A DNA stretch of 58,613 bases from a virus (Duplodnaviria; Caudoviricetes). Position numbers and translations under genes: made by a program. This document shows, piece after piece, positions 1 through 58,613 of this stretch; within the stretch, counting starts at the first letter, position 1; the number at the start of each line of letters is the position of its first letter. The notes under the pieces were generated by a model. The model made no database searches. It had not been told where the DNA came from and was given only the letters and a program-made list of their open reading frames with translations. The stretch lies in the IMG/VR virus record IMGVR_UViG_3300030102_005973, positions 1 to 58,613 of that record; one strand, written 5' to 3'.

Positions 1-99
1 CTAATGTAAAAAATGACTTTCAGACATTTGTAAACAATATCTCAAACAAAGAAGAAAAACGAACAACAACTTTGGAATCTACATTAGGCTATCTCATGC
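1..99. repeat. Terminal direct repeat, left copy (circular assembly overlap)
   Basis: 1-98 is identical to 58515-58612; base 99 differs (c vs a). The repeat lies inside the primase-helicase frame, consistent with a k-mer overlap. Confidence 0.95.
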
Positions 100-986
100 A
101 GGCTCACAAGAACATATCTTACTGCCCTGCAGTTATATTAAATGATGAGAATATTTCCGATACAGCAAACGGCGGTACCGGTAAGGGTATCTTTATGCAG
201 GCCGTTGGTCACATGAAGAAGCTTGTGATGATAGATGGAAAATCTTTTGCTTTTGAAAAATCATTTCCGTATCAATTAGTTTCTGCCGATACTCAAGTAT
301 TGGTGTTTGATGATGTAAAAAAATATTTTGATTTTGAGAGACTATTTAGTGTAGTCACGGAAGGTCTAACACTTGAAAAGAAAAATAAAGATGCTATTAA
401 GATACCTTTTTCAAAATCACCGAAAGTTGTTATAACTACTAATTATACTATCAAGGGGTCAGGCACTTCATTTGCACGAAGAAGATGGGAACTTGAACTA
501 GCATCGCATTATACTGACAAGTTTACGCCAATGAATGACTTTGGTAGATTTATTTTTGGAGAGGAATGGGATGAAGAGGACTGGTGTAAGTTTGATAATT
601 ATATGATACAGAACTTACAACTTTATCTTACAGAAGGATTGATACCTAGTGAGTCCATAAACGGTGAGATGAAAAGATTAATTATGAAGACCAATGGAGA
701 CTTTTGCGAATGGTGTGGCCTTACAGATGCCTCACAAGCTAATCCATTGTTGGAGGTAAATACAAGAATTCATTTAAATCAGATCTACTATGATTTTGTT
801 AACAGTTACCCTGACTACGCAAAAGGATCAAAATTTTCAGTTTCACATTTTAAATTTAAAAATTGGATTGTAGCTTACGCTATGTACAAAGAAGGCTTAG
901 AGCCTGAGATCGGAAGGGATAATGCCGGTAAGTGGATACGTATAAAACCTCGAACTGAAGCTGACATACAACAAAAGCTTATATGA
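1..986 (+). CDS. C-terminal part of primase-helicase (SF3/D5-like helicase), continuing from 57086 across the junction
   Basis: Walker A GGTGKG, Walker B VLVFDD, ITTN motif; in frame with the open ORF from 57086, giving about 804 aa in total. Confidence 0.85.
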   Translation, partial: NVKNDFQTFVNNISNKEEKRTTTLESTLGYLMQAHKNISYCPAVILNDENISDTANGGTGKGIFMQAVGHMKKLVMIDGKSFAFEKSFPYQLVSADTQVLVFDDVKKYFDFERLFSVVTEGLTLEKKNKDAIKIPFSKSPKVVITTNYTIKGSGTSFARRRWELELASHYTDKFTPMNDFGRFIFGEEWDEEDWCKFDNYMIQNLQLYLTEGLIPSESINGEMKRLIMKTNGDFCEWCGLTDASQANPLLEVNTRIHLNQIYYDFVNSYPDYAKGSKFSVSHFKFKNWIVAYAMYKEGLEPEIGRDNAGKWIRIKPRTEADIQQKLI

Positions 987-2209
987 AATTTCGAGACTAT
1001 CAACAGAACATTATTAACAAAGGCTCAAGCGTGGTTGATAAACATGGATTTGTTTATTTAGCTATGGAAGTTAGAACAGGAAAAACTCTTACTAGCCTTG
1101 GTATTGCTAAAGAATTAGGTGTTTCCAAGGTGTTGTTTATAACTAAGAAAAAAGCAATCAGTTCTATTCAAGACGACTATAATAAGTTGGATAGCAACTT
1201 TGAGATCGATATAATTAATTACGAAAGCCTCCACAAAATAGAAGGAAGCTATGATCTTGTTGTTTTAGATGAGGCACACTCTTTAGGAGCCTTTCCTAAA
1301 CCTAGCAAGCGAGCAAAGCAGGTAAAAATTATAATCCAGAAAAACAATCCTCTTGTTATTTTACTTTCAGGTACACCCACGCCCGAGTCCTTTAGCCAAA
1401 TGTATCACCAGATTTATGCAATACCTAGCAACCCTTTTAAAAGGTTTATTAACTTTTATAAATTTTGTCATGAGTATGTTAAGGTGACCGAGAAAAAAAT
1501 AAATGGCTTAAACATTAGAGATTACTCAGATGGTTTACCCACAATTATGGACGCCATGAAGCCTTATTTTATTTCTTATAGCCAAAAAGAAGCAGGGTTT
1601 AAAACTGAAACAAAAGAAAATGTTATGCATGTGGATATGTCTTCACTAACTTACAACCTAGCAAACAAGCTAAAAAAAGATTTAGTGGTACAAGGTAAAA
1701 GCGAAGTAATACTTGCAGACACTCCGGTAAAGCTTATGATGAAATTACACCAGATCTATTCAGGAACTATAAAGTTTGAAAGTGGAGCATCTACTGTCCT
1801 TGATCTTACCAAGGCTAAGTTTATATTGAATCAGTTTTGTGATAAGAAAATAGCTATATTCTACAAATTCAAGCAGGAGCTCCAGGCTTTGAAGAAAGTT
1901 TTTCAGGATAAATTAACCACTGAATTAAATGAGTTCACGTCAACAGATAAAAACATAGCACTACAGATAGTTAGCGGTAGAGAAGGAATTAGTTTGCGAC
2001 AAGCTCAATGTCTTGTTTATTACAACATAGATTTTAGTGCGACTAGCTATTGGCAATCTAGAGATCGCATGACTACCAAAAATAGATTGAAGAACGATGT
2101 TTACTGGATATTCTCCAGGGGCGGTATTGAAGATCAGATATACAAAGCAGTTATTGGAAAGAAAGATTATACACTTAAACATTTTAAAAAAGACCTTTTG
2201 AGTTTATGA
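983..2209 (+). CDS. SF2 (SNF2/DEAH-like) helicase
   Basis: RDYQ Q-motif, RTGKT, LDEAH, SGTP, GREGISL, QSRDRM motifs. Confidence 0.85.
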   Translation: MKFRDYQQNIINKGSSVVDKHGFVYLAMEVRTGKTLTSLGIAKELGVSKVLFITKKKAISSIQDDYNKLDSNFEIDIINYESLHKIEGSYDLVVLDEAHSLGAFPKPSKRAKQVKIIIQKNNPLVILLSGTPTPESFSQMYHQIYAIPSNPFKRFINFYKFCHEYVKVTEKKINGLNIRDYSDGLPTIMDAMKPYFISYSQKEAGFKTETKENVMHVDMSSLTYNLANKLKKDLVVQGKSEVILADTPVKLMMKLHQIYSGTIKFESGASTVLDLTKAKFILNQFCDKKIAIFYKFKQELQALKKVFQDKLTTELNEFTSTDKNIALQIVSGREGISLRQAQCLVYYNIDFSATSYWQSRDRMTTKNRLKNDVYWIFSRGGIEDQIYKAVIGKKDYTLKHFKKDLLSL

Positions 2210-3000
2210 TTCATAGCCCAACTATTGTTACAGCTCTATTTGATATTGGACGTGATAAATGGAAATCTTTTAATGTTTCATATTTTACTTATTTAAGCTG
2301 GATGATAAACACTTTATCCCTTAAATGTAATAAGGTTGTTTACACAGAAAAAAAATTTTATGATGAAGTATTAAAAATATCAAAACTTTTTGATCCTGAT
2401 TTGTCACAAACAAAAATTATACAAATGAGTATTGAATCCTTATCTTGTTTTATTAAATATAACAATAGATTAGAATCTTTATTATACTCTATTGAATTTA
2501 AAAATAAAATGTTGTTCGATGTACCTGAGATGACTCAGCCCCTCTATAACGTTGTTATGTTTAATAAATTGGATTTTATAAAAGATTCTTTGGAACAAGA
2601 ATATTTTGAAACAGATTTATTTATATGGATGGATGCTGGAGGCATAAGAGATAATACAATTAATTATAGAAATAGTGTGTGGCCAAACTTAGAAAGATTA
2701 AACTTTTTTACTAATTCAAAAAAGGTTACTTTTTTTTCTCATAAAAAAGATTTTGATATTGAAAGTAATGAACATCATAGTTTATCTCAAGTAAGATATA
2801 TTCAAGGTACTTGTATATTGTGCCCTTCGACACAATTAAATAAACTTCATAAATCTTTTAACGAAACTATTGAAGAATCATTATATAATAAATATATTGG
2901 TAGCGACGAAAAAATATTTGATATAACTTACCAAAAAAACAAAACTAATTATAATATAATTACCTGTGACTGGCGTGAATATTATGACATCTTTAAATAG
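2206..3000 (+). CDS. HtrL/YibB-like putative glycosyltransferase
   Basis: TIVTALFDIGR N-terminus and FNKLDF...FIWMDAG motif; visibly more AT-rich than its neighbours. Confidence 0.65.
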   Translation: MIHSPTIVTALFDIGRDKWKSFNVSYFTYLSWMINTLSLKCNKVVYTEKKFYDEVLKISKLFDPDLSQTKIIQMSIESLSCFIKYNNRLESLLYSIEFKNKMLFDVPEMTQPLYNVVMFNKLDFIKDSLEQEYFETDLFIWMDAGGIRDNTINYRNSVWPNLERLNFFTNSKKVTFFSHKKDFDIESNEHHSLSQVRYIQGTCILCPSTQLNKLHKSFNETIEESLYNKYIGSDEKIFDITYQKNKTNYNIITCDWREYYDIFK

Positions 3001-3006
3001 CATACA

Positions 3007-3246
3007 ATGACAGAGCAAAAGATTCAAGCCAAAAGAATAAAACAGCTTGAAGCTGAAGGATACTTTGTCATAAAACTTGTCAAAACTAATAAGAACGGAA
3101 TACCAGATTTACTAGCTCTTCACCCAGATAAGCCTATACTCTTTGTAGAAGTCAAAACAAAAAACGGAAAGATATCTAAGCTCCAGGAGTATCGTATACA
3201 AGAGCTTGAAACCCATGGATTTACTTGTGAAATATTTAGAGGGTAG
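3007..3246 (+). CDS. VRR-NUC nuclease / Holliday junction resolvase-like
   Basis: E..IQ, GIPDL, FVEVK, S.LQ motifs. Confidence 0.8.
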   Translation: MTEQKIQAKRIKQLEAEGYFVIKLVKTNKNGIPDLLALHPDKPILFVEVKTKNGKISKLQEYRIQELETHGFTCEIFRG

Positions 3247-3283
3247 TGTTATTTTAAAATATTAAAAAAAATTTTATAATTTA

Positions 3284-3481
3284 GTGTTCATGGATGGATT
3301 AACACCAGTTGAAAATAAACGTATACGAAATATAAATTTTGTAATGGCTGATCTACATTCTTCACTGAACACAATATACGAACATCTTATCGACAAAGAA
3401 TATGTCCCACTCAGAGGTGAGGTTAATAATCTAACGAAAAAATTACGTAGCGTTGGCGATTCAGTTACCGATGAAGTTTGA
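3284..3481 (+). CDS. Hypothetical protein (start may be the ATG at 3290)
   Basis: ORF track; co-oriented with replication genes. Confidence 0.55.
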   Translation: MFMDGLTPVENKRIRNINFVMADLHSSLNTIYEHLIDKEYVPLRGEVNNLTKKLRSVGDSVTDEV

Positions 3482-3557
3482 TCCCGATTATGATTTTATA
3501 GCAGCAACAGCTATCTCAGCGATAGTCATGTATATTCTTTTTTTGCTTATCTTCTAA
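3471..3557 (+). CDS. 28-aa single-TM microprotein MKFDPDYDFIAATAISAIVMYILFLLIF
   Basis: Hand translation; overlaps the upstream stop; hydrophobic stretch. Confidence 0.4.
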   Translation: MKFDPDYDFIAATAISAIVMYILFLLIF

Positions 3558-3720
3558 GACCTCTTCTCCTTCTTCTTTGCGAAATTATTGATGGCCTTTT
3601 CTTTTTTGGATGTATTCTTTTTGGCAGTGTACCCGATGTAGTTTCACGTTCCCATTTTTCTGCAATCTCAGGCAGATTCTTATACATGTAGGCTCTCTGG
3701 GCTTGACTTCTAAATGGCAT
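3547..3720 (-). CDS. 57-aa basic protein MPFRSQAQRAY...SQRRRRRGLRR
   Basis: Hand translation; starts just after the stop of the large virion gene; MPF.S.AQR start is common in small phage proteins. Confidence 0.7.
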   Translation of the reverse strand: MPFRSQAQRAYMYKNLPEIAEKWERETTSGTLPKRIHPKKKRPSIISQRRRRRGLRR

Positions 3721-3722
3721 AA

Positions 3723-6700
3723 TTACTTGTATAAATCTTCGAGAAGTTCTTTCTCAATATCTTTAATTTCTTTTTCTAACTTTTTTATTTCTGGATCCTG
3801 CTCTTCTGCTTTTATTTCATCATATAAGTCTGGAAACAGCATCTTTAGTTCTTTATCAGCAACCCTTGAACTTCTTTGTCTTTTTTTCCTGCCCTTGATA
3901 GCATACTCAGAGAAGTTAAATAACCTGAGAATAGCCTCACCCATATCTTTTGAATCTAAAACCTTACTGTAGTTATTAACTAACTTTTTTACTGTTAATA
4001 AAGGCAGTCCAGAAGCTTGAGCCAACTCAAGGTAAAAGTCATTCATGTACTGAGCTTTCAACCGAGGATCTTTGGTACGTTCGGCTTTATTAAACTTCTC
4101 TGTCACCGCTTTTGCAATAGCCAAAATACCAACATCTTTACTTGCCGTCCATGGTTTACCAGTAAGTTTATCTCCTAAAGTAGTAAAAACTTGTCCCCAA
4201 ATAAATATAGCATTTAGATTTCCTATTATAGCTGCTCTCCACAAGTCTTCGTCATCATCATCTCTAAACTCTCTTAAAAGCCCAGGAAGTCCTAGGGTTA
4301 CATATTGGAATAACACAGGCATAAATATGTGATACATAACAAATGTACGTATGTTTTCGCCTATAGTTCCTTTGCCAGCCTGGCGATCCCAAGCTAAAAG
4401 CTTTCTATTCAAGGCCCTAACAGCTTGGATTTCCTTTCTAAAATATTGTTTTGGTGTTGTTAAGAACATGTTAGCGGCTCTTGTAAGCGGTCCTTTTGTT
4501 TGATAAAAGTCCTTATCTTGAAGGTCGCTCGACTGCTGGGTTCTTTTTGTATCCCTTTCAAACTTTATAATTGCATGATCAATGGCTTCTTGTTCAGTTG
4601 CGTTAGGATTATTCTTTTTAAACTGATCTTTGTAATAAGAATAGTTTGGAGCTCCCCCTAACATTATCGCTGTCCGGTCACCCACTATAACTTGTGCCAT
4701 TAAAAAGTTTACAATCCAATCTTTAGTTCTTGCACCTAGTGGTAAAACTTTGTTGGCTTCGTTTTCACTATAGTTCTCTATTTGTCTTAATATGGAATTG
4801 TTGTTTCTATCCTGCATGTATACAGAATTATCCCTAATTTCTTTGAACACCTGGAGTTGTTGGCTTTTATTTTTAGCAGCATATTTAAGCCAATTAGCTA
4901 TGCCTATGTCATTAGCATATGTAAATAATGAGGTTAACTGCTTGATCATAATCACCGGAGAAATACCCAGTCTTGAAATCAAAAAGGCTGTATTCAAACC
5001 ATCTAAAAGAGGTGTGTAATAACTTTTTTCCCTACCTCGGCTCGCAATCTTTTTAATGGCATCGTCTATTAAACTATTTATTCTCTGCCCATGTATATTT
5101 CTTATTGCATCTTTGATATACTGGTTGGTGAATAGTTTGTTTATATCTCTAATAGCAGAAGAATATGCAGCAAAATACTCCATGTCATCAATGTAATTTG
5201 TAAGTGCAGTAGTTCCGTCCGTATAAATTATTTTCTTATTATTTCTGCTCCTAGCTTTAGTGGAAGCCGAACCAACCGCAGTTTGCATAATTCCTTGATC
5301 ACCAAGTAAATCTAACTCATTAGGAGCAGTTCCTTCTCTTACTAAATAACCTGCATAATATTTATTCATCGGCAGGTCAGTTCTATATATTTTCTTATAA
5401 GCTTCGTTGTAATGAGTGTATAAGGTTGGATATAAAACATTGACTTGCCAGTCGGCAAACCTTTTTAGGTCAGGATCAATGTAGTTTTCAATCTCTTCCA
5501 TGATCCTATCAGTTTGTTCTCCATACATAGCTTCAAAAGCACCCCTGTTAGCAGGATCTTTAAACTGATTGTACATGTAGTACAGTTGATTTTGAGACTG
5601 ATATATTTCCTCTTCGTCTATAATGTTATCAACCTTCTGTTTCTTATCTACACTTGTAGGGTCTTTTTCATATTCTTGTTGCGCCTTAGCAACTCTCTCT
5701 GGGTTTTTATATATACCTGTTGCTTCAAGTTGACTAAACTGTTTGTTTCTTTTTCTCCAGTTAGCACCTAAATAGTTGGCCATTTCTTTATCCAGCAACG
5801 TAGACAATACCAGTCTTCTTTTTTTAAACTCTCTTGAAGCTGCATCTATTTTATCAGTCACCAATACTTGAGCTCTACCACCAAACAGCTCCCCTGGTAA
5901 AGAAGATATTCTATCCATCAAGCCATCTAAAGCCTCCTGCGATCCAAAGAAAAAATTATCAATCTCTCGCATAATATTTCTTACTAATGTGGCTGCCCTG
6001 TTCTTAACTTTTCTTCGGTTAGTTGCATTGTTACGCGCAAACTTTTCGTTTTCAAGCTGTTCATTTAAGTCTGGGTCGTCCAGATTTAATTTATTGCCTG
6101 TTATGTCGTAGTAAAGTTCAGCAAATTGTCTTCGATATTCTTGCGCTTGAGATTCAATCTGGGCTTTGAGAACCGATCGACCAAACTGAACCATACCAGA
6201 TAAGGCATCAAAAGCCTGATCTAACATCAACGTTTTGTTTGCATCTGTGTTTTCTAGAAGGGAAGCATTGTTTAGATTTATAGCTATTTGAAGATCTACC
6301 ATCTTGTTAACAACAAAAGGGTCTTGATTAGGGTCTTGAGCTAACTCTAAAAACTCTCTGTTCAAAGCTTCGTTCTTATCAGATATTTCCTCCTCTGTAG
6401 CTGTCGGTGGCAGAACATTATTAGTTATAGCTTCTATCCTTTTTCTAGTGTCTAGATCAATTTTTATAGCTTTTTTTCTGCCACTTACTAAAACCTCATA
6501 TTTACCGGTAAGGATTTTATTGATTTGATTTTGTAGAGCAACGTTATTCTTAGCCGTGGCTAAGTCTATAACCTCCTCCATTATGTTTTCAATATTAGCA
6601 TTGGTAGCCTGCTCAATCTTTTGAACTAGTTGCAACGCCTCCTTTTTGGTAAATATCGCAGGTGGTAAAGTCTTTCGCATGAAGTTACGCAGCTCTCTCT

Positions 6701-9700
6701 TGACCTTTTGCAAATCCCTTTGACCCTTTGATCTAGCTCTGACAAGAGCTCTGGCGGCTCTAATTTTAATTGCTATGTCTTTAGTTGGCCTCTGGTTTAG
6801 TGTCTTTTGCAGATCTGAAAGCATCAATGCCTGTTGTGTAGACAAAGTTTTTCTGGCTTTTGCTTCACCTTTTACCTTATACGTATCGGCTTCGTTTTTA
6901 TATTCGACTTGATTCTCTAAAAACGCAACAGCCTTATCCATGATTTGGGCGTCGGTCAATTTATTTTTTCGTCGATTGTTTAAGTTATTTTCTTTTTTGA
7001 TCAACGATTCTATCTTGTTGAAGAGTTTTAGACCAGCTTTAGCCCCTCCTTTTATATTTTTAAAACTCTCTGGCAGGGCTCCCAGTATCTCTGAGTCTAA
7101 CCCCATGAGCTCTTTTATATCTTTAACACGAAGCTTTTGTACACGTTTAAGATAATCAACAATCAATTCATCTCTAAAGCCAGCTTCTCTTCCTTCACGA
7201 ATATAATCAGCCGGCGTTCTTTGTTGTCTTCTTCTAGTGGTCTGAGCAAACGGGTTGAACTTTCTTCCATCACGTACAAGAAACAATCCTCCTCCTCTAC
7301 CAAACTGATCTTCTCTAGCTCGTCTTGCTTCTAACCCGAATGGAGCTACAGCTTTACGCAACTGTGACAGGTTCGCGGTCTTGGGTATAAAGCCTTGGTT
7401 GTCCATATTATACTGCTGGGCCACCTGCTCTATTGTCCTTTGTTGTCTTCTTTGAGTTTTGTACGAATCAATGTTGAGATTTAAAAGAATAATTTCACTA
7501 GTAGTTCCGTCATCAAATTGAGTAACTATTCCATCGTATCCATCAGCTTTTAAAGATTCCGTTAATTGTATCCCTTTTTGGTTATTATATTTTTTAGACA
7601 AATTTCGTTTATATTCTATAAGAGTATCGTCAGTAATTTTAATAACTAAGGGGTTTTTTATTTCAATTTGACCTGATTCAAATCCTTGCGGTATAAATCC
7701 CTCCTGAACCTCTGTGACATAAATACCTGCAGGTTCAACGTCTTGCCCAAACTCTGACCCTCTATCTAAAGCTTTTTCTGTATTTCTTTTATAAGTAAAA
7801 TTAAAAGGTTTACCAGTTTGAATTTTTTGCTGTCTTCTTTGTCTTGGAGATATTTCTCGAATACCTGAACCATATGGAGCTACTGCCTGAGACTTTTCTT
7901 GTTGTGTAAGTTGTTTTTTATACTTATCAACCATCTCTTGAGGCATAATGTCAAAAGCATCTACCTTGACATCTGGCACTCCTAACACCTCTCCTAAAAC
8001 TTCATTGTTATATGTAGAATGCTGTGAACCATCTCGAGCTGAAGTGGGTTTAATAACTAGCATTACATCATTTATGTTAAAATCATTTGCCTTATAAAAT
8101 CCATCGCGTAAATCGTTCGGGTTTATAAAACCATCTTTTGATTTTATAAGTTTGTGGAACTCCGTATTTGGCGTACCCTGTTGGTCAACCACAGCGTTTA
8201 AAAATGCTTTTCTTTGTGGACTATCTCTGAGAGCTTCCCAGCTATCAAAATTATTTAAGACGTCTCGTATAGCTTTTACAGGGTTTGTAGCCAATGCATC
8301 AGCCTTAAATGTATCATAATCTCCAAGTTTACTTATAAATACATCGTAAACTTTTTTATTAAACAGCAGGCTACGTTCAGGAGAACCACTTATAATAAAC
8401 AAATAATCTGCGAGATTTATATTTTTTTCAATAGACTTTGTAGATTTTGAGCTTGCCCATACCGCCTCACCATCGAAAGCATAGCTTGGACCAGCGTCAA
8501 GTTGGATGCCTTCAAACTCTCCTAAACCTAACTGATCAGCTACCCAAAACCAAACCTTTTCTTTTTTTGCGTTGATGTCCTCTATTAAAGACATGATATC
8601 AATTCTTTTGTCGGGGGTGACAAGTGACAACGGATATGACTCCTCAAACTCAATTTGCTGCCTTGGCTTTGGCACTCTTATTTCTGTAGGGTCTCCTACC
8701 GGATTTGTGCCATCTTCTAAAATCTCAACATCACCCTCAGTAATCTCTTCTCCTGTCGTAACTTTTGTTGATAAAGTATTTAATAAATCAATTACATCGT
8801 TGTCGGTTTTTGTAAACTCTGTTAGATTAAGATCAACACCTAAAGTTCTAGCCAAGTCCTCTATAAATTTTATAACAATATTCTTTTGCGGTTTGGTCAG
8901 TGTCTGATACTCAGAAGCCATTATTCCAATAAGCTCTGCAAGCCTCTCTTCGTTCTGCAACTCGCTTACATCCTGGTATGATTCTGCAAACGTGTCTATC
9001 CTTCTAGCCAGTTCGCTATCGTTAGATAAAGTTTTGCGAACAGACATCATCATTTTTTCAGCAACCTGAGCTGCTTTAGGATCTGTCTTAATTTTACTTA
9101 AAAATACAGCGTGAAAAACCTCGTGGGGAACAGTGGTCCCAGTGGCTTTTGACAGATTTATATGTATGGTATCGCCAATAAGTTCACCTCTTCCTGGAGC
9201 AGCAAACTTTAAGTATTCCGATTCATTCTCATGTATTACAATTCGAGTGTTAGGTAGGAGATTTTTTATAGCACTTGCCGCTGTTCTGGCTATTTTAGTG
9301 ACGTTGTTTTCTCTTTGTATTTGTTCTGCACCTTTTTCAACTGTTTCACCTGCTCTATTTACACTTAGATTAGACTCCACTGTTTCGGTGGTCTCTTCTA
9401 CTTCTTCTCCAAAAAATGCATCAATATCTTGTTGTTCCTCCGTAAGCTGAGTCTCTGTCTCTACTTCCTGCTCTTGCTCTTCAACAAAGTCTGGAATAGG
9501 TTCTTCAACCGTCTGCTCCTTAGTCAAGACTTGTTCTATTTGATTGTCAATCTGTTGTATTTGTTGATCAATATTACCAACAGTTGCTGGGTCTTTGTCT
9601 GCTTTTTCATTTTGTAATTCTTGCTTACTTGCTAAAAGACCTAATATTTGTTGTTGCTTTTCAAGACTTATGTCTGTTGGTATTTGATTGGCTAAACCAG

Positions 9701-11630
9701 CTGCCTTGTCAAAGTTTTCTAATTCATTTTGTGCCTCTTCCTTTGTAAGCTCACCCTTTTCAATCCTTTGTTTCTGCTGTTGGACAAATGCTTTTTTGGT
9801 AAATCTATCATTTCGAATGTTTAAAAACATTTTTAAAACCTCCTTATCAACCCTAGTGAAATCTTTTTGAGCATAAGCATCACTGATAGCTGGCAAGGTT
9901 CCCAGCACAAACCCGCCTACAGCCTCTTGACCAGCTGCATAGGCTATCTCACTTAATATCTCAGTTACACCTTCAGGTGTTTGAAAAAGATCTTTTCCTT
10001 TTAAAGATTCAAACAATTCTTTTCCACCTATGTCTGCAGCCTCTTGAAAAGCTCCTGTTTCTGCTTCAGCTAAAGCAGCAGTGGTAAATCTGGATCCAGC
10101 CCTTCCCAGTTTGCTTTTTATTTCATTTCTAATAAAATCATTTAACACTGATGCATTTGCATTTGTTGGAACTTTTTTAGCTACATTAAATAATAATCTT
10201 TTTACTAAGGAACTATTACCTAAAACGTTTCTAAAACCAAAATTTTCTAATTGTGCTATAACAAGTGATAAAGGCACCTTTAACAACGCCTTTTCATCTT
10301 CTGTTAAATCAAGGTCCTTGAACTCCTCTTGGTATTGTGAATTGACTTGAGCAAATAATGCTGGTATCCTAACAAATTTACCTCCTGGAGCAAGTAAAGC
10401 TGGTAAGCTACGGGCTAATCCTAAAAAGGCACCAGGAAAAAACTTCTGCTGTTGGGCCATCATCCATTGTTCAGAAACATCTTTACCTCCAAATGTTTCA
10501 ACAAAAAACTCTCTTATCGGAGGCAACACTTTTTCTTTAAACTCTTTTTTTCTTTTATCAGAGGCTATTTTTTCTTCTTCCGTCATTTCACGTCTTGGAA
10601 CTTTACCCCCTATGTCTATTGCTAAATCAACTATACCGGCTGGTATTTCTCCTACACCTCTTAAAAAACTATCAACAAGCCCAGCCGCCATTGATCCTTG
10701 GCTTCTTTTCATGTCGTAGTATTCGCCAACAGCGGCATTTAATTGCTTTTCTCTAAACTCAAAGTCTTTATAATAGTTTTGTATTTGCTGATAACTCTTG
10801 TTAAGACGGATCATTTCTTGATTATACTTATCTATACGATCCTTTTGCGCCCTTCGTTGCTGTTCAGATAATGCCTGTAAAGCCTTGCCTTCCTCTTCCA
10901 AAACACTTTGTTCATATAGATAATTGTTTAGATTTTTTGAAAAGGAATTAGCTTCTTCATTCAAAGCATCCATTCTTTCTTGAATCTCCTTTTCGTTCTC
11001 AAAAATCATCTTTTTGTAATCGTACTTCTCAATAGCTTTGTTTATCTGAAGCGTGTCTTGCTTGTTGGCATCGATAAACTTATTGAGCCTATCCCTTTCT
11101 TCCCTGTTTTGAGCTGTTGTAAATGCATCAAGACCTATTGTAATGGTTTCGTTGTTAGGCGCAGTAACCTTTACATTGTCAGTAAGGCCTGTTTCTTCAA
11201 AAACAAAACCATCATTTTTAAATTTATAGTTGAGTTTAGGAAGAATAAACTCTTCATCCTTGCTTATTTCCTCTAAAGTAACAGGTAAATCGGGATCTTC
11301 TTCTGGAATTATCTCGGTTGTTTCAACTACAGTTTGAGTTTCAACCTCAGGTTGGGTATCAATTTTTGGGGCTTGGATCGTAGGTTGCGCCAAAGAACCA
11401 TCCACCAATTGTAATTCCGTATCTTCTTTTTTTTTTGGAGGCTCTACGATACCCATCAGGGATTGAAAGTCTTGTAGGGTGCCGCCATATCCATCATTCT
11501 TAAACAAGCCATAAGAGTATTCCACAGCCTCTGGATTCTCTTTTAATAAAGCGCTGTATTGATCTTTACTTCCAGTGTATCCGTCGTTTTGAAATAGTCC
11601 AAAAGAATATTCTAAAGCCTCGTCTTCCAT
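3723..11630 (-). CDS. Giant ejection / polyvalent virion protein (2635 aa) with zincin-like and ADP-ribosyltransferase-like domains
   Basis: Last gene of the internal-virion block; HEVFH at about 9111-9125; GIYVT...NPLVI...LKADGYDGIV...EII segment at about 7457-7824. Confidence 0.7.
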   Translation of the reverse strand: MEDEALEYSFGLFQNDGYTGSKDQYSALLKENPEAVEYSYGLFKNDGYGGTLQDFQSLMGIVEPPKKKEDTELQLVDGSLAQPTIQAPKIDTQPEVETQTVVETTEIIPEEDPDLPVTLEEISKDEEFILPKLNYKFKNDGFVFEETGLTDNVKVTAPNNETITIGLDAFTTAQNREERDRLNKFIDANKQDTLQINKAIEKYDYKKMIFENEKEIQERMDALNEEANSFSKNLNNYLYEQSVLEEEGKALQALSEQQRRAQKDRIDKYNQEMIRLNKSYQQIQNYYKDFEFREKQLNAAVGEYYDMKRSQGSMAAGLVDSFLRGVGEIPAGIVDLAIDIGGKVPRREMTEEEKIASDKRKKEFKEKVLPPIREFFVETFGGKDVSEQWMMAQQQKFFPGAFLGLARSLPALLAPGGKFVRIPALFAQVNSQYQEEFKDLDLTEDEKALLKVPLSLVIAQLENFGFRNVLGNSSLVKRLLFNVAKKVPTNANASVLNDFIRNEIKSKLGRAGSRFTTAALAEAETGAFQEAADIGGKELFESLKGKDLFQTPEGVTEILSEIAYAAGQEAVGGFVLGTLPAISDAYAQKDFTRVDKEVLKMFLNIRNDRFTKKAFVQQQKQRIEKGELTKEEAQNELENFDKAAGLANQIPTDISLEKQQQILGLLASKQELQNEKADKDPATVGNIDQQIQQIDNQIEQVLTKEQTVEEPIPDFVEEQEQEVETETQLTEEQQDIDAFFGEEVEETTETVESNLSVNRAGETVEKGAEQIQRENNVTKIARTAASAIKNLLPNTRIVIHENESEYLKFAAPGRGELIGDTIHINLSKATGTTVPHEVFHAVFLSKIKTDPKAAQVAEKMMMSVRKTLSNDSELARRIDTFAESYQDVSELQNEERLAELIGIMASEYQTLTKPQKNIVIKFIEDLARTLGVDLNLTEFTKTDNDVIDLLNTLSTKVTTGEEITEGDVEILEDGTNPVGDPTEIRVPKPRQQIEFEESYPLSLVTPDKRIDIMSLIEDINAKKEKVWFWVADQLGLGEFEGIQLDAGPSYAFDGEAVWASSKSTKSIEKNINLADYLFIISGSPERSLLFNKKVYDVFISKLGDYDTFKADALATNPVKAIRDVLNNFDSWEALRDSPQRKAFLNAVVDQQGTPNTEFHKLIKSKDGFINPNDLRDGFYKANDFNINDVMLVIKPTSARDGSQHSTYNNEVLGEVLGVPDVKVDAFDIMPQEMVDKYKKQLTQQEKSQAVAPYGSGIREISPRQRRQQKIQTGKPFNFTYKRNTEKALDRGSEFGQDVEPAGIYVTEVQEGFIPQGFESGQIEIKNPLVIKITDDTLIEYKRNLSKKYNNQKGIQLTESLKADGYDGIVTQFDDGTTSEIILLNLNIDSYKTQRRQQRTIEQVAQQYNMDNQGFIPKTANLSQLRKAVAPFGLEARRAREDQFGRGGGLFLVRDGRKFNPFAQTTRRRQQRTPADYIREGREAGFRDELIVDYLKRVQKLRVKDIKELMGLDSEILGALPESFKNIKGGAKAGLKLFNKIESLIKKENNLNNRRKNKLTDAQIMDKAVAFLENQVEYKNEADTYKVKGEAKARKTLSTQQALMLSDLQKTLNQRPTKDIAIKIRAARALVRARSKGQRDLQKVKRELRNFMRKTLPPAIFTKKEALQLVQKIEQATNANIENIMEEVIDLATAKNNVALQNQINKILTGKYEVLVSGRKKAIKIDLDTRKRIEAITNNVLPPTATEEEISDKNEALNREFLELAQDPNQDPFVVNKMVDLQIAINLNNASLLENTDANKTLMLDQAFDALSGMVQFGRSVLKAQIESQAQEYRRQFAELYYDITGNKLNLDDPDLNEQLENEKFARNNATNRRKVKNRAATLVRNIMREIDNFFFGSQEALDGLMDRISSLPGELFGGRAQVLVTDKIDAASREFKKRRLVLSTLLDKEMANYLGANWRKRNKQFSQLEATGIYKNPERVAKAQQEYEKDPTSVDKKQKVDNIIDEEEIYQSQNQLYYMYNQFKDPANRGAFEAMYGEQTDRIMEEIENYIDPDLKRFADWQVNVLYPTLYTHYNEAYKKIYRTDLPMNKYYAGYLVREGTAPNELDLLGDQGIMQTAVGSASTKARSRNNKKIIYTDGTTALTNYIDDMEYFAAYSSAIRDINKLFTNQYIKDAIRNIHGQRINSLIDDAIKKIASRGREKSYYTPLLDGLNTAFLISRLGISPVIMIKQLTSLFTYANDIGIANWLKYAAKNKSQQLQVFKEIRDNSVYMQDRNNNSILRQIENYSENEANKVLPLGARTKDWIVNFLMAQVIVGDRTAIMLGGAPNYSYYKDQFKKNNPNATEQEAIDHAIIKFERDTKRTQQSSDLQDKDFYQTKGPLTRAANMFLTTPKQYFRKEIQAVRALNRKLLAWDRQAGKGTIGENIRTFVMYHIFMPVLFQYVTLGLPGLLREFRDDDDEDLWRAAIIGNLNAIFIWGQVFTTLGDKLTGKPWTASKDVGILAIAKAVTEKFNKAERTKDPRLKAQYMNDFYLELAQASGLPLLTVKKLVNNYSKVLDSKDMGEAILRLFNFSEYAIKGRKKRQRSSRVADKELKMLFPDLYDEIKAEEQDPEIKKLEKEIKDIEKELLEDLYK

Positions 11631-13177
11631 TATTGTGTGTTTGTTGGATTAAACCTTGAGGCTCCTCCTGTGTTGTTTTGAGTGCTTGTTTGTCCTTGAC
11701 CTTGTAACTTTTCTTTTAGTGAACCTAAAGTTTTAAGTTTTACATTGTTAAGAATGAATTGAATTATCCTCTCTTTTGAAGCTTCCGCTGAAGGTCGATC
11801 TTTGCCAAAATCAATTGCTGCCTCACTAGGCAAGAATATTTCTTCACTGATTTCATTCCCCTTATCATCTACCTGTGTTAATAATAAACTTTGTCCGTCT
11901 ATAAGATTTATCGGGTTTCCTATTTGAATACCAAATTCAGCAACTATATCATTTATGGAGGCGATTACATCCACATCATCTTCTTGCCGTATATCGCTTA
12001 AAGAGATATTGTCTTCCAAATATTTACGTGCGTCAGTTAAGATAGTTGATTTCTCTTCAGTATCTTCACCACGTTCAGCTAAATTTAAACGCCGCTCTGC
12101 CAAATCAAGCCTTCTTCTGGCAAGCTCATTCTCTATTCTTTCTTGCTCAGTCATCTCTTGAGGCTCAGTGACACTACCGGCAAGCCCCGCTTCAAATCTA
12201 GCACTTGCATATTTTTTAACAGCTTCCATTTGTTTTTTGCCATTAGCTGTACTAAAATCATTAGTTCCATCTGGATTGACTAAAATTAAATTTGGATTCT
12301 TTGCCGCTTCATCTTTGTCATACGTAAAATCATATGCAAGACCATTCCCAGCCACACCAATGTTTTCAGTTAATATACTTGAAACATTGTTAGGATCAAC
12401 AGTAAAAGCATCAACCATATTTTTTTTAGCCTCATCTAATAATGCTTGCTCCTCTTTTCCTAGTTTCCCTTTTTGAAGAGCTTGAAAAAATTGTTTTGTT
12501 GTTCTACCACTAGCCTCTTTAATTAGCCTAAGACCCAAGCCCTTGACAGCCGTAGTAACAGCTGCATCCAAATCAAATCGATTATATTTAGCAGAAGCTT
12601 GCTGAACAAGCTCAGAAGCATTTGCATAGTCTCCTGGTTTAGTAGATATTTCACCAGTAACCTTATCTCTTCTAGCTACGTTGACCTCACCTGTCAGTGG
12701 ATTAATATACGCACCGTTGTTAGCAAAATTCATAAAGCCCTCTGTCTGCTGACGCATCCAGTTTTCTTTGGCTTGACTTTTTCCTTCTGCGTAACGATTC
12801 ATTGACTCATCGTATCCCTCGTTGAAAACCTTTGCAGCGGTAAACATTAGGTCAGTACCTTGATTGGCGTTTGCTCTAAACTTGTAAAAATCTCTTTCTG
12901 ATATAGCTCCGCTTTTTAGCTTGCGTTCTGCCTCTCTCATGGCGTCTGCCGCGTCTGAAGTAAAATCACCCATGAAACGGTTTACCTCTGCGTTTAAACC
13001 TTGTGGTTGATTTAATAGGTTTTTATTGTACTCTGTAAGCTGTTTCTCTATATCAGCCTTTCTCGCCTCCCTATCAGCAATTTCAGACTCAATCGCTGTT
13101 GACATTTTCTCACCAACGTCTTGCCAATTTATTTGCATTGGCTTTGCATCCCTAACGTAACCGAATCCTAATGCCAT
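11630..13177 (-). CDS. Putative internal virion (ejection) protein
   Basis: Helical 515-aa ORF directly upstream of the giant protein; called by position. Confidence 0.5.
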   Translation of the reverse strand: MALGFGYVRDAKPMQINWQDVGEKMSTAIESEIADREARKADIEKQLTEYNKNLLNQPQGLNAEVNRFMGDFTSDAADAMREAERKLKSGAISERDFYKFRANANQGTDLMFTAAKVFNEGYDESMNRYAEGKSQAKENWMRQQTEGFMNFANNGAYINPLTGEVNVARRDKVTGEISTKPGDYANASELVQQASAKYNRFDLDAAVTTAVKGLGLRLIKEASGRTTKQFFQALQKGKLGKEEQALLDEAKKNMVDAFTVDPNNVSSILTENIGVAGNGLAYDFTYDKDEAAKNPNLILVNPDGTNDFSTANGKKQMEAVKKYASARFEAGLAGSVTEPQEMTEQERIENELARRRLDLAERRLNLAERGEDTEEKSTILTDARKYLEDNISLSDIRQEDDVDVIASINDIVAEFGIQIGNPINLIDGQSLLLTQVDDKGNEISEEIFLPSEAAIDFGKDRPSAEASKERIIQFILNNVKLKTLGSLKEKLQGQGQTSTQNNTGGASRFNPTNTQ

Positions 13178-13180
13178 AAT

Positions 13181-13924
13181 CTATTGTATTACAATTGGAT
13201 CTAGATCAAATTCTTCAACTGGAACTTTGGTGGGATCAAAATTAGGATTAAATATAGCATCACTTCGCAAAGCTCTATCCAGACTAGTTTGCTCCACATC
13301 ACCAAATACATTTTGAAACTCAGCAAATGGATCCCCGACTGTTAAATTTTTAGCGCTTACAGTATCGTCGCCATATAAAGATGGTATTTTCATTGCCTGT
13401 TGGCCTGCGCTTACAAGACCTTCAACTCCCTGCTGGAGCGCCGCTGTTCTAGCTGCTCTTGCGTCTGCAGCTCTTCGCTGCTGTCCACTTACTTCAGCAA
13501 GGTTTATATTTACAAGAGCGTCTCTATTTCTTGCATCTTCTCTAGCAGCTAACTCTTGCAATCTTTGCAATTCTTGACCTTGAGCCATTCTACTTTGTGC
13601 TTGAGCTTGCTGATTGAAAAGGGCTGCTCTACCGGCTGAAACTGCTGCACCTCGCTCTTCGCCCTCTTGACCCGCCTGTACAATTGTAGACAAGCCGCTT
13701 AAAATGTTTTCTCTTTCTTCTTCAAACTTTTCCTTTTGTATGCCTAAACCTTCATAAAAATTTTGATCAAGCCTACCTTTGGCCTCCTGCATAGCTTTTT
13801 GAGCATCCCTCTCAGCAGCCTCAATTTTTTTCTTTTGTTTTCCTGCTTGCACAAAACTAGCTGTTGCTGTACCAGCTGAAATAGCTAATCCTGCTGCAGT
13901 TGCAATTGTTGTAAATGCTGCCAT
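13181..13924 (-). CDS. Putative internal virion protein (T7 gp14-like position)
   Basis: Ala/Gly hydrophobic N-terminus followed by a Gln/Ala-rich coiled coil. Confidence 0.55.
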   Translation of the reverse strand: MAAFTTIATAAGLAISAGTATASFVQAGKQKKKIEAAERDAQKAMQEAKGRLDQNFYEGLGIQKEKFEEERENILSGLSTIVQAGQEGEERGAAVSAGRAALFNQQAQAQSRMAQGQELQRLQELAAREDARNRDALVNINLAEVSGQQRRAADARAARTAALQQGVEGLVSAGQQAMKIPSLYGDDTVSAKNLTVGDPFAEFQNVFGDVEQTSLDRALRSDAIFNPNFDPTKVPVEEFDLDPIVIQ

Positions 13925-13925
13925 A

Positions 13926-14336
13926 TTATAATACTTTTATCATTTCTTGTGTGTAGTTATCTCCTTGCGTGTAACCTAAATTTTTATAAGTGTTTATAAG
14001 TCCTTTATGTTTTATCAATGCATAAGCATACTTATTTCCACTTATTTGTGATGCATTCGTAAGCGAGTCAACTAGCTTATTAACAGCTAAATGTTTTGCT
14101 CTTTTGTTCTGGTAACTTTTATTAGATATAATCCAATCCACCCAACTTACTTTTGAATTTGTTATATATATAAATCCTGCACAAACAGGAATATCTTTAT
14201 CTAACACCATCAAACCTCCTTCTCCGTCTTCTGGCAAAAAATCTTTTTGTGGAGGTTCCCATCCCCAGTCTTTCCACCAGTCAACTAATATATCGTCATA
14301 ATCTGAAGAATTTAGTTTTCTAATATTAAATTCCAT
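13926..14336 (-). CDS. GNAT-fold-like virion-associated protein (T7 gp13-like position)
   Basis: IRKL...DY start, PVCAGF strand, YKNLGY end; sits between tail and ejection genes. Confidence 0.5.
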   Translation of the reverse strand: MEFNIRKLNSSDYDDILVDWWKDWGWEPPQKDFLPEDGEGGLMVLDKDIPVCAGFIYITNSKVSWVDWIISNKSYQNKRAKHLAVNKLVDSLTNASQISGNKYAYALIKHKGLINTYKNLGYTQGDNYTQEMIKVL

Positions 14337-14343
14337 ACACTAA

Positions 14344-14351
14344 CAAAGATA
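14344..14351 (-). promoter_or_regulatory. Bacteroidota -7 promoter element TATCTTTG
   Basis: Matches TAnnTTTG, 7 nt before the ATG at 14336. Confidence 0.6.
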
Positions 14352-14357
14352 CTAATT

Positions 14358-15758
14358 TTACGGATAGCTTTTCATGATCTCAGCCTGCACAGCAAAGAGC
14401 TCAGTTGGTGACGGACCTTTGTTGACAATCTGGAATCTACAGAAATGTCCAAGCAAACCATACGATTCAGCTGTATTATTTTTCACACTCAACACATATG
14501 GGTTTCCAATAGTTGGATCCTCTGCTCCGTTTATAGAGGCATCAACAATAATATTATTGATATTGTTTTTTAAATTTATATTTACTTGTGTTACTTGTCC
14601 TGCTAAATGTGGAGTGTTAGATACTTCATTATTAAAATACAGAAAGTCTCCCACACTTATTATTGAACCTATTTCTATTGTCGGACTCGATAAAAAATCA
14701 AACTGTCGCGCTGAAGCTAATCCACTGAATCCACTGCTTCGACCAATACCATTAATTGATCTTGAAGCAAAATTTGAAATAACTGTAGGCGTTTGGGTGG
14801 TATTTTTTATATCCGCATACCATGACCCTTCTTTAAGTTCAAACCATTCGTTGCTAATAAAACCACCGCCTTGTATATCGGTACTTAATGTTATTGTCCA
14901 TGGTTCGTCCGACTGCAAGTTTATGGTTTTAAACAGTTTTGTTACGATTGGTAATTCGTTAATAACACTGGTTAAAGAAGAGTTGTACTGCTCTCCATAA
15001 TAATTATTCCTTAGTTCGTTAGTGTTATGTCTATATAAATCTCCACCTTTAAATGAATAAAAGAAATTATTCATACCCACCATAAAGTCAGGATTGTATG
15101 AATAAAAAGATGGCCACCCTTTCGATTTATCACTATATGTTAACGTATACTGTGGTCCTAAAGGAACTATTGGCTTCGGAACTGGATTATCAGGAATAGT
15201 TGTAGGCCTAGGTGTTGGCGTTGGATCTGGAACAGGAGTTGCTGTTGGTGGACCAGGCGTTGGTGGTACGGGTGTAGGTAAAAATGTAACTGGTGGAACA
15301 GGAGGAGTTGTTGCAACTTCTTCGCCTACAATACATATTTGTCCATTTCCAAAAGCTATATTTCCTGGATCACCTATTTCAAAAGTTATTATGTCATAGT
15401 CTCCCGCTGGTAAAGTATCACCTACTGTTGAACTATAAAGTGTTACATTAGTATCATTCAGGTTAGCGGTTGCCCCTTTAAACTCAGGGTAAAATCTAAT
15501 TACTTCAATACCGTTAGAGTCTATAACAACTCCCATGGCAAGTATTCGACCCGTTTGATTAAAACCGCCGGGCTGATCTTTACCAGACTCCATTTCAGCA
15601 TTAATAAACGGCCTGTTTTGGACTGTAAAGCTTAGACCGACTGGTATATTAACAGAGGTTCTGTCACCTATTGAGTACCTACCTATAGACGATTCGTAAA
15701 ACTCGCCAGTATTGATAGGATTAGTTATTCTTTGACCGCAGTATTGTCGTACACCCAT
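14358..15758 (-). CDS. Tail stabilisation/nozzle-like protein, C-terminal part, with extra N-terminal domain and Pro/Thr-rich linker
   Basis: YTLTYS..SKGWPSFYSY.PD...FYSFKGG.LY.HN motif; P/T tract at about 15150-15318. Confidence 0.6.
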   Translation of the reverse strand: MGVRQYCGQRITNPINTGEFYESSIGRYSIGDRTSVNIPVGLSFTVQNRPFINAEMESGKDQPGGFNQTGRILAMGVVIDSNGIEVIRFYPEFKGATANLNDTNVTLYSSTVGDTLPAGDYDIITFEIGDPGNIAFGNGQICIVGEEVATTPPVPPVTFLPTPVPPTPGPPTATPVPDPTPTPRPTTIPDNPVPKPIVPLGPQYTLTYSDKSKGWPSFYSYNPDFMVGMNNFFYSFKGGDLYRHNTNELRNNYYGEQYNSSLTSVINELPIVTKLFKTINLQSDEPWTITLSTDIQGGGFISNEWFELKEGSWYADIKNTTQTPTVISNFASRSINGIGRSSGFSGLASARQFDFLSSPTIEIGSIISVGDFLYFNNEVSNTPHLAGQVTQVNINLKNNINNIIVDASINGAEDPTIGNPYVLSVKNNTAESYGLLGHFCRFQIVNKGPSPTELFAVQAEIMKSYP

Positions 15759-15763
15759 GTCAG

Positions 15764-15771
15764 CAAAATTA
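15764..15771 (-). promoter_or_regulatory. -7 promoter element TAATTTTG (near-leaderless transcript)
   Basis: TAnnTTTG match 5 nt before the ATG at 15758. Confidence 0.5.
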
Positions 15772-15791
15772 CGATTTTATTTTTTATATTT

Positions 15792-17003
15792 TTAAACAAC
15801 GCCATCCAAGCGTTCTGCCCACTCAGCTGTTTCTGAATATGCCCAAAGTATCCAGTATTTAGGAGTTGAAATATTTACATTAACCTCAATAATTGGATTA
15901 TTAATCATATCCTTAAAGTTGTGGTAATCTTTTCTATACACCTCAAAACCTTTAGCATCTTTAAGTATAAACGCAGCAAACCTGTAATCTTTGAGTTTAA
16001 AGTTATTTGGATCAAAACGAAAAACTTGTTTGAAATTTGGCAAAAAAGCATCTTCTTTAGATCCAGGAGGCAAGATGTTATTAGAACAAGCTTCTGTTAT
16101 AGATCTATCTGTAAATCTTATACCCGCATATGTTTCATAATCTTTTAACGTTCTTGTTGTTCCAAGATTATAACCATTTAAACTTTTTTCATTACAAGGT
16201 GTGCAAGCAGCTCCATCTACACCTAACAAAAGTCTAGTTCTTGCATGTGCTAAATCGTTTTTGTATGTCCAGCTTTTATGATCATCCCAATGTTTAGATC
16301 TTCCCTCTCTTGTATATTCGTGCCAGGCAATAATTTTGTGAGGGTGAAACAGATCGTAACCGTGAGTGTATGCTCTTACTGCTATTGTTATTTCTTCACC
16401 ATGAAAGTAAATATTGGGATCGTGTTGTACTTCTTTACAAAATTCTCCAATGGTAAAAGCAAAATGTGCAGAATAAAACCTTGCTTTTATTGGCTCATCA
16501 ACTTTATTATCCATATGTTGCGGTATAAAAAAAACAATTCCCTCGGGCGTAAATTTATCAAACGACATTCCCCATGGCGTTTTTTGTCTATCTTCAGGAT
16601 CGTTTTTTGGGTTATAGGAGGATATATAACTTGTAAGTAAAGGCTTGTCATGTCCTTTTGATTTTAAACCTTCAAGCATATCAATGCAAATAGTATCCCA
16701 TCCTTTTACAAACCGATGATGAGAATCTAGCTGAAGGGTGTATTTTTCTCCATTGTAATGTTGTTGTATTTGGTTTCTCGCCCAGCAAGCACCTTGAGAC
16801 TCCGTATGAGGAATATCTATTATTATAAACCTTCCATCATCAGCATACTTATCTAACGTATCCCACTTATCTTCCTTACTATGCTGATGAGCAATACAAA
16901 TAGTTAGCGCATCTGGATTATCGGCATTTGATATAAGATCATCAATTGTGGGTATAAGCTCTGGATCGCGATAACTTGCGATTTGAATAAATATTGATTG
17001 CAT
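15792..17003 (-). CDS. GT60-type GlcNAc transferase (Skp1 Gnt1 / trypanosomatid mucin OGNT-like)
   Basis: SIFIQIASYRDPEL, GACWARN, LQLDSHHRF..GWD, YFHGEE...RAYTHGYD motifs. Confidence 0.8.
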   Translation of the reverse strand: MQSIFIQIASYRDPELIPTIDDLISNADNPDALTICIAHQHSKEDKWDTLDKYADDGRFIIIDIPHTESQGACWARNQIQQHYNGEKYTLQLDSHHRFVKGWDTICIDMLEGLKSKGHDKPLLTSYISSYNPKNDPEDRQKTPWGMSFDKFTPEGIVFFIPQHMDNKVDEPIKARFYSAHFAFTIGEFCKEVQHDPNIYFHGEEITIAVRAYTHGYDLFHPHKIIAWHEYTREGRSKHWDDHKSWTYKNDLAHARTRLLLGVDGAACTPCNEKSLNGYNLGTTRTLKDYETYAGIRFTDRSITEACSNNILPPGSKEDAFLPNFKQVFRFDPNNFKLKDYRFAAFILKDAKGFEVYRKDYHNFKDMINNPIIEVNVNISTPKYWILWAYSETAEWAERLDGVV

Positions 17004-17018
17004 TAGATTTCATTTGAT

Positions 17019-18134
17019 TTAATTTCCTTGAAAGTTTATAATACTATTTGGCATGTCTAAACCAGAGTCTGGCTCTTCAAAATTGGTACATTCATAACAG
17101 CTTTGCATTCTTCTAGAATCATTTAGACTTATTTGAGGCAAATTATTAGTACCTAATATTTCAGCTCCTATGCGGTAACACTTTCCGGTGCTTTCAGCAT
17201 AAACAATATCACCCGTTACATATCCGAAAGGACTAGCTTCTAAAGTTTGTTTAGTTTCTAATGATATTTGAAAGGATGTAGTGGTTTCATTGCATCTTAC
17301 TAATACAAAATAGCTTTGATTGTCAGGACAATTTCTTGCACATCCACTAAAGTTTGGATCGTCTTGTGATCTGCCATCCTCATCCACACATACTAACCCT
17401 GTTATTGTTGGGTGTTGTGTTGTGTCGGTAGTTTCCCCTATGACTAAATATGTGTCAGTTGAGCCAGTCTGTTGTAATCTAACAAAATTATTATATTCTA
17501 CAGTTGTTGTAAATATAGACTTAACATTTGTAGAACATTTAGAAACAATATAATTAAATGTGGGTAATCCTGTTGCAACTGGTGGACATTGTGTTTCTCC
17601 TGGCAATTCAGTGGGTGTAATAATTAAATTATTGTTAACAGACACCAGAGGAGGATAGCTTGCGTCTTGTGTGTATGTATAATAACAATTAGTTTGTGGC
17701 TCTAAATACCTTTGGTTATTTGTAGGCTCACTCAATGCGAATATATATCTCACCTCAGTTGTATTACAAGGAGCACACGGTACTAATCTATAATAGAAGC
17801 CAGCTACAGGCTCAGATGCTGGAGGTGGCGGAGGGGTTACTGGAGTACCCGCTGGTGTTGTAACTACAGGACTTGGTGGAGCTGGTGGGTTAGGTGCAAC
17901 AGTTGTAACTACCGGTTGAGATGGTGGGGGTGGAGCAGGTGTTGTAACTACAGGAGCTGGACTAGAGCAATCACAAGTTTCGGCTACTTGAAGCTTACCG
18001 TTAAGTTGCTCTCTAACTATAGTATCGTCAGAATAGAAACCATCGGGTGCAAGCACCTGTAAGGTTTCGTCTGCATACACTGCCTGAGCATTACCAAAAG
18101 TTGCTGTATCAAAAAAATATGTCCCAACTGCCAT
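17019..18134 (-). CDS. Putative virion protein with mucin-like Pro/Thr linker and Cys-containing repeats
   Basis: APDGFYSD N-domain; PVVTT three times plus poly-Pro at about 17805-17966; three Y-x-[LIV]-x-x-C repeats. Confidence 0.6.
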   Translation of the reverse strand: MAVGTYFFDTATFGNAQAVYADETLQVLAPDGFYSDDTIVREQLNGKLQVAETCDCSSPAPVVTTPAPPPPSQPVVTTVAPNPPAPPSPVVTTPAGTPVTPPPPPASEPVAGFYYRLVPCAPCNTTEVRYIFALSEPTNNQRYLEPQTNCYYTYTQDASYPPLVSVNNNLIITPTELPGETQCPPVATGLPTFNYIVSKCSTNVKSIFTTTVEYNNFVRLQQTGSTDTYLVIGETTDTTQHPTITGLVCVDEDGRSQDDPNFSGCARNCPDNQSYFVLVRCNETTTSFQISLETKQTLEASPFGYVTGDIVYAESTGKCYRIGAEILGTNNLPQISLNDSRRMQSCYECTNFEEPDSGLDMPNSIINFQGN

Positions 18135-18139
18135 AAGCT

Positions 18140-18385
18140 TTATTTTTGTTTGCTTTTATTTCTAGCTTCTAGATAACCTCTCTCGTACTCTAATTTTTTT
18201 TCTATATCAAGTAACCTACTTTGTATACGGTCAATTATTATTATTTTTTCATCTAGTCTATCGTGTACTAAGTTTATTTCGTCTTTTAGAGCAGTAAATT
18301 CTGAAAATATCCCACCCGCAGCAAATACTGTTGCTACAAAAGTAACAACAATTGACAAATTATTTTTTATAAACGATTCTGCCAT
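18140..18385 (-). CDS. Small membrane protein (TM plus coiled coil)
   Basis: Hydrophobic N-terminal helix followed by a heptad pattern. Confidence 0.55.
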   Translation of the reverse strand: MAESFIKNNLSIVVTFVATVFAAGGIFSEFTALKDEINLVHDRLDEKIIIIDRIQSRLLDIEKKLEYERGYLEARNKSKQK

Positions 18386-18396
18386 AACTATTTATT

Positions 18397-21300
18397 TTAT
18401 ACTGGACACGATACAGTACAACTCCAAGATGTTCCAGGTAAAGGCGCAAAGACCTTTAATGTAGCTGTCGTCGTTGATGTCGTTTTATTAAAGGTTGCGG
18501 TTCCCTGTCCAATACCTTGTATTGTTTCTGGGGGCAATCCTCTATCTGCTAAAGCTGTATTTAGTTGACCTTGCTTATTTGCTGAACCTCGATAACCTGT
18601 ATTAATCACTTCAGATCCGTCAAATTCAATGATAAACTTGTCAGGCACACTTATGGCATTAAATGTTAATGTTACTACACCCGTAGTTGCCCCTAACTCA
18701 ATAACTTGCACGTCTGGGAAAGCGGAACCACCGCTGTAAGACGTTCCTGTATCACATGGTACCACTGGTCCCACCGGCACTACTCCACAACAAGCATTTC
18801 TAGCTGAAGTTGTATCGTAATTTAACAAAGCTAATGTTGGTTTACGGTAATCCCATATTAAGTATAAATTATTTCCTACAATATTAGGCATTATAAATTG
18901 AGCGTAATTTTTATCTCCTTCAGTAATAATAGGTGTTGCTTCGCTAGAAAGAGCCATTATTGATGAAATATCCGTAGGGTTGTTTCCGTAATCGTCTGCT
19001 GTTCTTAAATATCTAAACTTATTTTTAGTTGCGTCAAATACATAATTATCATTGACTAGTTTATTGCTAATTATATTGATATTAGCGCCTTCACTTGGTA
19101 TTATACCTGCTCCTATTGGTCCAGATACTTGTAAGAATTGTGAAACAATAGGATCATTAGTTGTATCTGATGAGAATGTAATTTGATTAGAATGTAAAGG
19201 CGATGAGAACGTTGAGTCCGTCCAGGAATATTGATTATGTATAAACTGTCCAGCCTCATTATTACTTGTAAGCGCTATGTTATAAATTGTCAAAATATTT
19301 TGTATTGGACAAGAGGTTGTAATTTGTATAGTGTCAGGTGTTATTGAAGTTGTAGTTACTATAATAGTAACTTCTGTTACATCAACATTATTCTTAGCTA
19401 TGTCAATAAAACCACTAACGAATACTACACCAGTGGTATATCTTACATTATTATATATTACCTCAATCACATAACCTACTCCTGAACTTGTACGCTCGGT
19501 AACTAGCTCTAAGCCCTGTTCTGTAACAACCTCTTGAAGGCCAGTTCCAGCGCCGGGGGTATTGGCTTCTGTTATTATATCGCTTTCTTCTGCATTTGGT
19601 ATGACATAGTCTATTCGTACTGTACCCACCTCTTGTGTTACGTTAACACAATAGATAGTCTCTTCTCCAGGGCGTACTAAAACATTTTCTGTAACACCAC
19701 ACAATAAACAGTTTTGAAAACCTGGGATTGTTTCTCCATTTGATGCCAATACATACTCATTCATGTATGGATCGTAAGCTCCAAGTTTTTGATTACCAAT
19801 GGTATCAATAAAAAAATCTCTAAACCATGAGCGCATACCTGCTTCAGATATAACTGATAATATTTCAGGACCAGTTTCTCCTCCCCTAAGTCTTAATACT
19901 GCCCCTCTTTTGGCATCAGTAAAAAACTTATCAGCACCATATACAGCAAAACTTTCAGGATTATTGCTAATACCAAACTCTTCATCTCTTGCAATTTGTT
20001 GGCCTAAAACTGTAGGAACTGAGGTCAAAGCCCCACCACCACCAGCGTCTGTTAACAAATCTTTTCCTTGTAATACATATGATATTTTGTCTTCCTGAAG
20101 AGTAAGGATGTCAGTTCTCCTAGCGTGAAGCCTCTCAATTGGCCCATAGAGGTCTTCTAAGGGCTTAAAATTAGCCAACCCAAGGTTGAACTCATTTAAT
20201 TTATTTACGTTCGACTCATCGTTAAATACGCCGCTATAAGTTAAATCAGCAAACCGATGAGCCCTTTTGTAAATTTGAGATGATGTTGTACTAACTCTAT
20301 TTCCAAAATTTATTGTTTTACCCGTGATTGAATCTCTTATCTTAAAGCTTTCAACGCCATTTCCAAATGATATACAATTTGAAAAACCAGTGTTGATTAT
20401 TGCATCCTGCGGAGTAATTGGTTGTAAAGAGTTTTGAAAATTAATTACTTGACTCTGAACATCTCCTGAGTGTTGCCCCAATGCATCAATAGAAAAAGAT
20501 AAATCATTTTCATACCATACATCTGGTAATGCATCTAAAGGTGTAGATTCAAAAACAATATTCGTTTCTGCTCTTATTACTTCTATTTGTAGTGTAACAA
20601 AAGACTTTCTGTTTTTTGCATTACCCGCACTTAAAGTTCCTGTAGCCATTAGAAACTCTTCACCGGTAGCAGTGTTTTTTGCAAATCTCCAAAAATTAGT
20701 AAATTGACCTGTGCTGATTTGTGAATTTGGAAATGTGCCATTGCTGCTACTAACAGTTAGTGGATCTGAAGACGATGTAAAAAGCGAATTATCATAGCTG
20801 TTTGTAGTATCAGTAGCATTACAAGCACCCCTTGGAAAACCATTACAAGAAAACCCATCTCCGTTTAGTCTATCAATAACGTTTTCACCTTCAAAAAATG
20901 CTTGAAAATCTGCATAATCGTTAGATGCAACTATTTCCGCTTGGTAATCATACAGATGTTGCTCTGTTCTTGCGCTAGTTCCGTTTCTTCTGTGTGTATA
21001 ATTAAAAAATACTCTAGTGCCTGCGGGTAAAGTATACTTTACATTAGCACTTGGACCACTACCACCCGGATCCGGTACTGTAACTGGAAAACTAACGCAG
21101 GGATAAGTTCCACTTGGTCTAGCTATTACAGTCCTCATTGGATAGGTTACAAAATTACCCCCTGCATCTTGATCGTTATTAACAATAAAATTGTTTGGGT
21201 TGAGCTTCATGTAAGTACCGGCTGGTATAGGCAGATTTTTAGTAGGATCAAGAGGATTAGGCAAGGTTAAAAAGTCGGCTTCTTTACTGCCTTTTTCTAA

Positions 21301-22893
21301 TACCGTAGTAAATGTGCAGTTTTGAGTTGGACCATTTGCATCTGATTTAACTATCAATCTATCTCCCTCTTCTATTTTGTTAGCATTCTCTCCCTCTAAC
21401 AAAAAGAAGACAAAATTACTATCATCATCCTCAAAATATATATTGGTATAAATAGTATTGTAAGTTGTTTTGTCAGGCTTAATAACAAACTTAAATCGTG
21501 TTGCCCAGAATGGAGCAATTTGTGGCGGGGTAGTACCTCCGCCTGGTATTGTAACTTGTATAGAATTTTTAAACTCTGATAAACCACATTTTACATGTAC
21601 AGTATTATTAGGACTTACAAGCGCAGTTGAAGACCTATTAAACTCATCCATGTAAACGATACCTATTTCATATCCTCGGTTACTATGTAAAGAAAAATTA
21701 TTTGAAACTTTTGTAAACTGTATGTCAGCAAAATTTATTGTGTAATATTCATAGAATGTTTGTGTAGGTGTATTTATATCATCTACAAACTGCATTGATG
21801 GAAACTGAAACCCAATAAGATTACTGTTAGGCGCAGAGGTAACTAGTATAGGTTGATCTATTGCACTAATACCACTGGCTTTCTTGAAATAAGAATCTAA
21901 TTGATTTGGTATTGCACAATTAAATATGTCAGTAAAAGTGGCACCGTCGCATGATGTAGATACAGGCTGTATATTAGAAGATGATCCTATTTTAGCTACA
22001 AAATCTGCACTTTGTGATAATTCATACACAGATGAATATGCCTTGGTTAATACATAAGTAAATCCTAACTGAGTATTTACTGTAGTTTCCGTAGGGAAGG
22101 GTGTCTGACCCTGAAAAGCGTAATGCTCTATTTGCACATCTATATTAATTGATGCACCTGCCACAAGCTCCGTTGGATCAAGCTCTATTGAAATAATAGC
22201 ATCGGGAATCGATATAAATCCACCTAAATCATAACCACCAAATGTCTTTGTTTCGGATATTGTCGTTAAACCTATGTCTTGAGACAAAAGAGATGTAGAA
22301 AAATTAAACTGGATTGGATTATTAAATCGATCCACTAGGTTATAACCCTCAATGTAATTACCATATACAAGTCGGTTACCCATTAAAGTTTGAGCTTTGG
22401 CTAACAGTGGTACATTATCATATAATCTTAATATTTCGTTTTCGGGTAATACAGTGAATATTTTTTGATTTTCAAACGTGTAAACTGATGTATCATTATC
22501 AGCAAGTCCTAAATCAAGTTTGTTCAAAGTCTCAATAACTTTAATTGTACCATCATCAAACTCTTTAAAAAGTAATTGTATAGATTTTACTAATGGACCG
22601 CCGGTATTAAAACTGATGTTTACTGCATTTGAAGAGTTTAACATTCCGTTATTCAGATAGCTATCAACACTAAACTTAAATGCTTTTGCTGTAAATGCTG
22701 GTGCACTAAACTGTGATGTTGCTGAAAACTCACCATCCGCATATTGGTATCTGTAGGCAAAACACACAAACCGATCCTCCAAAAAGTTATTGTCAGAACT
22801 ATTTTTAAATGGAACTATAGTAGGCGCTGCTACTGGTGGCTTTTTTATTACCAGTAAAGATTCAGCAGAAAATTGATCTATGTAAGCAGCCAT
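18397..22893 (-). CDS. Tail stabilisation/nozzle-like protein, central part (1498 aa)
   Basis: FAYRYQY.DGE.S, NRLVYGNYIEGY, FGNGVES..IRD, FGISNNPESF, GAYDPY motifs seen in Bacteroidota podovirus/crAss-like stabilisation proteins. Confidence 0.7.
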   Translation of the reverse strand: MAAYIDQFSAESLLVIKKPPVAAPTIVPFKNSSDNNFLEDRFVCFAYRYQYADGEFSATSQFSAPAFTAKAFKFSVDSYLNNGMLNSSNAVNISFNTGGPLVKSIQLLFKEFDDGTIKVIETLNKLDLGLADNDTSVYTFENQKIFTVLPENEILRLYDNVPLLAKAQTLMGNRLVYGNYIEGYNLVDRFNNPIQFNFSTSLLSQDIGLTTISETKTFGGYDLGGFISIPDAIISIELDPTELVAGASINIDVQIEHYAFQGQTPFPTETTVNTQLGFTYVLTKAYSSVYELSQSADFVAKIGSSSNIQPVSTSCDGATFTDIFNCAIPNQLDSYFKKASGISAIDQPILVTSAPNSNLIGFQFPSMQFVDDINTPTQTFYEYYTINFADIQFTKVSNNFSLHSNRGYEIGIVYMDEFNRSSTALVSPNNTVHVKCGLSEFKNSIQVTIPGGGTTPPQIAPFWATRFKFVIKPDKTTYNTIYTNIYFEDDDSNFVFFLLEGENANKIEEGDRLIVKSDANGPTQNCTFTTVLEKGSKEADFLTLPNPLDPTKNLPIPAGTYMKLNPNNFIVNNDQDAGGNFVTYPMRTVIARPSGTYPCVSFPVTVPDPGGSGPSANVKYTLPAGTRVFFNYTHRRNGTSARTEQHLYDYQAEIVASNDYADFQAFFEGENVIDRLNGDGFSCNGFPRGACNATDTTNSYDNSLFTSSSDPLTVSSSNGTFPNSQISTGQFTNFWRFAKNTATGEEFLMATGTLSAGNAKNRKSFVTLQIEVIRAETNIVFESTPLDALPDVWYENDLSFSIDALGQHSGDVQSQVINFQNSLQPITPQDAIINTGFSNCISFGNGVESFKIRDSITGKTINFGNRVSTTSSQIYKRAHRFADLTYSGVFNDESNVNKLNEFNLGLANFKPLEDLYGPIERLHARRTDILTLQEDKISYVLQGKDLLTDAGGGGALTSVPTVLGQQIARDEEFGISNNPESFAVYGADKFFTDAKRGAVLRLRGGETGPEILSVISEAGMRSWFRDFFIDTIGNQKLGAYDPYMNEYVLASNGETIPGFQNCLLCGVTENVLVRPGEETIYCVNVTQEVGTVRIDYVIPNAEESDIITEANTPGAGTGLQEVVTEQGLELVTERTSSGVGYVIEVIYNNVRYTTGVVFVSGFIDIAKNNVDVTEVTIIVTTTSITPDTIQITTSCPIQNILTIYNIALTSNNEAGQFIHNQYSWTDSTFSSPLHSNQITFSSDTTNDPIVSQFLQVSGPIGAGIIPSEGANINIISNKLVNDNYVFDATKNKFRYLRTADDYGNNPTDISSIMALSSEATPIITEGDKNYAQFIMPNIVGNNLYLIWDYRKPTLALLNYDTTSARNACCGVVPVGPVVPCDTGTSYSGGSAFPDVQVIELGATTGVVTLTFNAISVPDKFIIEFDGSEVINTGYRGSANKQGQLNTALADRGLPPETIQGIGQGTATFNKTTSTTTATLKVFAPLPGTSWSCTVSCPV

Positions 22894-22896
22894 AAT

Positions 22897-23931
22897 CTAT
22901 GTAAGTGTATATGTTACGTTTTCTGTTAAAGTTATTCCGTTTAGTGTTACCGTACCAGTCGATTCAGGTTGCTGAGTATCTCCATTGCCATCCGTGTATG
23001 CGGTTGATACAGAGTAGTTTGCTGTATATGTTCCAGAATTACCATCATCACCACTAATAGACCCTGATATTGATGAGGTCCCTGGGTTGGATAATGTATT
23101 TGAGTTAATTAAGCCAATGGTGGTAACTCCAGAATTAACATCTGTAGAAAACTGTGTTAAAGCCAAACCATTAGCTGTATTTGCACCTTGAATACCATAT
23201 CCTTTAGTAACAGTTGTAGAGGCTGTGTAGCAATCAACACCGGGTAAGGGAATTTGTGTGGTCGTTGGTGTAATCCCAATCCCAAAAGCTGGTAAACTTG
23301 TAGGGCATCCAGATAAAGTCCCCTGGTGAAAACCAACAATTTCATCGGGACCAACTAATATTTTTTGAGCTTTGAACTTAAATAATGCGGTGGAGCTTGT
23401 CGGAGGAACACCATTCAACAAAGGCTCGGGGTAACTATTATTTACATTTATAAACCTCGGGGGGTTAAAATTATCAGTAAAATATAAAAAATCTCCTACC
23501 CTATTTATTGCAGTTATTAAATTAGTTGGGCTAAAATTCAAAGTAGTAAGTACACCCCCACCATCATCAGTGCTGACAACATGATAATTAACATTAGTGG
23601 TAGTAGTATTGAAAGAACAAATCATATCACATTTACCAGTATCTGATAATGTAAATGCAGGGTCGTGTACAAACCAATATATAGTTTCGTTTGGGCTATC
23701 TTCATAAGCTCCTATACATCGTGCCTTTAAACTTAATGGTTGTATGTCAAGAAAAAACAATTGCGTAAGCCTTGTATTCCCTTTTGAATTTTCTACAGAT
23801 CCTATTTCAGACGCCTCAGTTGAACCTAATCTAACATTAAGTGCGTCTTCATATTCGCCATTTGGTATAAGCCTTTCATCAAGGCTTTTATTCATACGGC
23901 CTGCAATAAAATTCCGTTGTGTTCTAGCCAT
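22897..23931 (-). CDS. Tail stabilisation/nozzle-like protein, N-terminal part, plus extra Thr/Gly-rich domain
   Basis: F..GRMNK.LDERLIPNGEY.DALNVR and LYFTDNFNPPR.IN motifs. Confidence 0.7.
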   Translation of the reverse strand: MARTQRNFIAGRMNKSLDERLIPNGEYEDALNVRLGSTEASEIGSVENSKGNTRLTQLFFLDIQPLSLKARCIGAYEDSPNETIYWFVHDPAFTLSDTGKCDMICSFNTTTTNVNYHVVSTDDGGGVLTTLNFSPTNLITAINRVGDFLYFTDNFNPPRFINVNNSYPEPLLNGVPPTSSTALFKFKAQKILVGPDEIVGFHQGTLSGCPTSLPAFGIGITPTTTQIPLPGVDCYTASTTVTKGYGIQGANTANGLALTQFSTDVNSGVTTIGLINSNTLSNPGTSSISGSISGDDGNSGTYTANYSVSTAYTDGNGDTQQPESTGTVTLNGITLTENVTYTLT

Positions 23932-23932
23932 T

Positions 23933-24850
23933 TTATTTCAACCACTTATTTTCTCCCCTTAGATTCATTAATAATCTGCCAGGATGAATATTACTCAAGC
24001 GTATTTTAGCGTTACGAAGTAGTGCAGTTTTATCTTTTCTAGCTCTATTAACTATGTATTCTTGAACTCCAAACTTGCTATTTAAAATTGCATACTTTAT
24101 ATAAGCATATATATACTCTTCAAACAATTTGTTTACGGTAATTAAAGAATCGTCGCCCCCTTCCATTCCGTCCGAGATATACTCTAAAATACATTGCTCA
24201 TTAGCCATGGTTGAATTAAAGTTTATAACTCCAGCTTTTTTGTCAATTGTAAAAGTTGGATTCATATTAGCAGTCTCAGTATTTAAACCATAACGAGCAC
24301 CTATATTCGTGTCATAAAAATCTTCATTAAAAGGCAGATTGTTGTTTTGTTGGTCTAAATTAGCTTGATTGAGATATATTGTATTTAAAGAACCATCTGT
24401 ACGTGCGGTATCAAGACTTGAAGTTTGTGTTTCAACATTGTCATCAGAGTCGTATGTAAACGAAGCAGTAGCTGTTTGGACGTAAGATAAAGCTGATTGT
24501 ACTTGAATATTTTCAACAAGTGGTCTTATAGTATTGTCTTTAAATAAAGATATTCTAATCCAGTTTACATAATCTGAAGGCAGAACAAATCTTAAATCTG
24601 AATATACAGTCAACTGTAAAGATTTAATTTCTTTAAAAGCGTCGTAGTTTAATTCTTGAATACCACGTTTAGCATGAAACAATATTTTAAATCTATTTAC
24701 GTTGTTTATCATCGAATGATTTCCCGAGTACATCAATAGAAAATTATTGACTATATCAGATAATGTTACAAATTGATAGGACCCCCAGTTTAAATTGGTT
24801 GGATTGGCACCATCATTTGTATAATATTTTTTTTGATCTATATATGACAT
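23933..24850 (-). CDS. Tail ring / head-tail adaptor-like structural protein
   Basis: FHAKRG.QEL.YD, LP.DYVNW.R, LEYISDG motifs; position after head genes. Confidence 0.6.
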   Translation of the reverse strand: MSYIDQKKYYTNDGANPTNLNWGSYQFVTLSDIVNNFLLMYSGNHSMINNVNRFKILFHAKRGIQELNYDAFKEIKSLQLTVYSDLRFVLPSDYVNWIRISLFKDNTIRPLVENIQVQSALSYVQTATASFTYDSDDNVETQTSSLDTARTDGSLNTIYLNQANLDQQNNNLPFNEDFYDTNIGARYGLNTETANMNPTFTIDKKAGVINFNSTMANEQCILEYISDGMEGGDDSLITVNKLFEEYIYAYIKYAILNSKFGVQEYIVNRARKDKTALLRNAKIRLSNIHPGRLLMNLRGENKWLK

Positions 24851-24852
24851 AA

Positions 24853-25581
24853 CTATTGTTCTTGATTTTGCATTTGTTCTTCAACTTGACCAAACTTAAA
24901 TACATCTGCTTCCCTAATTGATATACCAGCGTATTGTAAAATTTTAGATACTAAATCATTTCCATCATCCAAGGGTAGTTCAAAATCCTGAAAGTCAGGC
25001 TGACTCTGATCAAATACAGGCTCACCATTTGATATTGTTCTATAGGTCCACTTTGGATCAACTGGATATCTTATGTACTGGGAGGTTATGTCAGTTGCGC
25101 CATTAAATGAACTAGGATAAATAGTAATTGAACCAGCTTCTTGAGTATAGGCTGGAAAGCTTACGGTTGGTGCTGTAAGTTTAGAGTTGTTTAGCAATGT
25201 TATTTTGTTGTTTGAAACTAATTCAGCTATTCCTTTAAATACTCCACCTGAAGAGCATCTCACTTCATTTATTAAATAATAATCTGATCCTGTAGTTGCT
25301 GCTGTAGGTAAAAAATATACATTTGCTGCGTTTTGTGTAAGGGTACTTGTAACTGAAAAAGTGTCTATCACTTCTTCATAACCTTTTTTAATATCTGCAT
25401 AGCCAGTCCCAGAAAGTCTTGCGTTCTCTTCATTTATTTGTTGATTGTATTGAAAAAAATATTCATCAAACAAATCTAATTGAGCTTGTTTAGCAAATAA
25501 ATTAAAATCATTAGGAGATAAATAACCGTAATTGTTTTTGTTGATTATTGCTAAAACTGTATTTCTTACAGAATTTATCAT
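24853..25581 (-). CDS. Tail ring / tubular-like structural protein
   Basis: NK.N.GY.SP..FN, YIRYP..P.W, DFELP motifs; start moved to MINSVRN because a promoter overlaps the track's start. Confidence 0.6.
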   Translation of the reverse strand: MINSVRNTVLAIINKNNYGYLSPNDFNLFAKQAQLDLFDEYFFQYNQQINEENARLSGTGYADIKKGYEEVIDTFSVTSTLTQNAANVYFLPTAATTGSDYYLINEVRCSSGGVFKGIAELVSNNKITLLNNSKLTAPTVSFPAYTQEAGSITIYPSSFNGATDITSQYIRYPVDPKWTYRTISNGEPVFDQSQPDFQDFELPLDDGNDLVSKILQYAGISIREADVFKFGQVEEQMQNQEQ

Positions 25582-25596
25582 TGCATTTCTTTTACA

Positions 25597-25604
25597 CAAA
25601 GATA
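25597..25604 (-). promoter_or_regulatory. -7 promoter element TATCTTTG
   Basis: TAnnTTTG match just after a terminator. Confidence 0.6.
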
Positions 25605-25607
25605 AGT

Positions 25608-25640
25608 AAAAAAAAAAGAGGTCAAATTTCTCTGACCTCT
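25608..25640 (-). terminator. Rho-independent terminator
   Basis: AGAGGTCA/TGACCTCT stem followed by a long T run on the - strand. Confidence 0.8.
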
Positions 25641-25669
25641 ACTCAAAAACGAAAAAACAATTCTCTTTT

Positions 25670-25957
25670 TTAAGAGAATACTGTTACAGCTATACTAGTA
25701 ACTGTTTGTCCTGAAGGTAACTCTACAGGTATTACTGCGTTTGTCCAACTTGTTTGAGCTGCTTTTTCTAAAGCTGCATTGATAGCAGTAACCATTGCAA
25801 AAGTGCTTCCAACAGTAACTAATGCATAATGATGTGAAAATGTAGCTCCGCTGTAGATTCTCATCGCAGTTGCGCTAGTTCTTTCCACAAAAAGACCTCC
25901 GCTTATTGGGACTAATTCATCTCCTGATCCGGTTGTAATTTGAATATATTTTGCCAT
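25670..25957 (-). CDS. Putative capsid-associated small protein
   Basis: 95 aa, with its own promoter and terminator, downstream of the capsid gene. Confidence 0.5.
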   Translation of the reverse strand: MAKYIQITTGSGDELVPISGGLFVERTSATAMRIYSGATFSHHYALVTVGSTFAMVTAINAALEKAAQTSWTNAVIPVELPSGQTVTSIAVTVFS

Positions 25958-25986
25958 GTTAAAAAATTTATGGGTTAAACAAAAAA

Positions 25987-25994
25987 CAAAGATA
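25987..25994 (-). promoter_or_regulatory. -7 promoter element TATCTTTG
   Basis: TAnnTTTG match in the intergenic gap. Confidence 0.6.
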
Positions 25995-26015
25995 CAAAAA
26001 ATAAAACCGCACTTT

Positions 26016-26768
26016 TTACATGTTCTTAGCTAGAGTAGACAAATGTTTTAATGCCTCTAAACCTTCATCTGACTGGAAATGAGATGATATTATGTAAAAC
26101 GGATCTTCTTTATATGGTATATTTAACATCTTCTTTTTATTGGAAGGTGTATTAAACCATACCTCTTTATTTTCATTTCTAAATTGTAACAGGTTTTTGT
26201 CAAAAAACAGTTGAATTTTAGAATTTAGTTTCAAAGCTGGATCTTTCAAAAGAAGTAAAAAATCCCTAGGTTGATTCTTAGCAAAGACTAAAATATCTCG
26301 GCGTAGTTCTGCTGTAGTAACAGTTGTAACGTCTCTCTGGAACAATACCCTAGCTATGTTTTCAACCTGATCAACTGATAGCTGTCTAGCTTCAATTAAC
26401 GCATCTACCTCTGCATTAAGTTCTTCAACTATATCTGTTGCCTCTTTAGCTTTGTCAACTTCCACATATACACGGCCTTTGCCTGGATGATACTCTAAAA
26501 ACTTTTGTAAAACTTGATTGGTTTTCGGAACTGTCAAAAATCCATTTTCAAAAACAATAGGCTCCAATATAGCGTTGTCATCTTGCTCATCTTGAAATGG
26601 AGAGTTTTGATTTCTTGCATATCTTAAAGCTTTGTTTGTTCCGGTTTTTTCATCAAACCAAAGCAAAGGAAATCTTTGGGTATGTCTAGACGCTAAGATT
26701 AAAGATAAAGGTGCGGTATCGCGGGTTAGTTTGTAGATTTTATCTACAAATTTCTGTGTAGTTTTCAT
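26016..26768 (-). CDS. Hypothetical protein downstream of the capsid gene
   Basis: 250-aa ORF with LRYA.NQ.SPF.DEQ motif. Confidence 0.55.
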   Translation of the reverse strand: MKTTQKFVDKIYKLTRDTAPLSLILASRHTQRFPLLWFDEKTGTNKALRYARNQNSPFQDEQDDNAILEPIVFENGFLTVPKTNQVLQKFLEYHPGKGRVYVEVDKAKEATDIVEELNAEVDALIEARQLSVDQVENIARVLFQRDVTTVTTAELRRDILVFAKNQPRDFLLLLKDPALKLNSKIQLFFDKNLLQFRNENKEVWFNTPSNKKKMLNIPYKEDPFYIISSHFQSDEGLEALKHLSTLAKNM

Positions 26769-26789
26769 TTGATTAGATTTAAATTTTAT

Positions 26790-26823
26790 AATAAAAATAA
26801 TGGGGGCTTTTACACCCCCATTA
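26790..26823 (-). terminator. Rho-independent terminator after the major capsid gene
   Basis: TAATGGGGG/CCCCCATTA stem plus T-rich tail. Confidence 0.75.
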
Positions 26824-26833
26824 AAACAATATA

Positions 26834-28297
26834 TTACTCTTGGAATATAAAGAAGTTGTTAGCACCTAAAGTACAAACAGCTCTTTCAGACAAGAAGTTT
26901 ACTTGCATGTTATCCACGTCAGTAGTTCTTGCACCACCAGCGGAACCAGTAATCCAAGTTTTATAACGTCTGTCTTCAGTTTCAGAAGCTCTATATCTAA
27001 CATGTAAGAATGGTCTTTTAGCGTTTTTACCAAGAATTTGATCATAAACACTTGTTGATCCTGCTGGTACTAGAAGTCCGTTTACACGTCCTGAACCTGC
27101 ACCTGTAGGTAATCCACCTCTCATTGTAGGATCATTTAAGTATTTCCAGTCTGTTTTGTAGAAGTCATATCCTCTACGGAAACCAGAGAAACCTAAATTT
27201 AAAGCCATTTCTTCATCATTGTCAAACAATCCGTAAGATGTACCACCTGCTCCATAAGCATTTTGTGCTGCTAACATATCATCAATGTCAAAAGCAAACT
27301 GTCTGTCTACAAATAATACATTTTCTTCAATCGCTCCTTGCTTGTCAAGACGACTGATTACATTATCAAAGTCAGCTAACACTGTTGGGTTTCCACCGTC
27401 CCAGATGTTACCTCTTTGTTGAACAGCATAGAAAATACCATCTGATCCAGCTCCAGGATCTGCTGCAGCTCCTGAACTACCTAAAATTGCGGCAGCTCCC
27501 GAGTTTTGCTCTGCAGGTACAGCTTCAATCATAGCAGTTTCTAGATAGTCGTCAAAACGTAATCTTGTTTCGTGCTCTGATTTTAGATACCATAGATATC
27601 CAGTTCCACCATCTTCAGTTGTGATTTCAATCCAACCAATTTGAGCCATATCAGATCCATTTACATTATAAGTATCTTTAATGATAATAGGCTTATTACT
27701 GAAGATAAAGTCGTTAGACTCAAGTGAACCTTGCATCCCAGCAGTTCCTTTTTTAAATTCTGATCCATAGATAAATACTGTTACATCCGCATTTCCAATA
27801 CCAGATCCACCAGTAAATCCAGCAGCTTCATAAAAGTCGGCTGTAAACCTACCTCTACCACCGGCAGCGTTATCAACAGCACTTACGACTGCTTTGTTTG
27901 ATCCAGACCCATCATTTTTTACAACAACGATAGTTTGACCAACTCTAATAACTTGCTCTGCAGCAGTTGGATCTAATGTGTCATTAACCTGAAATACAAC
28001 TTGATCAGCATTAGTCTGACCTGCTGCGCATCCAACTGATGTGTATTTAGTGTGTAATCTACCTTGCTCTGCCCATTTGATAAGGTCAGAGTTAGTAGGC
28101 ATTTCAGCTCCTACCATACGTAGGAAAGAAGAAATAGTTCTGTTACCATAACGCTCAAATTCTTTTTCATAAGTGTCAGGTAAATATTGATTTAAGAAAT
28201 TAAAATCTGCATTTGTTAAATAATTCTGTGCTGTGGGCGTCCTTTCCGAGCTTGGCGTTAGCGAAAACGTCGGTGTGGATTTTACTTGTCCAGGCAT
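26834..28297 (-). CDS. Major capsid protein
   Basis: 487 aa; portal-scaffold-capsid order; QYLPD.YEKE.ERYGNR and W.EQGRLH motifs; followed by a terminator. Confidence 0.8.
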   Translation of the reverse strand: MPGQVKSTPTFSLTPSSERTPTAQNYLTNADFNFLNQYLPDTYEKEFERYGNRTISSFLRMVGAEMPTNSDLIKWAEQGRLHTKYTSVGCAAGQTNADQVVFQVNDTLDPTAAEQVIRVGQTIVVVKNDGSGSNKAVVSAVDNAAGGRGRFTADFYEAAGFTGGSGIGNADVTVFIYGSEFKKGTAGMQGSLESNDFIFSNKPIIIKDTYNVNGSDMAQIGWIEITTEDGGTGYLWYLKSEHETRLRFDDYLETAMIEAVPAEQNSGAAAILGSSGAAADPGAGSDGIFYAVQQRGNIWDGGNPTVLADFDNVISRLDKQGAIEENVLFVDRQFAFDIDDMLAAQNAYGAGGTSYGLFDNDEEMALNLGFSGFRRGYDFYKTDWKYLNDPTMRGGLPTGAGSGRVNGLLVPAGSTSVYDQILGKNAKRPFLHVRYRASETEDRRYKTWITGSAGGARTTDVDNMQVNFLSERAVCTLGANNFFIFQE

Positions 28298-28321
28298 AAT
28301 AATAAATTTTTAAAATTAATA

Positions 28322-29482
28322 CTAAGTTCTTTTTATACTTTTAATTCTCAGTCCACTGCTTGATGGCGATGAAACTGATTTTACTTGGAACCCAGATTTT
28401 ACAACTGTTTCAGGAGAAGAACGCTCAGACATGTTTATATTTTTTGTCTTACGCATAACATCTTCTGTTGCACTTGACTTTCCTTGCTCATAAAAAAATC
28501 GAGCAAATTTATCAGGGTTCATTGCGATAGCTAAAGATCTGTGATATCCTTCTGCATCTTTTAAAAGACCTTGATCATCCAAAAACTTTTTTACAAAATT
28601 CATTGGAGTTTCTTGCATCTTTTTCAATTCAGAAGCACTTCCAGGTGAAAAGTATACCTCGCTTTCGTCTAAATTGAACTTAAAACCTTTAAATTCATTA
28701 TTGAATACCTCATCTGTTTTTTTAACAAAGTATTCGCCTTTGCGTTTTGCTTCTTCCTGTTGACTTTGAGCCGATTGAACATATTGCTTATAAGCCTTAT
28801 ATTCTTCAGTATCATTGAACGAGTTTTCTCTTGACTCAAGAGGAACCTTGTATTGTTCTTGTTGATCCTTAAAAAATCTTTTTGCTTTAGCAATAATTTT
28901 TTTCTTTGCTAATTTAGTTTTCTTGATTACTGATTCATCGTCTACTTCCTCATCATATTCATAGTCCTCCATTAGAGAATTAATATCTTCCGGATCTAAA
29001 CCTTCCTCAGTAATTGTTAAATACTCTCTTACCAAAGCATCGGAATTAAGATTAGAATAATCTTTTTGTAATCTAACAAAATCTTCTAAACTTCGTCCCG
29101 TTTCTTTTTTATATTTAAAGTAAGCCGCAACATCTTCAGGCAATTTAGGTGCCTCTTCTCTTGCGCTAATTAATTCATCAATAGAATTAATTTCCTTACC
29201 ATATCTACTTCCAATAAACGAAAGAACTTCTTCTTCAGATAATTCTTTTGGCTGTGGAGTTTCTTCAACTGGCTCCTCTACTTTTTCACTAGCTTCTTCA
29301 GTTGTCTCCTGCGCTTGAGATTTATCTTCCTGTTCTACGACAGGCTCTTCTTTAGAATCTTTGTTTGAAGTCTCTTCAAACTTTAATTCTTGTTGGGCTT
29401 GATGTTTGTCGAGTAATTCTTGTTCAACTTCTTGTACTGATTTCTCTTCAACATCAGTAAGCTCTCTTACTTTGATTTCCAT
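28322..29482 (-). CDS. Putative scaffolding protein
   Basis: Very acidic and helical; between portal and capsid genes. Confidence 0.65.
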   Translation of the reverse strand: MEIKVRELTDVEEKSVQEVEQELLDKHQAQQELKFEETSNKDSKEEPVVEQEDKSQAQETTEEASEKVEEPVEETPQPKELSEEEVLSFIGSRYGKEINSIDELISAREEAPKLPEDVAAYFKYKKETGRSLEDFVRLQKDYSNLNSDALVREYLTITEEGLDPEDINSLMEDYEYDEEVDDESVIKKTKLAKKKIIAKAKRFFKDQQEQYKVPLESRENSFNDTEEYKAYKQYVQSAQSQQEEAKRKGEYFVKKTDEVFNNEFKGFKFNLDESEVYFSPGSASELKKMQETPMNFVKKFLDDQGLLKDAEGYHRSLAIAMNPDKFARFFYEQGKSSATEDVMRKTKNINMSERSSPETVVKSGFQVKSVSSPSSSGLRIKSIKRT

Positions 29483-29507
29483 TAGATTTAAATTAGATTT
29501 TATTTTA

Positions 29508-29515
29508 CAAAGTTA
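29508..29515 (-). promoter_or_regulatory. -7 promoter element TAACTTTG
   Basis: TAnnTTTG match upstream of the scaffold gene. Confidence 0.6.
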
Positions 29516-29541
29516 TATAAAAAAAATATATGTTTTTTGGC

Positions 29542-31977
29542 CTATCTGGGCTCAAACTCGGCAAGATCAAAACCATCTAAACTGTCTTCATTTGACTCAA
29601 AGTTTTGTGGAGGTAAGTTGTTTTTTCTTTGATTGATTAGTTTTGATTGTTCACTGTTTTGCTGACTTATCCTTTGGCTTTTGGCTTTTTCGCGAGACTC
29701 TTCTCTTTGTGCTAATGCCATTCCATCCATGTTTCTAAGTCGTAAATTATATTGAAACTCCTGCTCCATCAGCTGGCTTTTGAGCTGGGCTTCTGCTTTG
29801 TTTCGCTCAATTTCAAGCTGCATCTCGCCTTGTTTGTATTTTAATTTACCTTGAGTTTCTAATTCAATTTTTTGAACTGCTACTTGTGCAGCAAGCTCTT
29901 GTGACTTTAACTGTTGTTGAGAAATCATAGCTTGCTTTTGCATCTCCCTTTGTTCGTCTTGCTCTTGCTTAGCTTTTCTTTTTACTTTCAGTAGTTGATT
30001 AGCTAACTTTATGTTTTTTATTTCACGGATGTCTATAGCGTCCTCTAGATTAATATCTCCTTTTGATAGAGCCATTTGAATATTCTGCTCTAACATTGCT
30101 TTTTGTTCTTCATCAGGCGAAAGTTCAATAAACACCCCAAAATCATATAAATACAGCTCAGATATCTCTCCCAATATACTAACATTGTATTTTCCAATCT
30201 TGTTTATAAAGTCGTCTTTAAAATCAGAATACTCTAAAATATCAGCTACCCTATACGTTAGCGCTTCCGCTAAGGTTCGATATATGTAAAGACTTCCATC
30301 TAATATATGTCGGGTAGCTGTATTTGAGCTTAGTGCTGCTAATTTTTGTACCCCAACAAGCGCATCTGGATTAGGCGTCGAACCGTCTCTAGCCTCATTT
30401 AAACCAGTAACTGACCTAATCATGTCTAAATAATGGTTGTAATTAGCAATCAACATTTGTGTTTTTGAAGCACCTGAGTTGCTAGTTAGTTGTTGAATAG
30501 GAACCCTTCCTTGGTTAAACTCACCTTCTTGGGTATAACTTCTACCAATTACACTACCCGTTTGGAAATATAATCTCAATGCGTCTTCAGGATTATACGC
30601 TGCTCCTGTACCTAAATCAACTTCATTTAATCCATCGGCGTCAATATATACACCATCCGGTACTGTTCTAGCAATAACTTGCTGAAGTTTTAAGTGCGTC
30701 ATTTGAATTAAATCAGCAAATGGTATCATTCTTCTTACCAAAGACTCTATCACACCTTTGTACATTCTTGGTGCAGCTGCTACATAATTAGGCATAGCGT
30801 GTTGAGAAGATGACTTGGGTCTAACCATGTTTTTGGCAAGCTCCCATTTTAATATAATGTTTGTTCCCATAACCATAACTCCGTCATACCAAACATCAAT
30901 AGTTTTTTCAATCTTTTCAAAGTTGCCTTCTTCAAGCATTTCTTCTGGGGGATTGAAAGAATCATCTTTTTCAATCATACGAGACGACCCATTATCATTG
31001 ATCTTTTTCTTATAGACCATCTTTTTGGTTGTCTTGTAATTAAAATACATTAGCGTACAAGTGTCTCGATAAAATATATCATTCTCATAATATTGAGCTG
31101 TGTTAAAATAATCATACCAGCTTTGGCTATATTGAGATATTTGTTCTAAATCTTCAGTGGTTAAAGTAGGGTCAATTTTATTCAATTCAGTGATTGAAAC
31201 GGTTTTTATTTCTCCCCAATAAAAACAATCTTTAAAAAATGGATCCTCTGTATAACTATAAACTACATTAGCAGGGTCTACATATGAAACCTTTACACCG
31301 CTGCCGGGCAAAAACTCATGTTTTGCCATACCAACCCCTACAACCATTTGATCATAATCTATACGCTTACGAGTATCTTCATAATGGTTTTCGGAAAACA
31401 TAGTGTCAATCGCCTCTTCTTCTGCTATCTCTATAGCGGGCTTATAATTGAGGTTCATGTATAGTGAAAGCTCCTCATCTGTAGCAGGAAGCTCATCTGG
31501 ATTCATTATAAAAGGATCAAATCCTGTATTTTCTTGTACTGTTGTTAAGATGTTTTTGGCGGCCATCTGACCCTCAATCATGTCTTGGTACTTGCTTCTT
31601 TTAGCTTGAGACAAGGCATCTTGTGCATAGGCTTTTACCTTAAACAGCCTATCTTGCATACCATTGACAACTATGTCCACAAATTTCGGAAGAATAGGAA
31701 CTGGAGTCCAATCTAAGTTTAAATATGAAAGATCACCATCAACAGCTAATTCATTTTTATACTTAGCTACAGACTGCTCCCCTCTAGCGTAAAGTCTTAA
31801 TCTGTTGAAGTCTCTCCATTGGCTGTAGTATCTACATCCATTAGAATCTTTTCTAAACCACTCATATTGTATCGCTTGTCCTATCTGTAAACCAAATTCC
31901 TTGGTTGCCTTTTCTGAGTCTGATACAAACTGACTTGGAAAACCTACAGATGAAATATTAATTTTTACGTCTTCCAT
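29542..31977 (-). CDS. Portal protein
   Basis: 811 aa directly after the terminase; RLYARGEQ, PKFVDIVVNG, TGLNEARDG motifs and a Gln-rich C-terminal coiled coil. Confidence 0.8.
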   Translation of the reverse strand: MEDVKINISSVGFPSQFVSDSEKATKEFGLQIGQAIQYEWFRKDSNGCRYYSQWRDFNRLRLYARGEQSVAKYKNELAVDGDLSYLNLDWTPVPILPKFVDIVVNGMQDRLFKVKAYAQDALSQAKRSKYQDMIEGQMAAKNILTTVQENTGFDPFIMNPDELPATDEELSLYMNLNYKPAIEIAEEEAIDTMFSENHYEDTRKRIDYDQMVVGVGMAKHEFLPGSGVKVSYVDPANVVYSYTEDPFFKDCFYWGEIKTVSITELNKIDPTLTTEDLEQISQYSQSWYDYFNTAQYYENDIFYRDTCTLMYFNYKTTKKMVYKKKINDNGSSRMIEKDDSFNPPEEMLEEGNFEKIEKTIDVWYDGVMVMGTNIILKWELAKNMVRPKSSSQHAMPNYVAAAPRMYKGVIESLVRRMIPFADLIQMTHLKLQQVIARTVPDGVYIDADGLNEVDLGTGAAYNPEDALRLYFQTGSVIGRSYTQEGEFNQGRVPIQQLTSNSGASKTQMLIANYNHYLDMIRSVTGLNEARDGSTPNPDALVGVQKLAALSSNTATRHILDGSLYIYRTLAEALTYRVADILEYSDFKDDFINKIGKYNVSILGEISELYLYDFGVFIELSPDEEQKAMLEQNIQMALSKGDINLEDAIDIREIKNIKLANQLLKVKRKAKQEQDEQREMQKQAMISQQQLKSQELAAQVAVQKIELETQGKLKYKQGEMQLEIERNKAEAQLKSQLMEQEFQYNLRLRNMDGMALAQREESREKAKSQRISQQNSEQSKLINQRKNNLPPQNFESNEDSLDGFDLAEFEPR

Positions 31978-34254
31978 CTATTTGATTAATTCACTATATA
32001 TTCCTTTGTTACTATACCTTGCAAAGTTAAGATTTATTTTGTTTTGTTTTTGTTCGGGTAGATACAGGTTTTTTTGGTTGGCCATGATGGCTAAACCTGA
32101 GCTAATACTGGCATCAAACTTTGTTCTGTTATTAATATCAAATCGTGCCCACTCTTCTAATGTTCTAGTAAAATACATAGTCCCCATCTGATTTGCATCT
32201 CGATATGCACCAGTCAAATCAAGGCCAATGTGTTTTTCTATATATGACTCTATTGCAGAAGCATGGGACTGCTTTACATCTTCAGAAGTATTTGGTATAC
32301 CACCCAGCTCTCTTTCTGTTTTTGAAAGTTTATTAAAATGTTTATCTGGTCTATTCATACAAAAGCCACGGTACCCTCTGTTTTTGAAATGATAAAGTAG
32401 CCTTGGCTTATTGTTCTCAATCAGTATCGGCATGCTATAAAATATACAAGCCATCAAAACTTCTTCAAAAAATATCTCAGCTGTTTGTGGCCGGGCTACA
32501 TATTCAAGGAAAAACTCATTGCTTGGTGCTTCTTCCATATTAAATTTAGTCAAGCCATGCAACGCTCCATTAGATCCCCTGCCTACAACCGTTCCAGATA
32601 TGTCGTAAGAGTCACAGCCAAATGCTCCAATGTGTTCATTAGCCGGAAAATAATGACCGTGTTTTTTTAACTTTTTGTTTGTTATGTTTTTGTTGGGCAT
32701 CCATGAAACCTTGAATCGACCTTTTGGATCGGGAGAGAATATTACTCTTGAGTCCTGTATTCCGTTTTCCCAATAAAAACGTCCTCTTGTTACGTGATGT
32801 TCAATTATCAAAGAATCATTGTAATCAATCTGTTGATATATTTTTGTAAGGTTAAAAAGAGATGACTTGCTTTCATCTCTAAAGGCGTGAGATTCAGTTC
32901 TGGGAAACTGTCTGTAAAATTCATTCAAAGCATCAGGATCTTTTTTTAATGAATCTACTTCTGCTTGCCAATAATCTACTGCACCGTTACTAATATACTC
33001 GTTATCTACACCGAGCACAGACTGTTTAGGTTTATGAAAAACAGGCATACCATATTTATCAATAAATCCTTCCATGTTCCACTCCATAGGTATAAATAAT
33101 GAATACATGCCGCTTTTAGTTTGGCCGTTGGTGTTTCTTGTCTCAATATTTGAGTCCTCATATAGTTTCTTAAAATTATCTCCTCCTTTGCTAAGTGAGT
33201 TGGATGTGGAACCCATCATACACTTTCCAATAATTTTACTACCCAATCTTAAACAAGTTTTGGTTACACGCCAGTTATTTAAAATATTATTTGGCTTTAT
33301 CCACTTACCGCTTTCATCATGTACCAACAACAAAAGCTTTTCACCATCATATGAGTTCTCGTCTGTATTCTTCCAGTCTATTGTTGTATCCAAACCAAAT
33401 AGTTCCTCATCTACAGAATCATACATATTTTTTTTAGTAATCTTAGAAGCAGGAACTCGGAAAGCAAGTTCTGTTTTCGGCTTGTCCATACCATCTTGTA
33501 TGGGCTTGAAGAAAAAAGGTAGTCTGTTTGCAATTGGGACAACTTTATCAGTAAACATTTTTTTGGCGTCTGAACCTGTTTTGGACAGGATCCCAACCCT
33601 AGAATCTTTGACAAGGGTACCTGTATTAACGCACTCTGATGAACCCATAAATGAAAACCCTGATCTACGAATCTTCAGATATACTAAACCAAAAGATCTT
33701 TTATCTGCCTTACATGCTTCCCAAAAAATAAAAAATATTCTATTGGCTTCTCTAAAATCTGGATAGCCCACATCTATACTGGTCCACTGTAAATACATAT
33801 AATGTGATCCAGTCATATATATTGGCTTTCCATTATTGTAAAACCAAAATCCTTCTTCTCTTCTGTCAAACTCCTCTTCTATATAATTAACCCACTTATT
33901 TTTAAATACACTGGGCATCTCATTCCATTGGAATATAGTAGGAATACGGGACAGCTCCTTTGGTAATTCTTTACGTTCCCAATATTGTTGTGAGGTTGTC
34001 TCTGATCTTTTATGTATTTTGTTGGGAGCAGGGGGCAAAGCAATATTTAGTCCGTTAATATTTACTATATCCCCTATCTGTCCTGTCTTAGATATTACAA
34101 CAAGGTCATACTTTTCATTATATCCATAAGTCCACGTTTTAGCTCTATTCTTGTTAGAAAGAACAGTTTTAGTTACTAAATTTTTTACTACAAAAAAAAG
34201 TCTATTTTGATCTTCTCTCTGCAAATCCTTGTTTAGTTTGGACGCTGTTTCCAT
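31978..34254 (-). CDS. terL: Terminase large subunit
   Basis: K.RRSGFS Walker A-like, HDESGK Walker B, GST motif, nuclease GCDSYD, IENN and FDA motifs. Confidence 0.88.
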   Translation of the reverse strand: METASKLNKDLQREDQNRLFFVVKNLVTKTVLSNKNRAKTWTYGYNEKYDLVVISKTGQIGDIVNINGLNIALPPAPNKIHKRSETTSQQYWERKELPKELSRIPTIFQWNEMPSVFKNKWVNYIEEEFDRREEGFWFYNNGKPIYMTGSHYMYLQWTSIDVGYPDFREANRIFFIFWEACKADKRSFGLVYLKIRRSGFSFMGSSECVNTGTLVKDSRVGILSKTGSDAKKMFTDKVVPIANRLPFFFKPIQDGMDKPKTELAFRVPASKITKKNMYDSVDEELFGLDTTIDWKNTDENSYDGEKLLLLVHDESGKWIKPNNILNNWRVTKTCLRLGSKIIGKCMMGSTSNSLSKGGDNFKKLYEDSNIETRNTNGQTKSGMYSLFIPMEWNMEGFIDKYGMPVFHKPKQSVLGVDNEYISNGAVDYWQAEVDSLKKDPDALNEFYRQFPRTESHAFRDESKSSLFNLTKIYQQIDYNDSLIIEHHVTRGRFYWENGIQDSRVIFSPDPKGRFKVSWMPNKNITNKKLKKHGHYFPANEHIGAFGCDSYDISGTVVGRGSNGALHGLTKFNMEEAPSNEFFLEYVARPQTAEIFFEEVLMACIFYSMPILIENNKPRLLYHFKNRGYRGFCMNRPDKHFNKLSKTERELGGIPNTSEDVKQSHASAIESYIEKHIGLDLTGAYRDANQMGTMYFTRTLEEWARFDINNRTKFDASISSGLAIMANQKNLYLPEQKQNKINLNFARYSNKGIYSELIK
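32022..32029 (-). promoter_or_regulatory. -7 promoter element TAACTTTG (internal, upstream of portal)
   Basis: TAnnTTTG match about 45 nt before the portal start. Confidence 0.45.
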
Positions 34255-34483
34255 TTTTTTGACTTACTGTTATGTTTTCTTGCTCTTGGTCTATTTTACT
34301 TAATATATCAAAAGCATCGAATATGGCAAGCTTTTTTGTAGCTGCGGCGTTTTTTAACCTATCAGCTGCCAGCTCATCTTCAGGATCAGGTTTGATAATA
34401 TCTTCTTTTGCAACTTTTATTAATTGCTCTACCGCCTTTTTACCTGCTTGTATAATTTGTAATTTCAAAAGTTCTGAACTCAT
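34202..34483 (-). CDS. Putative terminase small subunit
   Basis: Short helical ORF overlapping the terL start. Confidence 0.5.
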   Translation of the reverse strand: MSSELLKLQIIQAGKKAVEQLIKVAKEDIIKPDPEDELAADRLKNAAATKKLAIFDAFDILSKIDQEQENITVSQKNGNSVQTKQGFAERRSK

Positions 34484-35043
34484 AAGGCTAAAGTAATTTG
34501 GTGGTCATACATTCTATAAAGCTTTTTGCCATCGACCGTAAAAGGATATTCACTCTCAGGTTTAAAACTCACTCTAGTACCTGAAGACACACCTTGAGAT
34601 TGAAGATACTCATTCGGGTATACCATTTCTCCAAGTAATGGCTCTTCTGTGCCTCGTTTATATATAATTGATTTTTCTTTTTCAACTGGTGATACAAAAC
34701 AATACCGGTCGTGACTATGCCACGTGTCTTTACTTTTGTAAAGAAAGAATTGATCCGTATCTACAAAAAACAAATCATCTTTAAAAAAACTTTTACCACT
34801 TTGTTGCCTACCTTTCATGTCGTTATAGAATTTAAAAACATTGTGATGAACTAACAGAGTGTCACCAACTTTAATAGGTCCATCATAATTTAAAGGCAAT
34901 GCTTGAACTTTGGCTTCTCTATTTGAAACGGTATAATCTTCTTCAGAAGAGCTTACTATAAACTCTAAGTTTTCAATCATCTTAGTGTTATTATACCTTT
35001 TGCCATTTACTGGTTTAACAATAAAATAAAATGGAGACCTCAT
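34480..35043 (-). CDS. Tandem GroES-like domain protein
   Basis: Two units resembling GroES: FIVKP...IKVGDTLL and FVSPV...G..VSF...TVDGKKLYRM...I. Confidence 0.5.
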   Translation of the reverse strand: MRSPFYFIVKPVNGKRYNNTKMIENLEFIVSSSEEDYTVSNREAKVQALPLNYDGPIKVGDTLLVHHNVFKFYNDMKGRQQSGKSFFKDDLFFVDTDQFFLYKSKDTWHSHDRYCFVSPVEKEKSIIYKRGTEEPLLGEMVYPNEYLQSQGVSSGTRVSFKPESEYPFTVDGKKLYRMYDHQITLAL

Positions 35044-35267
35044 TAAAAATTAATATTATATTCGATTGAAACAGGAACTTGGGATCTAAATTCTTTCCAT
35101 AGAAGTATTTCGTCTTTTCTTTGAATCCAAATTTTTATTGAATCAGAATCAGAATCGTATTGTATAAGATGAATAAAATATTTTCCATTTAAAATCTCTT
35201 GACCTACCAAATAGTGCATGGCACCTGATTTGTAATCTGGACCAACAGATATTTTTCTTATATCCAT
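35043..35267 (-). CDS. Small hypothetical protein
   Basis: IRKIS.G.DYK..AMHY.VGQ; coupled to the downstream gene. Confidence 0.6.
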   Translation of the reverse strand: MDIRKISVGPDYKSGAMHYLVGQEILNGKYFIHLIQYDSDSDSIKIWIQRKDEILLWKEFRSQVPVSIEYNINF

Positions 35268-35305
35268 TTAATTAAATTTGATTTGGATATAAAGATACAA
35301 ATATT

Positions 35306-35431
35306 TTAACGGCCTTGTCCTCGGTATAGTTTACGGTAGTTTTTTGAACTTTTGAGCGAAGAGCTTTTAGTTTTGGAGTGAACTCCGGGTCTTTTAACTT
35401 TGGACTTAATGCTAGTTGAATTAAAATTCAT
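35306..35431 (-). CDS. 41-aa basic protein ending YRGQGR
   Basis: Hand translation MNFNSTSIKSKVKRPGVHSK...NYRKLYRGQGR. Confidence 0.65.
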   Translation of the reverse strand: MNFNSTSIKSKVKRPGVHSKTKSSSLKSSKNYRKLYRGQGR

Positions 35432-35918
35432 TTACACTGTTGTTATTCATTATATCAGTCTTTTGTTTACTGCCTGCTGATGATCCAAAATAATATCCTA
35501 TTACCTGTGTAAAAGCAGCTACCACCGCACCAAATCCCATGTCAAACAAACGCTGTGATTCCTCTGGTATTTGCCATAAACCTATAGCTCCAGCTACCAC
35601 ACCCACAAAACAAATAGTTATCCCCCAACCAACTGTTTTAAAAAGTACATCATTTGATCCTGCAGCTAATGCAGCCATTTCTCTTTGCCTGGCTGAAGCT
35701 CTATCTGCTACCTCTGCTTCATAGGCTTCAAGAACCATTTCTTGAGCTCTAATCTTATCTTCTGGCGGTGCATCTGAATTTTTAATAGAGTCTACAACTT
35801 GTTCAACTGACATATCTCCTTGGACTAATTTTCCCAAGGTTGGATTTATCAGTCCAATTGAAGCTTTTAATATTCGTCCTACAGTAGTCTGTCCAAACTT
35901 TTTTTTAGGCTTGCTCAT
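35421..35918 (-). CDS. Putative holin / membrane lysis protein
   Basis: DRASARQRE motif, two TM helices, YYFGSS.GS motif; next to the endolysin; likely start MSKPKKK. Confidence 0.6.
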   Translation of the reverse strand: MSKPKKKFGQTTVGRILKASIGLINPTLGKLVQGDMSVEQVVDSIKNSDAPPEDKIRAQEMVLEAYEAEVADRASARQREMAALAAGSNDVLFKTVGWGITICFVGVVAGAIGLWQIPEESQRLFDMGFGAVVAAFTQVIGYYFGSSAGSKQKTDIMNNNSVNEF

Positions 35919-36375
35919 ATACTTTATATTGTGTTCTTCCGTCTTGTTTGTATGCACGAAGTATCCTCCCCCTGTTTTCATCTTTGGATATATAACTGAC
36001 ATGTACCCAATCAGGGTTCTTATCGTTTCCAAACTCCCATATCATCTGATCAAAGTTTAATTCGTTTTTTATAAAATTAAACATTTCTGCATTTGTTTTA
36101 TGACCAAAAGTATCATCCAGATCCATTGCTCTGCCCTCACAATGCTGTGAACGTTTACTGCCTCCAATAGCAGTGTTTAAGTCTTCGCATCTATAAAATG
36201 AATTTATTTTGATTGGTCCGCCTACGTAACGTCTAAGTGGTTCAAATACATTTATAGCAACTGCAGTCATGTTGCTAAGGGCATAGGGTGTAGGAGTATT
36301 GTCTATGTCAAGCCTTGTAGCAGTATTAGATTTGGTTGCTTCTTTATATGAAACATGGTTACTTATTCTTTCCAT
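35905..36375 (-). CDS. Endolysin, peptidase M15 family
   Basis: S.YR...LN..IGGS..SQH..G.A.D and WVHVS zinc motifs. Confidence 0.85.
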   Translation of the reverse strand: MERISNHVSYKEATKSNTATRLDIDNTPTPYALSNMTAVAINVFEPLRRYVGGPIKINSFYRCEDLNTAIGGSKRSQHCEGRAMDLDDTFGHKTNAEMFNFIKNELNFDQMIWEFGNDKNPDWVHVSYISKDENRGRILRAYKQDGRTQYKVYEQA

Positions 36376-36532
36376 ACATTATAAACCATTTATGAACAGT
36401 ATAGCCGATGGCTATTAAAGTTGCAATGATCTTCAAAGCAACATCTATATCAGTCATAGAGGTAGCAACAGCCGCTATGTTTAAACCATAGATTTTTATA
36501 TCAGTCAATGTTTCGGTCTTTAGATTTAACAT
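36359..36532 (-). CDS. Small holin-like membrane protein (about 57 aa)
   Basis: Hand translation ...DIKIYGLNIAAVATS...LKIIATLIAIGYTVHKW; overlaps the endolysin start. Confidence 0.55.
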   Translation of the reverse strand: MLNLKTETLTDIKIYGLNIAAVATSMTDIDVALKIIATLIAIGYTVHKWFIMYGKNK

Positions 36533-36583
36533 AAACGTATTTTATTTTTATATCTCCTCCAGTATGTGAACAAGTATACATAT

Positions 36584-36883
36584 TTATTTTTTTGTGGGTT
36601 TTTTACCTGCTCTATTTCCGCCTTTTAACGCTTTGGGCACGTGGCTAATTTGATTGCCCACTTCTTTTATAGCCTTAGAAACGTCTCTAAGCTCTTCTCC
36701 TACACGATCTACCTTGTTAGATACATCAGCCTTCATCTCGGCAAACTTTTCCTCTAAGATGTCAGGAATCATGTTATTATTCTCATCTTTAGTAAATCCT
36801 TTCTTAGTAAGCCAAATTGCTGCTACTATGTTAAAGATTATCAAAGATATTACTAGTATTACAATTAGTGTTATTACATCCAT
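36584..36883 (-). CDS. Membrane-anchored coiled-coil protein
   Basis: N-terminal TM helix plus heptads; next to the lysis genes. Confidence 0.5.
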   Translation of the reverse strand: MDVITLIVILVISLIIFNIVAAIWLTKKGFTKDENNNMIPDILEEKFAEMKADVSNKVDRVGEELRDVSKAIKEVGNQISHVPKALKGGNRAGKKPTKK

Positions 36884-36891
36884 AATTTTAT

Positions 36892-39066
36892 TTATTCTAC
36901 AAAAAGTTGTGTTACTTCAAATGAGCTAATTGCTTCATTAAAAATTCTGACCTGGTCTATTTCACCTATTATATTTTGTGTATTATTATAATATGCTCCA
37001 ATAAAAGCGTTGTAGATTGAATCTCCCGATGTCCAATTACCTGTTTGTGCACTACCTGAGCCATCAAGGCTATTATCTACATATATATAAGTGTTTGTTC
37101 CTGATACATTTAAATCCCAAGTTAAAACTAGATGATGCCAATCACCATCAGCATATGAAGAAGATGATGACAAGTCAATGGCGTGAGTACCGCTAGTTCC
37201 TTGATTAATAGTCACTCTAATTTTTCCATCAGTTTTCATCATTAAGTTTGTACCTAAATTTACTGTCCCATATCCTGAAGCTACTAATGGACTATTTACG
37301 GATGGGTTAGAATCAACATTAAACCACAACGAAAAAGTACCCTTATTTTGTGTCTTTAAGTTAGTATCTACATTGCTACTACCATTAAAACTCGCAGCTT
37401 TATCAAAATATCCACCAACATAAGCTTCAGTGCCTGTCCAGGTTCCATTGTATGTCGAGGAGTCTGTTGAGTTAGCATTATTTTCAAACTGATAAAGGGC
37501 TACTCCTGTGCTGCCGCCAAACACATCGAGAGTGCTTATAGTATTACAATACACCTCACTGTAAAGCTCTGAAACTTGATTATTTGAAAGTGCAGTTGAA
37601 AATATACGTACTTGGTCTACACATCCTCTTAACGGATGTGCGCTTAATAATGTGTTACTCGAATTTCTATATCGCCAAACACCTACTCTCCACTCCCCAC
37701 TTGAATCAAATGTTTGTGTAACAGTTGGTAAGCTTTGCTCTTCCCCATTAACCGAAACTTTAGTTAAAGTTCCGTTATTTCCACTCCAACAAACGTGATA
37801 CCACGTATCAACTTGTATTGTAGGCCCAAAACCAACGTATCCCTCGCTGCTTTGAAATGAAAATTTGTTTAAATTATAATCCCCTCTATAATATAAATTA
37901 AAATTCTTATCATTAGGGTGTGATGGTTCTATACTGTTTCCGATTATAAATTGAGCAGTAGTTCCAAGTTCATTTAATTTTACCCATACAGAACAAGAGA
38001 AAATACTTGTTGATAAAACTGATAAATCTAACCAATTAGAGGAATTATTTGTAAATTTTGAAGCTAGACCAAATGGCCCAGGTGTATATTGTGCTGTTCC
38101 AATCCACGTACCGTTATTAGCGTTAGCAGTAGAGTCATAAGCATTGCCATCAAGTTTATAATAACCTTCTGTACTTGTGTTGGTAGTTGAGCCAATTGCA
38201 TCTACTGAGTATCCAATTGTGTTAGTTGTACAAGGACATTGCACCTCACTGTAAAGTTCGGTTACTTGGTCAGAATCTAAAGCAGTTGAAAATATGCGTA
38301 TTTGGTCATATGATCCCCCTCCATAGTTTGTAAGATAATGACCTACTGTTAAAGTGCTTTTCCCGCTAATTGCTGTTGTGGAAGATAAGGTATTAAAAAG
38401 ACTTCCATCAACATAAACAAGTTTTTGTGTAGAAGTAGATACAAATACAAAATGATGCCAATTACCATCTCTCCATCCAGAGGGAGTTGTTCCAGTCATT
38501 CTTCCCCCCGAATTACTGCCAAAATCAAAATAGTAATTCCCGTTTTGGTGTAAAGCAAATCGCAAATTATTTGTAGCGGCAAGTGAGGAAGGGTCAGATG
38601 CAAAAAACGGAAAATTATTTACATTATCTATTTTAACCCAAATTGAAAATGAATAAGTATCTGTAAACCCAGTTAAAACATTAGGCAAGTCAATTCTACT
38701 ACTACTTCCATTAAATACAGCTGCTTGACTGTATGGAGAACCATTTACGTATGTAATATCAGTGGTAGTTCCGTCATAATTATTTGATGACTCATCTCTA
38801 GCAGAATAGTCAAGTTTGTAGTAAGCCACCACTGTTGAGCCAGGGGGATAATTTACGGTATCAGTTGTACACCCAGGTTCAGTTTGTATCTGTCTCCAAG
38901 TGCTTCCATCATAGTATTCAACATATTTTAATGTAGTATTATATCTCCATTGACCAGTTGAAGGATTCGCAGGTCTTGATGCTGTATCTCCAGTGGGAAG
39001 TTTTAAAGACGTATTTGTAGCGCCTAAATCAAATAGTTCCGGTGTATTTATTTTTGTTATTGCCAT
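36892..39066 (-). CDS. Fibre/adhesin with three LamG (ConA-like) domains
   Basis: Three repeats of Y.L/F....A...[ST].S.W...W.H...DQ.RIF..A; similar DNA around 37551-37617 and 38242-38308. Confidence 0.8.
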   Translation of the reverse strand: MAITKINTPELFDLGATNTSLKLPTGDTASRPANPSTGQWRYNTTLKYVEYYDGSTWRQIQTEPGCTTDTVNYPPGSTVVAYYKLDYSARDESSNNYDGTTTDITYVNGSPYSQAAVFNGSSSRIDLPNVLTGFTDTYSFSIWVKIDNVNNFPFFASDPSSLAATNNLRFALHQNGNYYFDFGSNSGGRMTGTTPSGWRDGNWHHFVFVSTSTQKLVYVDGSLFNTLSSTTAISGKSTLTVGHYLTNYGGGSYDQIRIFSTALDSDQVTELYSEVQCPCTTNTIGYSVDAIGSTTNTSTEGYYKLDGNAYDSTANANNGTWIGTAQYTPGPFGLASKFTNNSSNWLDLSVLSTSIFSCSVWVKLNELGTTAQFIIGNSIEPSHPNDKNFNLYYRGDYNLNKFSFQSSEGYVGFGPTIQVDTWYHVCWSGNNGTLTKVSVNGEEQSLPTVTQTFDSSGEWRVGVWRYRNSSNTLLSAHPLRGCVDQVRIFSTALSNNQVSELYSEVYCNTISTLDVFGGSTGVALYQFENNANSTDSSTYNGTWTGTEAYVGGYFDKAASFNGSSNVDTNLKTQNKGTFSLWFNVDSNPSVNSPLVASGYGTVNLGTNLMMKTDGKIRVTINQGTSGTHAIDLSSSSSYADGDWHHLVLTWDLNVSGTNTYIYVDNSLDGSGSAQTGNWTSGDSIYNAFIGAYYNNTQNIIGEIDQVRIFNEAISSFEVTQLFVE

Positions 39067-39068
39067 AT

Positions 39069-40109
39069 TTATGCTGTAAGCGTTCCGCCTGTTTTATAAA
39101 CTAAAATTTTATAACTGCCATCGTCATATACATCAGGAGAACCGGTTGTTAAGCCTGAATAATCTGTTGCTAATATTTTAATAATAACTACTCCAGAACC
39201 ACCGTTTCCTCCCCTTACTGGACTTCCGTTAAATGCAGACCCGCCGCCGCCGCCAGTATTTGCGCTCGCATCGTTAGGACTTGCTGCGGCATCAGTGCCG
39301 CCGCCTAATCCTCCGCTTCCAAATACAGTTCTATTATCTCCGCCACCTCCACCGGCAAAATATAAATTACCTCCAGAAACTTCTCCAACTAAGGAAGAAG
39401 TTGCATCGGCTGTGGATATAATAGTAGTAGTGAGACCTACACCTCCGTTGGCTCCAGATGCGCTACCATTTTGTCCTGCGGCGCCAGCACCACCACCACC
39501 GCCACCACGACCATTACTTGCGGCAGAGGCAGTTCCTCCCGCATTACCTTGACCAGCAGTTCCAGCTCCTCCAGTTTTTGTTCCGCTACCACCAGCTCCA
39601 CCACCACCAGATCCACCGCTTGCGGCAACAACAACATTATTATCTGATGATCCACCGCCGCCGCCGACAGCGGTAATAGTTGTTGACCCGTACACAATAG
39701 TGCTATCTTCTCCGCTGCTAACTACTGGTGGATTTTTTGTTCCACCAGCTGCTCCAGCGCCTACTGTAAAATATAAAACAGTCCCTTTATTTATTGAACT
39801 AATGGTGCTAGTTAAAAAGCCGCCGCCGCCGCCGCCGCCGCCATCTTGATAACCGCCGCCGCCGCCGCCAGCTACTAATAGATATTCAACACTTATAGAA
39901 ACATCTACATTAACAAAGTTCTTCCAGGCGCTACCATCGTAGTGTTGCATTGTGCTAGTCGAACCTCCTGAAGACTCTGCAGTGTCGTTTCTCATCATGC
40001 CTTCAACTGGCGTGCCAGAAAATGCAGTGCCCGTTGGCATTTTTAATCCATTTTCACTGTCTGTTATATTTAAATCTAAGCTTTCCGACTTAACTTTGGT
40101 TAGTGCCAT
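39069..40109 (-). CDS. Glycine-rich fibre-like virion protein
   Basis: EYLLVAGGGGG...NTGGGGG...GGSGVVII domain. Confidence 0.75.
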   Translation of the reverse strand: MALTKVKSESLDLNITDSENGLKMPTGTAFSGTPVEGMMRNDTAESSGGSTSTMQHYDGSAWKNFVNVDVSISVEYLLVAGGGGGGYQDGGGGGGGGFLTSTISSINKGTVLYFTVGAGAAGGTKNPPVVSSGEDSTIVYGSTTITAVGGGGGSSDNNVVVAASGGSGGGGAGGSGTKTGGAGTAGQGNAGGTASAASNGRGGGGGGAGAAGQNGSASGANGGVGLTTTIISTADATSSLVGEVSGGNLYFAGGGGGDNRTVFGSGGLGGGTDAAASPNDASANTGGGGGSAFNGSPVRGGNGGSGVVIIKILATDYSGLTTGSPDVYDDGSYKILVYKTGGTLTA

Positions 40110-40112
40110 AAT

Positions 40113-41072
40113 TTATTTCTCTTTCCAGTTTTTAATATCTTCATCCCAAACTAACATCGGCTCTTTTGGAGGATCATCGGGATAAGGTACAGGTGGAATC
40201 CAATCAACGCCATCATACGTCCAGCTCGGAAAAGGTTGTTCACTAGCTGGTTCTTGCCAATAATAATCCACCCATTCTTGTGTATCTTCTTTCCAATACC
40301 ACGTTCCCTCTTCAGGTCTTGGTGTTGAGGGCTCCCAATTACATGTAGACTCATTAAGGGTCCAACTTGGATAAGGCTGTGGAATATAAAATGCGTCTCT
40401 TACAGGATCATATAAGTATCCCTTACCTGCATAGTTTTTTCGAAAAGGTGTTCCTCCGTATATATGTACACCTTCAACGGTATTGTAAGATGTTCTTTTA
40501 ACGCCTTGAGCCTTTGTTTGTAGCTTATACATATTTTCAATCCAAGATGTGTTGTCATATGTTTCGGTGGGTAGAGCTGCAATTTGCTCAGGGGTAAGAT
40601 CCATTATGTCTCCAACTGGACGCTCTTCTATTGTTTCGTCTATTCCAGTAATAACCCTTTCAACTATGGAAGGCTTGTTTTCTATTTCAGTATTTTTAGC
40701 TGCAATCTGATCATTTACAGTCTCAGTGCCTTCATTCTGCATTGTTTGCATCTGTGCCATTAGGTCATCCTGTTGACTTTTTAAGTTAGCCTTTTCAGCA
40801 TCAATAGCATTTATTATAGGATCTACTTCATCGGCTGTCGGTAAATCTTCCATGTTCAAAGGGTCCTCGGGATAAAGCGATTGAAGCTGTGATTCTAATT
40901 CCTCTAAAGTAGAGCTAGTGTTTTTAGAATTATAGTCGGCTAGTAACGCTTGATATTCTGCGGTATTTATATTAGCCGCAATAATATCTTGTTTAGTTTG
41001 ATATAGAACCTCTAACTCCTGACGCTCATTAACTGTCGTTGTTAAATTTGATATTAATGCGTAATGTCCCAT
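40113..41072 (-). CDS. Fibre-associated protein with coiled-coil insertion
   Basis: RTSYNT..G.H..GGTPFRKNYAG.GY.YD..RDAF and PYPSW motifs, typically found beside Gly-rich fibre genes. Confidence 0.6.
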   Translation of the reverse strand: MGHYALISNLTTTVNERQELEVLYQTKQDIIAANINTAEYQALLADYNSKNTSSTLEELESQLQSLYPEDPLNMEDLPTADEVDPIINAIDAEKANLKSQQDDLMAQMQTMQNEGTETVNDQIAAKNTEIENKPSIVERVITGIDETIEERPVGDIMDLTPEQIAALPTETYDNTSWIENMYKLQTKAQGVKRTSYNTVEGVHIYGGTPFRKNYAGKGYLYDPVRDAFYIPQPYPSWTLNESTCNWEPSTPRPEEGTWYWKEDTQEWVDYYWQEPASEQPFPSWTYDGVDWIPPVPYPDDPPKEPMLVWDEDIKNWKEK

Positions 41073-41073
41073 G

Positions 41074-42153
41074 TTAGCTAAATGTTACTGTTCCAGTTCC
41101 TGTTGTAAAAGTTATAGAAGAGAATGCCCCGTCTACTACGGGCGTTGGAGTGTTCAAAGTTCCTGTAACTGAAAAACTAGACACATCTGCTGTTGTATAC
41201 CGTACAATAACAACTCCTGATCCACCAGCACCGCCATTTCTTGAACCGCCACCCGATGAACGTTTAGCAGCACCACCACCTCCGCCAGTATTAACTGTTC
41301 CAGCTACTCCGGTACCATTACTACCGCTTGGGCATTCACCACCGCCTCCAGATCCTCCAGGCACTGATGATGTTGATCCAAAATATCCTCCGCCGCCTCC
41401 TCCGGCATAAAATACAGCTGATCCTGTTATTGAAACTTCTATACCATCTCCTCCATGCCCTTGGCCGTCAGTGTTACCAGTCTCTCCAGCACCACCTCCG
41501 CCGCCTCCACGTTTATTAGGACTTACTACAGAAGCACCACCAGCATATCCTTGCACTGGATTATTTACCGCTGCTGTGGATGGTCTTGTTGAAGAACTCG
41601 ATCCGGTTCCAGACCCGCCTGCAGATCCACCAGTTTTTCCTTGATCATCACTTGCTGAGCTTTCTGATGTTCCGCCGCCACCACCGCCTGTTGCAATTAT
41701 TGTGTGAAATACAGAATTTTCGCCATTACTACCATAGTTCCTTCCGACTCCACCTGCTCCACCTGCTCCAATAGTGACGGTATATTCTGTTTCCTTATAT
41801 AAATTTAATGCTGGATCTGAACTCGCACCTCCTCCAGAATTACTTCCGGATGATGTTAATAACCCACCTGCACCTCCGCCGCCAGGAGCATCTGAACTAG
41901 TTCCTCCGCCACCACCGCCTCCGGCTACAACTAAAAAGTCAACTTGAAAAGAAGTATTGGTTTGTTTTAGATTTCTCCACTTTGCTGTACCTGTTTCGTT
42001 AGTATATATTTCAGTCTTTTTTGTACTTGTATTTTCACGTAGCTCTCCCAAGGTGCCCGCTGGTCTCTCTGAGGTTGTTCCTTTAACCCAGGTAAGCCCG
42101 CCAGTGTTACCGCTCATGTCTATTACGTCCGTAGAGACCTTGGTTGTTGCCAT
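41074..42153 (-). CDS. Glycine-rich fibre-like virion protein (paralogue of 39069-40109)
   Basis: DFLVVAGGGGG...NTGGGGG...GGSGVVIVRY. Confidence 0.75.
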   Translation of the reverse strand: MATTKVSTDVIDMSGNTGGLTWVKGTTSERPAGTLGELRENTSTKKTEIYTNETGTAKWRNLKQTNTSFQVDFLVVAGGGGGGGTSSDAPGGGGAGGLLTSSGSNSGGGASSDPALNLYKETEYTVTIGAGGAGGVGRNYGSNGENSVFHTIIATGGGGGGTSESSASDDQGKTGGSAGGSGTGSSSSTRPSTAAVNNPVQGYAGGASVVSPNKRGGGGGGAGETGNTDGQGHGGDGIEVSITGSAVFYAGGGGGGYFGSTSSVPGGSGGGGECPSGSNGTGVAGTVNTGGGGGAAKRSSGGGSRNGGAGGSGVVIVRYTTADVSSFSVTGTLNTPTPVVDGAFSSITFTTGTGTVTFS

Positions 42154-42162
42154 CCTTTTAAA

Positions 42163-43557
42163 TTAAGTTGTAGTTACTGCCTCTACTGTAGACCCGTTAG
42201 GGAAATTACCAGACGCTAGGGTTAGTGTTTTTCCTGACAAGGCATTAAAATTTGATTTTGCTTGATATACACCATTTATGTATACATCTATATAATCTTT
42301 GCTTGTTGGATCAGTTGACGATGTAACTGTTATACTATTAGTGCTAGCATTGCTTATGGTAAGAGAGTCTACGGTTTTAGTTACGCCTGCTCCACCTCCG
42401 TATGTAATACTACCGCCCATACCTGAGTGGATAGAACAATAGTAATAAAGTGTAGGAGAATTTTGTGTAATTCTTAACCGCACTCTTCTAGTAGCGTAGC
42501 TATTGAAGTTTGTTGTGTTGGAATAATCTGCTTGTGAAATAGCTGTAAGAGTGTTAGCAGATGTGCTTCCATAATATTGTATTCCTGTAGCGTAAGGCGT
42601 ACTTCCATCTAATACTTCACCAATTTCTAACGGGTGTCCATCGTTAGTTGCTGCATCTTGATTGAACTCATATGTAAAACCAGGTGTTAGATTTATAGAT
42701 GCTTGATAAGCTCCATCTATATACAGTAGATTTCCTGACCCTGGATTTACAACAGTAACAGTCATTTCTGATGTCTGATCCAAAAGTAAATTGTCAGTAT
42801 TGGAAGCAGTAGTAACCACACCACCTCCTACTTGAACACTGTTTACTGTTACTGTAGTGTTTTCTTTAAACGTAGTTACATTACCATCTGCAATAGCCTG
42901 TTGTGTCCCTTGGTCACCTTCAAGCTTCCAATCTGTATATGCACCTGCGGGAGTCGCCCACGCTCCTGTATAATCTAAAAATTGACCAGCTGAGCCTCCG
43001 CTAATACCTAAAGTCAAGGTTCCAGAGCCTGTTATTGGTGAGCCACTTACTGAAAAAGCCGAAAAGGCAGTAGCGTCTAACGCTACAGAAGTCACGGTTC
43101 CTCCTCCACCTCCAGAACCTGTTATGGTGATTGTTCCACTAGATGAGGTTACACCTACAGTACCTGAGCCAATGATATTAACTGTATCAGTTCCTGAGTC
43201 TCCTCCACCTGTTCCTGTCAATACTACAGGTGTATTTTGAGCAGGGTCAGCATTATCTGTTGCTGATAAGGCATATGCAGTGCTTGCTATGGTTATCTCA
43301 TCAGTGCCTGCAGTAAGTGCTATTGCATTACTTGCAGTAAACTGCAAATCTTCAGTAGAGTCTGGTGATCCTGTCTTTGTACCGGTAAGTCTAAGTATTA
43401 CATTATTGCTAGCTTGGCTGGTTTCTAAATTATAGGTTGTATCAAGGTTGGCTGGTGGTATTTGAATATTTAAATCCCCAGTCGCCGTATATCCAACTAA
43501 TCTAGTAACATTTGCTGCTACTGTTTCTTGGGTGAATTGTGAAAATTTTACTGACAT
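42163..43557 (-). CDS. Tail fibre-like protein
   Basis: KFSQF start, GTVTSV repeat, LYYYC..HSGMG motif, VYINGVYQ C-terminal domain. Confidence 0.65.
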   Translation of the reverse strand: MSVKFSQFTQETVAANVTRLVGYTATGDLNIQIPPANLDTTYNLETSQASNNVILRLTGTKTGSPDSTEDLQFTASNAIALTAGTDEITIASTAYALSATDNADPAQNTPVVLTGTGGGDSGTDTVNIIGSGTVGVTSSSGTITITGSGGGGGTVTSVALDATAFSAFSVSGSPITGSGTLTLGISGGSAGQFLDYTGAWATPAGAYTDWKLEGDQGTQQAIADGNVTTFKENTTVTVNSVQVGGGVVTTASNTDNLLLDQTSEMTVTVVNPGSGNLLYIDGAYQASINLTPGFTYEFNQDAATNDGHPLEIGEVLDGSTPYATGIQYYGSTSANTLTAISQADYSNTTNFNSYATRRVRLRITQNSPTLYYYCSIHSGMGGSITYGGGAGVTKTVDSLTISNASTNSITVTSSTDPTSKDYIDVYINGVYQAKSNFNALSGKTLTLASGNFPNGSTVEAVTTT

Positions 43558-43567
43558 TTTATTTCTT

Positions 43568-43708
43568 TTATTCTGTTATTATGTTTTGACTAGTTGCTTC
43601 TGTTACAATTTGATCAGATGCCTCCGTTATAATATTTTGCACACCTCCTGACCCGCTCAATGGAAAAAGGCTACCTATTGAATTTGCTATAGCTATGTAA
43701 CTAATCAT
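43568..43708 (-). CDS. 46-aa protein with three I[IV]TE repeats
   Basis: Hand translation MISYIAIANSIG...QNIITEASDQIVTEATSQNIITE. Confidence 0.55.
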   Translation of the reverse strand: MISYIAIANSIGSLFPLSGSGGVQNIITEASDQIVTEATSQNIITE

Positions 43709-43730
43709 TATATAATAATGCCAATTACAA

Positions 43731-44234
43731 TCACCACAAAGCCATAATGCTAGTTGCAGTTGTAGAAGTATTGAAAACTTTTACAACTTGAACAGGGAAA
43801 AATGTACCTGCTTGTATTCCTACAAAAATTACGTCATCTCCGCCTGCTGTAGTTACACGTATATTTCCTGCACCACCAATATAAAGAACTGCTCCTTCTT
43901 GGGCACCACCATAAATAGCATATGATTTACCTGTGTTTGTAAATATATTATTTTCAACGTTTAATGTGGTTCCGTCAACAACACTTTTAACTGTGGTCTG
44001 AGTACCATCGGTGGTATTTACTATTATCATCCCTGGCTTTATTCCAGCTAGTAAAAAGCTAAGAGTTACCATATTGTCGGGATCTTCACCAGTTCTTGAT
44101 GCGTCAATAAGTTGAGTTGCGCTTCCAGTTGTAGTCGTTCCAGTTGCACCACCCACTCCTATATCTGGAATGTTTGTATTATCACTTGGATATACTGACC
44201 ATGCTTTTCCTGCTTGTAATTTTTGATATGCCAT
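43731..44234 (-). CDS. Putative virion structural/decoration protein
   Basis: LYIG.AGNI.V...GTFFPVQV..V..T.TTA..I.AL motif. Confidence 0.55.
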   Translation of the reverse strand: MAYQKLQAGKAWSVYPSDNTNIPDIGVGGATGTTTTGSATQLIDASRTGEDPDNMVTLSFLLAGIKPGMIIVNTTDGTQTTVKSVVDGTTLNVENNIFTNTGKSYAIYGGAQEGAVLYIGGAGNIRVTTAGGDDVIFVGIQAGTFFPVQVVKVFNTSTTATSIMALW

Positions 44235-44237
44235 TTT

Positions 44238-44393
44238 TTATCTTTTATAAGGAAATACTCGATTTAAAGTGTCGCGTCTTTCATCGCATCCGCAGTCGGT
44301 GTTAGTTGCCTGAGCTACTTTATCAACTACATATTTGATTCCAGTGGCTTTTGTAAATTTTGCGACGCTATCTCCAAGACCTTTTGATTTCAT
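44238..44393 (-). CDS. 51-aa protein with GLGD...CGC..R...LN motif
   Basis: Hand translation MKSKGLGDSVAKFTKATGIK...DCGCDERRDTLNRVFPYKR. Confidence 0.7.
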   Translation of the reverse strand: MKSKGLGDSVAKFTKATGIKYVVDKVAQATNTDCGCDERRDTLNRVFPYKR

Positions 44394-44395
44394 AT

Positions 44396-44602
44396 TTATC
44401 TTTTACATCCAAAATTGTTAGCATAGTTCGCCATGGCAACTACACTCTTTGAATATTTTTTTGTGTTTTTCATAACAGCGGCAGCAGCACCACATGTACT
44501 TTTACCTGGCATATTTCTTTCAGCCCATCTGGTAAACTTACCTTGATTTTTTTCTTTGATCTGTGGAAACGCTCCCGCTTTTGTTCTGCCTCGTGCAGCC
44601 AT
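44396..44602 (-). CDS. Small basic protein
   Basis: ORF track; K/R-rich; coupled to neighbours. Confidence 0.65.
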   Translation of the reverse strand: MAARGRTKAGAFPQIKEKNQGKFTRWAERNMPGKSTCGAAAAVMKNTKKYSKSVVAMANYANNFGCKR

Positions 44603-44829
44603 TACTTTCTAATTAAAGAAGATAAATGTCCTTTAACACTTCCTTTTTCACCATGAGATTCGTATGCCATGGAGTGATCTCCACCATAAGCATGACCATA
44701 TAATTTTTTTGACATAGCTTTGCTTTCATCTCTTCTAGCTTTCATGCTTTGAGATTTTTTTCCGTCCTTCATACCAATAGACTCATCGAGTCTGGCATTG
44801 TATCCTTGAGAATATTTTACTGTAGGCAT
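44602..44829 (-). CDS. Small basic protein (QGYNARLDES motif)
   Basis: ORF track; preceded by a -7 element. Confidence 0.65.
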   Translation of the reverse strand: MPTVKYSQGYNARLDESIGMKDGKKSQSMKARRDESKAMSKKLYGHAYGGDHSMAYESHGEKGSVKGHLSSLIRK

Positions 44830-44857
44830 TTTTAAAAATTTTTAATTAAACATATTA

Positions 44858-44865
44858 CAAATATA
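44858..44865 (-). promoter_or_regulatory. -7 promoter element TATATTTG
   Basis: TAnnTTTG match. Confidence 0.55.
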
Positions 44866-45156
44866 CTAATATTTTCCTTGCCTATTTTTGGGAGAACTTT
44901 TTGTAGATCCTCCTGGACCAGCCCATAATTTTTTACAGGACCAATATCTTGCCGTTAGCTTAGATTTTGCTGTGCCACATTTATGTCTAGCCCTAAATGA
45001 TTTTCTCGCTGCCGAGGAATAATTATGACCATAACCCGTTGCGCCAAAATGAATAAGCTTTTCTTTACCCCCCTCGCAGGCTTTTACCATTTTTTTCTTA
45101 CCTGCCCGGTCGCTTTTCATCACGACATTGCATTTCATTTTAGATTTATCAGCCAT
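44866..45156 (-). CDS. Small basic protein (IHFG...SFRARHKC...ARYWSC family)
   Basis: Motif widespread in marine phage small proteins. Confidence 0.7.
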   Translation of the reverse strand: MADKSKMKCNVVMKSDRAGKKKMVKACEGGKEKLIHFGATGYGHNYSSAARKSFRARHKCGTAKSKLTARYWSCKKLWAGPGGSTKSSPKNRQGKY

Positions 45157-45398
45157 TATGCATTTCTTACTTTTGCCGCTCTAGTATTTGATACAACTGT
45201 TTTGCCTCTGGAACCTTCTCGCTTTTTTTTGCGAGCGGTAGCTGCAAGTTGACGTTTTGATAAACGCCTGGCTTTGGCTAAGGGTAAACATCTGTCAGGG
45301 TTCTTTTTGTCTTTGCTAGTTCCACACGGACCTTTGATAGTTCCGTCTGTGCCTATTCGAACCCATTTTTGTTCTCGCCATTTTTTTAATTCACCCAT
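45156..45398 (-). CDS. Small basic protein (LKKW..QKWV...C.P family)
   Basis: ORF track; K/R-rich. Confidence 0.7.
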   Translation of the reverse strand: MGELKKWREQKWVRIGTDGTIKGPCGTSKDKKNPDRCLPLAKARRLSKRQLAATARKKKREGSRGKTVVSNTRAAKVRNA

Positions 45399-45533
45399 TT
45401 ACTTATTCATTGTTGCACCAGCTATTCTGTCAGCTTGAGTTGGGTTTGGGTTGTTGTCAATGCCAGCTTTCACGCTGAGCATGCCAAAAGAAACTCTTTT
45501 TTTCTTTCGACTTTTTTTATCCATTTTACTCAT
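45399..45533 (-). CDS. 44-aa basic protein
   Basis: Hand translation MSKMDKKSRKKKRVSFGMLSVKAGIDNNPNPTQADRIAGATMNK. Confidence 0.6.
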   Translation of the reverse strand: MSKMDKKSRKKKRVSFGMLSVKAGIDNNPNPTQADRIAGATMNK

Positions 45534-45616
45534 AACAATTTATTTAAGTGCGATCCATCACAAAAGCCATCTGTATTAGATGTATTTCCGCATGCGCACA
45601 TCGGTTTCTTTTTCAT
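45530..45616 (-). CDS. 28-aa CDGSH iron-sulfur motif microprotein
   Basis: MKKKPMCACGNTSNTDGFCDGSHLNKLL; ATGA overlaps at both ends. Confidence 0.7.
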   Translation of the reverse strand: MKKKPMCACGNTSNTDGFCDGSHLNKLL

Positions 45617-45735
45617 TTCTTTTTACTTTTATTCATTGATTTTAGCATTCTGTCTATTTTAACCGCTTGGCCTTTGTGCATAGCAGAAGCCTTCTTTAGT
45701 TGAGAAGCTATTTCTCTTAATTTTTTTGCGTCCAT
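45613..45735 (-). CDS. 40-aa basic helical protein
   Basis: MDAKKLREIASQLKKASAMHKGQAVKIDRMLKSMNKSKKK; coupled at both ends. Confidence 0.65.
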   Translation of the reverse strand: MDAKKLREIASQLKKASAMHKGQAVKIDRMLKSMNKSKKK

Positions 45736-45890
45736 TATCTTTTACTTTTTTTTGCGTAGTTAGGGTCTTTACAATACTTGCTTGCAGCCATATTCGCATA
45801 GGCTGATGGATATGTGTCAAAGGTACGCTTTGCCCAGGCAATTCCTGCTGGGCAAATTTTATTACCTTTTGTGCGTCCTTTCTTAGCCAT
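45735..45890 (-). CDS. 51-aa basic protein (YPSAYAN motif)
   Basis: MAKKGRTKGNKICPAGIAWAKRTFDTYPSAYANMAASKYCKDPNYAKKSKR. Confidence 0.7.
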   Translation of the reverse strand: MAKKGRTKGNKICPAGIAWAKRTFDTYPSAYANMAASKYCKDPNYAKKSKR

Positions 45891-46042
45891 TAGTATCCAG
45901 ACTTTGTTTTTTTCTCCATTCCATAACCCGGATTGTATGAAATTTTTCCTTTCATCATTTTTGAAAATGAATCGGCTTGTGCTTTCCCTACAGCATTGTA
46001 AGGAAATACTCTTGTCATGTTTTTAGTTTTTACTGTCGGCAT
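45890..46042 (-). CDS. 50-aa basic protein (FPY...G motif)
   Basis: MPTVKTKNMTRVFPYNAVGKAQADSF...; TAATG overlap with the next gene. Confidence 0.65.
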   Translation of the reverse strand: MPTVKTKNMTRVFPYNAVGKAQADSFSKMMKGKISYNPGYGMEKKTKSGY

Positions 46043-46053
46043 GATTAAAATAT

Positions 46054-46170
46054 TTAAAGGTTAACAATTTCCCATCGCTCTCCCGTCCAAACTCTTTTTG
46101 TTTTTGGGGGTGATGGTTTTTCTTTTTTAGGTGCAGCTTTTTTTGGTGCTGCTTTTTTAGCTTTAGCCAT
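46054..46170 (-). CDS. 38-aa Lys/Ala/Pro-rich (histone H1-like) microprotein
   Basis: MAKAKKAAPKKAAPKKEKPSPPKTKRVWTGERWEIVNL. Confidence 0.6.
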   Translation of the reverse strand: MAKAKKAAPKKAAPKKEKPSPPKTKRVWTGERWEIVNL

Positions 46171-46203
46171 AATTATTGATTTAAATTAGAATTATATTGT
46201 TTG

Positions 46204-46599
46204 TTACTTTTGTTCTTTCTTTTTGTTTTTCAATTCAAAGTATATGCCAGCAATTGAAAGCTTGTCCACTATTTCTTTCTGCATCTCAATAAGCATCCCT
46301 TCTAGTTCATCTTTCTGACGTATCAGTTGATGTACCTGACCATTCAGCTTTTCATTTGCGCTTTTCAACTCTTGTACTTCATTAGGGTTCCTTCCAATTA
46401 TCGTAAATAGAATTACAGATAAAGATCCTGAGATTACACCTACAATCGAAACAAACAAATCTTTGTTTTCAGTAGGTATTTGATGAAAGGACAAAAAGAA
46501 AAGAAGTCCTATCACCACTATGAATATCCCAAGAGCCCCAACGTAATTTCTAATTTCTTTGGCAATATCTTTTTGCATGGGTATAAATTTTTTCCACAT
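46204..46599 (-). CDS. Two-TM membrane protein with coiled coil
   Basis: Two hydrophobic helices followed by heptads. Confidence 0.6.
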   Translation of the reverse strand: MWKKFIPMQKDIAKEIRNYVGALGIFIVVIGLLFFLSFHQIPTENKDLFVSIVGVISGSLSVILFTIIGRNPNEVQELKSANEKLNGQVHQLIRQKDELEGMLIEMQKEIVDKLSIAGIYFELKNKKKEQK

Positions 46600-46616
46600 T
46601 AATAAATATCTTTATA

Positions 46617-46624
46617 CAAAGTTA
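46617..46624 (-). promoter_or_regulatory. -7 promoter element TAACTTTG
   Basis: TAnnTTTG match in the divergent gap. Confidence 0.55.
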
Positions 46625-46638
46625 TAAAATTAAATCTA

Positions 46639-47088
46639 ATGAATATTTCAAGGCAAAGAGACTTCCTCAAATACTGGAGAGTCATACGATACTTCGTAAT
46701 GAGAAAGTACAATGTAAACACCCAGGAGCTTGACATGCTCCTGTTTTTGTATAGCGAAGAATACTTTAATGTCGACAAGTTCAAAGAGTTCAACTCAGTG
46801 CTAGGGTGGAATAAGAATCGTTTTAACAAACTAAAGAAGGAGGGTTGGATTGAAACAATAAAACCTTACCGGTTCGGTGGCCCAAAGGCTTTGTATGGCC
46901 TTTCATATAAAACACTAAGAATGATTGGATCTATATATGATTTACTAGAAGGGAAACCAATACCAACGTCAAAGTCAAAGAACCCTATCTTTTTGGCCAA
47001 GGCTGGATACTCAGATAAAGTTTACAGAAAACAAATTTTAAAAATGAACGAGGCTATACGACAACGACAATATCCGATTCCCGAATAA
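46639..47088 (+). CDS. Putative winged-helix (MarR-like) DNA-binding protein
   Basis: ELDMLLFL...L.KEGWI...Y.LS pattern; only well-supported + strand gene inside the late arm. Confidence 0.5.
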   Translation: MNISRQRDFLKYWRVIRYFVMRKYNVNTQELDMLLFLYSEEYFNVDKFKEFNSVLGWNKNRFNKLKKEGWIETIKPYRFGGPKALYGLSYKTLRMIGSIYDLLEGKPIPTSKSKNPIFLAKAGYSDKVYRKQILKMNEAIRQRQYPIPE

Positions 47089-47311
47089 TAGTAAATGGTT
47101 CATCATGTATAAGCATAGTATAACCCGCGCGTTTGTCGTAGTATATCTCACTATCTTTCTCGATAGCTACAACTTCAGTACCTATTGCAACGATCCTTCC
47201 CTTCTTATAGCGAAGTTGGTTGGCGTCTTCAGCAGAAAGCAAAAGTCCCGATGAGGTTTTAAGCTCCTCATCAATAGTTTTTATTACTACATATTTACCG
47301 ATTGGTTTCAT
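47054..47311 (-). CDS. groES: Co-chaperonin GroES
   Basis: KPIG..V.I...T.SGLLL...G.IVAIG...II.E.DI; overlaps the groEL stop. Confidence 0.85.
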   Translation of the reverse strand: MKPIGKYVVIKTIDEELKTSSGLLLSAEDANQLRYKKGRIVAIGTEVVAIEKDSEIYYDKRAGYTMLIHDEPFTIIRESDIVVVV

Positions 47312-48900
47312 TGGCTATCATATGTACGCGCCATAGTTACAATGGCGTTGGTTGATAATATTGAAACTGCCACAGATACAGCATTTTGAAGGGCAGTACG
47401 TGTAACTTTAAGCGGGTCTATAATTCCCATCTCAATCATATCGCCGGTTTTCCCAGTTTTTACATCAAGCCCGTGGCCTGTTTTATCTAAGAAATCAGGC
47501 GAAAAATCACTTCCAGCGTTTTGCAGTATCTGAGTCATAGGCGCTTGCAGCGCCTCCATCATGATCGCGTAAGCGATCGATTTTTTATTTTGATATTTTA
47601 TATCCTCAGCGGCCTCCCATAGTGCAAGCCCACCACCTGGCAGGATACCCTCAAGTAGTGCTGAACGAACCGCGCATACCGCATCATCAACCCGATCATA
47701 TAGCTCTTTCTGTTCTAGGTCAGTGTTACCACCTACGTTTATTACACCTATTCCACCGGTTAGTGACGCTATTCTAGACATAATAAAATCTTTGTCAGCC
47801 TTTTTAGTAGTTATCTTATGTGCATCCCACAGTTCTTCAACTCTTTTGTCAATGTCATCTTGACGAACTTTGTCCTCATTTTTTAGAATTATAGTGCTAT
47901 CTTTCCCCACTATTACCTTTGATGCTCTACCGAGATCTTTGAAAGTCATAAGACTTAGGTCATCACCTGTACTTTCAGAAAAATAAGTAGCACCTACCGA
48001 AAGAGCGATGTCATGCATCAGCTCGTGGCGTTTGTAACCAAAATTGGGAGGTATAATGGTACAAAGTTTCAGATTGTTCTTCATGACGTTTGCCGCCAAC
48101 GTGTTTGTTACGTTTTGAGAACACGGTGCTACTATTAATAGTTTTTTGTTCTCAGCGATTATTGGCTTTAGAACATTCTCAATCGATAGAATATTATTTA
48201 TATCAGAGTCAGATACCAAGACATAGGCGTCCTCAAGTATACACTCATCCTTTTTGTGGTTGTTTATAAACAGGTGGCTTGAGTATCCGCGATCAACTTT
48301 TATACCCTGGGTAGTCTCAAATGTGGTATCAGAAGTTTGGCTTTTCTCAACCGTTACAATACCGTTCTTGCCAACTGACTTGTAAGTGTCCGCTATAATT
48401 TTCCCTATCTCACTGTCATTGTTTGATGATATGGTCGCCACATCCAAAAGCTTCTTCTCACTTACAGGCTTTGACTTTTTACGAAGTTTGTCAACCACCT
48501 TCTCAGTGACTTTGACTAGCTCTCTCAATATCTCAGTCTTGTTATCTTTTGGCCCGATCATCTGAGTACCATGATCGACAAGTGCCCTGGTAAGTACAAT
48601 AGCTGTTGTGGTGCCATCACCCGCAATACTAGCGGTTCGCTCCGCAGCCTCCTTCATCATTTGCACCGACAGGTTCTCAACTGGATCAAGAAGCTGGATG
48701 CTTTTAGCTACTGTTACACCGTCTTTGGTAACAGTAATCCCATGGGTGTGATTAGGTGACTCAATCAAAACAGTATTTCCCATTGGACCTAATGTACTGC
48801 CAACTGCGCTTGCTAATTTATTTATACCTGATGTAAGTTTGTCTCTGCCGTCTTTGCCAAAGTGCAGATCCTTTGGTGAATATCCTCCCGTTTCATTCAT
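47308..48900 (-). CDS. groEL: Chaperonin GroEL
   Basis: TLGP.G, TKDGVTVA, GDGTTT, DR.DDA, GI.PGGG, GIIDP.KV motifs. Confidence 0.95.
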   Translation of the reverse strand: MNETGGYSPKDLHFGKDGRDKLTSGINKLASAVGSTLGPMGNTVLIESPNHTHGITVTKDGVTVAKSIQLLDPVENLSVQMMKEAAERTASIAGDGTTTAIVLTRALVDHGTQMIGPKDNKTEILRELVKVTEKVVDKLRKKSKPVSEKKLLDVATISSNNDSEIGKIIADTYKSVGKNGIVTVEKSQTSDTTFETTQGIKVDRGYSSHLFINNHKKDECILEDAYVLVSDSDINNILSIENVLKPIIAENKKLLIVAPCSQNVTNTLAANVMKNNLKLCTIIPPNFGYKRHELMHDIALSVGATYFSESTGDDLSLMTFKDLGRASKVIVGKDSTIILKNEDKVRQDDIDKRVEELWDAHKITTKKADKDFIMSRIASLTGGIGVINVGGNTDLEQKELYDRVDDAVCAVRSALLEGILPGGGLALWEAAEDIKYQNKKSIAYAIMMEALQAPMTQILQNAGSDFSPDFLDKTGHGLDVKTGKTGDMIEMGIIDPLKVTRTALQNAVSVAVSILSTNAIVTMARTYDSQ

Positions 48901-48930
48901 AAAATTTAATTTGATTAGATTAGATTACCA

Positions 48931-48938
48931 CAAATATA
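48931..48938 (-). promoter_or_regulatory. -7 promoter element TATATTTG for groEL
   Basis: TAnnTTTG match. Confidence 0.6.
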
Positions 48939-48960
48939 AAAACTAAGTTGAGATTTTGCA

Positions 48961-49140
48961 AATGACAAAAATGTTGGTTTCTATCCGCTATACTTGATAT
49001 ATATATTTTCTTATTTTATTTATATTTTACTTTTCTCACGCGAGGATAATTAACATTTTCAACACTAACATTGATAATCAGTAAGTTAGATATAAAAAAA
49101 CAACACGTATTCAACACTGTTTGTGTTAATTATCAACACA
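48961..49140. other. Origin-like element A
   Basis: AAAATGTT (48968) and AACATTTT (49052) inverted repeat around an AT-rich core, plus several CAACAC repeats. Confidence 0.4.
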
Positions 49141-49254
49141 ACTACCTGTTTTGCCAATCAATAAACCAAATGAAAAAAATTATGATTAAGGTGATGTAAT
49201 AATCTTCTAGATGAAAATCCATATTTTCGACACTTTAGTGTTAATTTATGTAAC

Positions 49255-49282
49255 AAAAAAAAGGCTACAATTAAGTAGCCTC
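49255..49282 (-). terminator. Rho-independent terminator
   Basis: AGGCTAC/GTAGCCT stem plus T run on the - strand. Confidence 0.7.
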
Positions 49283-49312
49283 TTTCTCAAGATAATTAAC
49301 CAACTAAAAAAA

Positions 49313-49531
49313 TTATCCAAACAAATCTCTTATTTCATCACGCATCTTTGCGCGCTCGATACCATCAGATATCATTTGTACTGCCTGATCTTGCTTCATC
49401 CTCTTCTTCGTTACAGCAGCCATCTCCAATCCAGTCATCGCATTTGGACGATCATTAATTAATCTTCCATTCATAACATATAGTCCCTCGACCATGTCAC
49501 TCTTTTTTCTGTCTCTACTTAATTTTTTCAT
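49313..49531 (-). CDS. Hypothetical protein
   Basis: ORF track; followed by a terminator. Confidence 0.6.
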   Translation of the reverse strand: MKKLSRDRKKSDMVEGLYVMNGRLINDRPNAMTGLEMAAVTKKRMKQDQAVQMISDGIERAKMRDEIRDLFG

Positions 49532-49670
49532 AACCTTTTATTGTTATACTTATTAATCCAATATAAATAACTAGCTCTGACCAGTTGTGATACTTATCCC
49601 TTTCGAAATACGACCAGCCTAAAGCAAATCCTACTCTGAGCCTGTTGTATAATTCTAGAGTATAAGTCAT
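49515..49670 (-). CDS. 51-aa hypothetical protein, first gene of the - strand arm
   Basis: Hand translation MTYTLELYNRLRVGFALGWSYF...; -7 element just upstream. Confidence 0.55.
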   Translation of the reverse strand: MTYTLELYNRLRVGFALGWSYFERDKYHNWSELVIYIGLISITIKGYEKIK

Positions 49671-49675
49671 TACCC

Positions 49676-49683
49676 CAAAGATA
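49676..49683 (-). promoter_or_regulatory. -7 promoter element TATCTTTG (near-leaderless transcript)
   Basis: TAnnTTTG match 5 nt before the ATG at 49670. Confidence 0.6.
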
Positions 49684-50062
49684 CAAATTATTTAGATACA
49701 CGGAACCATTGTATTATACTACGTGTGTCAGGCAAACTGCACAAAAAAAAACTCAAAATTTTTTCGGGGGGTGGGGGTCGCATTGCGTCTCGCATCTCAG
49801 ATTTTTTGTCGTTTTATCTGCAACCTTCCCCTGCCAACCAAGGGTCGACCAGTACAGGATCAAACGTTTTACGTTTATTCCTCGCAAAGTTTAAGAAAAA
49901 ACGAACGCTCACTTCGTTCGCGTAATCCCTCCAGAAAGCAAATCAAAGTCTAATTAAAATAGGAAAAATCGAATCAAGGGATCCCTTGTTCCCTCCGTAG
50001 GGGATCCCATGTTCAGATTGGGAACAAAAACTATCCCCAACAAACAAATATTTTCATGAGCA

Positions 50063-50097
50063 TTTGATGATATTCTCATTATTATTTCATATATTTA
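50063..50097 (+). promoter_or_regulatory. Putative early promoter (TTTG ... TATATTTA)
   Basis: -33-like TTTG at 50063 and -7-like TATATTTA at 50090-50097, before the first + strand gene. Confidence 0.5.
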
Positions 50098-50101
50098 CAC
50101 C

Positions 50102-50491
50102 ATGAGAGACAAACAACATACTGAAATCAAACGTAACTCACTCACTCTCAGTGAGTTACCTAACTTAAACCCTATAAAAATGAAAGCAAAGTATTACTAC
50201 ATTGATTATTCAAGTGAAACCAAAACTTATGACGTCATAGATTGTACTGATCCAGTTGACCAACCAATTGTTGGAAGTTTTGCTTATGAGGAAAATGCAA
50301 TCAAATTCCACCAAAAATTAAGACGCAATGAAGTATGGAAAAGAATGATATCAAAGATGTCAACAGAAGAAATTCAAACAAGATGCATTTTAGTTACAGC
50401 GTCACAAAAACAAGGTTTAGGTGATTCGGAAGAAAACGATACTTTTTACAATTTGTTAAATCACGAATATCACCTTAGACTTGAAGATTAA
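50102..50491 (+). CDS. Early hypothetical protein (start may be MKAKYY at 50180)
   Basis: ORF track; its stop codon lies inside hammerhead stem I. Confidence 0.55.
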   Translation: MRDKQHTEIKRNSLTLSELPNLNPIKMKAKYYYIDYSSETKTYDVIDCTDPVDQPIVGSFAYEENAIKFHQKLRRNEVWKRMISKMSTEEIQTRCILVTASQKQGLGDSEENDTFYNLLNHEYHLRLED

Positions 50492-50539
50492 CTGATGAGG
50501 ATTCAATATCCGAAACTATCCGAAAGGATAGTCTTAATC
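50486..50539 (+). ncRNA. Hammerhead ribozyme, type I
   Basis: Stem I GATTAA/TTAATC; CTGATGA; stem II GGAT/ATCC; GAAA; stem III CTATCC-GAAA-GGATAG; GTC cleavage triplet at 50531-50533. Confidence 0.9.
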
Positions 50540-50556
50540 AACAAAAATTATTAATT

Positions 50557-51510
50557 ATGAATAATCAAGACAAAATTTACAAAAAGGTAAATGACATCGT
50601 CCTAAAGGGACTGAAAAAAGACGGAATGAAATGGTTCATGCCATGGAAATCGGGTGATGAAAATCAACCCATGAATTATAACTACAAAACCTACTATCGT
50701 GGTTTCAATGTGTTTATGCTTAACGCAGTTATGATGGAGCAAGGATACGAGCATAACCAATGGATCACACTAAAGAAATGTAAAGAGATTGGTGGATCGA
50801 TCAAGGATGGTCAGTTTGGCAAAACTACTGATGTGTTCAAATGGAACGTAGGTTATTATGATATCAAGAAAAAATGCTATGTGCCAACCAAGGATTATAA
50901 GAAGATCAATAAATCAGAGGAAATTGTAATTGATGGTAAAATCCAAAAACGTTACAGAACTACATTCTCTATTAGATATTGGCAAGTCTATAACATTGGG
51001 CAATGCAATGGCATTGAGCCAATCGTATTTGATCAGTCTGAGATCACCAAGGTGAATGAGCCAATCAAGGATGCTGATGATCTTGCGAAAAGCTATGTAG
51101 ATCGAGATGGTAAGCTAAGACTTGAACATCTACGTGATGGTGCATTTTACAATGTAGCTAAAGACATGGTCAATATGCCTAAACTTGAAACGTTTGTGGA
51201 CTCTGATTCGTACTACAAAGTGCTTTTCCATGAGCTAGCCCATTCAACTGGACACAATGATCGAATGGATCGTAAAAGTCTTACAGAAGTCTCCTATTGG
51301 GGTGATAACACCTATGCCAAGGAGGAACTGGTCGCTGAGATATCTGCGATGTACATCTCAGGGATGTTGGGACTTGATCCGAAAGACTCTGATCAGAATA
51401 GTGTGGCCTATATCAAAGGATGGTGTAAACACCTAAGCGATAAGCCGAAAGAATGCCTATACGCCATGCAACAAGCTACCAAAGTGGTTGCCTACATCCA
51501 AGGTAAATAA
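50557..51510 (+). CDS. ardC: ArdC-like antirestriction protein (ssDNA-binding domain plus zincin-like domain)
   Basis: W..PW, Y.G.N...L, W.T...., HELAHSTGH, YAKEELVAE, S.AYI.GW motifs. Confidence 0.85.
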   Translation: MNNQDKIYKKVNDIVLKGLKKDGMKWFMPWKSGDENQPMNYNYKTYYRGFNVFMLNAVMMEQGYEHNQWITLKKCKEIGGSIKDGQFGKTTDVFKWNVGYYDIKKKCYVPTKDYKKINKSEEIVIDGKIQKRYRTTFSIRYWQVYNIGQCNGIEPIVFDQSEITKVNEPIKDADDLAKSYVDRDGKLRLEHLRDGAFYNVAKDMVNMPKLETFVDSDSYYKVLFHELAHSTGHNDRMDRKSLTEVSYWGDNTYAKEELVAEISAMYISGMLGLDPKDSDQNSVAYIKGWCKHLSDKPKECLYAMQQATKVVAYIQGK

Positions 51511-51554
51511 ATCCGGGATTGGATCATGGAGGGGATCGTTTCCCCTCCCCGGAT
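51511..51554 (+). ncRNA. tRNA-like minihelix (acceptor-like stem plus T-arm-like hairpin)
   Basis: ATCCGGG/CCCGGAT closing stem stacked on GAGGGG-ATCGTTT-CCCCTC. Confidence 0.45.
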
Positions 51555-51597
51555 CGACAATATTGTCATTAACTAACAACAAAAATTATTAATTATT

Positions 51598-52083
51598 ATG
51601 AAAATCAATTTTATTAAGTATGAACATTCCCACGGTGGTAGGGAAAAGTATTTTCCAGTCGGTAAGAAGAAAGATGGAGTTGGCGATTGTGTAATAAGAG
51701 CAGTCGCACTATCATTGGAAATGGATTACATGGAGGCTTTTAAAGATTTAATGGATGTCGCAGTTGAGAAAGGGATTCCTTACGCTAATAGTCAAAGGGT
51801 TTATGAGTCTTACCTAGATAACAAAGGATGGACTAAAAAATCCTTGAAACAAGGTAAGAGTTGGTTACCAATGTGGAAACATAAAAGGTTTTTAGATGTT
51901 AACAAAAACTATATTTTTTATGTTAGAGTTGGATTTAGGACACATCTTACATCAGTTGTAAAGGGTATTAATAAAGACACATGGTTATGTCAAGAAAGCA
52001 TGGCATATGCAATGTATGAAAGTCCATGTTTAAAGGGTCATCCTGAAACGCTTGATTGCGAATGTAAAAACGAGAGATCATGA
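51598..52083 (+). CDS. Early protein with GDCVIRA motif
   Basis: DC..RA...H....G...DTW pattern, possibly a Cys/His peptidase-like fold. Confidence 0.55.
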   Translation: MKINFIKYEHSHGGREKYFPVGKKKDGVGDCVIRAVALSLEMDYMEAFKDLMDVAVEKGIPYANSQRVYESYLDNKGWTKKSLKQGKSWLPMWKHKRFLDVNKNYIFYVRVGFRTHLTSVVKGINKDTWLCQESMAYAMYESPCLKGHPETLDCECKNERS

Positions 52084-52328
52084 AACAGAGACTATTGAAA
52101 TTTATTTGGAACACCTTGTCTAAAATGGACAAGGGAAGGATATGGGATTATGAATCTGCACCATATTGTGGTCATCATCATCAGGGATTTGAAAACAAGT
52201 ACATCTCAGAAAGCTATCTCGAAGGTGAAGGTGGAGGATTCTCAAAAGTCTCATTGTTGGGTTACATCATTGAGATGGACAATGTCTTCCAGTCGGGAAC
52301 AATGTATCATTTAGTTAAAAAGAAGTAA
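52080..52328 (+). CDS. Early hypothetical protein
   Basis: ATGA-coupled to the upstream gene. Confidence 0.55.
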   Translation: MKQRLLKFIWNTLSKMDKGRIWDYESAPYCGHHHQGFENKYISESYLEGEGGGFSKVSLLGYIIEMDNVFQSGTMYHLVKKK

Positions 52329-52355
52329 CCGATGTCAGGGAGGAGTAATCCTCCC

Positions 52356-52406
52356 TCTGTCGATAGGTGTGTGCCTATCCTGATGAGATCAAAAGGTCGA
52401 AACAGA
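52356..52406 (+). ncRNA. Hammerhead ribozyme, type III
   Basis: Stem III TCTGT/ACAGA; GTC triplet at 52359-52361; stem I GATAGGT-GTGT-GCCTATC; CTGATGA; stem II GATC-AAAA-GGTC; GAAA. Confidence 0.9.
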
Positions 52407-52428
52407 TTATTAACTAACAACAAAAATT

Positions 52429-52710
52429 ATGTTACATTCAAAATTCAGTTTATCATTTGATACAGATAATCAGATGGTATCGATTTACATTGGCTATGAA
52501 GATAAGTATGGAAAATCTTTCATTGCACCAACCTTTCATTTCAATGACTATGGTAAATTAATTATTCCTCCCAACACCGAGAGAGGATACAACAGGTCAA
52601 CCTTTAGCTATTTAGCAAGACACGTAAAAACTAAGGTAGCTGATTTCAAAAAACATATTGAAGATGAATATCTTCAAGAACTGATTATTAAGTTAGAACA
52701 ACAGATATGA
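52429..52710 (+). CDS. Early hypothetical protein
   Basis: Follows the shared leader. Confidence 0.6.
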   Translation: MLHSKFSLSFDTDNQMVSIYIGYEDKYGKSFIAPTFHFNDYGKLIIPPNTERGYNRSTFSYLARHVKTKVADFKKHIEDEYLQELIIKLEQQI

Positions 52711-52949
52711 AAACAATCGTAGACACAAAAGTGATTGAAAAAGCTATCTCCTATAAAGGGGATAGCTATATGGTATGGGAGTATACCAATGACAAGAGGA
52801 ACAAAGAGATAGCGATCATGGATTCGACAGGATATGATGTAAGTCTAATGACCAAAGTCATCGAGGATGGCGATGTGGAAACGGAGGTACATTTACATTG
52901 TCCTGATCCTGAAGAATACATACATGAACAATTTATAAACTTTAAATAA
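52707..52949 (+). CDS. Early hypothetical protein
   Basis: ATGA-coupled. Confidence 0.55.
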   Translation: MKTIVDTKVIEKAISYKGDSYMVWEYTNDKRNKEIAIMDSTGYDVSLMTKVIEDGDVETEVHLHCPDPEEYIHEQFINFK

Positions 52950-52950
52950 A

Positions 52951-53118
52951 ATGAAAGAAATAGAATTAGCGTTAAAATGGTTTGAAATGAATGACATTTC
53001 AGCATACATTACAGATAAAAATTTATATGTGGAAGTAAACCATGACACAACTATTCATATATCAAATGCTGAAATAAGTTATCGAGCAGGCTTGTATAAA
53101 ATACACTATGAAAATTAA
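52951..53118 (+). CDS. 55-aa early hypothetical protein
   Basis: Hand translation MKEIELALKWFEMNDISAY...; fills the gap between neighbours. Confidence 0.5.
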   Translation: MKEIELALKWFEMNDISAYITDKNLYVEVNHDTTIHISNAEISYRAGLYKIHYEN

Positions 53119-53296
53119 TTTAAAAATGAAAAACAATAACAACACTCCTGATGAGAATATCAGGGAAGAAAACGAAGAAAACAACTCAAAAATTGTATGG
53201 TATGATTTGTTTGTAGACTTTGTCTATGCAAAGAATCCAAGGATTTACAACGATGCGTGTGAGTACGCTGATGAGCAGATTAATATGTTTAAATAA
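53108..53296 (+). CDS. Early hypothetical protein
   Basis: ORF track. Confidence 0.5.
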   Translation: MKINLKMKNNNNTPDENIREENEENNSKIVWYDLFVDFVYAKNPRIYNDACEYADEQINMFK

Positions 53297-53303
53297 TAAT
53301 TTT

Positions 53304-53522
53304 ATGACTTTAATAGAATTACAAGAACTTGGGGAGTCGGGGGATCAAATCCTTCAACTCCTAAATGAAATCAAAACACTATCTTTGAAAGAGATCAAAG
53401 GTGAGGATTGGGATTTAGATTATATCGAAGATCAAGATGATAAGGAAGATTACCTCTCTGATACCTTTGATATGATAATCCAACTATTACCTAAACTAAA
53501 AGCAAAAGAGTATGTGTATTGA
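53304..53522 (+). CDS. Acidic early protein
   Basis: Likely start MTLIELQ; D/E-rich. Confidence 0.5.
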   Translation: MTLIELQELGESGDQILQLLNEIKTLSLKEIKGEDWDLDYIEDQDDKEDYLSDTFDMIIQLLPKLKAKEYVY

Positions 53523-53582
53523 TAAAGATTGGTATACCATAGACAAGGATGGCAATCCTATCTATATTCATCCAAGAGCCAT

Positions 53583-53846
53583 ATGAGACTTGTAGAAAGT
53601 TTTGGAGTCCGAAATGGCTATTGTAATGAACGCCATGTAGCTTTTATTATCTTTACTCTTTATAAACGAAGGGGAGGAGTTTATCTTGACATCTTTGTTG
53701 AGTCAACGATTGATGAAAAAGGCATTTGTAATATCACGCTCAGAGAGGATGGTACAAACAACTACCTGAACATTGAACACATCAACAAATATGATCTTTA
53801 TGAACTTATAATAAAAGAACTAAATAAAGAGACATGGTACAATTAA
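53583..53846 (+). CDS. Early hypothetical protein
   Basis: Likely start MRLVESF inside the track ORF 53529-53846. Confidence 0.5.
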   Translation: MRLVESFGVRNGYCNERHVAFIIFTLYKRRGGVYLDIFVESTIDEKGICNITLREDGTNNYLNIEHINKYDLYELIIKELNKETWYN

Positions 53847-54085
53847 TTCAACAATTCAAAGAGTACAGAAGTGAAAGAAAAGCTGAAAGAGATAAGAAAA
53901 ATAAACTTTGGAAACAACTTATCTCTTATGACAACAAATGCCGTAGATTAAGGTTACAACTTGCCAAAGCCAATGTAAAGGCAGACACCAGAGATGACTA
54001 CCAGATCAACGAGCATAAGGTTAAGCAGTTAATATTCTTTAGCTTACAACAACTTAAAATTAGAAACAAATTAAATTATGATTAA
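53834..54085 (+). CDS. Early hypothetical basic protein
   Basis: ORF track. Confidence 0.5.
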   Translation: MVQLIQQFKEYRSERKAERDKKNKLWKQLISYDNKCRRLRLQLAKANVKADTRDDYQINEHKVKQLIFFSLQQLKIRNKLNYD

Positions 54086-54221
54086 AATAGTAGACCCATG
54101 TGTGTCCAATCCTAATGACATTGGATACCTAAAGCAGAGCAACGCAACTTTAAGATTAAAACTTTTCGATACAAGAAAAAAACTTAATTTAGCCAAAGAA
54201 AGGCTCCGCAAAAGAAATTAA
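54078..54221 (+). CDS. 47-aa hypothetical protein
   Basis: Hand translation; precedes a terminator. Confidence 0.45.
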   Translation: MIKIVDPCVSNPNDIGYLKQSNATLRLKLFDTRKKLNLAKERLRKRN

Positions 54222-54253
54222 AAAAACTATTTTTAGTTTTTGTTGTTTGTTGA

Positions 54254-54283
54254 GGGAGGGGCAGAAATGTTCCTCCTTTTTTT
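54254..54283 (+). terminator. Rho-independent terminator of the early operon
   Basis: GGAGGGGCA-GAAA-TGTTCCTCC plus T run. Confidence 0.8.
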
Positions 54284-54366
54284 ATTTTTATTTACCCAAA
54301 AAAAAATTGCATTCATCAAATATTTATAATACTTTTATATAAATTTAATTAAAATCTAATTTTTTT

Positions 54367-54540
54367 ATGACATTAACCAACGACCCAAACTTTGACAAAT
54401 TCGTCGACGACGAATATCAATCCAAACAATTCATTCAAAAGGCAGAACGTGATCGAAGGCAAAAGCCTATTCTTACTATTGGTAAAGCCATTAGTGAGGA
54501 TAAGAACGTTCATCCTTTATTTAAAAATCTTTTCAAATGA
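54367..54540 (+). CDS. 57-aa hypothetical protein
   Basis: Hand translation; ATGA overlap with the next gene. Confidence 0.5.
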   Translation: MTLTNDPNFDKFVDDEYQSKQFIQKAERDRRQKPILTIGKAISEDKNVHPLFKNLFK

Positions 54541-54836
54541 AACAATATATTATAGATCAGTTTGTTGAAAACATAATTCAGCATACTGGTTTTACTCGTG
54601 AGCAACTATTTGCCAATAGTCGTAAAAGTGATGTTTCTGATGCAAGAAAATTTCTTTTTCGTTTGTGCAAGGATAGAGGCATATCAAATAAAGCTATTGA
54701 AAACTACATGGCTGAGAATGGGTATGTGTGTTATTCTAATACAATACCACAAGCCATAGCCAAATTAGATGAGCAGATAGCCAACGATCCTGACTACGAG
54801 GTTATTCTTCAAAAATTATCTAACGTTGAAGCCTAA
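54537..54836 (+). CDS. DnaA C-terminal-like (TrpR-like) HTH protein
   Basis: L...SRK..V..AR....LC pattern. Confidence 0.6.
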   Translation: MKQYIIDQFVENIIQHTGFTREQLFANSRKSDVSDARKFLFRLCKDRGISNKAIENYMAENGYVCYSNTIPQAIAKLDEQIANDPDYEVILQKLSNVEA

Positions 54837-55215
54837 TTTGGAGAATATATTTAACCAAGCAAAGGCTGATCCATCATCTACTAATCTTGATGGCAAAGGT
54901 TATCAATCAAGAATGATGCATGGGGTACAGATAATAAGAGATGATCAATCAGAAGAGATTAAAATATTCAACCCAAGGGGTAAAGATTATTACGAAGAAC
55001 TTACTACCTCTGAGTACGCTTACTTTAATGAAGGATGGCGAAAAGGGGTGTTTAATTTAGTCTTGGAGGTTTATCGTAAACGTTTAGATGTGATTGAAAA
55101 AAAGATTCCTCAGTTACTTAATAACCAAAAAAGTCTACTGGCACTCAAAGAAAGGCGAACGGGATTATTAAAAAAGTATTATAAAATAACTCAAAAACTC
55201 AACCAACTATTATGA
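54826..55215 (+). CDS. Hypothetical protein
   Basis: ORF track; coupled. Confidence 0.55.
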   Translation: MKPNLENIFNQAKADPSSTNLDGKGYQSRMMHGVQIIRDDQSEEIKIFNPRGKDYYEELTTSEYAYFNEGWRKGVFNLVLEVYRKRLDVIEKKIPQLLNNQKSLLALKERRTGLLKKYYKITQKLNQLL

Positions 55216-55817
55216 AAAATTATTACAAAGCATTGGCAGGATTCCAACAAGAATGCCCTGTCTTATTAAAGGATACCGATGGGTATAACTACAAGTACAT
55301 TGATCTTCCTAAGATCATCCACACAATTAATCCACTAATGAAAAAGTACGGATTAGGATTTACACAAAAATTAGGGACTAACAAACAAACGCAACAACCA
55401 TGTCTAACCACAACTATCTTTCATGTTGATAGTGGGGAGTTTGATACAGATACTGTTGACATTCCTTTGGTAGAGATAAAGAGCCAAAATTTATATCAAT
55501 CTCTTGGTTCTGGTACTACATATTTTAGAAGGTATGCACTATCTTGTCAACTCGGTATTGTAAGTGACAAAGACCTTGATGCATATGGCGAACAAGTAAA
55601 ACCTGTGGCTAAAAAACAATTAGACTTGGGTGTTCCAAAAAAGAAAGGTAGTGTTCCTACTGGCGATGTGTTTGAAGATTTAATTACCATAAAAAAAGGC
55701 ATTGACAATGGTAAGGATTTAGAAAAAGATATTGTTCCATGGCTTAGAAAGACATATGATGATGTAACAATTGAAGAAATTAAAACTAAAATAGATGGCA
55801 AAGAAAAAGTTAAGTAA
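55212..55817 (+). CDS. ERF-family single-strand annealing protein
   Basis: Y.Y.DL and Q..GS..TY.RRYAL....GI....D.D ERF motif. Confidence 0.85.
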   Translation: MKNYYKALAGFQQECPVLLKDTDGYNYKYIDLPKIIHTINPLMKKYGLGFTQKLGTNKQTQQPCLTTTIFHVDSGEFDTDTVDIPLVEIKSQNLYQSLGSGTTYFRRYALSCQLGIVSDKDLDAYGEQVKPVAKKQLDLGVPKKKGSVPTGDVFEDLITIKKGIDNGKDLEKDIVPWLRKTYDDVTIEEIKTKIDGKEKVK

Positions 55818-56610
55818 CAAAGAAATTATTAAAAGGCTTCGTAACGATGATGATTATTACGGAGAGTTTGGAAAGCAATGGCTTTCTAATTCTAACATCA
55901 AAGACTTGCAACCAAAAACATTCAAGCAGTTTGGTCAGGTGATGGAAGACAATGAAAACTTTATCAAAGGAAGGTACTTTCATCAACTAATTTTAGAGCC
56001 TGAGAAAGCAAAAAACTTTCCCATTTTTACTGAAACCAAAACAAGGGGAGTTAAGTATGAAGAGTATCTCAAGGCAAACAAAATTTCATCTGCAATATTA
56101 GAGCACGAGGCCATACTTATGGAGGAACTGCGTGATGAACTCCTGAATGTCAAAGGCTATGGGGGTGCCAAGCAACAGATAGCTGATCTCATTTTAGACA
56201 AGGATGCCGAGTATGAGGTGCCTATTGTTGGTGAAATATTTGGCCATCCTTTCAAAGCAAAGGCTGACATAATAAGTAAGGGTGTGGTTATTGATTTAAA
56301 AACAACAACGGCCAAGCACGATGAGGAGTTTAGGTGGCTTGGAAAAAACAAATACTTCTATGACACTCAGGCTTACATCTATCAAACGTTGTTTGATAAG
56401 CCGATGACTTTTATCGCAATAGATAAAAATCAAAAGGTATATGGGGACACTGGCGAAACCTATCATGAAATTTATGTCTGCCCGGTAAGTGAGGATACGG
56501 CACTTGAAGGGAAAAAAAAGGTGGAGTCGGCCATTCAACTCTATGAATACTATCATGGAAAGAATAAAAAAGAAGACATAAGAAACGTAATATATAATCT
56601 TAAATTTTAA
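55795..56610 (+). CDS. RecE-like PD-(D/E)XK exonuclease
   Basis: LS.S.IK, G...H..ILEP, K.KAD, DLKTT, Y..QAYIY; next to ERF. Confidence 0.8.
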   Translation: MAKKKLSNKEIIKRLRNDDDYYGEFGKQWLSNSNIKDLQPKTFKQFGQVMEDNENFIKGRYFHQLILEPEKAKNFPIFTETKTRGVKYEEYLKANKISSAILEHEAILMEELRDELLNVKGYGGAKQQIADLILDKDAEYEVPIVGEIFGHPFKAKADIISKGVVIDLKTTTAKHDEEFRWLGKNKYFYDTQAYIYQTLFDKPMTFIAIDKNQKVYGDTGETYHEIYVCPVSEDTALEGKKKVESAIQLYEYYHGKNKKEDIRNVIYNLKF

Positions 56611-56613
56611 ACT

Positions 56614-56877
56614 ATGAGTGAATTTGTGCATCAACCTGGCAGAGCAAGTATCTTTGCAAACAAAGACAAACAAGGCAAACAGCCTGACTACACCGGCAAA
56701 GGAAAAGATATTGAAGGAAGAGATATTGAGATCGCCGCTTGGGTAGCAACAAGTGAAAAGGGAAACAAGTATCTTTCTATGAAAATGCAATATCCTAAAA
56801 CAGAAGAAGACATGGCTCCAAAGAAAGCACCTGAGCCAATAAAAGAAGAGCAAGAAGACCCGGATTTGCCTTTTTAG
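56614..56877 (+). CDS. Putative single-stranded DNA-binding protein
   Basis: QPDYTG, AAW, G.KYLS and acidic DLPF tail. Confidence 0.65.
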   Translation: MSEFVHQPGRASIFANKDKQGKQPDYTGKGKDIEGRDIEIAAWVATSEKGNKYLSMKMQYPKTEEDMAPKKAPEPIKEEQEDPDLPF

Positions 56878-56894
56878 GCAACCCCAATCAAATT

Positions 56895-56923
56895 AGGGGG
56901 AGTACAACTCCCCCTTTTTTTTT
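56895..56923 (+). terminator. Rho-independent terminator
   Basis: AGGGGGAGT/ACTCCCCCT stem plus T run. Confidence 0.85.
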
Positions 56924-57080
56924 GTGTCGAATGTTGATTTTATTTTAGCTTACTGAAATATATATTTTTATATTTATAATCTGTTTTTTTAAATTTAAAA
57001 TCATATTTAATTTCAACATTTTTAACACAACCCCCGCCAACTAAAAGATTTAAAGATAATAACCAACACAAAACCAACAT
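56922..57080. other. Origin-like element B
   Basis: AATGTTGA/TCAACATT inverted repeat around an AT-rich core, with AACA(C/T) repeats, directly upstream of the primase gene. Confidence 0.45.
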
Positions 57081-57085
57081 TATTC

Positions 57086-58613
57086 ATGTCAAACATCGTA
57101 ACAATATTTAAAAATATTAACACAACAACCTCGCCTTTTTTTAGAGATGTTGAAGTTATACTGAAAAGAATAAAGGAAGGTGCTTCTAAAGAGTTAGTAA
57201 AATCAATTCGAAAAGAGCAAGATAAAGCGAAACGCAATGAGCTAAAAAAAGAGCTTCCGTCAATATGTTTTAGCGGTAAGTTTAACAAGAGGTCTGATGT
57301 TTCATTATTAGAGCATAGCGGACTTATATGTCTTGACTTTGATGGCTATAGTAAAAAGCAAGAACTACTTAATGACAAAGCAAAGTTTGCCAAGAATAAA
57401 TATGTATACTCGGTTTTTATATCACCCTCTGGAAAGGGATTGAAAGTATTAGTGAGGATACCACCCAAAGCTGATAATCATGTTGGATACTTTGTGGCTT
57501 TAGAAAAGTATTTTAAATCACAATACTTTGACAAAACATCCAAAAATCTAAGCAGGGTTTGTTATGAATCCTATGATCCTTTAATTGAGATTAACAATGA
57601 CTCAAAGGTTTGGGAATCTGCTGAGGATTTACAATACAAAGAGGTAAACAAAACACATGGAGTAAAAACAATACCTATTACTGATGAGAATAAAATTGTA
57701 GATATTCTTGTTAAGTGGTGGCAAAAGAAATATCCAATGTCAGAAGGCCAAAGAAATCAAAACGCCTTTGTATTGGCCATGGCATTTAACGACTTTGGAA
57801 TACCTCAATCAACTGCATCATTAGTTCTGAGTCAATACCAAAGTAGAACGTTTAACTCAACTGAGATAAATAACACCATCAACTCTGCATACTCAAATAA
57901 AAAAAACTTTAACACTAAGTATTACGAGGATGAGGAAAAGATAAATGAGATACAACAAAGATTAAGACGCGGAGAATCAAAAAAAGCAATTCGCCAACAC
58001 TTAGAGGAGTCGAGTTTGGCGACAGATGTAATTGACTCCGTACTTGAAAAGGCAGAAGAAGACAACTCAGTCAAATTTTGGACCATGAGTTCAAAAGGTG
58101 TTGTCAAGGCTATACCTCTGATATTTAAAAGATTTCTTGAAACAAATGGTTACTTTAAATTTTGTCCTGAAGGCCAAAAGAACTATGTATTTGTAAAGGT
58201 TACTAACAATCTTATAGATCATACAACTGAAAAGGATATCAAAGACTTTATTTTAAACCATCTGCATGACTTGGAGGACATGGCTATATATAATTACTTT
58301 GCTGATCAAACAAGGCTTTTCAAGGAAGACTTTTTGTCATTGCTTGGTACTATAGATATATATTTTATTGAGGACACATTAGATACATCGTACTTATACT
58401 ATGAGAATTGTGCAGTGAAGATTACCAAAGACAAGGTTGAGGCCATTGATTATCTTGATTTGGATGGATACGTTTGGAAAGATCATATTATAAACAGAAA
58501 ATATTCAAGATGTACTAATGTAAAAAATGACTTTCAGACATTTGTAAACAATATCTCAAACAAAGAAGAAAAACGAACAACAACTTTGGAATCTACATTA
58601 GGCTATCTCATGA
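57086..58613 (+). CDS. Primase-helicase, N-terminal part (VirE-N/BT4734-like AEP plus PriCT-like); continues into 1-986
   Basis: Hand translation: HSGLICLDFD, FISPSGKGLK, SRVCYESYD, GQRN. Missing from the ORF track because it has no stop before the window end. Confidence 0.85.
   Translation, partial: MSNIVTIFKNINTTTSPFFRDVEVILKRIKEGASKELVKSIRKEQDKAKRNELKKELPSICFSGKFNKRSDVSLLEHSGLICLDFDGYSKKQELLNDKAKFAKNKYVYSVFISPSGKGLKVLVRIPPKADNHVGYFVALEKYFKSQYFDKTSKNLSRVCYESYDPLIEINNDSKVWESAEDLQYKEVNKTHGVKTIPITDENKIVDILVKWWQKKYPMSEGQRNQNAFVLAMAFNDFGIPQSTASLVLSQYQSRTFNSTEINNTINSAYSNKKNFNTKYYEDEEKINEIQQRLRRGESKKAIRQHLEESSLATDVIDSVLEKAEEDNSVKFWTMSSKGVVKAIPLIFKRFLETNGYFKFCPEGQKNYVFVKVTNNLIDHTTEKDIKDFILNHLHDLEDMAIYNYFADQTRLFKEDFLSLLGTIDIYFIEDTLDTSYLYYENCAVKITKDKVEAIDYLDLDGYVWKDHIINRKYSRCTNVKNDFQTFVNNISNKEEKRTTTLESTLGYLM
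58515..58613. repeat. Terminal direct repeat, right copy
   Basis: Matches 1-99 except for the last base. Confidence 0.95.

Follow-up and report, generated by a model that had tools for sequence, protein, structure and literature searches.

A type I hammerhead ribozyme motif overlapping a stop codon upstream of ardC in a marine phage

Hammerhead ribozymes flanking prophage genes were described by Perreault et al. (2011, PMC3088659). In the systems presented there, the three hammerheads that flank ardA in A. tumefaciens cleave both in vitro and in E. coli, three Legionella strains have ardA directly after a hammerhead, and 14 of 18 candidates conforming to the consensus were active in vitro. 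The same paper describes HHphage, which in the haloviruses HF1 and HF2 lies 13 nt before the start of an early gene, with a mapped 5′ end no more than 3 nt from the cut (PMC3088659). Type I hammerheads with a long helix III have also been reported in the short intergenic UTRs of fungal RNA viruses, the one in PtFV1 cutting 7 nt before the next ORF (2026, PMC13725137). Finally, the t-elements of plant mitochondria are tRNA-like structures between coding regions, where they act as mRNA end-forming signals for RNase P and RNase Z (PMC1920247). A 2019 review still called the role of bacterial and phage hammerheads unresolved (PMC6765202).

The element considered here lies immediately upstream of an anti-restriction gene in a marine phage. 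The window, by which we mean the whole stretch of DNA that was analysed, is an IMG/VR virus record of 58,613 bp that is complete or close to it. Hammerheads next to anti-restriction genes of phages have been known since 2011, and this element is a further case, found in a known kind of place.

The hammerhead at 50486-50539 and its flanking genes

The element occupies positions 50486-50539 of the plus strand and reads, in order, GATTAA, CTGATGA, GGAT, TCAAT, ATCC, GAA, ACTATCC, GAAA, GGATAGT, C and TTAATC. Judged by sequence and predicted pairing, it is confirmed as a genuine minimal type I hammerhead, its core complete and its three stems perfect. Stems I, II and III comprise 6, 4 and 7 bp, Watson-Crick throughout, and the topology is that of type I, with stem I open and stems II and III closed. 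The published core criteria are C3 U4 G5 A6 N7 G8 A9, G12 A13 A14, A15.1, U16.1 and H17 (PMC3088659, Methods); the element carries CUGAUGA at 50492-50498, GAA at 50512-50514, A50515, U50532 and C50533. The pairs adjacent to the core are likewise intact: 10.1-11.1 is G50499-C50511, 1.1-2.1 is A50491-U50534 and 15.1-16.1 is A50515-U50532.

Read from its 5′ side on the plus strand, stem I opens with GAUUAA (50486-50491), a strand supported by the sequence, by the fold and by covariation of 6/6 of its pairs in the family; its partner is TTAATC at 50534-50539. Only N7 of the catalytic CUGAUGA varies in the aligned relatives. The core is followed by the stem II hairpin GGAU-UCAAU-AUCC (50499-50511), apparent in both sequence and fold and closed by G10.1-C11.1, and then, beyond G12 A13 A14, by the stem III hairpin (50515-50532), in which ACTATCC and GGATAGT form 7 bp from A15.1-U16.1 around a GAAA loop and 5/7 pairs covary. 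The position of C17 in the motif (50533) places the predicted scission between 50533 and 50534. In the fold of 50450-50545, stem I may be extended by UUG (50481-50483) pairing with CAA (50542-50544) over an AA/AA internal loop.

The stop codon of the upstream ORF, a TAA at 50489-50491, lies in the 5′ strand of stem I, while the 3′ strand opens the ardC leader, with the cut 23 nt before the ATG at 50557. This layout had been claimed in an earlier note made from the sequence alone, as had the complete core, perfect stems and type I assignment, and it agrees with the sequence at every coordinate. Hammerhead cleavage leaves a 2′,3′-cyclic phosphate on the upstream product and a 5′-OH on the downstream product. 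By this established chemistry, the ardC-side product of the predicted cut would begin with a 5′-OH at 50534, and the predicted leader (50534-50556, plus strand) would consist of UUAAUC and an A/U-rich stretch that lacks a Shine-Dalgarno sequence.

The upstream ORF (50102-50491, plus strand) was called as an ORF of 129 aa and gave no Pfam or PHROG match. Its N-terminal 45-50 residues share 73% identity with an ORF of the related viral locus L001 (L plus a number is our label for such loci), the similarity being restricted to those residues, and over its full length it matches L002:2537-2788 at 30% identity across 126 aa (E 4e-7). These homologues in L001 and L002 indicate that the upstream ORF is a real gene, and it is probably the first gene of a rightward early operon. 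Downstream, the plus-strand gene at 50557-51510 encodes 317 aa that comprise an ArdC N-terminal domain (PF08401, ArdcN; 62.8 bits, 4.6e-17) and a zincin-like metallopeptidase (PF18818, MPTase-PolyVal; 104 bits, 7.7e-30), with a block FHELAHSTGH, containing HExxH, that is invariant in 8 ArdC homologues. On this homology it is the gene for an ArdC anti-restriction protein. The early genes are tightly packed, with stops and starts that overlap (52080/52083 and 52707/52710), and from their orientation and spacing we assume that the upstream ORF and ardC are co-transcribed. There may be a promoter between them, since a scan for sigma-70 promoters near the element was uninformative (14 matches against 11.5 expected).

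Folded alone, the 54-mer adopts precisely the three-way junction at minimum energy (-12.9 kcal/mol, z -2.5), and the same hammerhead is the minimum-energy fold of the nascent RNA 50450-50545, extended there by UUG/CAA across AA/AA. Counting against it, the minimum-energy fold with 161 nt of context retains stems II and III and loses stem I. A descriptor specifying CUGANGA, GAA, a non-G at position 17 and three stems matched, in the real genome, the site 50486-50539 and one weak site of 3/4/3 bp; across 2752 dinucleotide shuffles of the genome, scanned on both strands, it gave 1081 matches of at least 3/3/3 bp, 54 of at least 4/4/4 bp, 11 at 5/4/5 bp and 2 of at least 6/4/7 bp (about 7e-4 per window). 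The motif by itself is thus rare for one window, yet not decisive across a scan of many windows. A minus-strand ‘type II’ descriptor match at 24134-24243 was weak and was judged to be a chance occurrence.

The earlier note had proposed a search with the Rfam hammerhead models as a check, and its outcome counts against the element: no model reports 50486-50539, either at its gathering score or at E ≤ 10, in searches that used the gathering score, E ≤ 10 on a 271-nt slice, and RF00163 at E ≤ 10 over the genome. Weak snoRNA-type matches obtained on the element at E ≤ 10 were ascribed to the CUGAUGA box. A relative at L016:464-534 does pass RF00163, with 40.6 bits against a threshold of 34, and it was the only hammerhead found by Rfam at the gathering score in 40 further loci; among the first 8 loci Rfam reported none, though L001, L003 and L009 carry copies. 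This shows that curated Rfam thresholds miss most of this hammerhead subfamily. Our guess is that the silence reflects a bias of the models towards other stem II sequences. A blastn search of 50000-51600 against phage GenBank records gave no match, and three metatranscriptome runs sharing the sample contained next to none of the window’s sequence words.

A family of related hammerheads

A protein search with ArdC gave 11 related viral loci and then 80, and these 80 ardC loci (289,338 nt, including some near-duplicates) were scanned for all three hammerhead topologies. The descriptor matched the gene strand 24 times and the other strand 0 times, whereas the mean over 20 shuffles was 0.9 for both strands together. 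Among the matches discarded, the ‘type III’ sites in L041/L042 and in L083 were weak and were judged to have arisen by chance. A covariance model, R1, was built from the window’s hammerhead together with those of L060 and L080 as a gapless three-sequence seed, because MAFFT alignments of hammerheads with long stem III inserts were structurally inconsistent. Searched at E ≤ 1 against 78 sources (355,675 nt), R1 gave 24 matches. The gene strand accounts for 22; the remaining two, on the minus strand, are weak and overlap plus-strand copies. The sole R1 match in the window’s own genome is 50486-50539, and a search of the whole records of five relatives added one new copy only.

Covariation was assessed on the 16 R1 matches with E ≤ 1e-6. 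In this alignment, which was fitted to the model and so biases pair counts towards it, 99.6% of cells are paired and compensatory changes occur in 14/17 pairs. The covariation score is 0.857 against 0.194 for shuffled alignments (0/500 shuffles reach the real value), and sliding the partners by 1-3 columns drops pairing to 32-38% of cells. The three invariant pairs are 10.1-11.1, 15.1-16.1 and 15.2-16.2. Outside the close relatives, a type I hammerhead also precedes ardC in three distant phages, with 15 nt (L038), 18 nt (L073) and 21 nt (L084) to the ATG.

An exact match to the 19-mer made up of stem II and loop II, with GA before them and GAAA after, is present in 38 viral contigs. Counting the window, these give 30 distinct contexts, of which 29 hold a complete hammerhead and one a decayed copy. 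Across the 29 complete copies the sequences of stems I and III vary freely but stay complementary. In the window and in 28/29 complete copies of this close subfamily, neither CUGANGA nor GAAA is altered and position 17 holds a residue other than G; the remaining copy (L098) has A instead of U at 16.1. An intact core combined with freely varying stems is, as a pattern of sequence change, the signature of selection on catalysis and not on a hairpin. The decayed copy, at L003:4584-4627, has a CUAAUGA core and a 10-nt deletion in stem III between direct repeats of TATCCGAAA; its stem II/loop II and leader are the same as those of the window’s cassette, but it stands upstream of a different gene. 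As a separate observation, this natural CUAAUGA is the very core change that had earlier been proposed as a mutant control.

A tertiary contact between stems I and II, either loop-loop or in the form of a pseudoknot, is required for fast hammerhead cleavage at low Mg2+. Loop II and the 5′ tail of 50486-50539 could form 5 bp (UUGAA/UUCAA), a match with P of about 0.05 when taken alone. Such pairing is not enriched in the close subfamily (8/28 copies against 6.0 expected, P 0.24), and a loop II-tail pseudoknot is therefore not supported as a family feature; no conserved stem I/II contact was found in the 28 parsed copies, a point against the main reading as regards activity at physiological Mg2+. 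What does recur is the geometry of stem I, which is exactly 6 bp in 27/28 parsed copies and is followed by A in 28/28 copies as listed, or in 27 under the 6-bp reading of L097. The fixed stem length and the following A hint at another tertiary contact.

Other elements at the same intergenic positions

A second hammerhead, of type III, was found by the descriptor scan on the plus strand at 52356-52406, with a predicted cut after C52361. It is intergenic, between the ORFs at 52080-52328 and 52429-52710, and scores 36.5 bits against RF00008, below the gathering score of 48.5, with E 1.1e-6 in a small scan. A near-identical copy is found at L001:4658-4708, and a copy with a compensated stem II at L078:2459-2509. 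Between the upstream stop codon (52326-52328) and this hammerhead the plus-strand sequence forms a potential hairpin, GGGAGG-AGUAAU-CCUCCC (52338-52355), and a GC hairpin of a similar kind precedes the L078 copy.

Directly after the ardC stop lies a different element, recognised on the plus strand at 51511-51554 by a structural scan and by inspection. An acceptor-like stem leads, through an 11-nt linker that includes UGG, to a T-arm-like hairpin whose loop is AUCGUUU; the element is identical in L001:3914-3955. These three parts are all that it has of a cloverleaf; ARAGORN found no tRNA in the window and the tRNA model of Rfam was likewise silent there. On its modelled structure we therefore describe it as tRNA-like and not as a tRNA. 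The T-loop pattern GGTTCRAWTCC gave only chance-level matches with one mismatch in the window, and it missed 51511-51554, where the loop is a variant. The structural scan gave 29 matches on the gene strand and 1 on the opposite strand, the latter without the loop consensus; about 17 distinct members can be told apart, and their stems covary. A palindrome or small hairpin, GACAATATTGTC, seen by inspection at 51556-51567 on the plus strand, recurs after most of these tRNA-like members.

It is informative to compare what stands around ardC from phage to phage. The closest relatives of the window are L001-L003, whose ArdC is 75-77% identical, followed by L008 (55%), and none has a hammerhead before ardC. 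All four instead carry there a tRNA-like element of about 42 nt, with a UGG linker of 10-12 nt and a loop of the UUCGAUU type. The more distant L038 (ArdC 40% identical) resembles the window in that its ardC is preceded by a type I hammerhead and followed by a tRNA-like element. The similarity of the upstream ORF to its L001 counterpart is N-terminal only, so the module swap came with a mosaic junction inside the ORF. A tally was made over 64 distinct ardC loci, counting as upstream any element that ends 0-60 nt before the ATG and as downstream any that starts within 45 nt after the ardC stop. Upstream, type I hammerheads were found at 4 loci, type III at 2 (one weak), tRNA-like elements at 4 and none of these at 54; downstream, the corresponding numbers are 3, 1, 8 and 52. 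A pistol ribozyme also lies about 150 nt before ardC in L010 and L011, scoring 67.5 bits at L010:2788-2854.

Mechanism, alternatives and comparison with known systems

We think it very likely that the type I hammerhead at 50486-50539 is active and essentially constitutive, and that it carries out plain self-processing of an early polycistronic RNA. This reading is based on what was observed of the motif, the family, the covariation, the strand bias and the gene layout. Once the 3′ strand of stem I had been transcribed, the RNA would fold and cut itself after C50533. The upstream message would keep its stop codon and end about 42 nt later, in the body of the ribozyme (stems II and III), with a 2′,3′-cyclic phosphate, and the ardC message would start with a 5′-OH and a 23-nt unstructured A/U-rich leader, uncoupling the two genes. 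The arrangement would be one instance of a widespread portable cassette, in which a stop in or next to stem I is followed by the hammerhead, a leader of 13-37 nt and a start codon. At the same intergenic positions in related phages are found type III hammerheads, a nearby pistol and tRNA-like mini-elements, all of which would separate cistrons. Cleavage in vivo, the chemistry of the ends, co-transcription and any effect on stability or translation are what we infer for this locus.

The position of the stop codon invites a more elaborate reading, and it is worth considering how regular that position is. The layout near ardC was examined in 17 type I copies found by the descriptor, taking upstream ORFs of at least 35 aa. 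In 13/17 the first base of the upstream stop falls in the interval from 2 nt before to 15 nt after the start of the hammerhead, in 2/17 it lies 10 nt before, and in 2/17 there is no such ORF; in L071, L080 and L084 it is ardC itself that ends at the stop embedded in the type I copy. The 19-mer copies give a similar picture, in that an ORF of at least 42 codons ends in 26/29 at a stop starting 3-9 nt before C3 (in the 5′ half of stem I or up to three bases before it) or at the core UGA, with the stop 10-21 nt upstream in the other 3/29. On the other side, an ORF of at least 40 codons begins 13-37 nt after the cut in 26/29. Some of these leaders have AGGAGG-like boxes and others are A-rich with no box, like that of the window, and from this variation in leaders the cassette seems to occur in phages of different hosts.

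Such regularity could mean that translation gates the ribozyme, an idea put forward in the earlier note: a ribosome terminating at the TAA in stem I would cover the core, so that cleavage and the release of ardC would depend on translation of the upstream ORF. We regard this as an unlikely reading, though one with real points in its favour. A ribosome at the stem I stop would have a footprint covering CUGAUGA and part of stem II; the stop overlaps or adjoins stem I, or is the core UGA, in 26/29 close relatives, and in 13/17 copies near ardC it starts in the interval from 2 nt before to 15 nt after the hammerhead start; and since the stop occupies several different positions, the layout does not go back to a single inherited accident. 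Against gating, the early genes have overlapping stops and starts, and compaction by itself would lead one to expect flush placement. The cassette also has stops in two frames, the UAA that ends stem I and the UGA in the core, and an ORF that runs into it therefore ends there by default. Gene packing and these built-in stops account for the stop-in-helix layout equally well. Nor is the stop-adjacent layout specific to ribozyme folding, because the tRNA-like elements too abut or overlap stop codons. The type III copies sit behind a hairpin, 26-30 nt past the upstream stop in 5/6. Finally, cleavage is irreversible, and occlusion by a ribosome could merely delay it. A broader version of the idea holds that early operons are built of interchangeable ‘stop-cleave-leader’ cassettes (type I or type III hammerhead, pistol, or tRNA-like elements of about 42 nt cut by host RNase P/Z), with the first helix deliberately laid over the stop, a terminating ribosome holding the cassette unfolded and cleavage so sensing upstream translation; we would give this, too, only a small chance of being right.

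That the motif is catalytically weak or dead, kept as a stabilising 3′ structure or decaying while host RNases separate the cistrons, appears to us distinctly improbable. It would fit the finding of no detectable tertiary contact, and precedent exists in that 4/18 consensus candidates were inactive in vitro (PMC3088659) and that the decayed L003:4584-4627 shows that such cassettes do die. However, the core is intact in 28/29 complete copies and in the window while the stems vary, and stem I is held at exactly 6 bp in 27/28 parsed copies.

We consider it very improbable that the two same-strand hammerheads, 1.8 kb apart, act as a pair whose cuts at 50533/34 and 52361/62 free a 1.8 kb RNA to be circularised or spliced by an RtcB-type ligase. 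The 5′-OH and cyclic-phosphate ends would suit RtcB, but a tRNA-like element lies between the two ribozymes, ribozyme partners vary from phage to phage, and no ligase or kinase was seen among the 26 window ORFs screened, out of 49 that reach 100 aa and some that are shorter. Spliced or circular products of tandem phage hammerheads were moreover sought, and none found, in the work described in PMC3088659.

A functionless chance match, which the simplicity of the motif, a rate of about 7e-4 per genome that is not negligible over a very large scan, and the silence of Rfam on 50486-50539 might suggest, is scarcely credible in the face of the family enrichment, the strict strand bias, the covariation, the conserved gene layout and related copies whose differing stems I and III show that they are not assembly duplicates.

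Returning to self-processing as the preferred reading, the locus offers a natural test bed, in that ardC lies between a hammerhead and a tRNA-like element and sister phages have swapped modules at the same site. What merits further work is the recurrent placement of a stop codon in the helix, together with the module swapping. The rules of the layout, namely the position of the stop, a cut well past it and a leader of 13-37 nt, could be of help in annotating phage operons and in designing ribozyme insulators. In the literature searched we found no published description of a phage hammerhead overlapping a stop codon, and none of tRNA-like elements alternating with ribozymes in phage operons. 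The words ‘stop codon’ have 0 occurrences in the main text of PMC3088659, where a layout with the stop in stem I is not described.

The element shares its core and three-way junction with the Rfam families Hammerhead_1 (RF00163) and Hammerhead_3 (RF00008). For the neighbouring tRNA-like elements, and for these only, the nearest analogue is provided by the plant mitochondrial t-elements as portrayed in PMC1920247; the phage elements differ in their setting, a phage or bacterium, in their length of about 42 nt and in having no anticodon arm. The type I hammerheads of fungal viruses (PMC13725137) resemble the window’s in filling a short intergenic region and in cutting shortly before the next ORF; no canonical loop-loop contact is evident in them. 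They differ in belonging to eukaryotic RNA viruses and, as presented in that paper, in their proposed role, which is cap-independent initiation and not operon processing. HHphage, as it appears in PMC3088659, is like the present element in lying upstream of a start codon, and its mapped end supports the idea of an mRNA 5′ end defined by a ribozyme, although it comes from an archaeal virus, has a variant core that needs high salt and lies at a transcript start and not between ORFs.

The closest likeness is with the prophage hammerheads described in PMC3088659. There are differences: ardC, the gene concerned here, has no relationship to ardA, the phage is a marine one whose A-rich leaders have no Shine-Dalgarno sequence, and hammerheads here alternate with tRNA-like elements. 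Nonetheless, as in the prophages described there, the hammerheads lie on the gene strand between early phage genes, one of them just upstream of an anti-restriction gene, and several ribozymes punctuate one transcript, the role proposed for those systems being to cut long phage RNAs into gene-length mRNAs (PMC3088659).

Distribution and decay of the hammerhead cassette

The type I hammerhead upstream of the anti-restriction gene ardC is not the only ribozyme candidate in the window, as a type III hammerhead lies on the plus strand in the next-but-one intergenic gap (52356-52406), preceded by a GC hairpin (52338-52355, plus strand) directly 3′ of the upstream stop codon. Its score of 36.5 bits is below the Rfam gathering score of 48.5. 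The element is kept in a related viral contig (L001:4658-4708) and has a conserved counterpart in another (L078:2459-2509) in which stem II is compensated.

Copies of the type I hammerhead in six relatives (L100, L103, L106, L111, L112 and L128) are identical to that of the window in stem II and loop II and are followed by AGGAGG-like ribosome-binding sites, whereas the window and many other copies have A-rich leaders that lack such a site. That such different leaders lie behind the same hammerhead suggests that the cassette moves between phages whose hosts belong to different phyla.

One relative carries a decayed copy (L003:4584-4627, the same as L122; plus strand). Its core reads CUAAUGA, the 5′ strand of stem III has been lost by a 10-nucleotide deletion between direct repeats, and the stem I pairing is also lost; the leader is kept, but the next gene differs from that in the window. 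Elements upstream of ardC in four further relatives (L016, ~1445-1480; L026, ~1450-1485; L043, ~1440-1475; L074, ~1440-1480) consist of a hairpin and then GUC, lacking both CUGAUGA and stem II. Each shares its stem I 3′ strand and leader with a complete hammerhead at another site in its own phage; these elements may be remnants after deletion of the core, or something else.

A family of tRNA-like mini-elements

Between the early genes, and oriented with them, lies a family of elements of ~42 nucleotides, each built from an acceptor-like stem, a linker with UGG and a hairpin resembling a T arm, usually with a small GAC-N6-GTC hairpin on the 3′ side. The window member, with its trailing hairpin, occupies 51511-51567 (plus strand); others are found in related contigs at L001:2885-2925 and 3914-3955, L002:3961-4000, L003:6347-6387, L008:2-43 and 837-877, L010:3874-3915, 4260-4303 and 5096-5135, L032:2441-2485, L034:2447-2488, L038:307-351 and 2433-2473, and L062:1268-1310. 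The family had no match in Rfam, by ARAGORN or in the literature searched, and its members may be processing signals for RNase P or RNase Z. A 98-nucleotide “tRNA-Trp” called by ARAGORN (L003:3906-4003) overlaps the mini-element that follows ardC and is probably a T-arm artefact.

Genome form and gene content

A single plus-strand primase-like gene spans both contig ends (57086-58612 and 3-986), which makes the record a permuted complete genome. The gene has an N domain of the BT4734-like type together with DUF5906, and it includes positions 501-804 of phrog_28855. Downstream in the same operon are an ERF recombinase, a PDDEXK nuclease and an SNF2 helicase. The phage also encodes a 530-amino-acid Cpn60/GroEL-family chaperonin (47308-48900, minus strand; PF00118, 188.9 bits).

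Other elements upstream of ardC

Two relatives share a plus-strand pistol ribozyme (L010:2788-2854, same in L011; RF02679, 67.5 bits) ~150 nucleotides upstream of ardC, ahead of a small ORF. In nine podovirus-like relatives (L039-L042, L045, L053, L054, L056 and L059), a conserved ACACTATAGAAAC-like box and then a GC hairpin lie ~40-70 nucleotides upstream of ardC, and in these phages the gene seems to have a promoter of its own instead of a ribozyme. The box is a putative promoter resembling those of the single-subunit (SP6/T7-type) phage class.

What the first reader, a model, noticed from the sequence alone, without database searches (positions are those of the whole stretch)
50486..52431. 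Early operon punctuated by RNA-processing elements that share a leader
Seen: the three true intergenic spacers in this stretch each begin at or just after a stop codon with a structured RNA: a type I hammerhead (50486-50539), a tRNA-like minihelix (51511-51554), and a GNRA hairpin plus type III hammerhead (52337-52406). Each is followed by a near-identical leader, TTAA(CTAA/T)CAACAAAAATTAT..., before the next ATG. Known: hammerheads occur in phage genomes with mostly unknown roles, and T7 segments its early mRNA with RNase III sites. Inference: this phage cuts its early transcript into separately stabilised units, largely without host nucleases. The 'processing element + leader + gene' unit may also be the exchangeable cassette of the early region.
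Basis: partly seen in the sequence, partly recalled or inferred. Interest (0 to 1): 0.82.

Follow-up and report, generated by a model that had tools for sequence, protein, structure and literature searches.

The report
Ribozymes and mini-tRNA punctuate phage operon
Three gaps between early genes of a marine phage each hold an RNA-cutting signal (two self-cutting hammerhead ribozymes and a miniature tRNA look-alike) that probably chop one long message into gene-sized pieces; the ribozyme pattern is already known, while the mini-tRNA in the same role appears not to have been described.

Summary
A full hammerhead descriptor finds two sites in the window: type I at 50486-50539 (cut after 50533) and type III at 52356-52406 (cut after 52361). 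300 shuffles gave 2 hits in all. A model built from 48 other phage type I hammerheads scores the first at 57.2 bits. The 51511-51554 element is an acceptor stem plus T-arm mini-tRNA. It scores 36.7 bits against a model built from 16 unrelated phage copies. All three are followed by a near-identical A-rich leader without a Shine-Dalgarno motif.

Relatives place a mini-tRNA, pistol ribozyme, hammerhead or plain hairpin in the same spacers around the ardC anti-restriction gene. A distant phage repeats the order hammerhead, ardC, mini-tRNA. The best reading is cistron-separating RNA processing.

Hammerhead clusters flanking phage genes, including an anti-restriction gene, and this same interpretation were published in 2011. 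What appears new is the widespread mini-tRNA that swaps with ribozymes, and a hairpin that usually precedes type III hammerheads. No RNA-level evidence was available. The cassette idea is only partly right.

The parts
50133..50159 (+). 10-bp hairpin in the 5' untranslated region of the first gene of the operon. The real start codon is probably 50180, not 50102.
   Evidence: MFE -12.7 kcal/mol, z -3.1. The untranslated region up to the start codon is conserved in L003 although the gene behind it differs.
50486..50539 (+). Type I hammerhead ribozyme, predicted cut after C at 50533. The stop codon of the upstream gene (50489-50491) lies in the 5' strand of stem I.
   Evidence: Descriptor hit. MFE equals the hammerhead fold. 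57.2 bits, E 1.2e-14 against model R2, built from 48 other phage type I hammerheads, and the sole hit in the window. Not matched by any Rfam hammerhead model at E<=10.
50534..50556 (+). Leader 1: 23 nt, A-rich, unstructured. It would carry a 5'-OH after cleavage.
   Evidence: MFE 0 kcal/mol. Repeat families D4 and D6. 15-mer match.
50557..51510 (+). ardC-like anti-restriction gene (317 aa)
   Evidence: Pfam ArdcN 4.6e-17 and MPTase-PolyVal 7.7e-30. PHROG 7245, anti-restriction protein, 2e-58.
51511..51554 (+). Mini-tRNA (t-element-like): 7-bp acceptor stem, TGG-containing linker and T-arm, with no anticodon or D stem. Predicted host cuts are before 51511 (RNase P) and after 51555 (RNase Z).
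   Evidence: Descriptor hit. 11 of 12 pairs covary in alignment A1. 36.7 bits, E 5e-8 against the independent model R3, and the sole hit in the window. Not called a tRNA by ARAGORN or by Rfam.
51556..51567 (+). Small palindromic hairpin directly after the mini-tRNA. It would be the 5'-terminal hairpin of the downstream RNA after a 3' cut.
   Evidence: Folds as 4 bp plus a 4-nt loop. Present with changes that keep the pairing after most mini-tRNAs of the clade.
51568..51597 (+). Leader 2
   Evidence: Unstructured.
52338..52355 (+). 7-bp hairpin (GUAA loop) directly upstream of the type III cut. It would be the 3'-terminal structure of the upstream RNA.
   Evidence: The stem is kept but the loop differs in L003. 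13 of 20 type III hammerheads have such a hairpin, against 5 of 52 type I.
52356..52406 (+). Type III hammerhead ribozyme, predicted cut after C at 52361
   Evidence: Descriptor hit. RF00008 36.5 bits, E 1.2e-5, below the gathering score. In a six-member subfamily, 12 of 15 pairs show changes on both sides and the loops are invariant.
52407..52428 (+). Leader 3
54252..54289 (+). Intrinsic-terminator-like hairpin plus T run: the likely end of the transcription unit that holds the three elements

Best explanation
The first 2.4 kb of the early plus-strand operon of this Bacteroidota-type podophage is transcribed as one RNA. That RNA is then cut in each of its three spacers.

Two cuts are autocatalytic: the type I hammerhead after 50533 and the type III hammerhead after 52361. 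The third is made by host tRNA-processing enzymes on a mini-tRNA. This element keeps only what RNase P and RNase Z read: a roughly 12-bp coaxial acceptor/T helix, a T-loop, and a GG that can dock on the T-loop.

All three sites share one layout. The cut falls at the 3' edge of a stable structure, so the upstream message keeps a folded 3' end. That end is the body of the type I ribozyme, the mini-tRNA, or the extra hairpin placed in front of the type III ribozyme. The downstream message starts with a short, unstructured, A-rich leader suited to translation without a Shine-Dalgarno motif. Ribozyme cuts would also leave 2',3'-cyclic phosphate and 5'-OH ends.

The likely effect is that neighbouring cistrons, above all the ardC anti-restriction gene, get their own stability and translation.

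Shown here by computation: identity and structure of the elements, their position and strand, their covariation, their replacement by one another in relatives, and the absence of terminator features.

Inferred: cleavage in vivo, which host enzyme cuts the mini-tRNA and on which side (I favour the 3' side), and any effect on mRNA half-life or protein yield.
For: Element identity.
- The two hammerheads are the only two full-descriptor hits in the window. 300 shuffles gave 2 hits in all.
- The type I copy scores 57.2 bits against a model trained without it. The type III copy belongs to a covarying subfamily with invariant loops.
- Mini-tRNA: covariation score 0.721 against 0.245 in shuffles, with 0 of 500 shuffles as high. 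It scores 36.7 bits against a model built from 16 copies in phages that have no DNA similarity to the window.

Position.
- Of 17 mini-tRNA descriptor hits in the window plus 12 loci, all 17 lie on the coding strand, in spacers at stop codons.

Interchange around ardC in 9 distinct relatives and the window.
- Upstream spacer: type I hammerhead in the window; mini-tRNA in L003, L004, L005 and L010; pistol ribozyme (67.5 bits, above Rfam's gathering score) in L012; hairpin in L011.
- Downstream spacer: mini-tRNA in the window, L003, L004, L005 and L012; hairpin in L007, L010 and L011.
- L184, whose ArdC is 29% identical, has type I hammerhead, then ardC, then mini-tRNA.

Wider sets.
- Of 52 distinct type I hammerheads, 43 have an ORF stop within -40 to +12 nt of their start (median 0). 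45 have a start codon within 200 nt of the cut (median leader 25 nt).
- Of 20 type III hammerheads, 13 have a hairpin of -8 kcal/mol or better directly upstream, against 5 of 52 type I (p 1.4e-5).
- Of 111 distinct mini-tRNAs, 97 share the strand of the surrounding genes. The acceptor plus T helix is 12 bp in 49, 13 bp in 32 and 11 bp in 21. Some operons hold 3 to 6 copies, one per spacer.

Other.
- The leaders fold at 0 kcal/mol.
- 0 of 57 predicted genes carry a Shine-Dalgarno 4-mer, and A is enriched at -10 to -13.
- The terminator scan flags none of the three elements but does flag 54252 and 56895.
- Published precedent: tandem prophage hammerheads cleave in vitro and in E. coli, and flank ardA (Perreault 2011, passages).
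Against: - No RNA evidence. No listed holder of this DNA is an RNA run, and the one sizeable metatranscriptome laid gave no cover.
- Rfam does not confirm the hammerheads. The type III copy is below the gathering score (36.5 against 48.5), and the type I copy matches no Rfam hammerhead model at E<=10.
- No stabilising tertiary contact could be identified for the type I copy. Loop II complementarity to flanking sequence across 52 copies is no better than in shuffles (2.35 against 2.27). The rate at cellular Mg2+ is therefore unknown.
- The window's mini-tRNA has an atypical T-loop. It may fold as a 7-bp stem with a 5-nt loop, which could weaken enzyme recognition.
- In several relatives the upstream stop codon lies inside the acceptor stem. 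In the window it abuts position +1. An RNase P cut would therefore strip or expose the stop codon.
- The elements are dispensable. L005 carries a decayed type I relic with a mutated core and a deleted stem III. The nearest GenBank phage, MW202828.1, has only a repeated palindrome in its spacers.
- The wider hammerhead set was fetched with a pattern that required an A-rich stretch downstream. Leader statistics from it are therefore biased.
Confidence: 0.6

Rival explanations
1. The structures act without being cut. They would be 3' stabilisers reached by exonucleases after unrelated endonuclease cuts in the A/U-rich leaders, or insulators that keep each translation start region unfolded. The hammerhead cores would then be weakly active or inactive in vivo.
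For: Relatives use plain hairpins in the same spacers: the palindrome in L002 and the CCACC-type hairpin in L006, L007, L010 and L011. No tertiary contact was found for the type I copy. The window's mini-tRNA has an atypical T-loop.
Against: Every catalytic core position is kept in both hammerheads, and in 48 + 6 aligned relatives, while the stems vary freely. A stabiliser role does not require this. The pistol ribozyme at the equivalent place scores well above Rfam's threshold. Tandem prophage hammerheads do cleave (Perreault 2011).
Confidence: 0.13
2. The mini-tRNA is made for its own sake. It would be released as a roughly 45-nt RNA, possibly with CCA added, that mimics tRNA, for example as a decoy or binder for a host tRNA-directed enzyme or defence. 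Its place between genes would be incidental.
For: The T-loop and the linker GG are invariant or nearly so. The family is widespread, with more than 100 distinct copies. Real tRNAs also sit in such spacers, as in L007.
Against: Acceptor and T-stem sequences vary freely, with no conserved identity element and no anticodon arm. Up to six different copies sit in a single operon, one per spacer. Ribozymes replace the element at the same spacer. It is always on the coding strand and next to a stop codon in the ardC clade.
Confidence: 0.12
3. The elements and their leaders are mainly recombination linkers or selfish passengers. They would persist because they supply short identical sequences at module borders, with no role in expression.
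For: Homology between the window and L003 breaks at 50185, 50528, 51589 and 52461, all within about 35 nt of a leader or start codon. A 20-nt exact repeat joins two leaders. One gene plus its 3' element is swapped as a block. A decayed copy exists.
Against: A recombination linker needs sequence identity, not RNA structure. Here the stems covary and only the catalytic and loop positions are fixed. The strict strand bias (97 of 111) and the type-specific hairpin rule point to selection at the RNA level. The two roles are not exclusive.
Confidence: 0.1
4. Pairs of cutting elements excise the segment between them, and a host ligase joins the 5'-OH and cyclic-phosphate ends. The result would be circular or spliced RNAs.
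For: Ribozyme cuts give exactly the ends that RtcB-type ligases use (recalled knowledge). Perreault 2011 raised this possibility.
Against: Perreault 2011 reports looking for such products and finding none (passage). In the window, the ardC segment lies between a ribozyme cut and a mini-tRNA, whose enzyme cuts would give other end chemistries. Nothing in the sequence requires this model.
Confidence: 0.03

Closest known systems
Clustered hammerhead ribozymes flanking genes in prophages (Perreault et al. 2011, PLoS Comput Biol, PMC3088659; passages read)
   Same: Several hammerheads of different types flank single genes or short gene blocks in a phage transcript. One well-studied trio flanks an anti-restriction gene (ardA). 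The authors propose processing into single-gene mRNAs, and show cleavage in vitro and in E. coli.
   Different: Here the flanked anti-restriction gene is ardC. One of the three marks is not a ribozyme but a mini-tRNA. Close relatives exchange hammerhead, pistol, mini-tRNA and hairpin at the same spacer. The paper's supplementary figures could not be seen.
tRNA punctuation of mitochondrial transcripts, and plant mitochondrial t-elements (Forner et al. 2007, PMC1920247: search listing and start of abstract only; the punctuation model itself is recalled)
   Same: tRNA-shaped structures between coding regions are thought to serve as RNase P and RNase Z cutting marks that define mRNA 5' and 3' ends.
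   Different: Those are organellar. Here the setting is a phage operon in a bacterial host. The element is cut down to acceptor stem, GG linker and T-arm, and it alternates with self-cleaving ribozymes. Cleavage is untested here.
RNase III processing sites in the T7 early transcript (recalled, no call)
   Same: A phage early polycistronic RNA is cut in its spacers, leaving hairpin 3' ends that stabilise each message.
   Different: T7 uses long, imperfect double-stranded hairpins read by host RNase III. None of the three elements here has that form. The CCACC-type hairpins of some relatives might, but this was not tested.
Pistol, twister and other ribozyme classes found near phage genes (Harris et al. 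2015, PMC4604425, passages; Weinberg, Weinberg and Hammann 2019 review, PMC6765202, passages)
   Same: Different self-cleaving classes occur in the same kind of phage gene neighbourhood. The review states that processing of polycistronic transcripts has been suggested but needs further work.
   Different: Those papers report the association. Here one orthologous spacer can be followed through relatives that each carry a different class.
Theta (HDV-like) ribozymes next to tRNAs in gut phages (Kienbeck et al. 2024, PMC10879173; search listing and start of abstract only)
   Same: Phage ribozymes are linked to tRNA-shaped RNAs and their processing.
   Different: Theta ribozymes sit beside full suppressor tRNAs and are tied to recoding. 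Here there is no anticodon arm, and the ribozymes and the mini-tRNA sit in separate spacers.

Membership tests
Hammerhead ribozyme, type I (element 50486-50539) | Conserved catalytic core (the CUGAUGA and GAAA boxes), the A15.1-U16.1 pair, and a non-G residue at the cleavage site | tested here: met
   All positions are present, with C at 50533. The core motifs used in the descriptor are recalled consensus.
Hammerhead ribozyme, type I (element 50486-50539) | Three helices around the core, with stem I open | tested here: met
   Stems of 6, 4 and 7 bp. The MFE fold is the same junction.
Hammerhead ribozyme, type I (element 50486-50539) | Significant match to a family covariance model | tested here: inconclusive
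   No Rfam hammerhead model matches at E<=10. A model built from 48 other phage type I hammerheads gives 57.2 bits, E 1.2e-14. Those 48 were themselves picked with my descriptor.
Hammerhead ribozyme, type I (element 50486-50539) | Tertiary contact between stems I and II, needed for fast cleavage at low Mg2+ | tested here: inconclusive
   There is no excess loop II to flank complementarity in 52 copies. Loop II is a similar 5-nt loop in many copies.
Hammerhead ribozyme, types I and III | Self-cleavage to 2',3'-cyclic phosphate and 5'-OH ends | not testable with these tools
   No RNA run holds the region.
Hammerhead ribozyme, type III (element 52356-52406) | Core, three helices with stem III open, and a match to Rfam RF00008 | tested here: inconclusive
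   Core and stems are met. RF00008 gives 36.5 bits, E 1.2e-5, under the gathering score of 48.5. The alignment shows a shorter stem II loop and a longer loop I than the model.
Hammerhead ribozyme, type III (element 52356-52406) | Stems supported by compensatory change in relatives | tested here: met
   Six sequences were chosen from the 20 type III hits because they share the window's loop sequences. 12 of 15 pairs show changes on both sides, the score is 0.804 against 0.258, and 0 of 500 shuffles reach it.
tRNA | Cloverleaf with anticodon arm and D arm | tested here: not met
   ARAGORN finds 0 genes in the window. There is no RF00005 match. Only 11 nt lie between the acceptor and T stems.
tRNA-like processing mark (t-element or minihelix substrate of RNase P and RNase Z) | Coaxial acceptor plus T helix of about 12 bp, with a T-loop | tested here: met
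   The window has 7 + 6 bp. In the family the total is 12 bp in 49, 13 bp in 32 and 11 bp in 21 of 111. Covariation is shown. The window's T-loop departs from the usual sequence at two positions.
tRNA-like processing mark (t-element or minihelix substrate of RNase P and RNase Z) | Cleavage by RNase P and/or RNase Z | not testable with these tools
   That minihelices are substrates of these enzymes is recalled knowledge.
tmRNA tRNA-like domain | Acceptor and T-arm joined through an mRNA-like part that carries a tag reading frame | tested here: not met
   Only 17-nt T-arm matches to RF00023, at 12-17 bits, in relatives. ARAGORN finds no tmRNA.
Intrinsic terminator | G+C-rich hairpin followed by a U run | tested here: not met
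   None of the three elements is listed. Plus-strand terminators are listed at 54252 and 56895.

The most novel reading that the evidence does not exclude
Phages use an interchangeable set of 'punctuation marks' to cut polycistronic early RNA right after stop codons. The set comprises type I and type III hammerheads, pistol ribozymes, and a previously undescribed, widespread mini-tRNA class that borrows host RNase P or RNase Z.

One design rule applies to all: a folded 3' end on the upstream message and a naked A-rich leader on the downstream one. Because different marks replace one another at the same spacer in close relatives, the selected function of these long-puzzling phage ribozymes would be the cut itself.
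Probability: 0.35. Interest if true: 0.8.

Novelty: new variant of a known kind. Interest (0 to 1): 0.64.

Why it matters
What the many self-cleaving ribozymes in bacteria and phages do has been open since they were found. Reviews still call the processing idea a suggestion.

This phage clade offers a natural swap experiment. The same spacer next to the same anti-restriction gene holds a hammerhead in one phage, a mini-tRNA in the next and a pistol ribozyme in a third. That argues the cut itself is what is selected. It also gives a small, clonable 2.4-kb test piece with four predicted ends.

The mini-tRNA is more than a curiosity of this one window. More than 100 distinct copies turned up in viral contigs, with up to six in a single operon. 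No Rfam family covers it. If confirmed, it would extend the tRNA-punctuation principle from organelles to phages, and would add a compact, host-enzyme-driven RNA-cutting part for operon design.

Tried and rejected
- Rfam at gathering thresholds: 0 matches in the whole window. The whole-window E-value scan lost even the type III hit to its filters and showed only two terminator-like look-alikes.
- RNA evidence: no RNA holder was listed for 50100-52800. I laid one metatranscriptome and three DNA runs, all as contigs. The RNA run gave no cover. The DNA runs showed only variants and loose ends at the hammerheads and at the ardC start. This says nothing about expression.
- Pseudoknot between loop II and the flanks of type I hammerheads: not above shuffles. 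The five complementary bases seen in the window are best taken as chance.
- A coding reading of the 52329-52428 spacer. The window's 42-aa ORF from 52332 is out of frame with the next gene. In L003 the same stretch is in frame, because of a 1-nt length difference in the leader. No conserved frame exists.
- tRNA, tmRNA and terminator readings of the 51511 element: rejected.
- Relatives of the first gene (50180-50491): none in viral contigs. Whether that gene travels with its hammerhead could not be tested.
- DNA-level search of GenBank phages with 50100-53000: no match.
- A paper id recalled for the 2015 ribozyme-discovery paper was not held. That paper and all supplements were not seen, and they may list motifs that bear on the novelty of the mini-tRNA.
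- Literature searches for a phage mini-tRNA or t-element, or for mixed ribozyme and tRNA-like operons, found nothing relevant. The library lacks most subscription journals.


Full report
WHAT THE WINDOW IS

The window is a whole IMG/VR virus record of 58,613 bases, estimated 99% complete. Its primase carries a BT4734-like N-terminal domain. Its nearest named relatives by primase protein are an uncultured podovirus from a spring (MW202828.1, 63% identity) and then Flavobacterium, Maribacter and Cellulophaga phages. The DNA occurs in marine metagenomes.

None of 57 predicted genes has a Shine-Dalgarno-like 4-mer at -20 to -5, and A is enriched at -10 to -13. This fits a Bacteroidota host, whose mRNAs naturally lack such sequences (Baez et al. 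2019, PMC6847099; listing and start of abstract only).

A long minus-strand block holds most of the long reading frames and ends with a GroEL-like gene. A plus-strand block then starts near 50100. It holds small genes of unknown function, an ardC-like anti-restriction gene, Erf-type and exonuclease recombination genes, and the primase. Terminator-like sites on the plus strand lie at 54252 and 56895. The three elements of the finding therefore sit in the first 2.4 kb of a unit of about 4.2 kb.

I wrote a full hammerhead descriptor. It requires both core boxes, the A15.1-U16.1 pair, a non-G cleavage-site residue, and three stems in either the type I or the type III arrangement.

- It finds two sites in the whole window on both strands: type I at 50486-50539 (cut after 50533) and type III at 52356-52406 (cut after 52361).
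- 300 dinucleotide-preserving shuffles of the window gave two hits in total.
- The minimum-energy fold of 50486-50539 is exactly the three-way junction.
- Rfam is less helpful. Nothing reaches a gathering score. In a 2.3-kb search the type III copy scores 36.5 bits against RF00008 (E 1.2e-5, gathering score 48.5). The type I copy matches no hammerhead model.

I therefore tested the type I copy independently. A model built from 48 other phage type I hammerheads scores it at 57.2 bits, E 1.2e-14, over its full length. It is the only hit in the window.

For the type III copy, five relatives with the same loop sequences align to it without gaps. 12 of 15 base pairs show changes on both sides, while both loops stay invariant. 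Those five were chosen from the 20 type III hits for their likeness to the window.

The third element, 51511-51554, starts on the base after the ardC stop codon.

- It has a 7-bp acceptor-like stem, an 11-nt linker with an invariant TGG, and a 6-bp stem closed by a 7-nt T-like loop.
- It is not a tRNA. ARAGORN finds none and RF00005 does not match.

The shared leader is real.

- The 15-mer occurs three times, with 0 to 1 mismatch, at 50537, 51575 and 52416.
- Leaders 1 and 2 share 20 identical bases.
- The leaders have no predicted structure.

RELATIVES SWAP THE ELEMENTS

Eleven viral contigs encode ArdC at 50-77% identity; nine are distinct.

- In L003 (77%) the spacer upstream of ardC holds a mini-tRNA with a textbook T-arm, in place of the window's type I hammerhead. 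Its downstream spacer holds the same mini-tRNA as the window. The hairpin plus type III hammerhead follow two genes later, with stem changes that keep the pairing.
- L004 and L005 have mini-tRNAs on both sides of ardC.
- L012 has a pistol ribozyme (67.5 bits; gathering score 34.5) one small reading frame upstream, with the upstream stop codon in its first loop. It is followed by a leader like the window's. Three mini-tRNAs lie downstream.
- L005 has a type III hammerhead in the 5' leader of the operon.
- L011 has a variant type I hammerhead (39.6 bits).
- L007 has a real tRNA.
- L006, L007, L010 and L011 fill other spacers with a long hairpin that has conserved flanks.
- MW202828.1 repeats an 18-nt palindrome in at least seven spacers.

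All 17 mini-tRNA descriptor hits in this set lie on the coding strand, against 0.16 hits per shuffled window. In the 13-sequence alignment, 11 of 12 pairs show changes on both sides (score 0.721 against 0.245; 0 of 500 shuffles as high).

A phage whose ArdC is only 29% identical (L184) was fetched by an RNA pattern, not by the protein. It has the same order: type I hammerhead (53.8 bits), ardC (PHROG 7245), mini-tRNA (38.8 bits). It also has two further copies of each element.

WIDER FAMILIES

Hammerheads. A pattern of hammerhead core plus an A-rich word found 88 viral stretches.

- They yield 72 distinct hammerheads, counting the window's two. 18 loci hold two to four each.
- Type I: 43 of 52 have an ORF stop within -40 to +12 nt of their first base (median 0). 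45 of 52 have a start codon within 200 nt of the cut (median 25 nt).
- Type III: the stop lies a median 16 nt upstream of the ribozyme, and the start codon a median 65 nt after the cut.
- That upstream gap is usually a hairpin. 13 of 20 type III copies have a structure of -8 kcal/mol or better in the 36 nt directly upstream, against 5 of 52 type I copies (Mann-Whitney p 1.4e-5).
- The leader figures are biased by the search pattern. The hairpin contrast is not.

Mini-tRNAs.

- Outside ARAGORN-called genes they give 111 distinct elements with a canonical T-loop.
- 97 of 111 share the strand of the surrounding genes.
- The acceptor plus T helix totals 12 bp in 49, 13 bp in 32 and 11 bp in 21.
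- Operons with 3 to 6 copies, one per spacer, are found in L266, L272, L184, L287, L318 and L122.
- A model built from 16 of these scores the window's element at 36.7 bits, E 5e-8. It also recovers every copy of the ardC clade. The 16 were chosen for one fixed geometry, one per acceptor type, after dropping 12 loci with DNA similarity to the window.
- No Rfam family covers the element beyond 17-nt T-arm matches to tmRNA.
- The 236 mini-tRNA loci also hold 14 hammerheads in 10 loci.

HOW IT MOST LIKELY WORKS

All marks share a layout in which the cut falls at the 3' edge of a fold.

- A type I hammerhead and a pistol ribozyme cut near their own 3' ends. They stay on the upstream message as a folded tail, and the next message starts with about 23-25 nt of naked leader.
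- A type III hammerhead cuts near its 5' end. It would leave the upstream message bare, and that is exactly where an extra hairpin is found.
- The mini-tRNA keeps what RNase P and RNase Z recognise: the coaxial acceptor/T helix and the T-loop elbow (recalled knowledge). It is followed by a small hairpin conserved through compensating changes, then by the leader.

In several relatives the upstream stop codon lies inside the acceptor stem. I therefore think the cut that matters is on the 3' side. That would leave the mini-tRNA as the tail of the upstream message.

Ribozyme ends (5'-OH, cyclic phosphate) are poor substrates for 5'-monophosphate-dependent and 3'-exonucleolytic decay (recalled knowledge). 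Each piece would then have its own lifetime.

Shown here: sequence, structure, position, strand, covariation and interchange. Not shown: cleavage, the enzymes involved, and any effect on expression.

THE CASSETTE IDEA

DNA homology between the window and L003 breaks at 50185, 50528, 51589, 52026, 52461 and 52707.

- The first gene differs completely (no BLASTP alignment) and takes its 3' element with it: hammerhead in the window, mini-tRNA in L003.
- The third gene shares only its last 17 residues.
- The fifth gene is a 38%-identical homologue, so that break reflects divergence rather than a swap.

The leaders and start regions thus act as junctions, and the mark travels with the upstream gene. 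This is one pairwise comparison and should be treated as a lead.

WHAT IS KNOWN

Perreault et al. 2011 (passages) described multiple hammerheads flanking single genes or short gene blocks in prophages. They proposed processing into operon-length or single-gene-length mRNAs. They showed cleavage of three tandem arrangements in vitro and of one in E. coli, and noted that the Agrobacterium trio flanks ardA. A 2019 review still calls the processing role a suggestion. Pistol ribozymes are known to lie near phage genes.

The hammerhead part of the finding is therefore a new member of a known kind.

I found no description of the mini-tRNA, of its interchange with ribozymes, or of the type III hairpin rule. 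The library lacks most subscription journals. Supplements were closed, and the 2015 paper that surveyed RNAs near ribozyme-associated genes could not be read.

WEAK POINTS

- There are no RNA data.
- No tertiary contact was identified for the type I copy.
- The window's mini-tRNA has an atypical T-loop.
- L005 carries a decayed hammerhead relic, and some relatives have hairpin-only spacers. The marks are therefore not indispensable.
- Several of my family sets were collected with descriptors that demand the stems. Their percent-paired figures are partly circular. The independent evidence is the covariation, the strand bias and the cross-model scores.

VERDICT

The mini-tRNA, and the interchange of marks at one spacer, make this a new variant of a known kind and give a compact test system for an old question.

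Noticed in passing
L006:1996-2087, L007:4937-5028, L007:5240-5316, L010:1860-1943, L011:3910-3991, L011:4955-5031: Relatives fill spacers around ardC with a different repeated element: a long hairpin with a covarying inner stem, a CCACC/GGTGG outer stem and a conserved 3' tail, followed by the A-rich leader. No Rfam match. It could be an RNase III-type site or an unknown RNA class.
   Followed up: partly
L002 (MW202828.1) 2799-7907: The nearest GenBank phage repeats an 18-nt perfect palindrome in at least seven spacers of its early operon, each followed by an A-rich leader. It has no hammerhead and no mini-tRNA.
   Followed up: no
L005:5585-5640: A decayed copy of the window's type I hammerhead. 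It has the same stem II and loop, but one core base is changed and stem III is deleted. It still sits between two genes in front of the same leader.
   Followed up: partly
L012:3788-3854: A pistol ribozyme (67.5 bits) with the upstream gene's stop codon in the loop of its first hairpin. The predicted cut leaves a leader of about 25 nt before a small reading frame upstream of ardC.
   Followed up: partly
window 50100-50180: The listed ORF start at 50102 is probably wrong. The stretch up to 50180 is conserved in L003 in front of an unrelated gene and holds a 10-bp hairpin (50133-50159). It is more likely a 5' untranslated region.
   Followed up: partly
window 52679-52709: A leader-like sequence (77% identical to leader 3) lies inside the 3' end of the gene at 52429-52710, just before the overlapping start of the next gene. 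It may be a relic of a former spacer.
   Followed up: no
window 47308-48900 (-): The phage encodes a full-length GroEL-type chaperonin (Pfam Cpn60_TCP1, 1.9e-55). MW202828.1 also annotates a groEL gene upstream of its early operon.
   Followed up: no
window 3723-11630 (-): A single open reading frame of 2635 residues on the minus strand; not examined.
   Followed up: no
L184, L223, L250, L322, L026: Loci fetched only by RNA patterns often hold ardC homologues (29-40% identity) within about 1 kb of a hammerhead or mini-tRNA. This hints at a recurrent link between anti-restriction genes and these marks. No background rate was computed.
   Followed up: partly
L245:8092-8916: A run of five descriptor hits in a stretch without long reading frames. 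They look like a cluster of tRNA-like genes or fragments that ARAGORN did not call, rather than operon punctuation.
   Followed up: no

Follow-up and report, generated by a model that had tools for sequence, protein, structure and literature searches.

RNase III cuts the early mRNA of phage T7 between cistrons, so that the upstream message ends in a 3′ stem-loop. REP elements and the hairpins of the puf operon are G/C-rich stabilisers that follow a stop codon and act against 3′ exonucleases, the end itself being made by host endonucleases. RiboJ-type synthetic insulators combine a hammerhead with an added hairpin, making the expression of a cistron independent of its context. In prophages, hammerheads cluster around single genes, including ardA, and cleave in vitro and in E. 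coli; Perreault et al. (2011), in the part of that study used here, proposed that they process long phage transcripts (PMC3088659). The role of prokaryotic hammerheads was nevertheless still termed an open question in the part used here of a 2017 review (PMC6155905). In plant mitochondria, tRNA-like structures between coding regions (t-elements, tRNA punctuation) serve as processing signals, going by the part of the source used here (PMC1920247).

Here we describe a type III hammerhead that lies between two genes of a marine phage and is directly preceded by a hairpin (Table 1). The window (the whole stretch of DNA analysed, 58,613 bp) is an entire IMG/VR virus record and is estimated to be ~99% complete. 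Its primase/helicase has 63% identity to an uncultured podovirus protein and 43% identity over 55% of the query to Flavobacterium phages of the genus Elemovirus (~59.8 kb), so the host is most likely a member of Flavobacteriia. The type III hammerhead is contained in a block of small + strand genes that starts at ~49.2 kb. On the + strand, the only terminator-like hairpins with U-tracts 3′ of the three structured elements of this block are at 54252-54279 and 56895-56915, and the region from 50.1 to 54.3 kb therefore appears to be a single transcription unit, an early operon.

Table 1. Features of the operon around the type III hammerhead, in positions of the window.
Feature	Position	Strand	Remarks
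Type I hammerhead, complete	50486-50539	+	type I pattern; predicted cleavage after C50533
Type I hammerhead, parts	stem I 50486-50491/50534-50539; core 50492-50498; stem II 50499-50511; stem III 50515-50532	+
ArdC-like anti-restriction gene	50557-51510		23 nt 3′ of type I hammerhead; PHROG 7245; Pfam ArdcN and zincin peptidase domain
tRNA-like minihelix	51511-51554	+	right after ArdC stop; second of three gaps
Upstream ORF, 82 aa	52080-52328	+	no Pfam or PHROG family; stop TAA 52326-52328
Spacer, 8 nt	52329-52336	+	stop codon to hairpin; contains 5′ partner of proposed competing helix
Hairpin, perfect 8 bp, G/C-rich	52337-52356	+	GNRA-type tetraloop; -14.0 kcal/mol; no U-tract
Hairpin, parts	5′ arm 52337-52344; GTAA loop 52345-52348; 3′ arm 52349-52356	+
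Type III, stem III 5′ strand CTGT and cleavage nucleotide C17	52357-52360; 52361	+
Type III, stem I, 6 bp	52362-52367/52374-52379	+	6-nt loop, near-invariant in class
Type III, core strand CUGAUGA	52380-52386	+
Type III, stem II, 4 bp	52387-52390/52395-52398	+	AAAA loop
Type III, core GAA and stem III 3′ strand ACAG	52399-52401; 52402-52405	+	3′ strand includes A15.1
Leader, A/U-rich, unstructured	52407-52428	+
Downstream ORF, 93 aa	52429-52710	+	ribozyme body and 5′-OH predicted at 5′ end after cleavage

Three successive gaps of the operon each contain a structured element followed by a near-identical A-rich leader: the 22 nt at 52409-52430 recur exactly at 51568-51589, and a similar leader is present at 50540-50556. 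The leader thus stands, without a Shine-Dalgarno sequence, before three consecutive start codons; it may serve to initiate translation in the Bacteroidota manner, to join gene cassettes by recombination, or both. The upstream ORF has a homologue with 94% protein identity in contig L003 (the same contig as L124), the single close relative found through that ORF, and a search of viral contigs with the downstream ORF gave no relative. Searches of cultured-phage DNA gave no match with 51500-53500 and chance-level matches only with the 107-nt module. Elsewhere in the window, an ORF of 2635 aa lies within 3723-11630 (-) and has no Pfam family, and a GroEL-like chaperonin gene (PHROG 5725) is found at 47308-48900 (-). 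A G/C-rich segment at 49975-50030 (+), just 5′ of ORF 50102-50491, contains an 8-nt palindrome twice; its fold z-score is only -1.65, and an Rfam scan of 48900-50150 gave chance-level matches only.

With stems I and II closed by loops and stem III open, the motif at 52356-52406 (+) is a complete hammerhead of type III topology, and cleavage is predicted after C52361 (between 52361 and 52362). The defining residues are present: CUGANGA (52380-52386), GAAA (52399-52402), the A15.1-U16.1 pair (52360) and H17, which is not G (52361). U52356 can pair with A52337, closing the hairpin, or with A52406, as an optional extension of stem III, and the two helices abut either way. The Rfam model Hammerhead_3 (RF00008) is matched at positions 1-54 of 54 with 36.5 bits, with E values of 1.9e-6 in a scan of 351 nt and 7.5e-8 for the record. 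Core, stems and this match all bear out a sequence-only reading of the same DNA, which had described a complete type III hammerhead unlike the type I hammerhead at 50486-50539, with a GTAA-looped hairpin at 52337-52356 directly before it and a stop ending at 52328; every position it gave is correct.

The RF00008 score does not reach the gathering score of 48.5, which is why a gathering scan of the whole window gave no Rfam match; a whole-window Rfam scan by E-value did not report the type III hammerhead either. Two other records that match RF00008 are likewise below the threshold, with 45.4 and 36.3 bits, and the record of the closest relative gave no RF00008 match at E ≤ 0.01, the hammerhead there having been read by eye. 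The low score would be expected if the motif were an inactive relic or a chance match, and decay does occur in the relative L126, where one hammerhead has a changed core G and has lost a stem III strand. However, in the window all invariant core positions are intact and every stem pairs, the loops agree with the class consensus, and the E value for the record is that given above. In L003, moreover, the substitutions keep pairing: a U-G pair of stem II becomes U-A, and A to G at 52404 changes a U-A pair of stem III to U-G. We regard a relic or chance match as extremely improbable.

To collect relatives, viral contigs were scanned with a generic pattern for type III hammerheads, which occurs in at least 120 DNA stretches; the unique matches listed with sufficient flank number 120 and include that of the window. 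The sample is restricted to matches with UGUC and ACA in stem III, and many of its members are related to one another. Among the matches listed, 85 of 120 also have at least four closing pairs in stem I and at least three in stem II; the chance rate of both stems closing is, by our own estimate, roughly 0.1%. The window and the 28 listed matches with identical stem and loop lengths were aligned. In these 29 sequences 94% of the cells in stem columns are paired and 12 of 16 pairs are changed on both sides, with strong compensatory variation in each of the three stems and a covariation score of 0.739 compared with 0.193 for shuffled alignments. This score was reached by 0 of 500 shuffles, and slid registers scored 0.059-0.114, so that covariation in homologues, which had been put forward as a check, is indeed found.

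All six pairs of stem I are changed on both sides and are paired in 29/29 sequences, and three of the four pairs of stem II are changed on both sides. The filter used in selection acted on the outer pairs of stems I and II, leaving the inner pairs of stem I and the outer pairs of stem III unfiltered; these unfiltered columns are paired in 29/29 (12-21 and 13-20), 28/29 (3-51) and 23/29 (2-52) sequences. CUGAUGA and the conserved core are invariant in 29/29, the search pattern having fixed most such positions. Both loops are near-invariant in this group of listed matches, as expected for a loop-loop tertiary contact. The covariation and the core residues together indicate that the hammerhead is real. 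Judged by its sequence, it is a genuine hammerhead of the self-cleaving type and an ordinary member of a large phage family.

An unannotated type III hammerhead was also seen in a cultured phage, Flavobacterium phage vB_FspP_elemoE_10-3D (MT497078.1, 28912-28968, -). It scores 36.3 bits with RF00008, has the core CUGAAGA, and has no hairpin; it lies in a divergent gap, ahead of the gene that opens a leftward block. As a cultured phage-host pair, this phage could serve to test cleavage in vivo. In L126 a type III hammerhead near 4100-4160 is intact, and inspection by eye shows no evident hairpin abutting it.

The hairpin persists with different loops in L003 and L015, and L003, which keeps the module, forms seven of its eight pairs. 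Three of the 8 nt that follow the hairpin are U, which is not the U-tract of an intrinsic terminator, and a terminator scan whose 13 terminator-like sites include 54252-54279 and 56895-56915 does not list the hairpin. An intrinsic terminator was accordingly rejected as a reading of the hairpin. A Shine-Dalgarno role of the G-rich arm was also rejected, the host group seeming, by our own inference, to use A-rich leaders that lack a Shine-Dalgarno sequence, and an N4-like hairpin promoter was tentatively set aside because stems and loops are too variable.

We asked how often such a hairpin accompanies the ribozyme, calling hairpins on MFE folds of 45-50 nt. Among the matches listed, 46 of 84 type III hammerheads have a hairpin of -8 kcal/mol or lower ending at most 1 nt from stem III, compared with 54 of 806 positions drawn at random from these loci, and 38 of the 84 are without one. 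At this energy the distance between hairpin and stem III is 0 nt in 43% of the 84 listed matches, ≤ 1 nt in 55% and ≤ 3 nt in 60%. A register-tolerant definition finds the hairpin in 53 of 86 listed matches, the window and L003 included. The 40 nt upstream of the 84 listed matches form 58 clusters at 70% identity, of which 31 consist entirely of hairpin-bearing members, 24 have none and 3 are mixed; the 31 clusters imply that the structure recurs without a common sequence. Two single-linkage clusterings, one at 70% identity for hairpin and hammerhead together and one at 60% for the 40 nt upstream, were discarded, since nearly everything merged. In one group of 56-63 kb contigs (L005, L013, L026, L032, L057, L058, L060, L080 and L115) the hairpin is conserved in sequence (an arm core of 5 nt and a loop of 6 nt), whereas elsewhere hairpins are variable. 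The conserved form could mark a protein-binding site or reflect recent common descent.

A matched control compared stop codons that have a type III hammerhead in the next 80 nt with the stops of other ORFs of at least 100 aa, counting compact hairpins that start ≤ 13 nt after the stop. Such hairpins follow 39 of 55 type III-associated stops among the matches listed but 312 of 1373 other ORF stops, and at -12 kcal/mol the counts are 35 of 55 (again among the matches listed) and 153 of 1373. The enrichment over the matched post-stop baseline is thus ~3- to 6-fold among the matches listed. Post-stop hairpins are not rare in these contigs, at 23% in the matched control and 34.5% (219/634) in a looser control that it replaced, so part of the association may come from hammerheads landing behind pre-existing hairpins.

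The same baseline gives some room to the idea that the hairpin acts on its own, whether as a leaky terminator or attenuator, as a binding site for a protein or as part of a promoter, and is adjacent only through the compactness of the genome, and L071 and L101 are examples in which a true terminator, hairpin plus U-tract, lies directly before a hammerhead. The window's hairpin, however, has no U-tract and is unlisted by the terminator scan, while the phage's own terminators have long U-tracts, and loop sequences vary among close relatives. The 0-1 nt abutment and the enrichment among the matches listed also argue for coupling. An independent signal is, we judge, improbable.

Type I hammerheads behave differently. 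Among the 93 valid unique hammerheads listed by a generic type I scan, an abutting hairpin is found upstream of stem I in 2 and downstream in 2, the control being 47 of 884. Instead, stem I starts at the stop codon, -7 to +9 nt from it, in 54 of the 62 listed type I matches with a locatable upstream stop, that of the window among the 54. Among the listed type III matches, an upstream stop is present within 150 nt in 42 of 52 with a hairpin but in 14 of 33 without (Fisher p = 4e-4, although the matches are not independent). Spacing is also regular among the matches listed: between hairpin and C17 there is a tail of 4-9 nt, most often 5, the distance from stop to hairpin is 3-13 nt in 32 of 42 and 5-9 nt in 25, and in 39 of 50 the next start codon lies 10-31 nt beyond the ribozyme end. 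With 5, 8 and 24 nt respectively, the window is modal on all three measures. A spacing near 8 nt between stop and hairpin is, from the dimensions of the ribosome footprint, about the closest at which a terminating ribosome would not unwind the hairpin. We take the hairpin to be a genuine part of a recurrent module, specific to type III as opposed to type I hammerheads in the sequences compared.

The two topologies differ in what cleavage is predicted to leave on the upstream product. A type I hammerhead would leave its own stem III hairpin plus one nucleotide, while a type III hammerhead would leave only 4-5 nt of a stem III strand. Alone among the hammerhead topologies, type III would give an upstream product with no 3′ stem-loop of its own, and it is precisely there that the added hairpin is found. 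We consider it rather probable that the module is a constitutive punctuation site in which the hairpin caps the upstream product and probably also stacks on stem III. The polycistronic early transcript would be cut by the hammerhead after C52361, between the two small genes. The downstream message would be freed with a 5′-OH, the folded ribozyme body and the conserved A-rich leader, and the upstream message would keep the 8-bp hairpin near its 3′ end, followed by a 5-nt tail bearing a 2′,3′-cyclic phosphate. As type III cleavage would send the whole ribozyme body downstream, the hairpin would supply the 3′ stem-loop that the upstream product otherwise lacks, shielding that message from 3′ exonucleases. 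Since predicted cleavage is always 3′ of the stop codon, no non-stop message would arise. The proposal draws on the motif and the covariation of its stems, on the link with the hairpin, which runs through the class and is specific to this topology, and on the spacing and the place in an operon. A hairpin before type III but not before type I hammerheads fits what mRNA punctuation would require, and turns the role into a testable prediction.

Stacking of the hairpin on the short (4-5 bp) stem III is itself probable, given abutment without a linker. The hairpin might then be no more than a structural helper, stacking coaxially on the open stem III or shielding its 5′ strand, with no message-stabilising role. 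Nearly all detected hairpins do abut stem III exactly (the 0-nt class of the 84 listed matches above), and the open stem III is short, mostly 4-7 bp among the matches listed. But a folding insulator should also aid type I hammerheads, whose open stem I strand waits for ~45 nt, and only 2 of the 93 listed there have an abutting hairpin. Further, the presence of the hairpin tracks a nearby upstream ORF among the matches listed (42/52 versus 14/33), and the hammerhead of the cultured relative, in a divergent gap before a first gene, is without a hairpin. We find the purely structural reading unlikely, while noting that 3′ protection and a purely structural stacking role are inseparable from sequence alone.

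The sequence-only reading had also proposed that 52330-52338 could pair with 52357-52362 across the cleavage site, allowing translation-coupled on/off folding. In such a switch, the post-stop spacer would pair with the stem III 5′ strand and the cleavage site, and a terminating ribosome would melt this helix and free the ribozyme; a ribosome at the stop would, from the known size of ribosome footprints, cover the 8-nt spacer. A weak helix related to the proposed pairing does appear. The RNAfold MFE structure of 52320-52430 (-30.0 kcal/mol, z -3.67) replaces stem III with four pairs, G52331-C52361, A52332-U52360, U52333-G52359 and G52334-U52358, and the active fold lies 2.8 kcal/mol above it. 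The pairing as first drawn overlaps in part with the hairpin, whose first two pairs include A52337 and G52338, and the helix that is found has two G-U pairs among its four and contributes only -3.9 kcal/mol. Stem III is missing from the MFE of 55 of 86 class members among the matches listed, as the energy model ignores the tertiary structure of the ribozyme and hence its stabilisation, and an equal or larger gap between active and MFE folds is seen in 20 of 86 listed relatives.

Nor is there an excess of complementarity across the class. For 53 listed hairpin-bearing relatives with 10-nt flanks, the mean energy of the duplex between flank and cleavage site was -1.91, compared with -1.90 for permuted flanks (96 of 200 permutations at least as low); with 30-nt flanks it was -4.39 compared with -4.34 (121 of 300 at least as low, among the matches listed). 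The window was median in this test, 29th of 52 among the matches listed, and no conserved alternative helix excluding the catalytic stem was found. L015 has the stem I of the window and almost the same hairpin, yet its 10 nt before the hairpin differ in sequence; the flank of L003 is identical to that of the window and uninformative on the switch either way. With flank complementarity equal to that of permuted controls and the window unexceptional, translation-coupled folding finds no backing here, and we consider it very unlikely.

The constitutive punctuation proposed above can be set beside the elements in the other two gaps. The type I hammerhead contains the stop TAA of ORF 50102-50491 within its stem I. 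Rfam gave no match at E ≤ 1 in its region, and near-identical stems occur in viral contigs. The minihelix consists of a 7-bp acceptor-like stem (51511-51517/51548-51554), an 11-nt linker with GG and a T-arm-like hairpin (51529-51547), a design of a 12-bp coaxial helix with a T-loop and a GG-containing linker. It is followed by a small conserved hairpin (51556-51567) and then the A-rich leader. Rfam gave chance-level matches only for the minihelix, and ARAGORN detected a tRNA neither in the window nor in L124. Copies are present in L124 (~2887-2940 and 3914-3968) and in L125 and L126 (~4925-4980 and 5960-6015), where the T-loop is canonical and both helices show compensatory changes. The design is widespread in phage contigs: a scan (L257-L375) with the minihelix pattern gave 102 unique matches, 44 with both stems; in 26 of the 44 the two stems together have 12 bp, as long as the acceptor/T-arm stack of a tRNA, and for some matches the next long ORF begins a few to tens of nt away. 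In L268, the minihelix is preceded by a hairpin of the kind found before type III hammerheads in the 56-63 kb contigs. The minihelix is possibly a processing site for RNase P or RNase Z; no description of it was found in the literature searched on phage tRNA-like punctuation.

The slot 5′ of ArdC holds different elements in two relatives, a tRNA-like minihelix in L124 (2880-2960) and the type I hammerhead in the window (50480-50560). The proteins upstream of the slot have only their first 28 residues in common between window and L124, from which it follows that the element was moved as part of a mosaic block. Past ArdC, the proteins have only their last 17 residues in common. At 6585-6625 (+) in L126, an apparent decayed type I hammerhead follows a stop codon and precedes the usual leader; its stem II is the same as that of the window's type I hammerhead, but the essential G of the core has become A and stem III has lost its 5′ strand. 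It is conceivable, and we put it forward tentatively, that interchangeable post-stop cassettes punctuate phage operons, namely type I hammerheads, hairpins with type III hammerheads, and minihelices that recruit RNase P or RNase Z. If so, the swapping of one cassette for another in the same slot of close relatives would demonstrate a shared function. The apparent exchange of hammerhead and minihelix at one slot agrees with punctuation and suggests an alternative to self-cleavage that depends on host enzymes.

Among known systems, the t-elements of plant mitochondria, in the part of the source used here, parallel the neighbouring tRNA-like minihelices that share slots with hammerheads rather than the hammerhead itself (PMC1920247); cleavage by RNase P or RNase Z is putative here. 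The hammerhead has the same core, three-stem junction and open stem III as RF00008 and the prophage hammerheads in the part of Perreault et al. considered, and like those it belongs to an intergenic cluster in a phage operon, with an anti-restriction gene that is ArdC-like here and ardA there. The hairpin abutting stem III is a difference, being present here and unmentioned in that part, which leaves the supplementary figures outside the comparison (PMC3088659). No description of the hairpin-hammerhead module was found in the literature searched, again with the supplementary figures of Perreault et al. (2011) outside it, and both the type III-specific hairpin and the exchange of hammerhead and tRNA-like elements in one slot seem to be undescribed.

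Like the RNase III sites of T7, the module is intercistronic and would give the upstream message a 3′ stem-loop; here, however, self-catalysis is predicted in place of a host enzyme, with 2′,3′-cyclic phosphate and 5′-OH ends. With REP elements and the puf hairpins it shares a similar stem-loop and, prospectively, differential stability, but here the ribozyme is fused directly to the hairpin. In RiboJ the hairpin is downstream and serves the downstream gene, whereas here it is upstream and would serve the upstream gene, so that the module may offer a compact natural design to insulate both neighbours of a cut site in synthetic operons.
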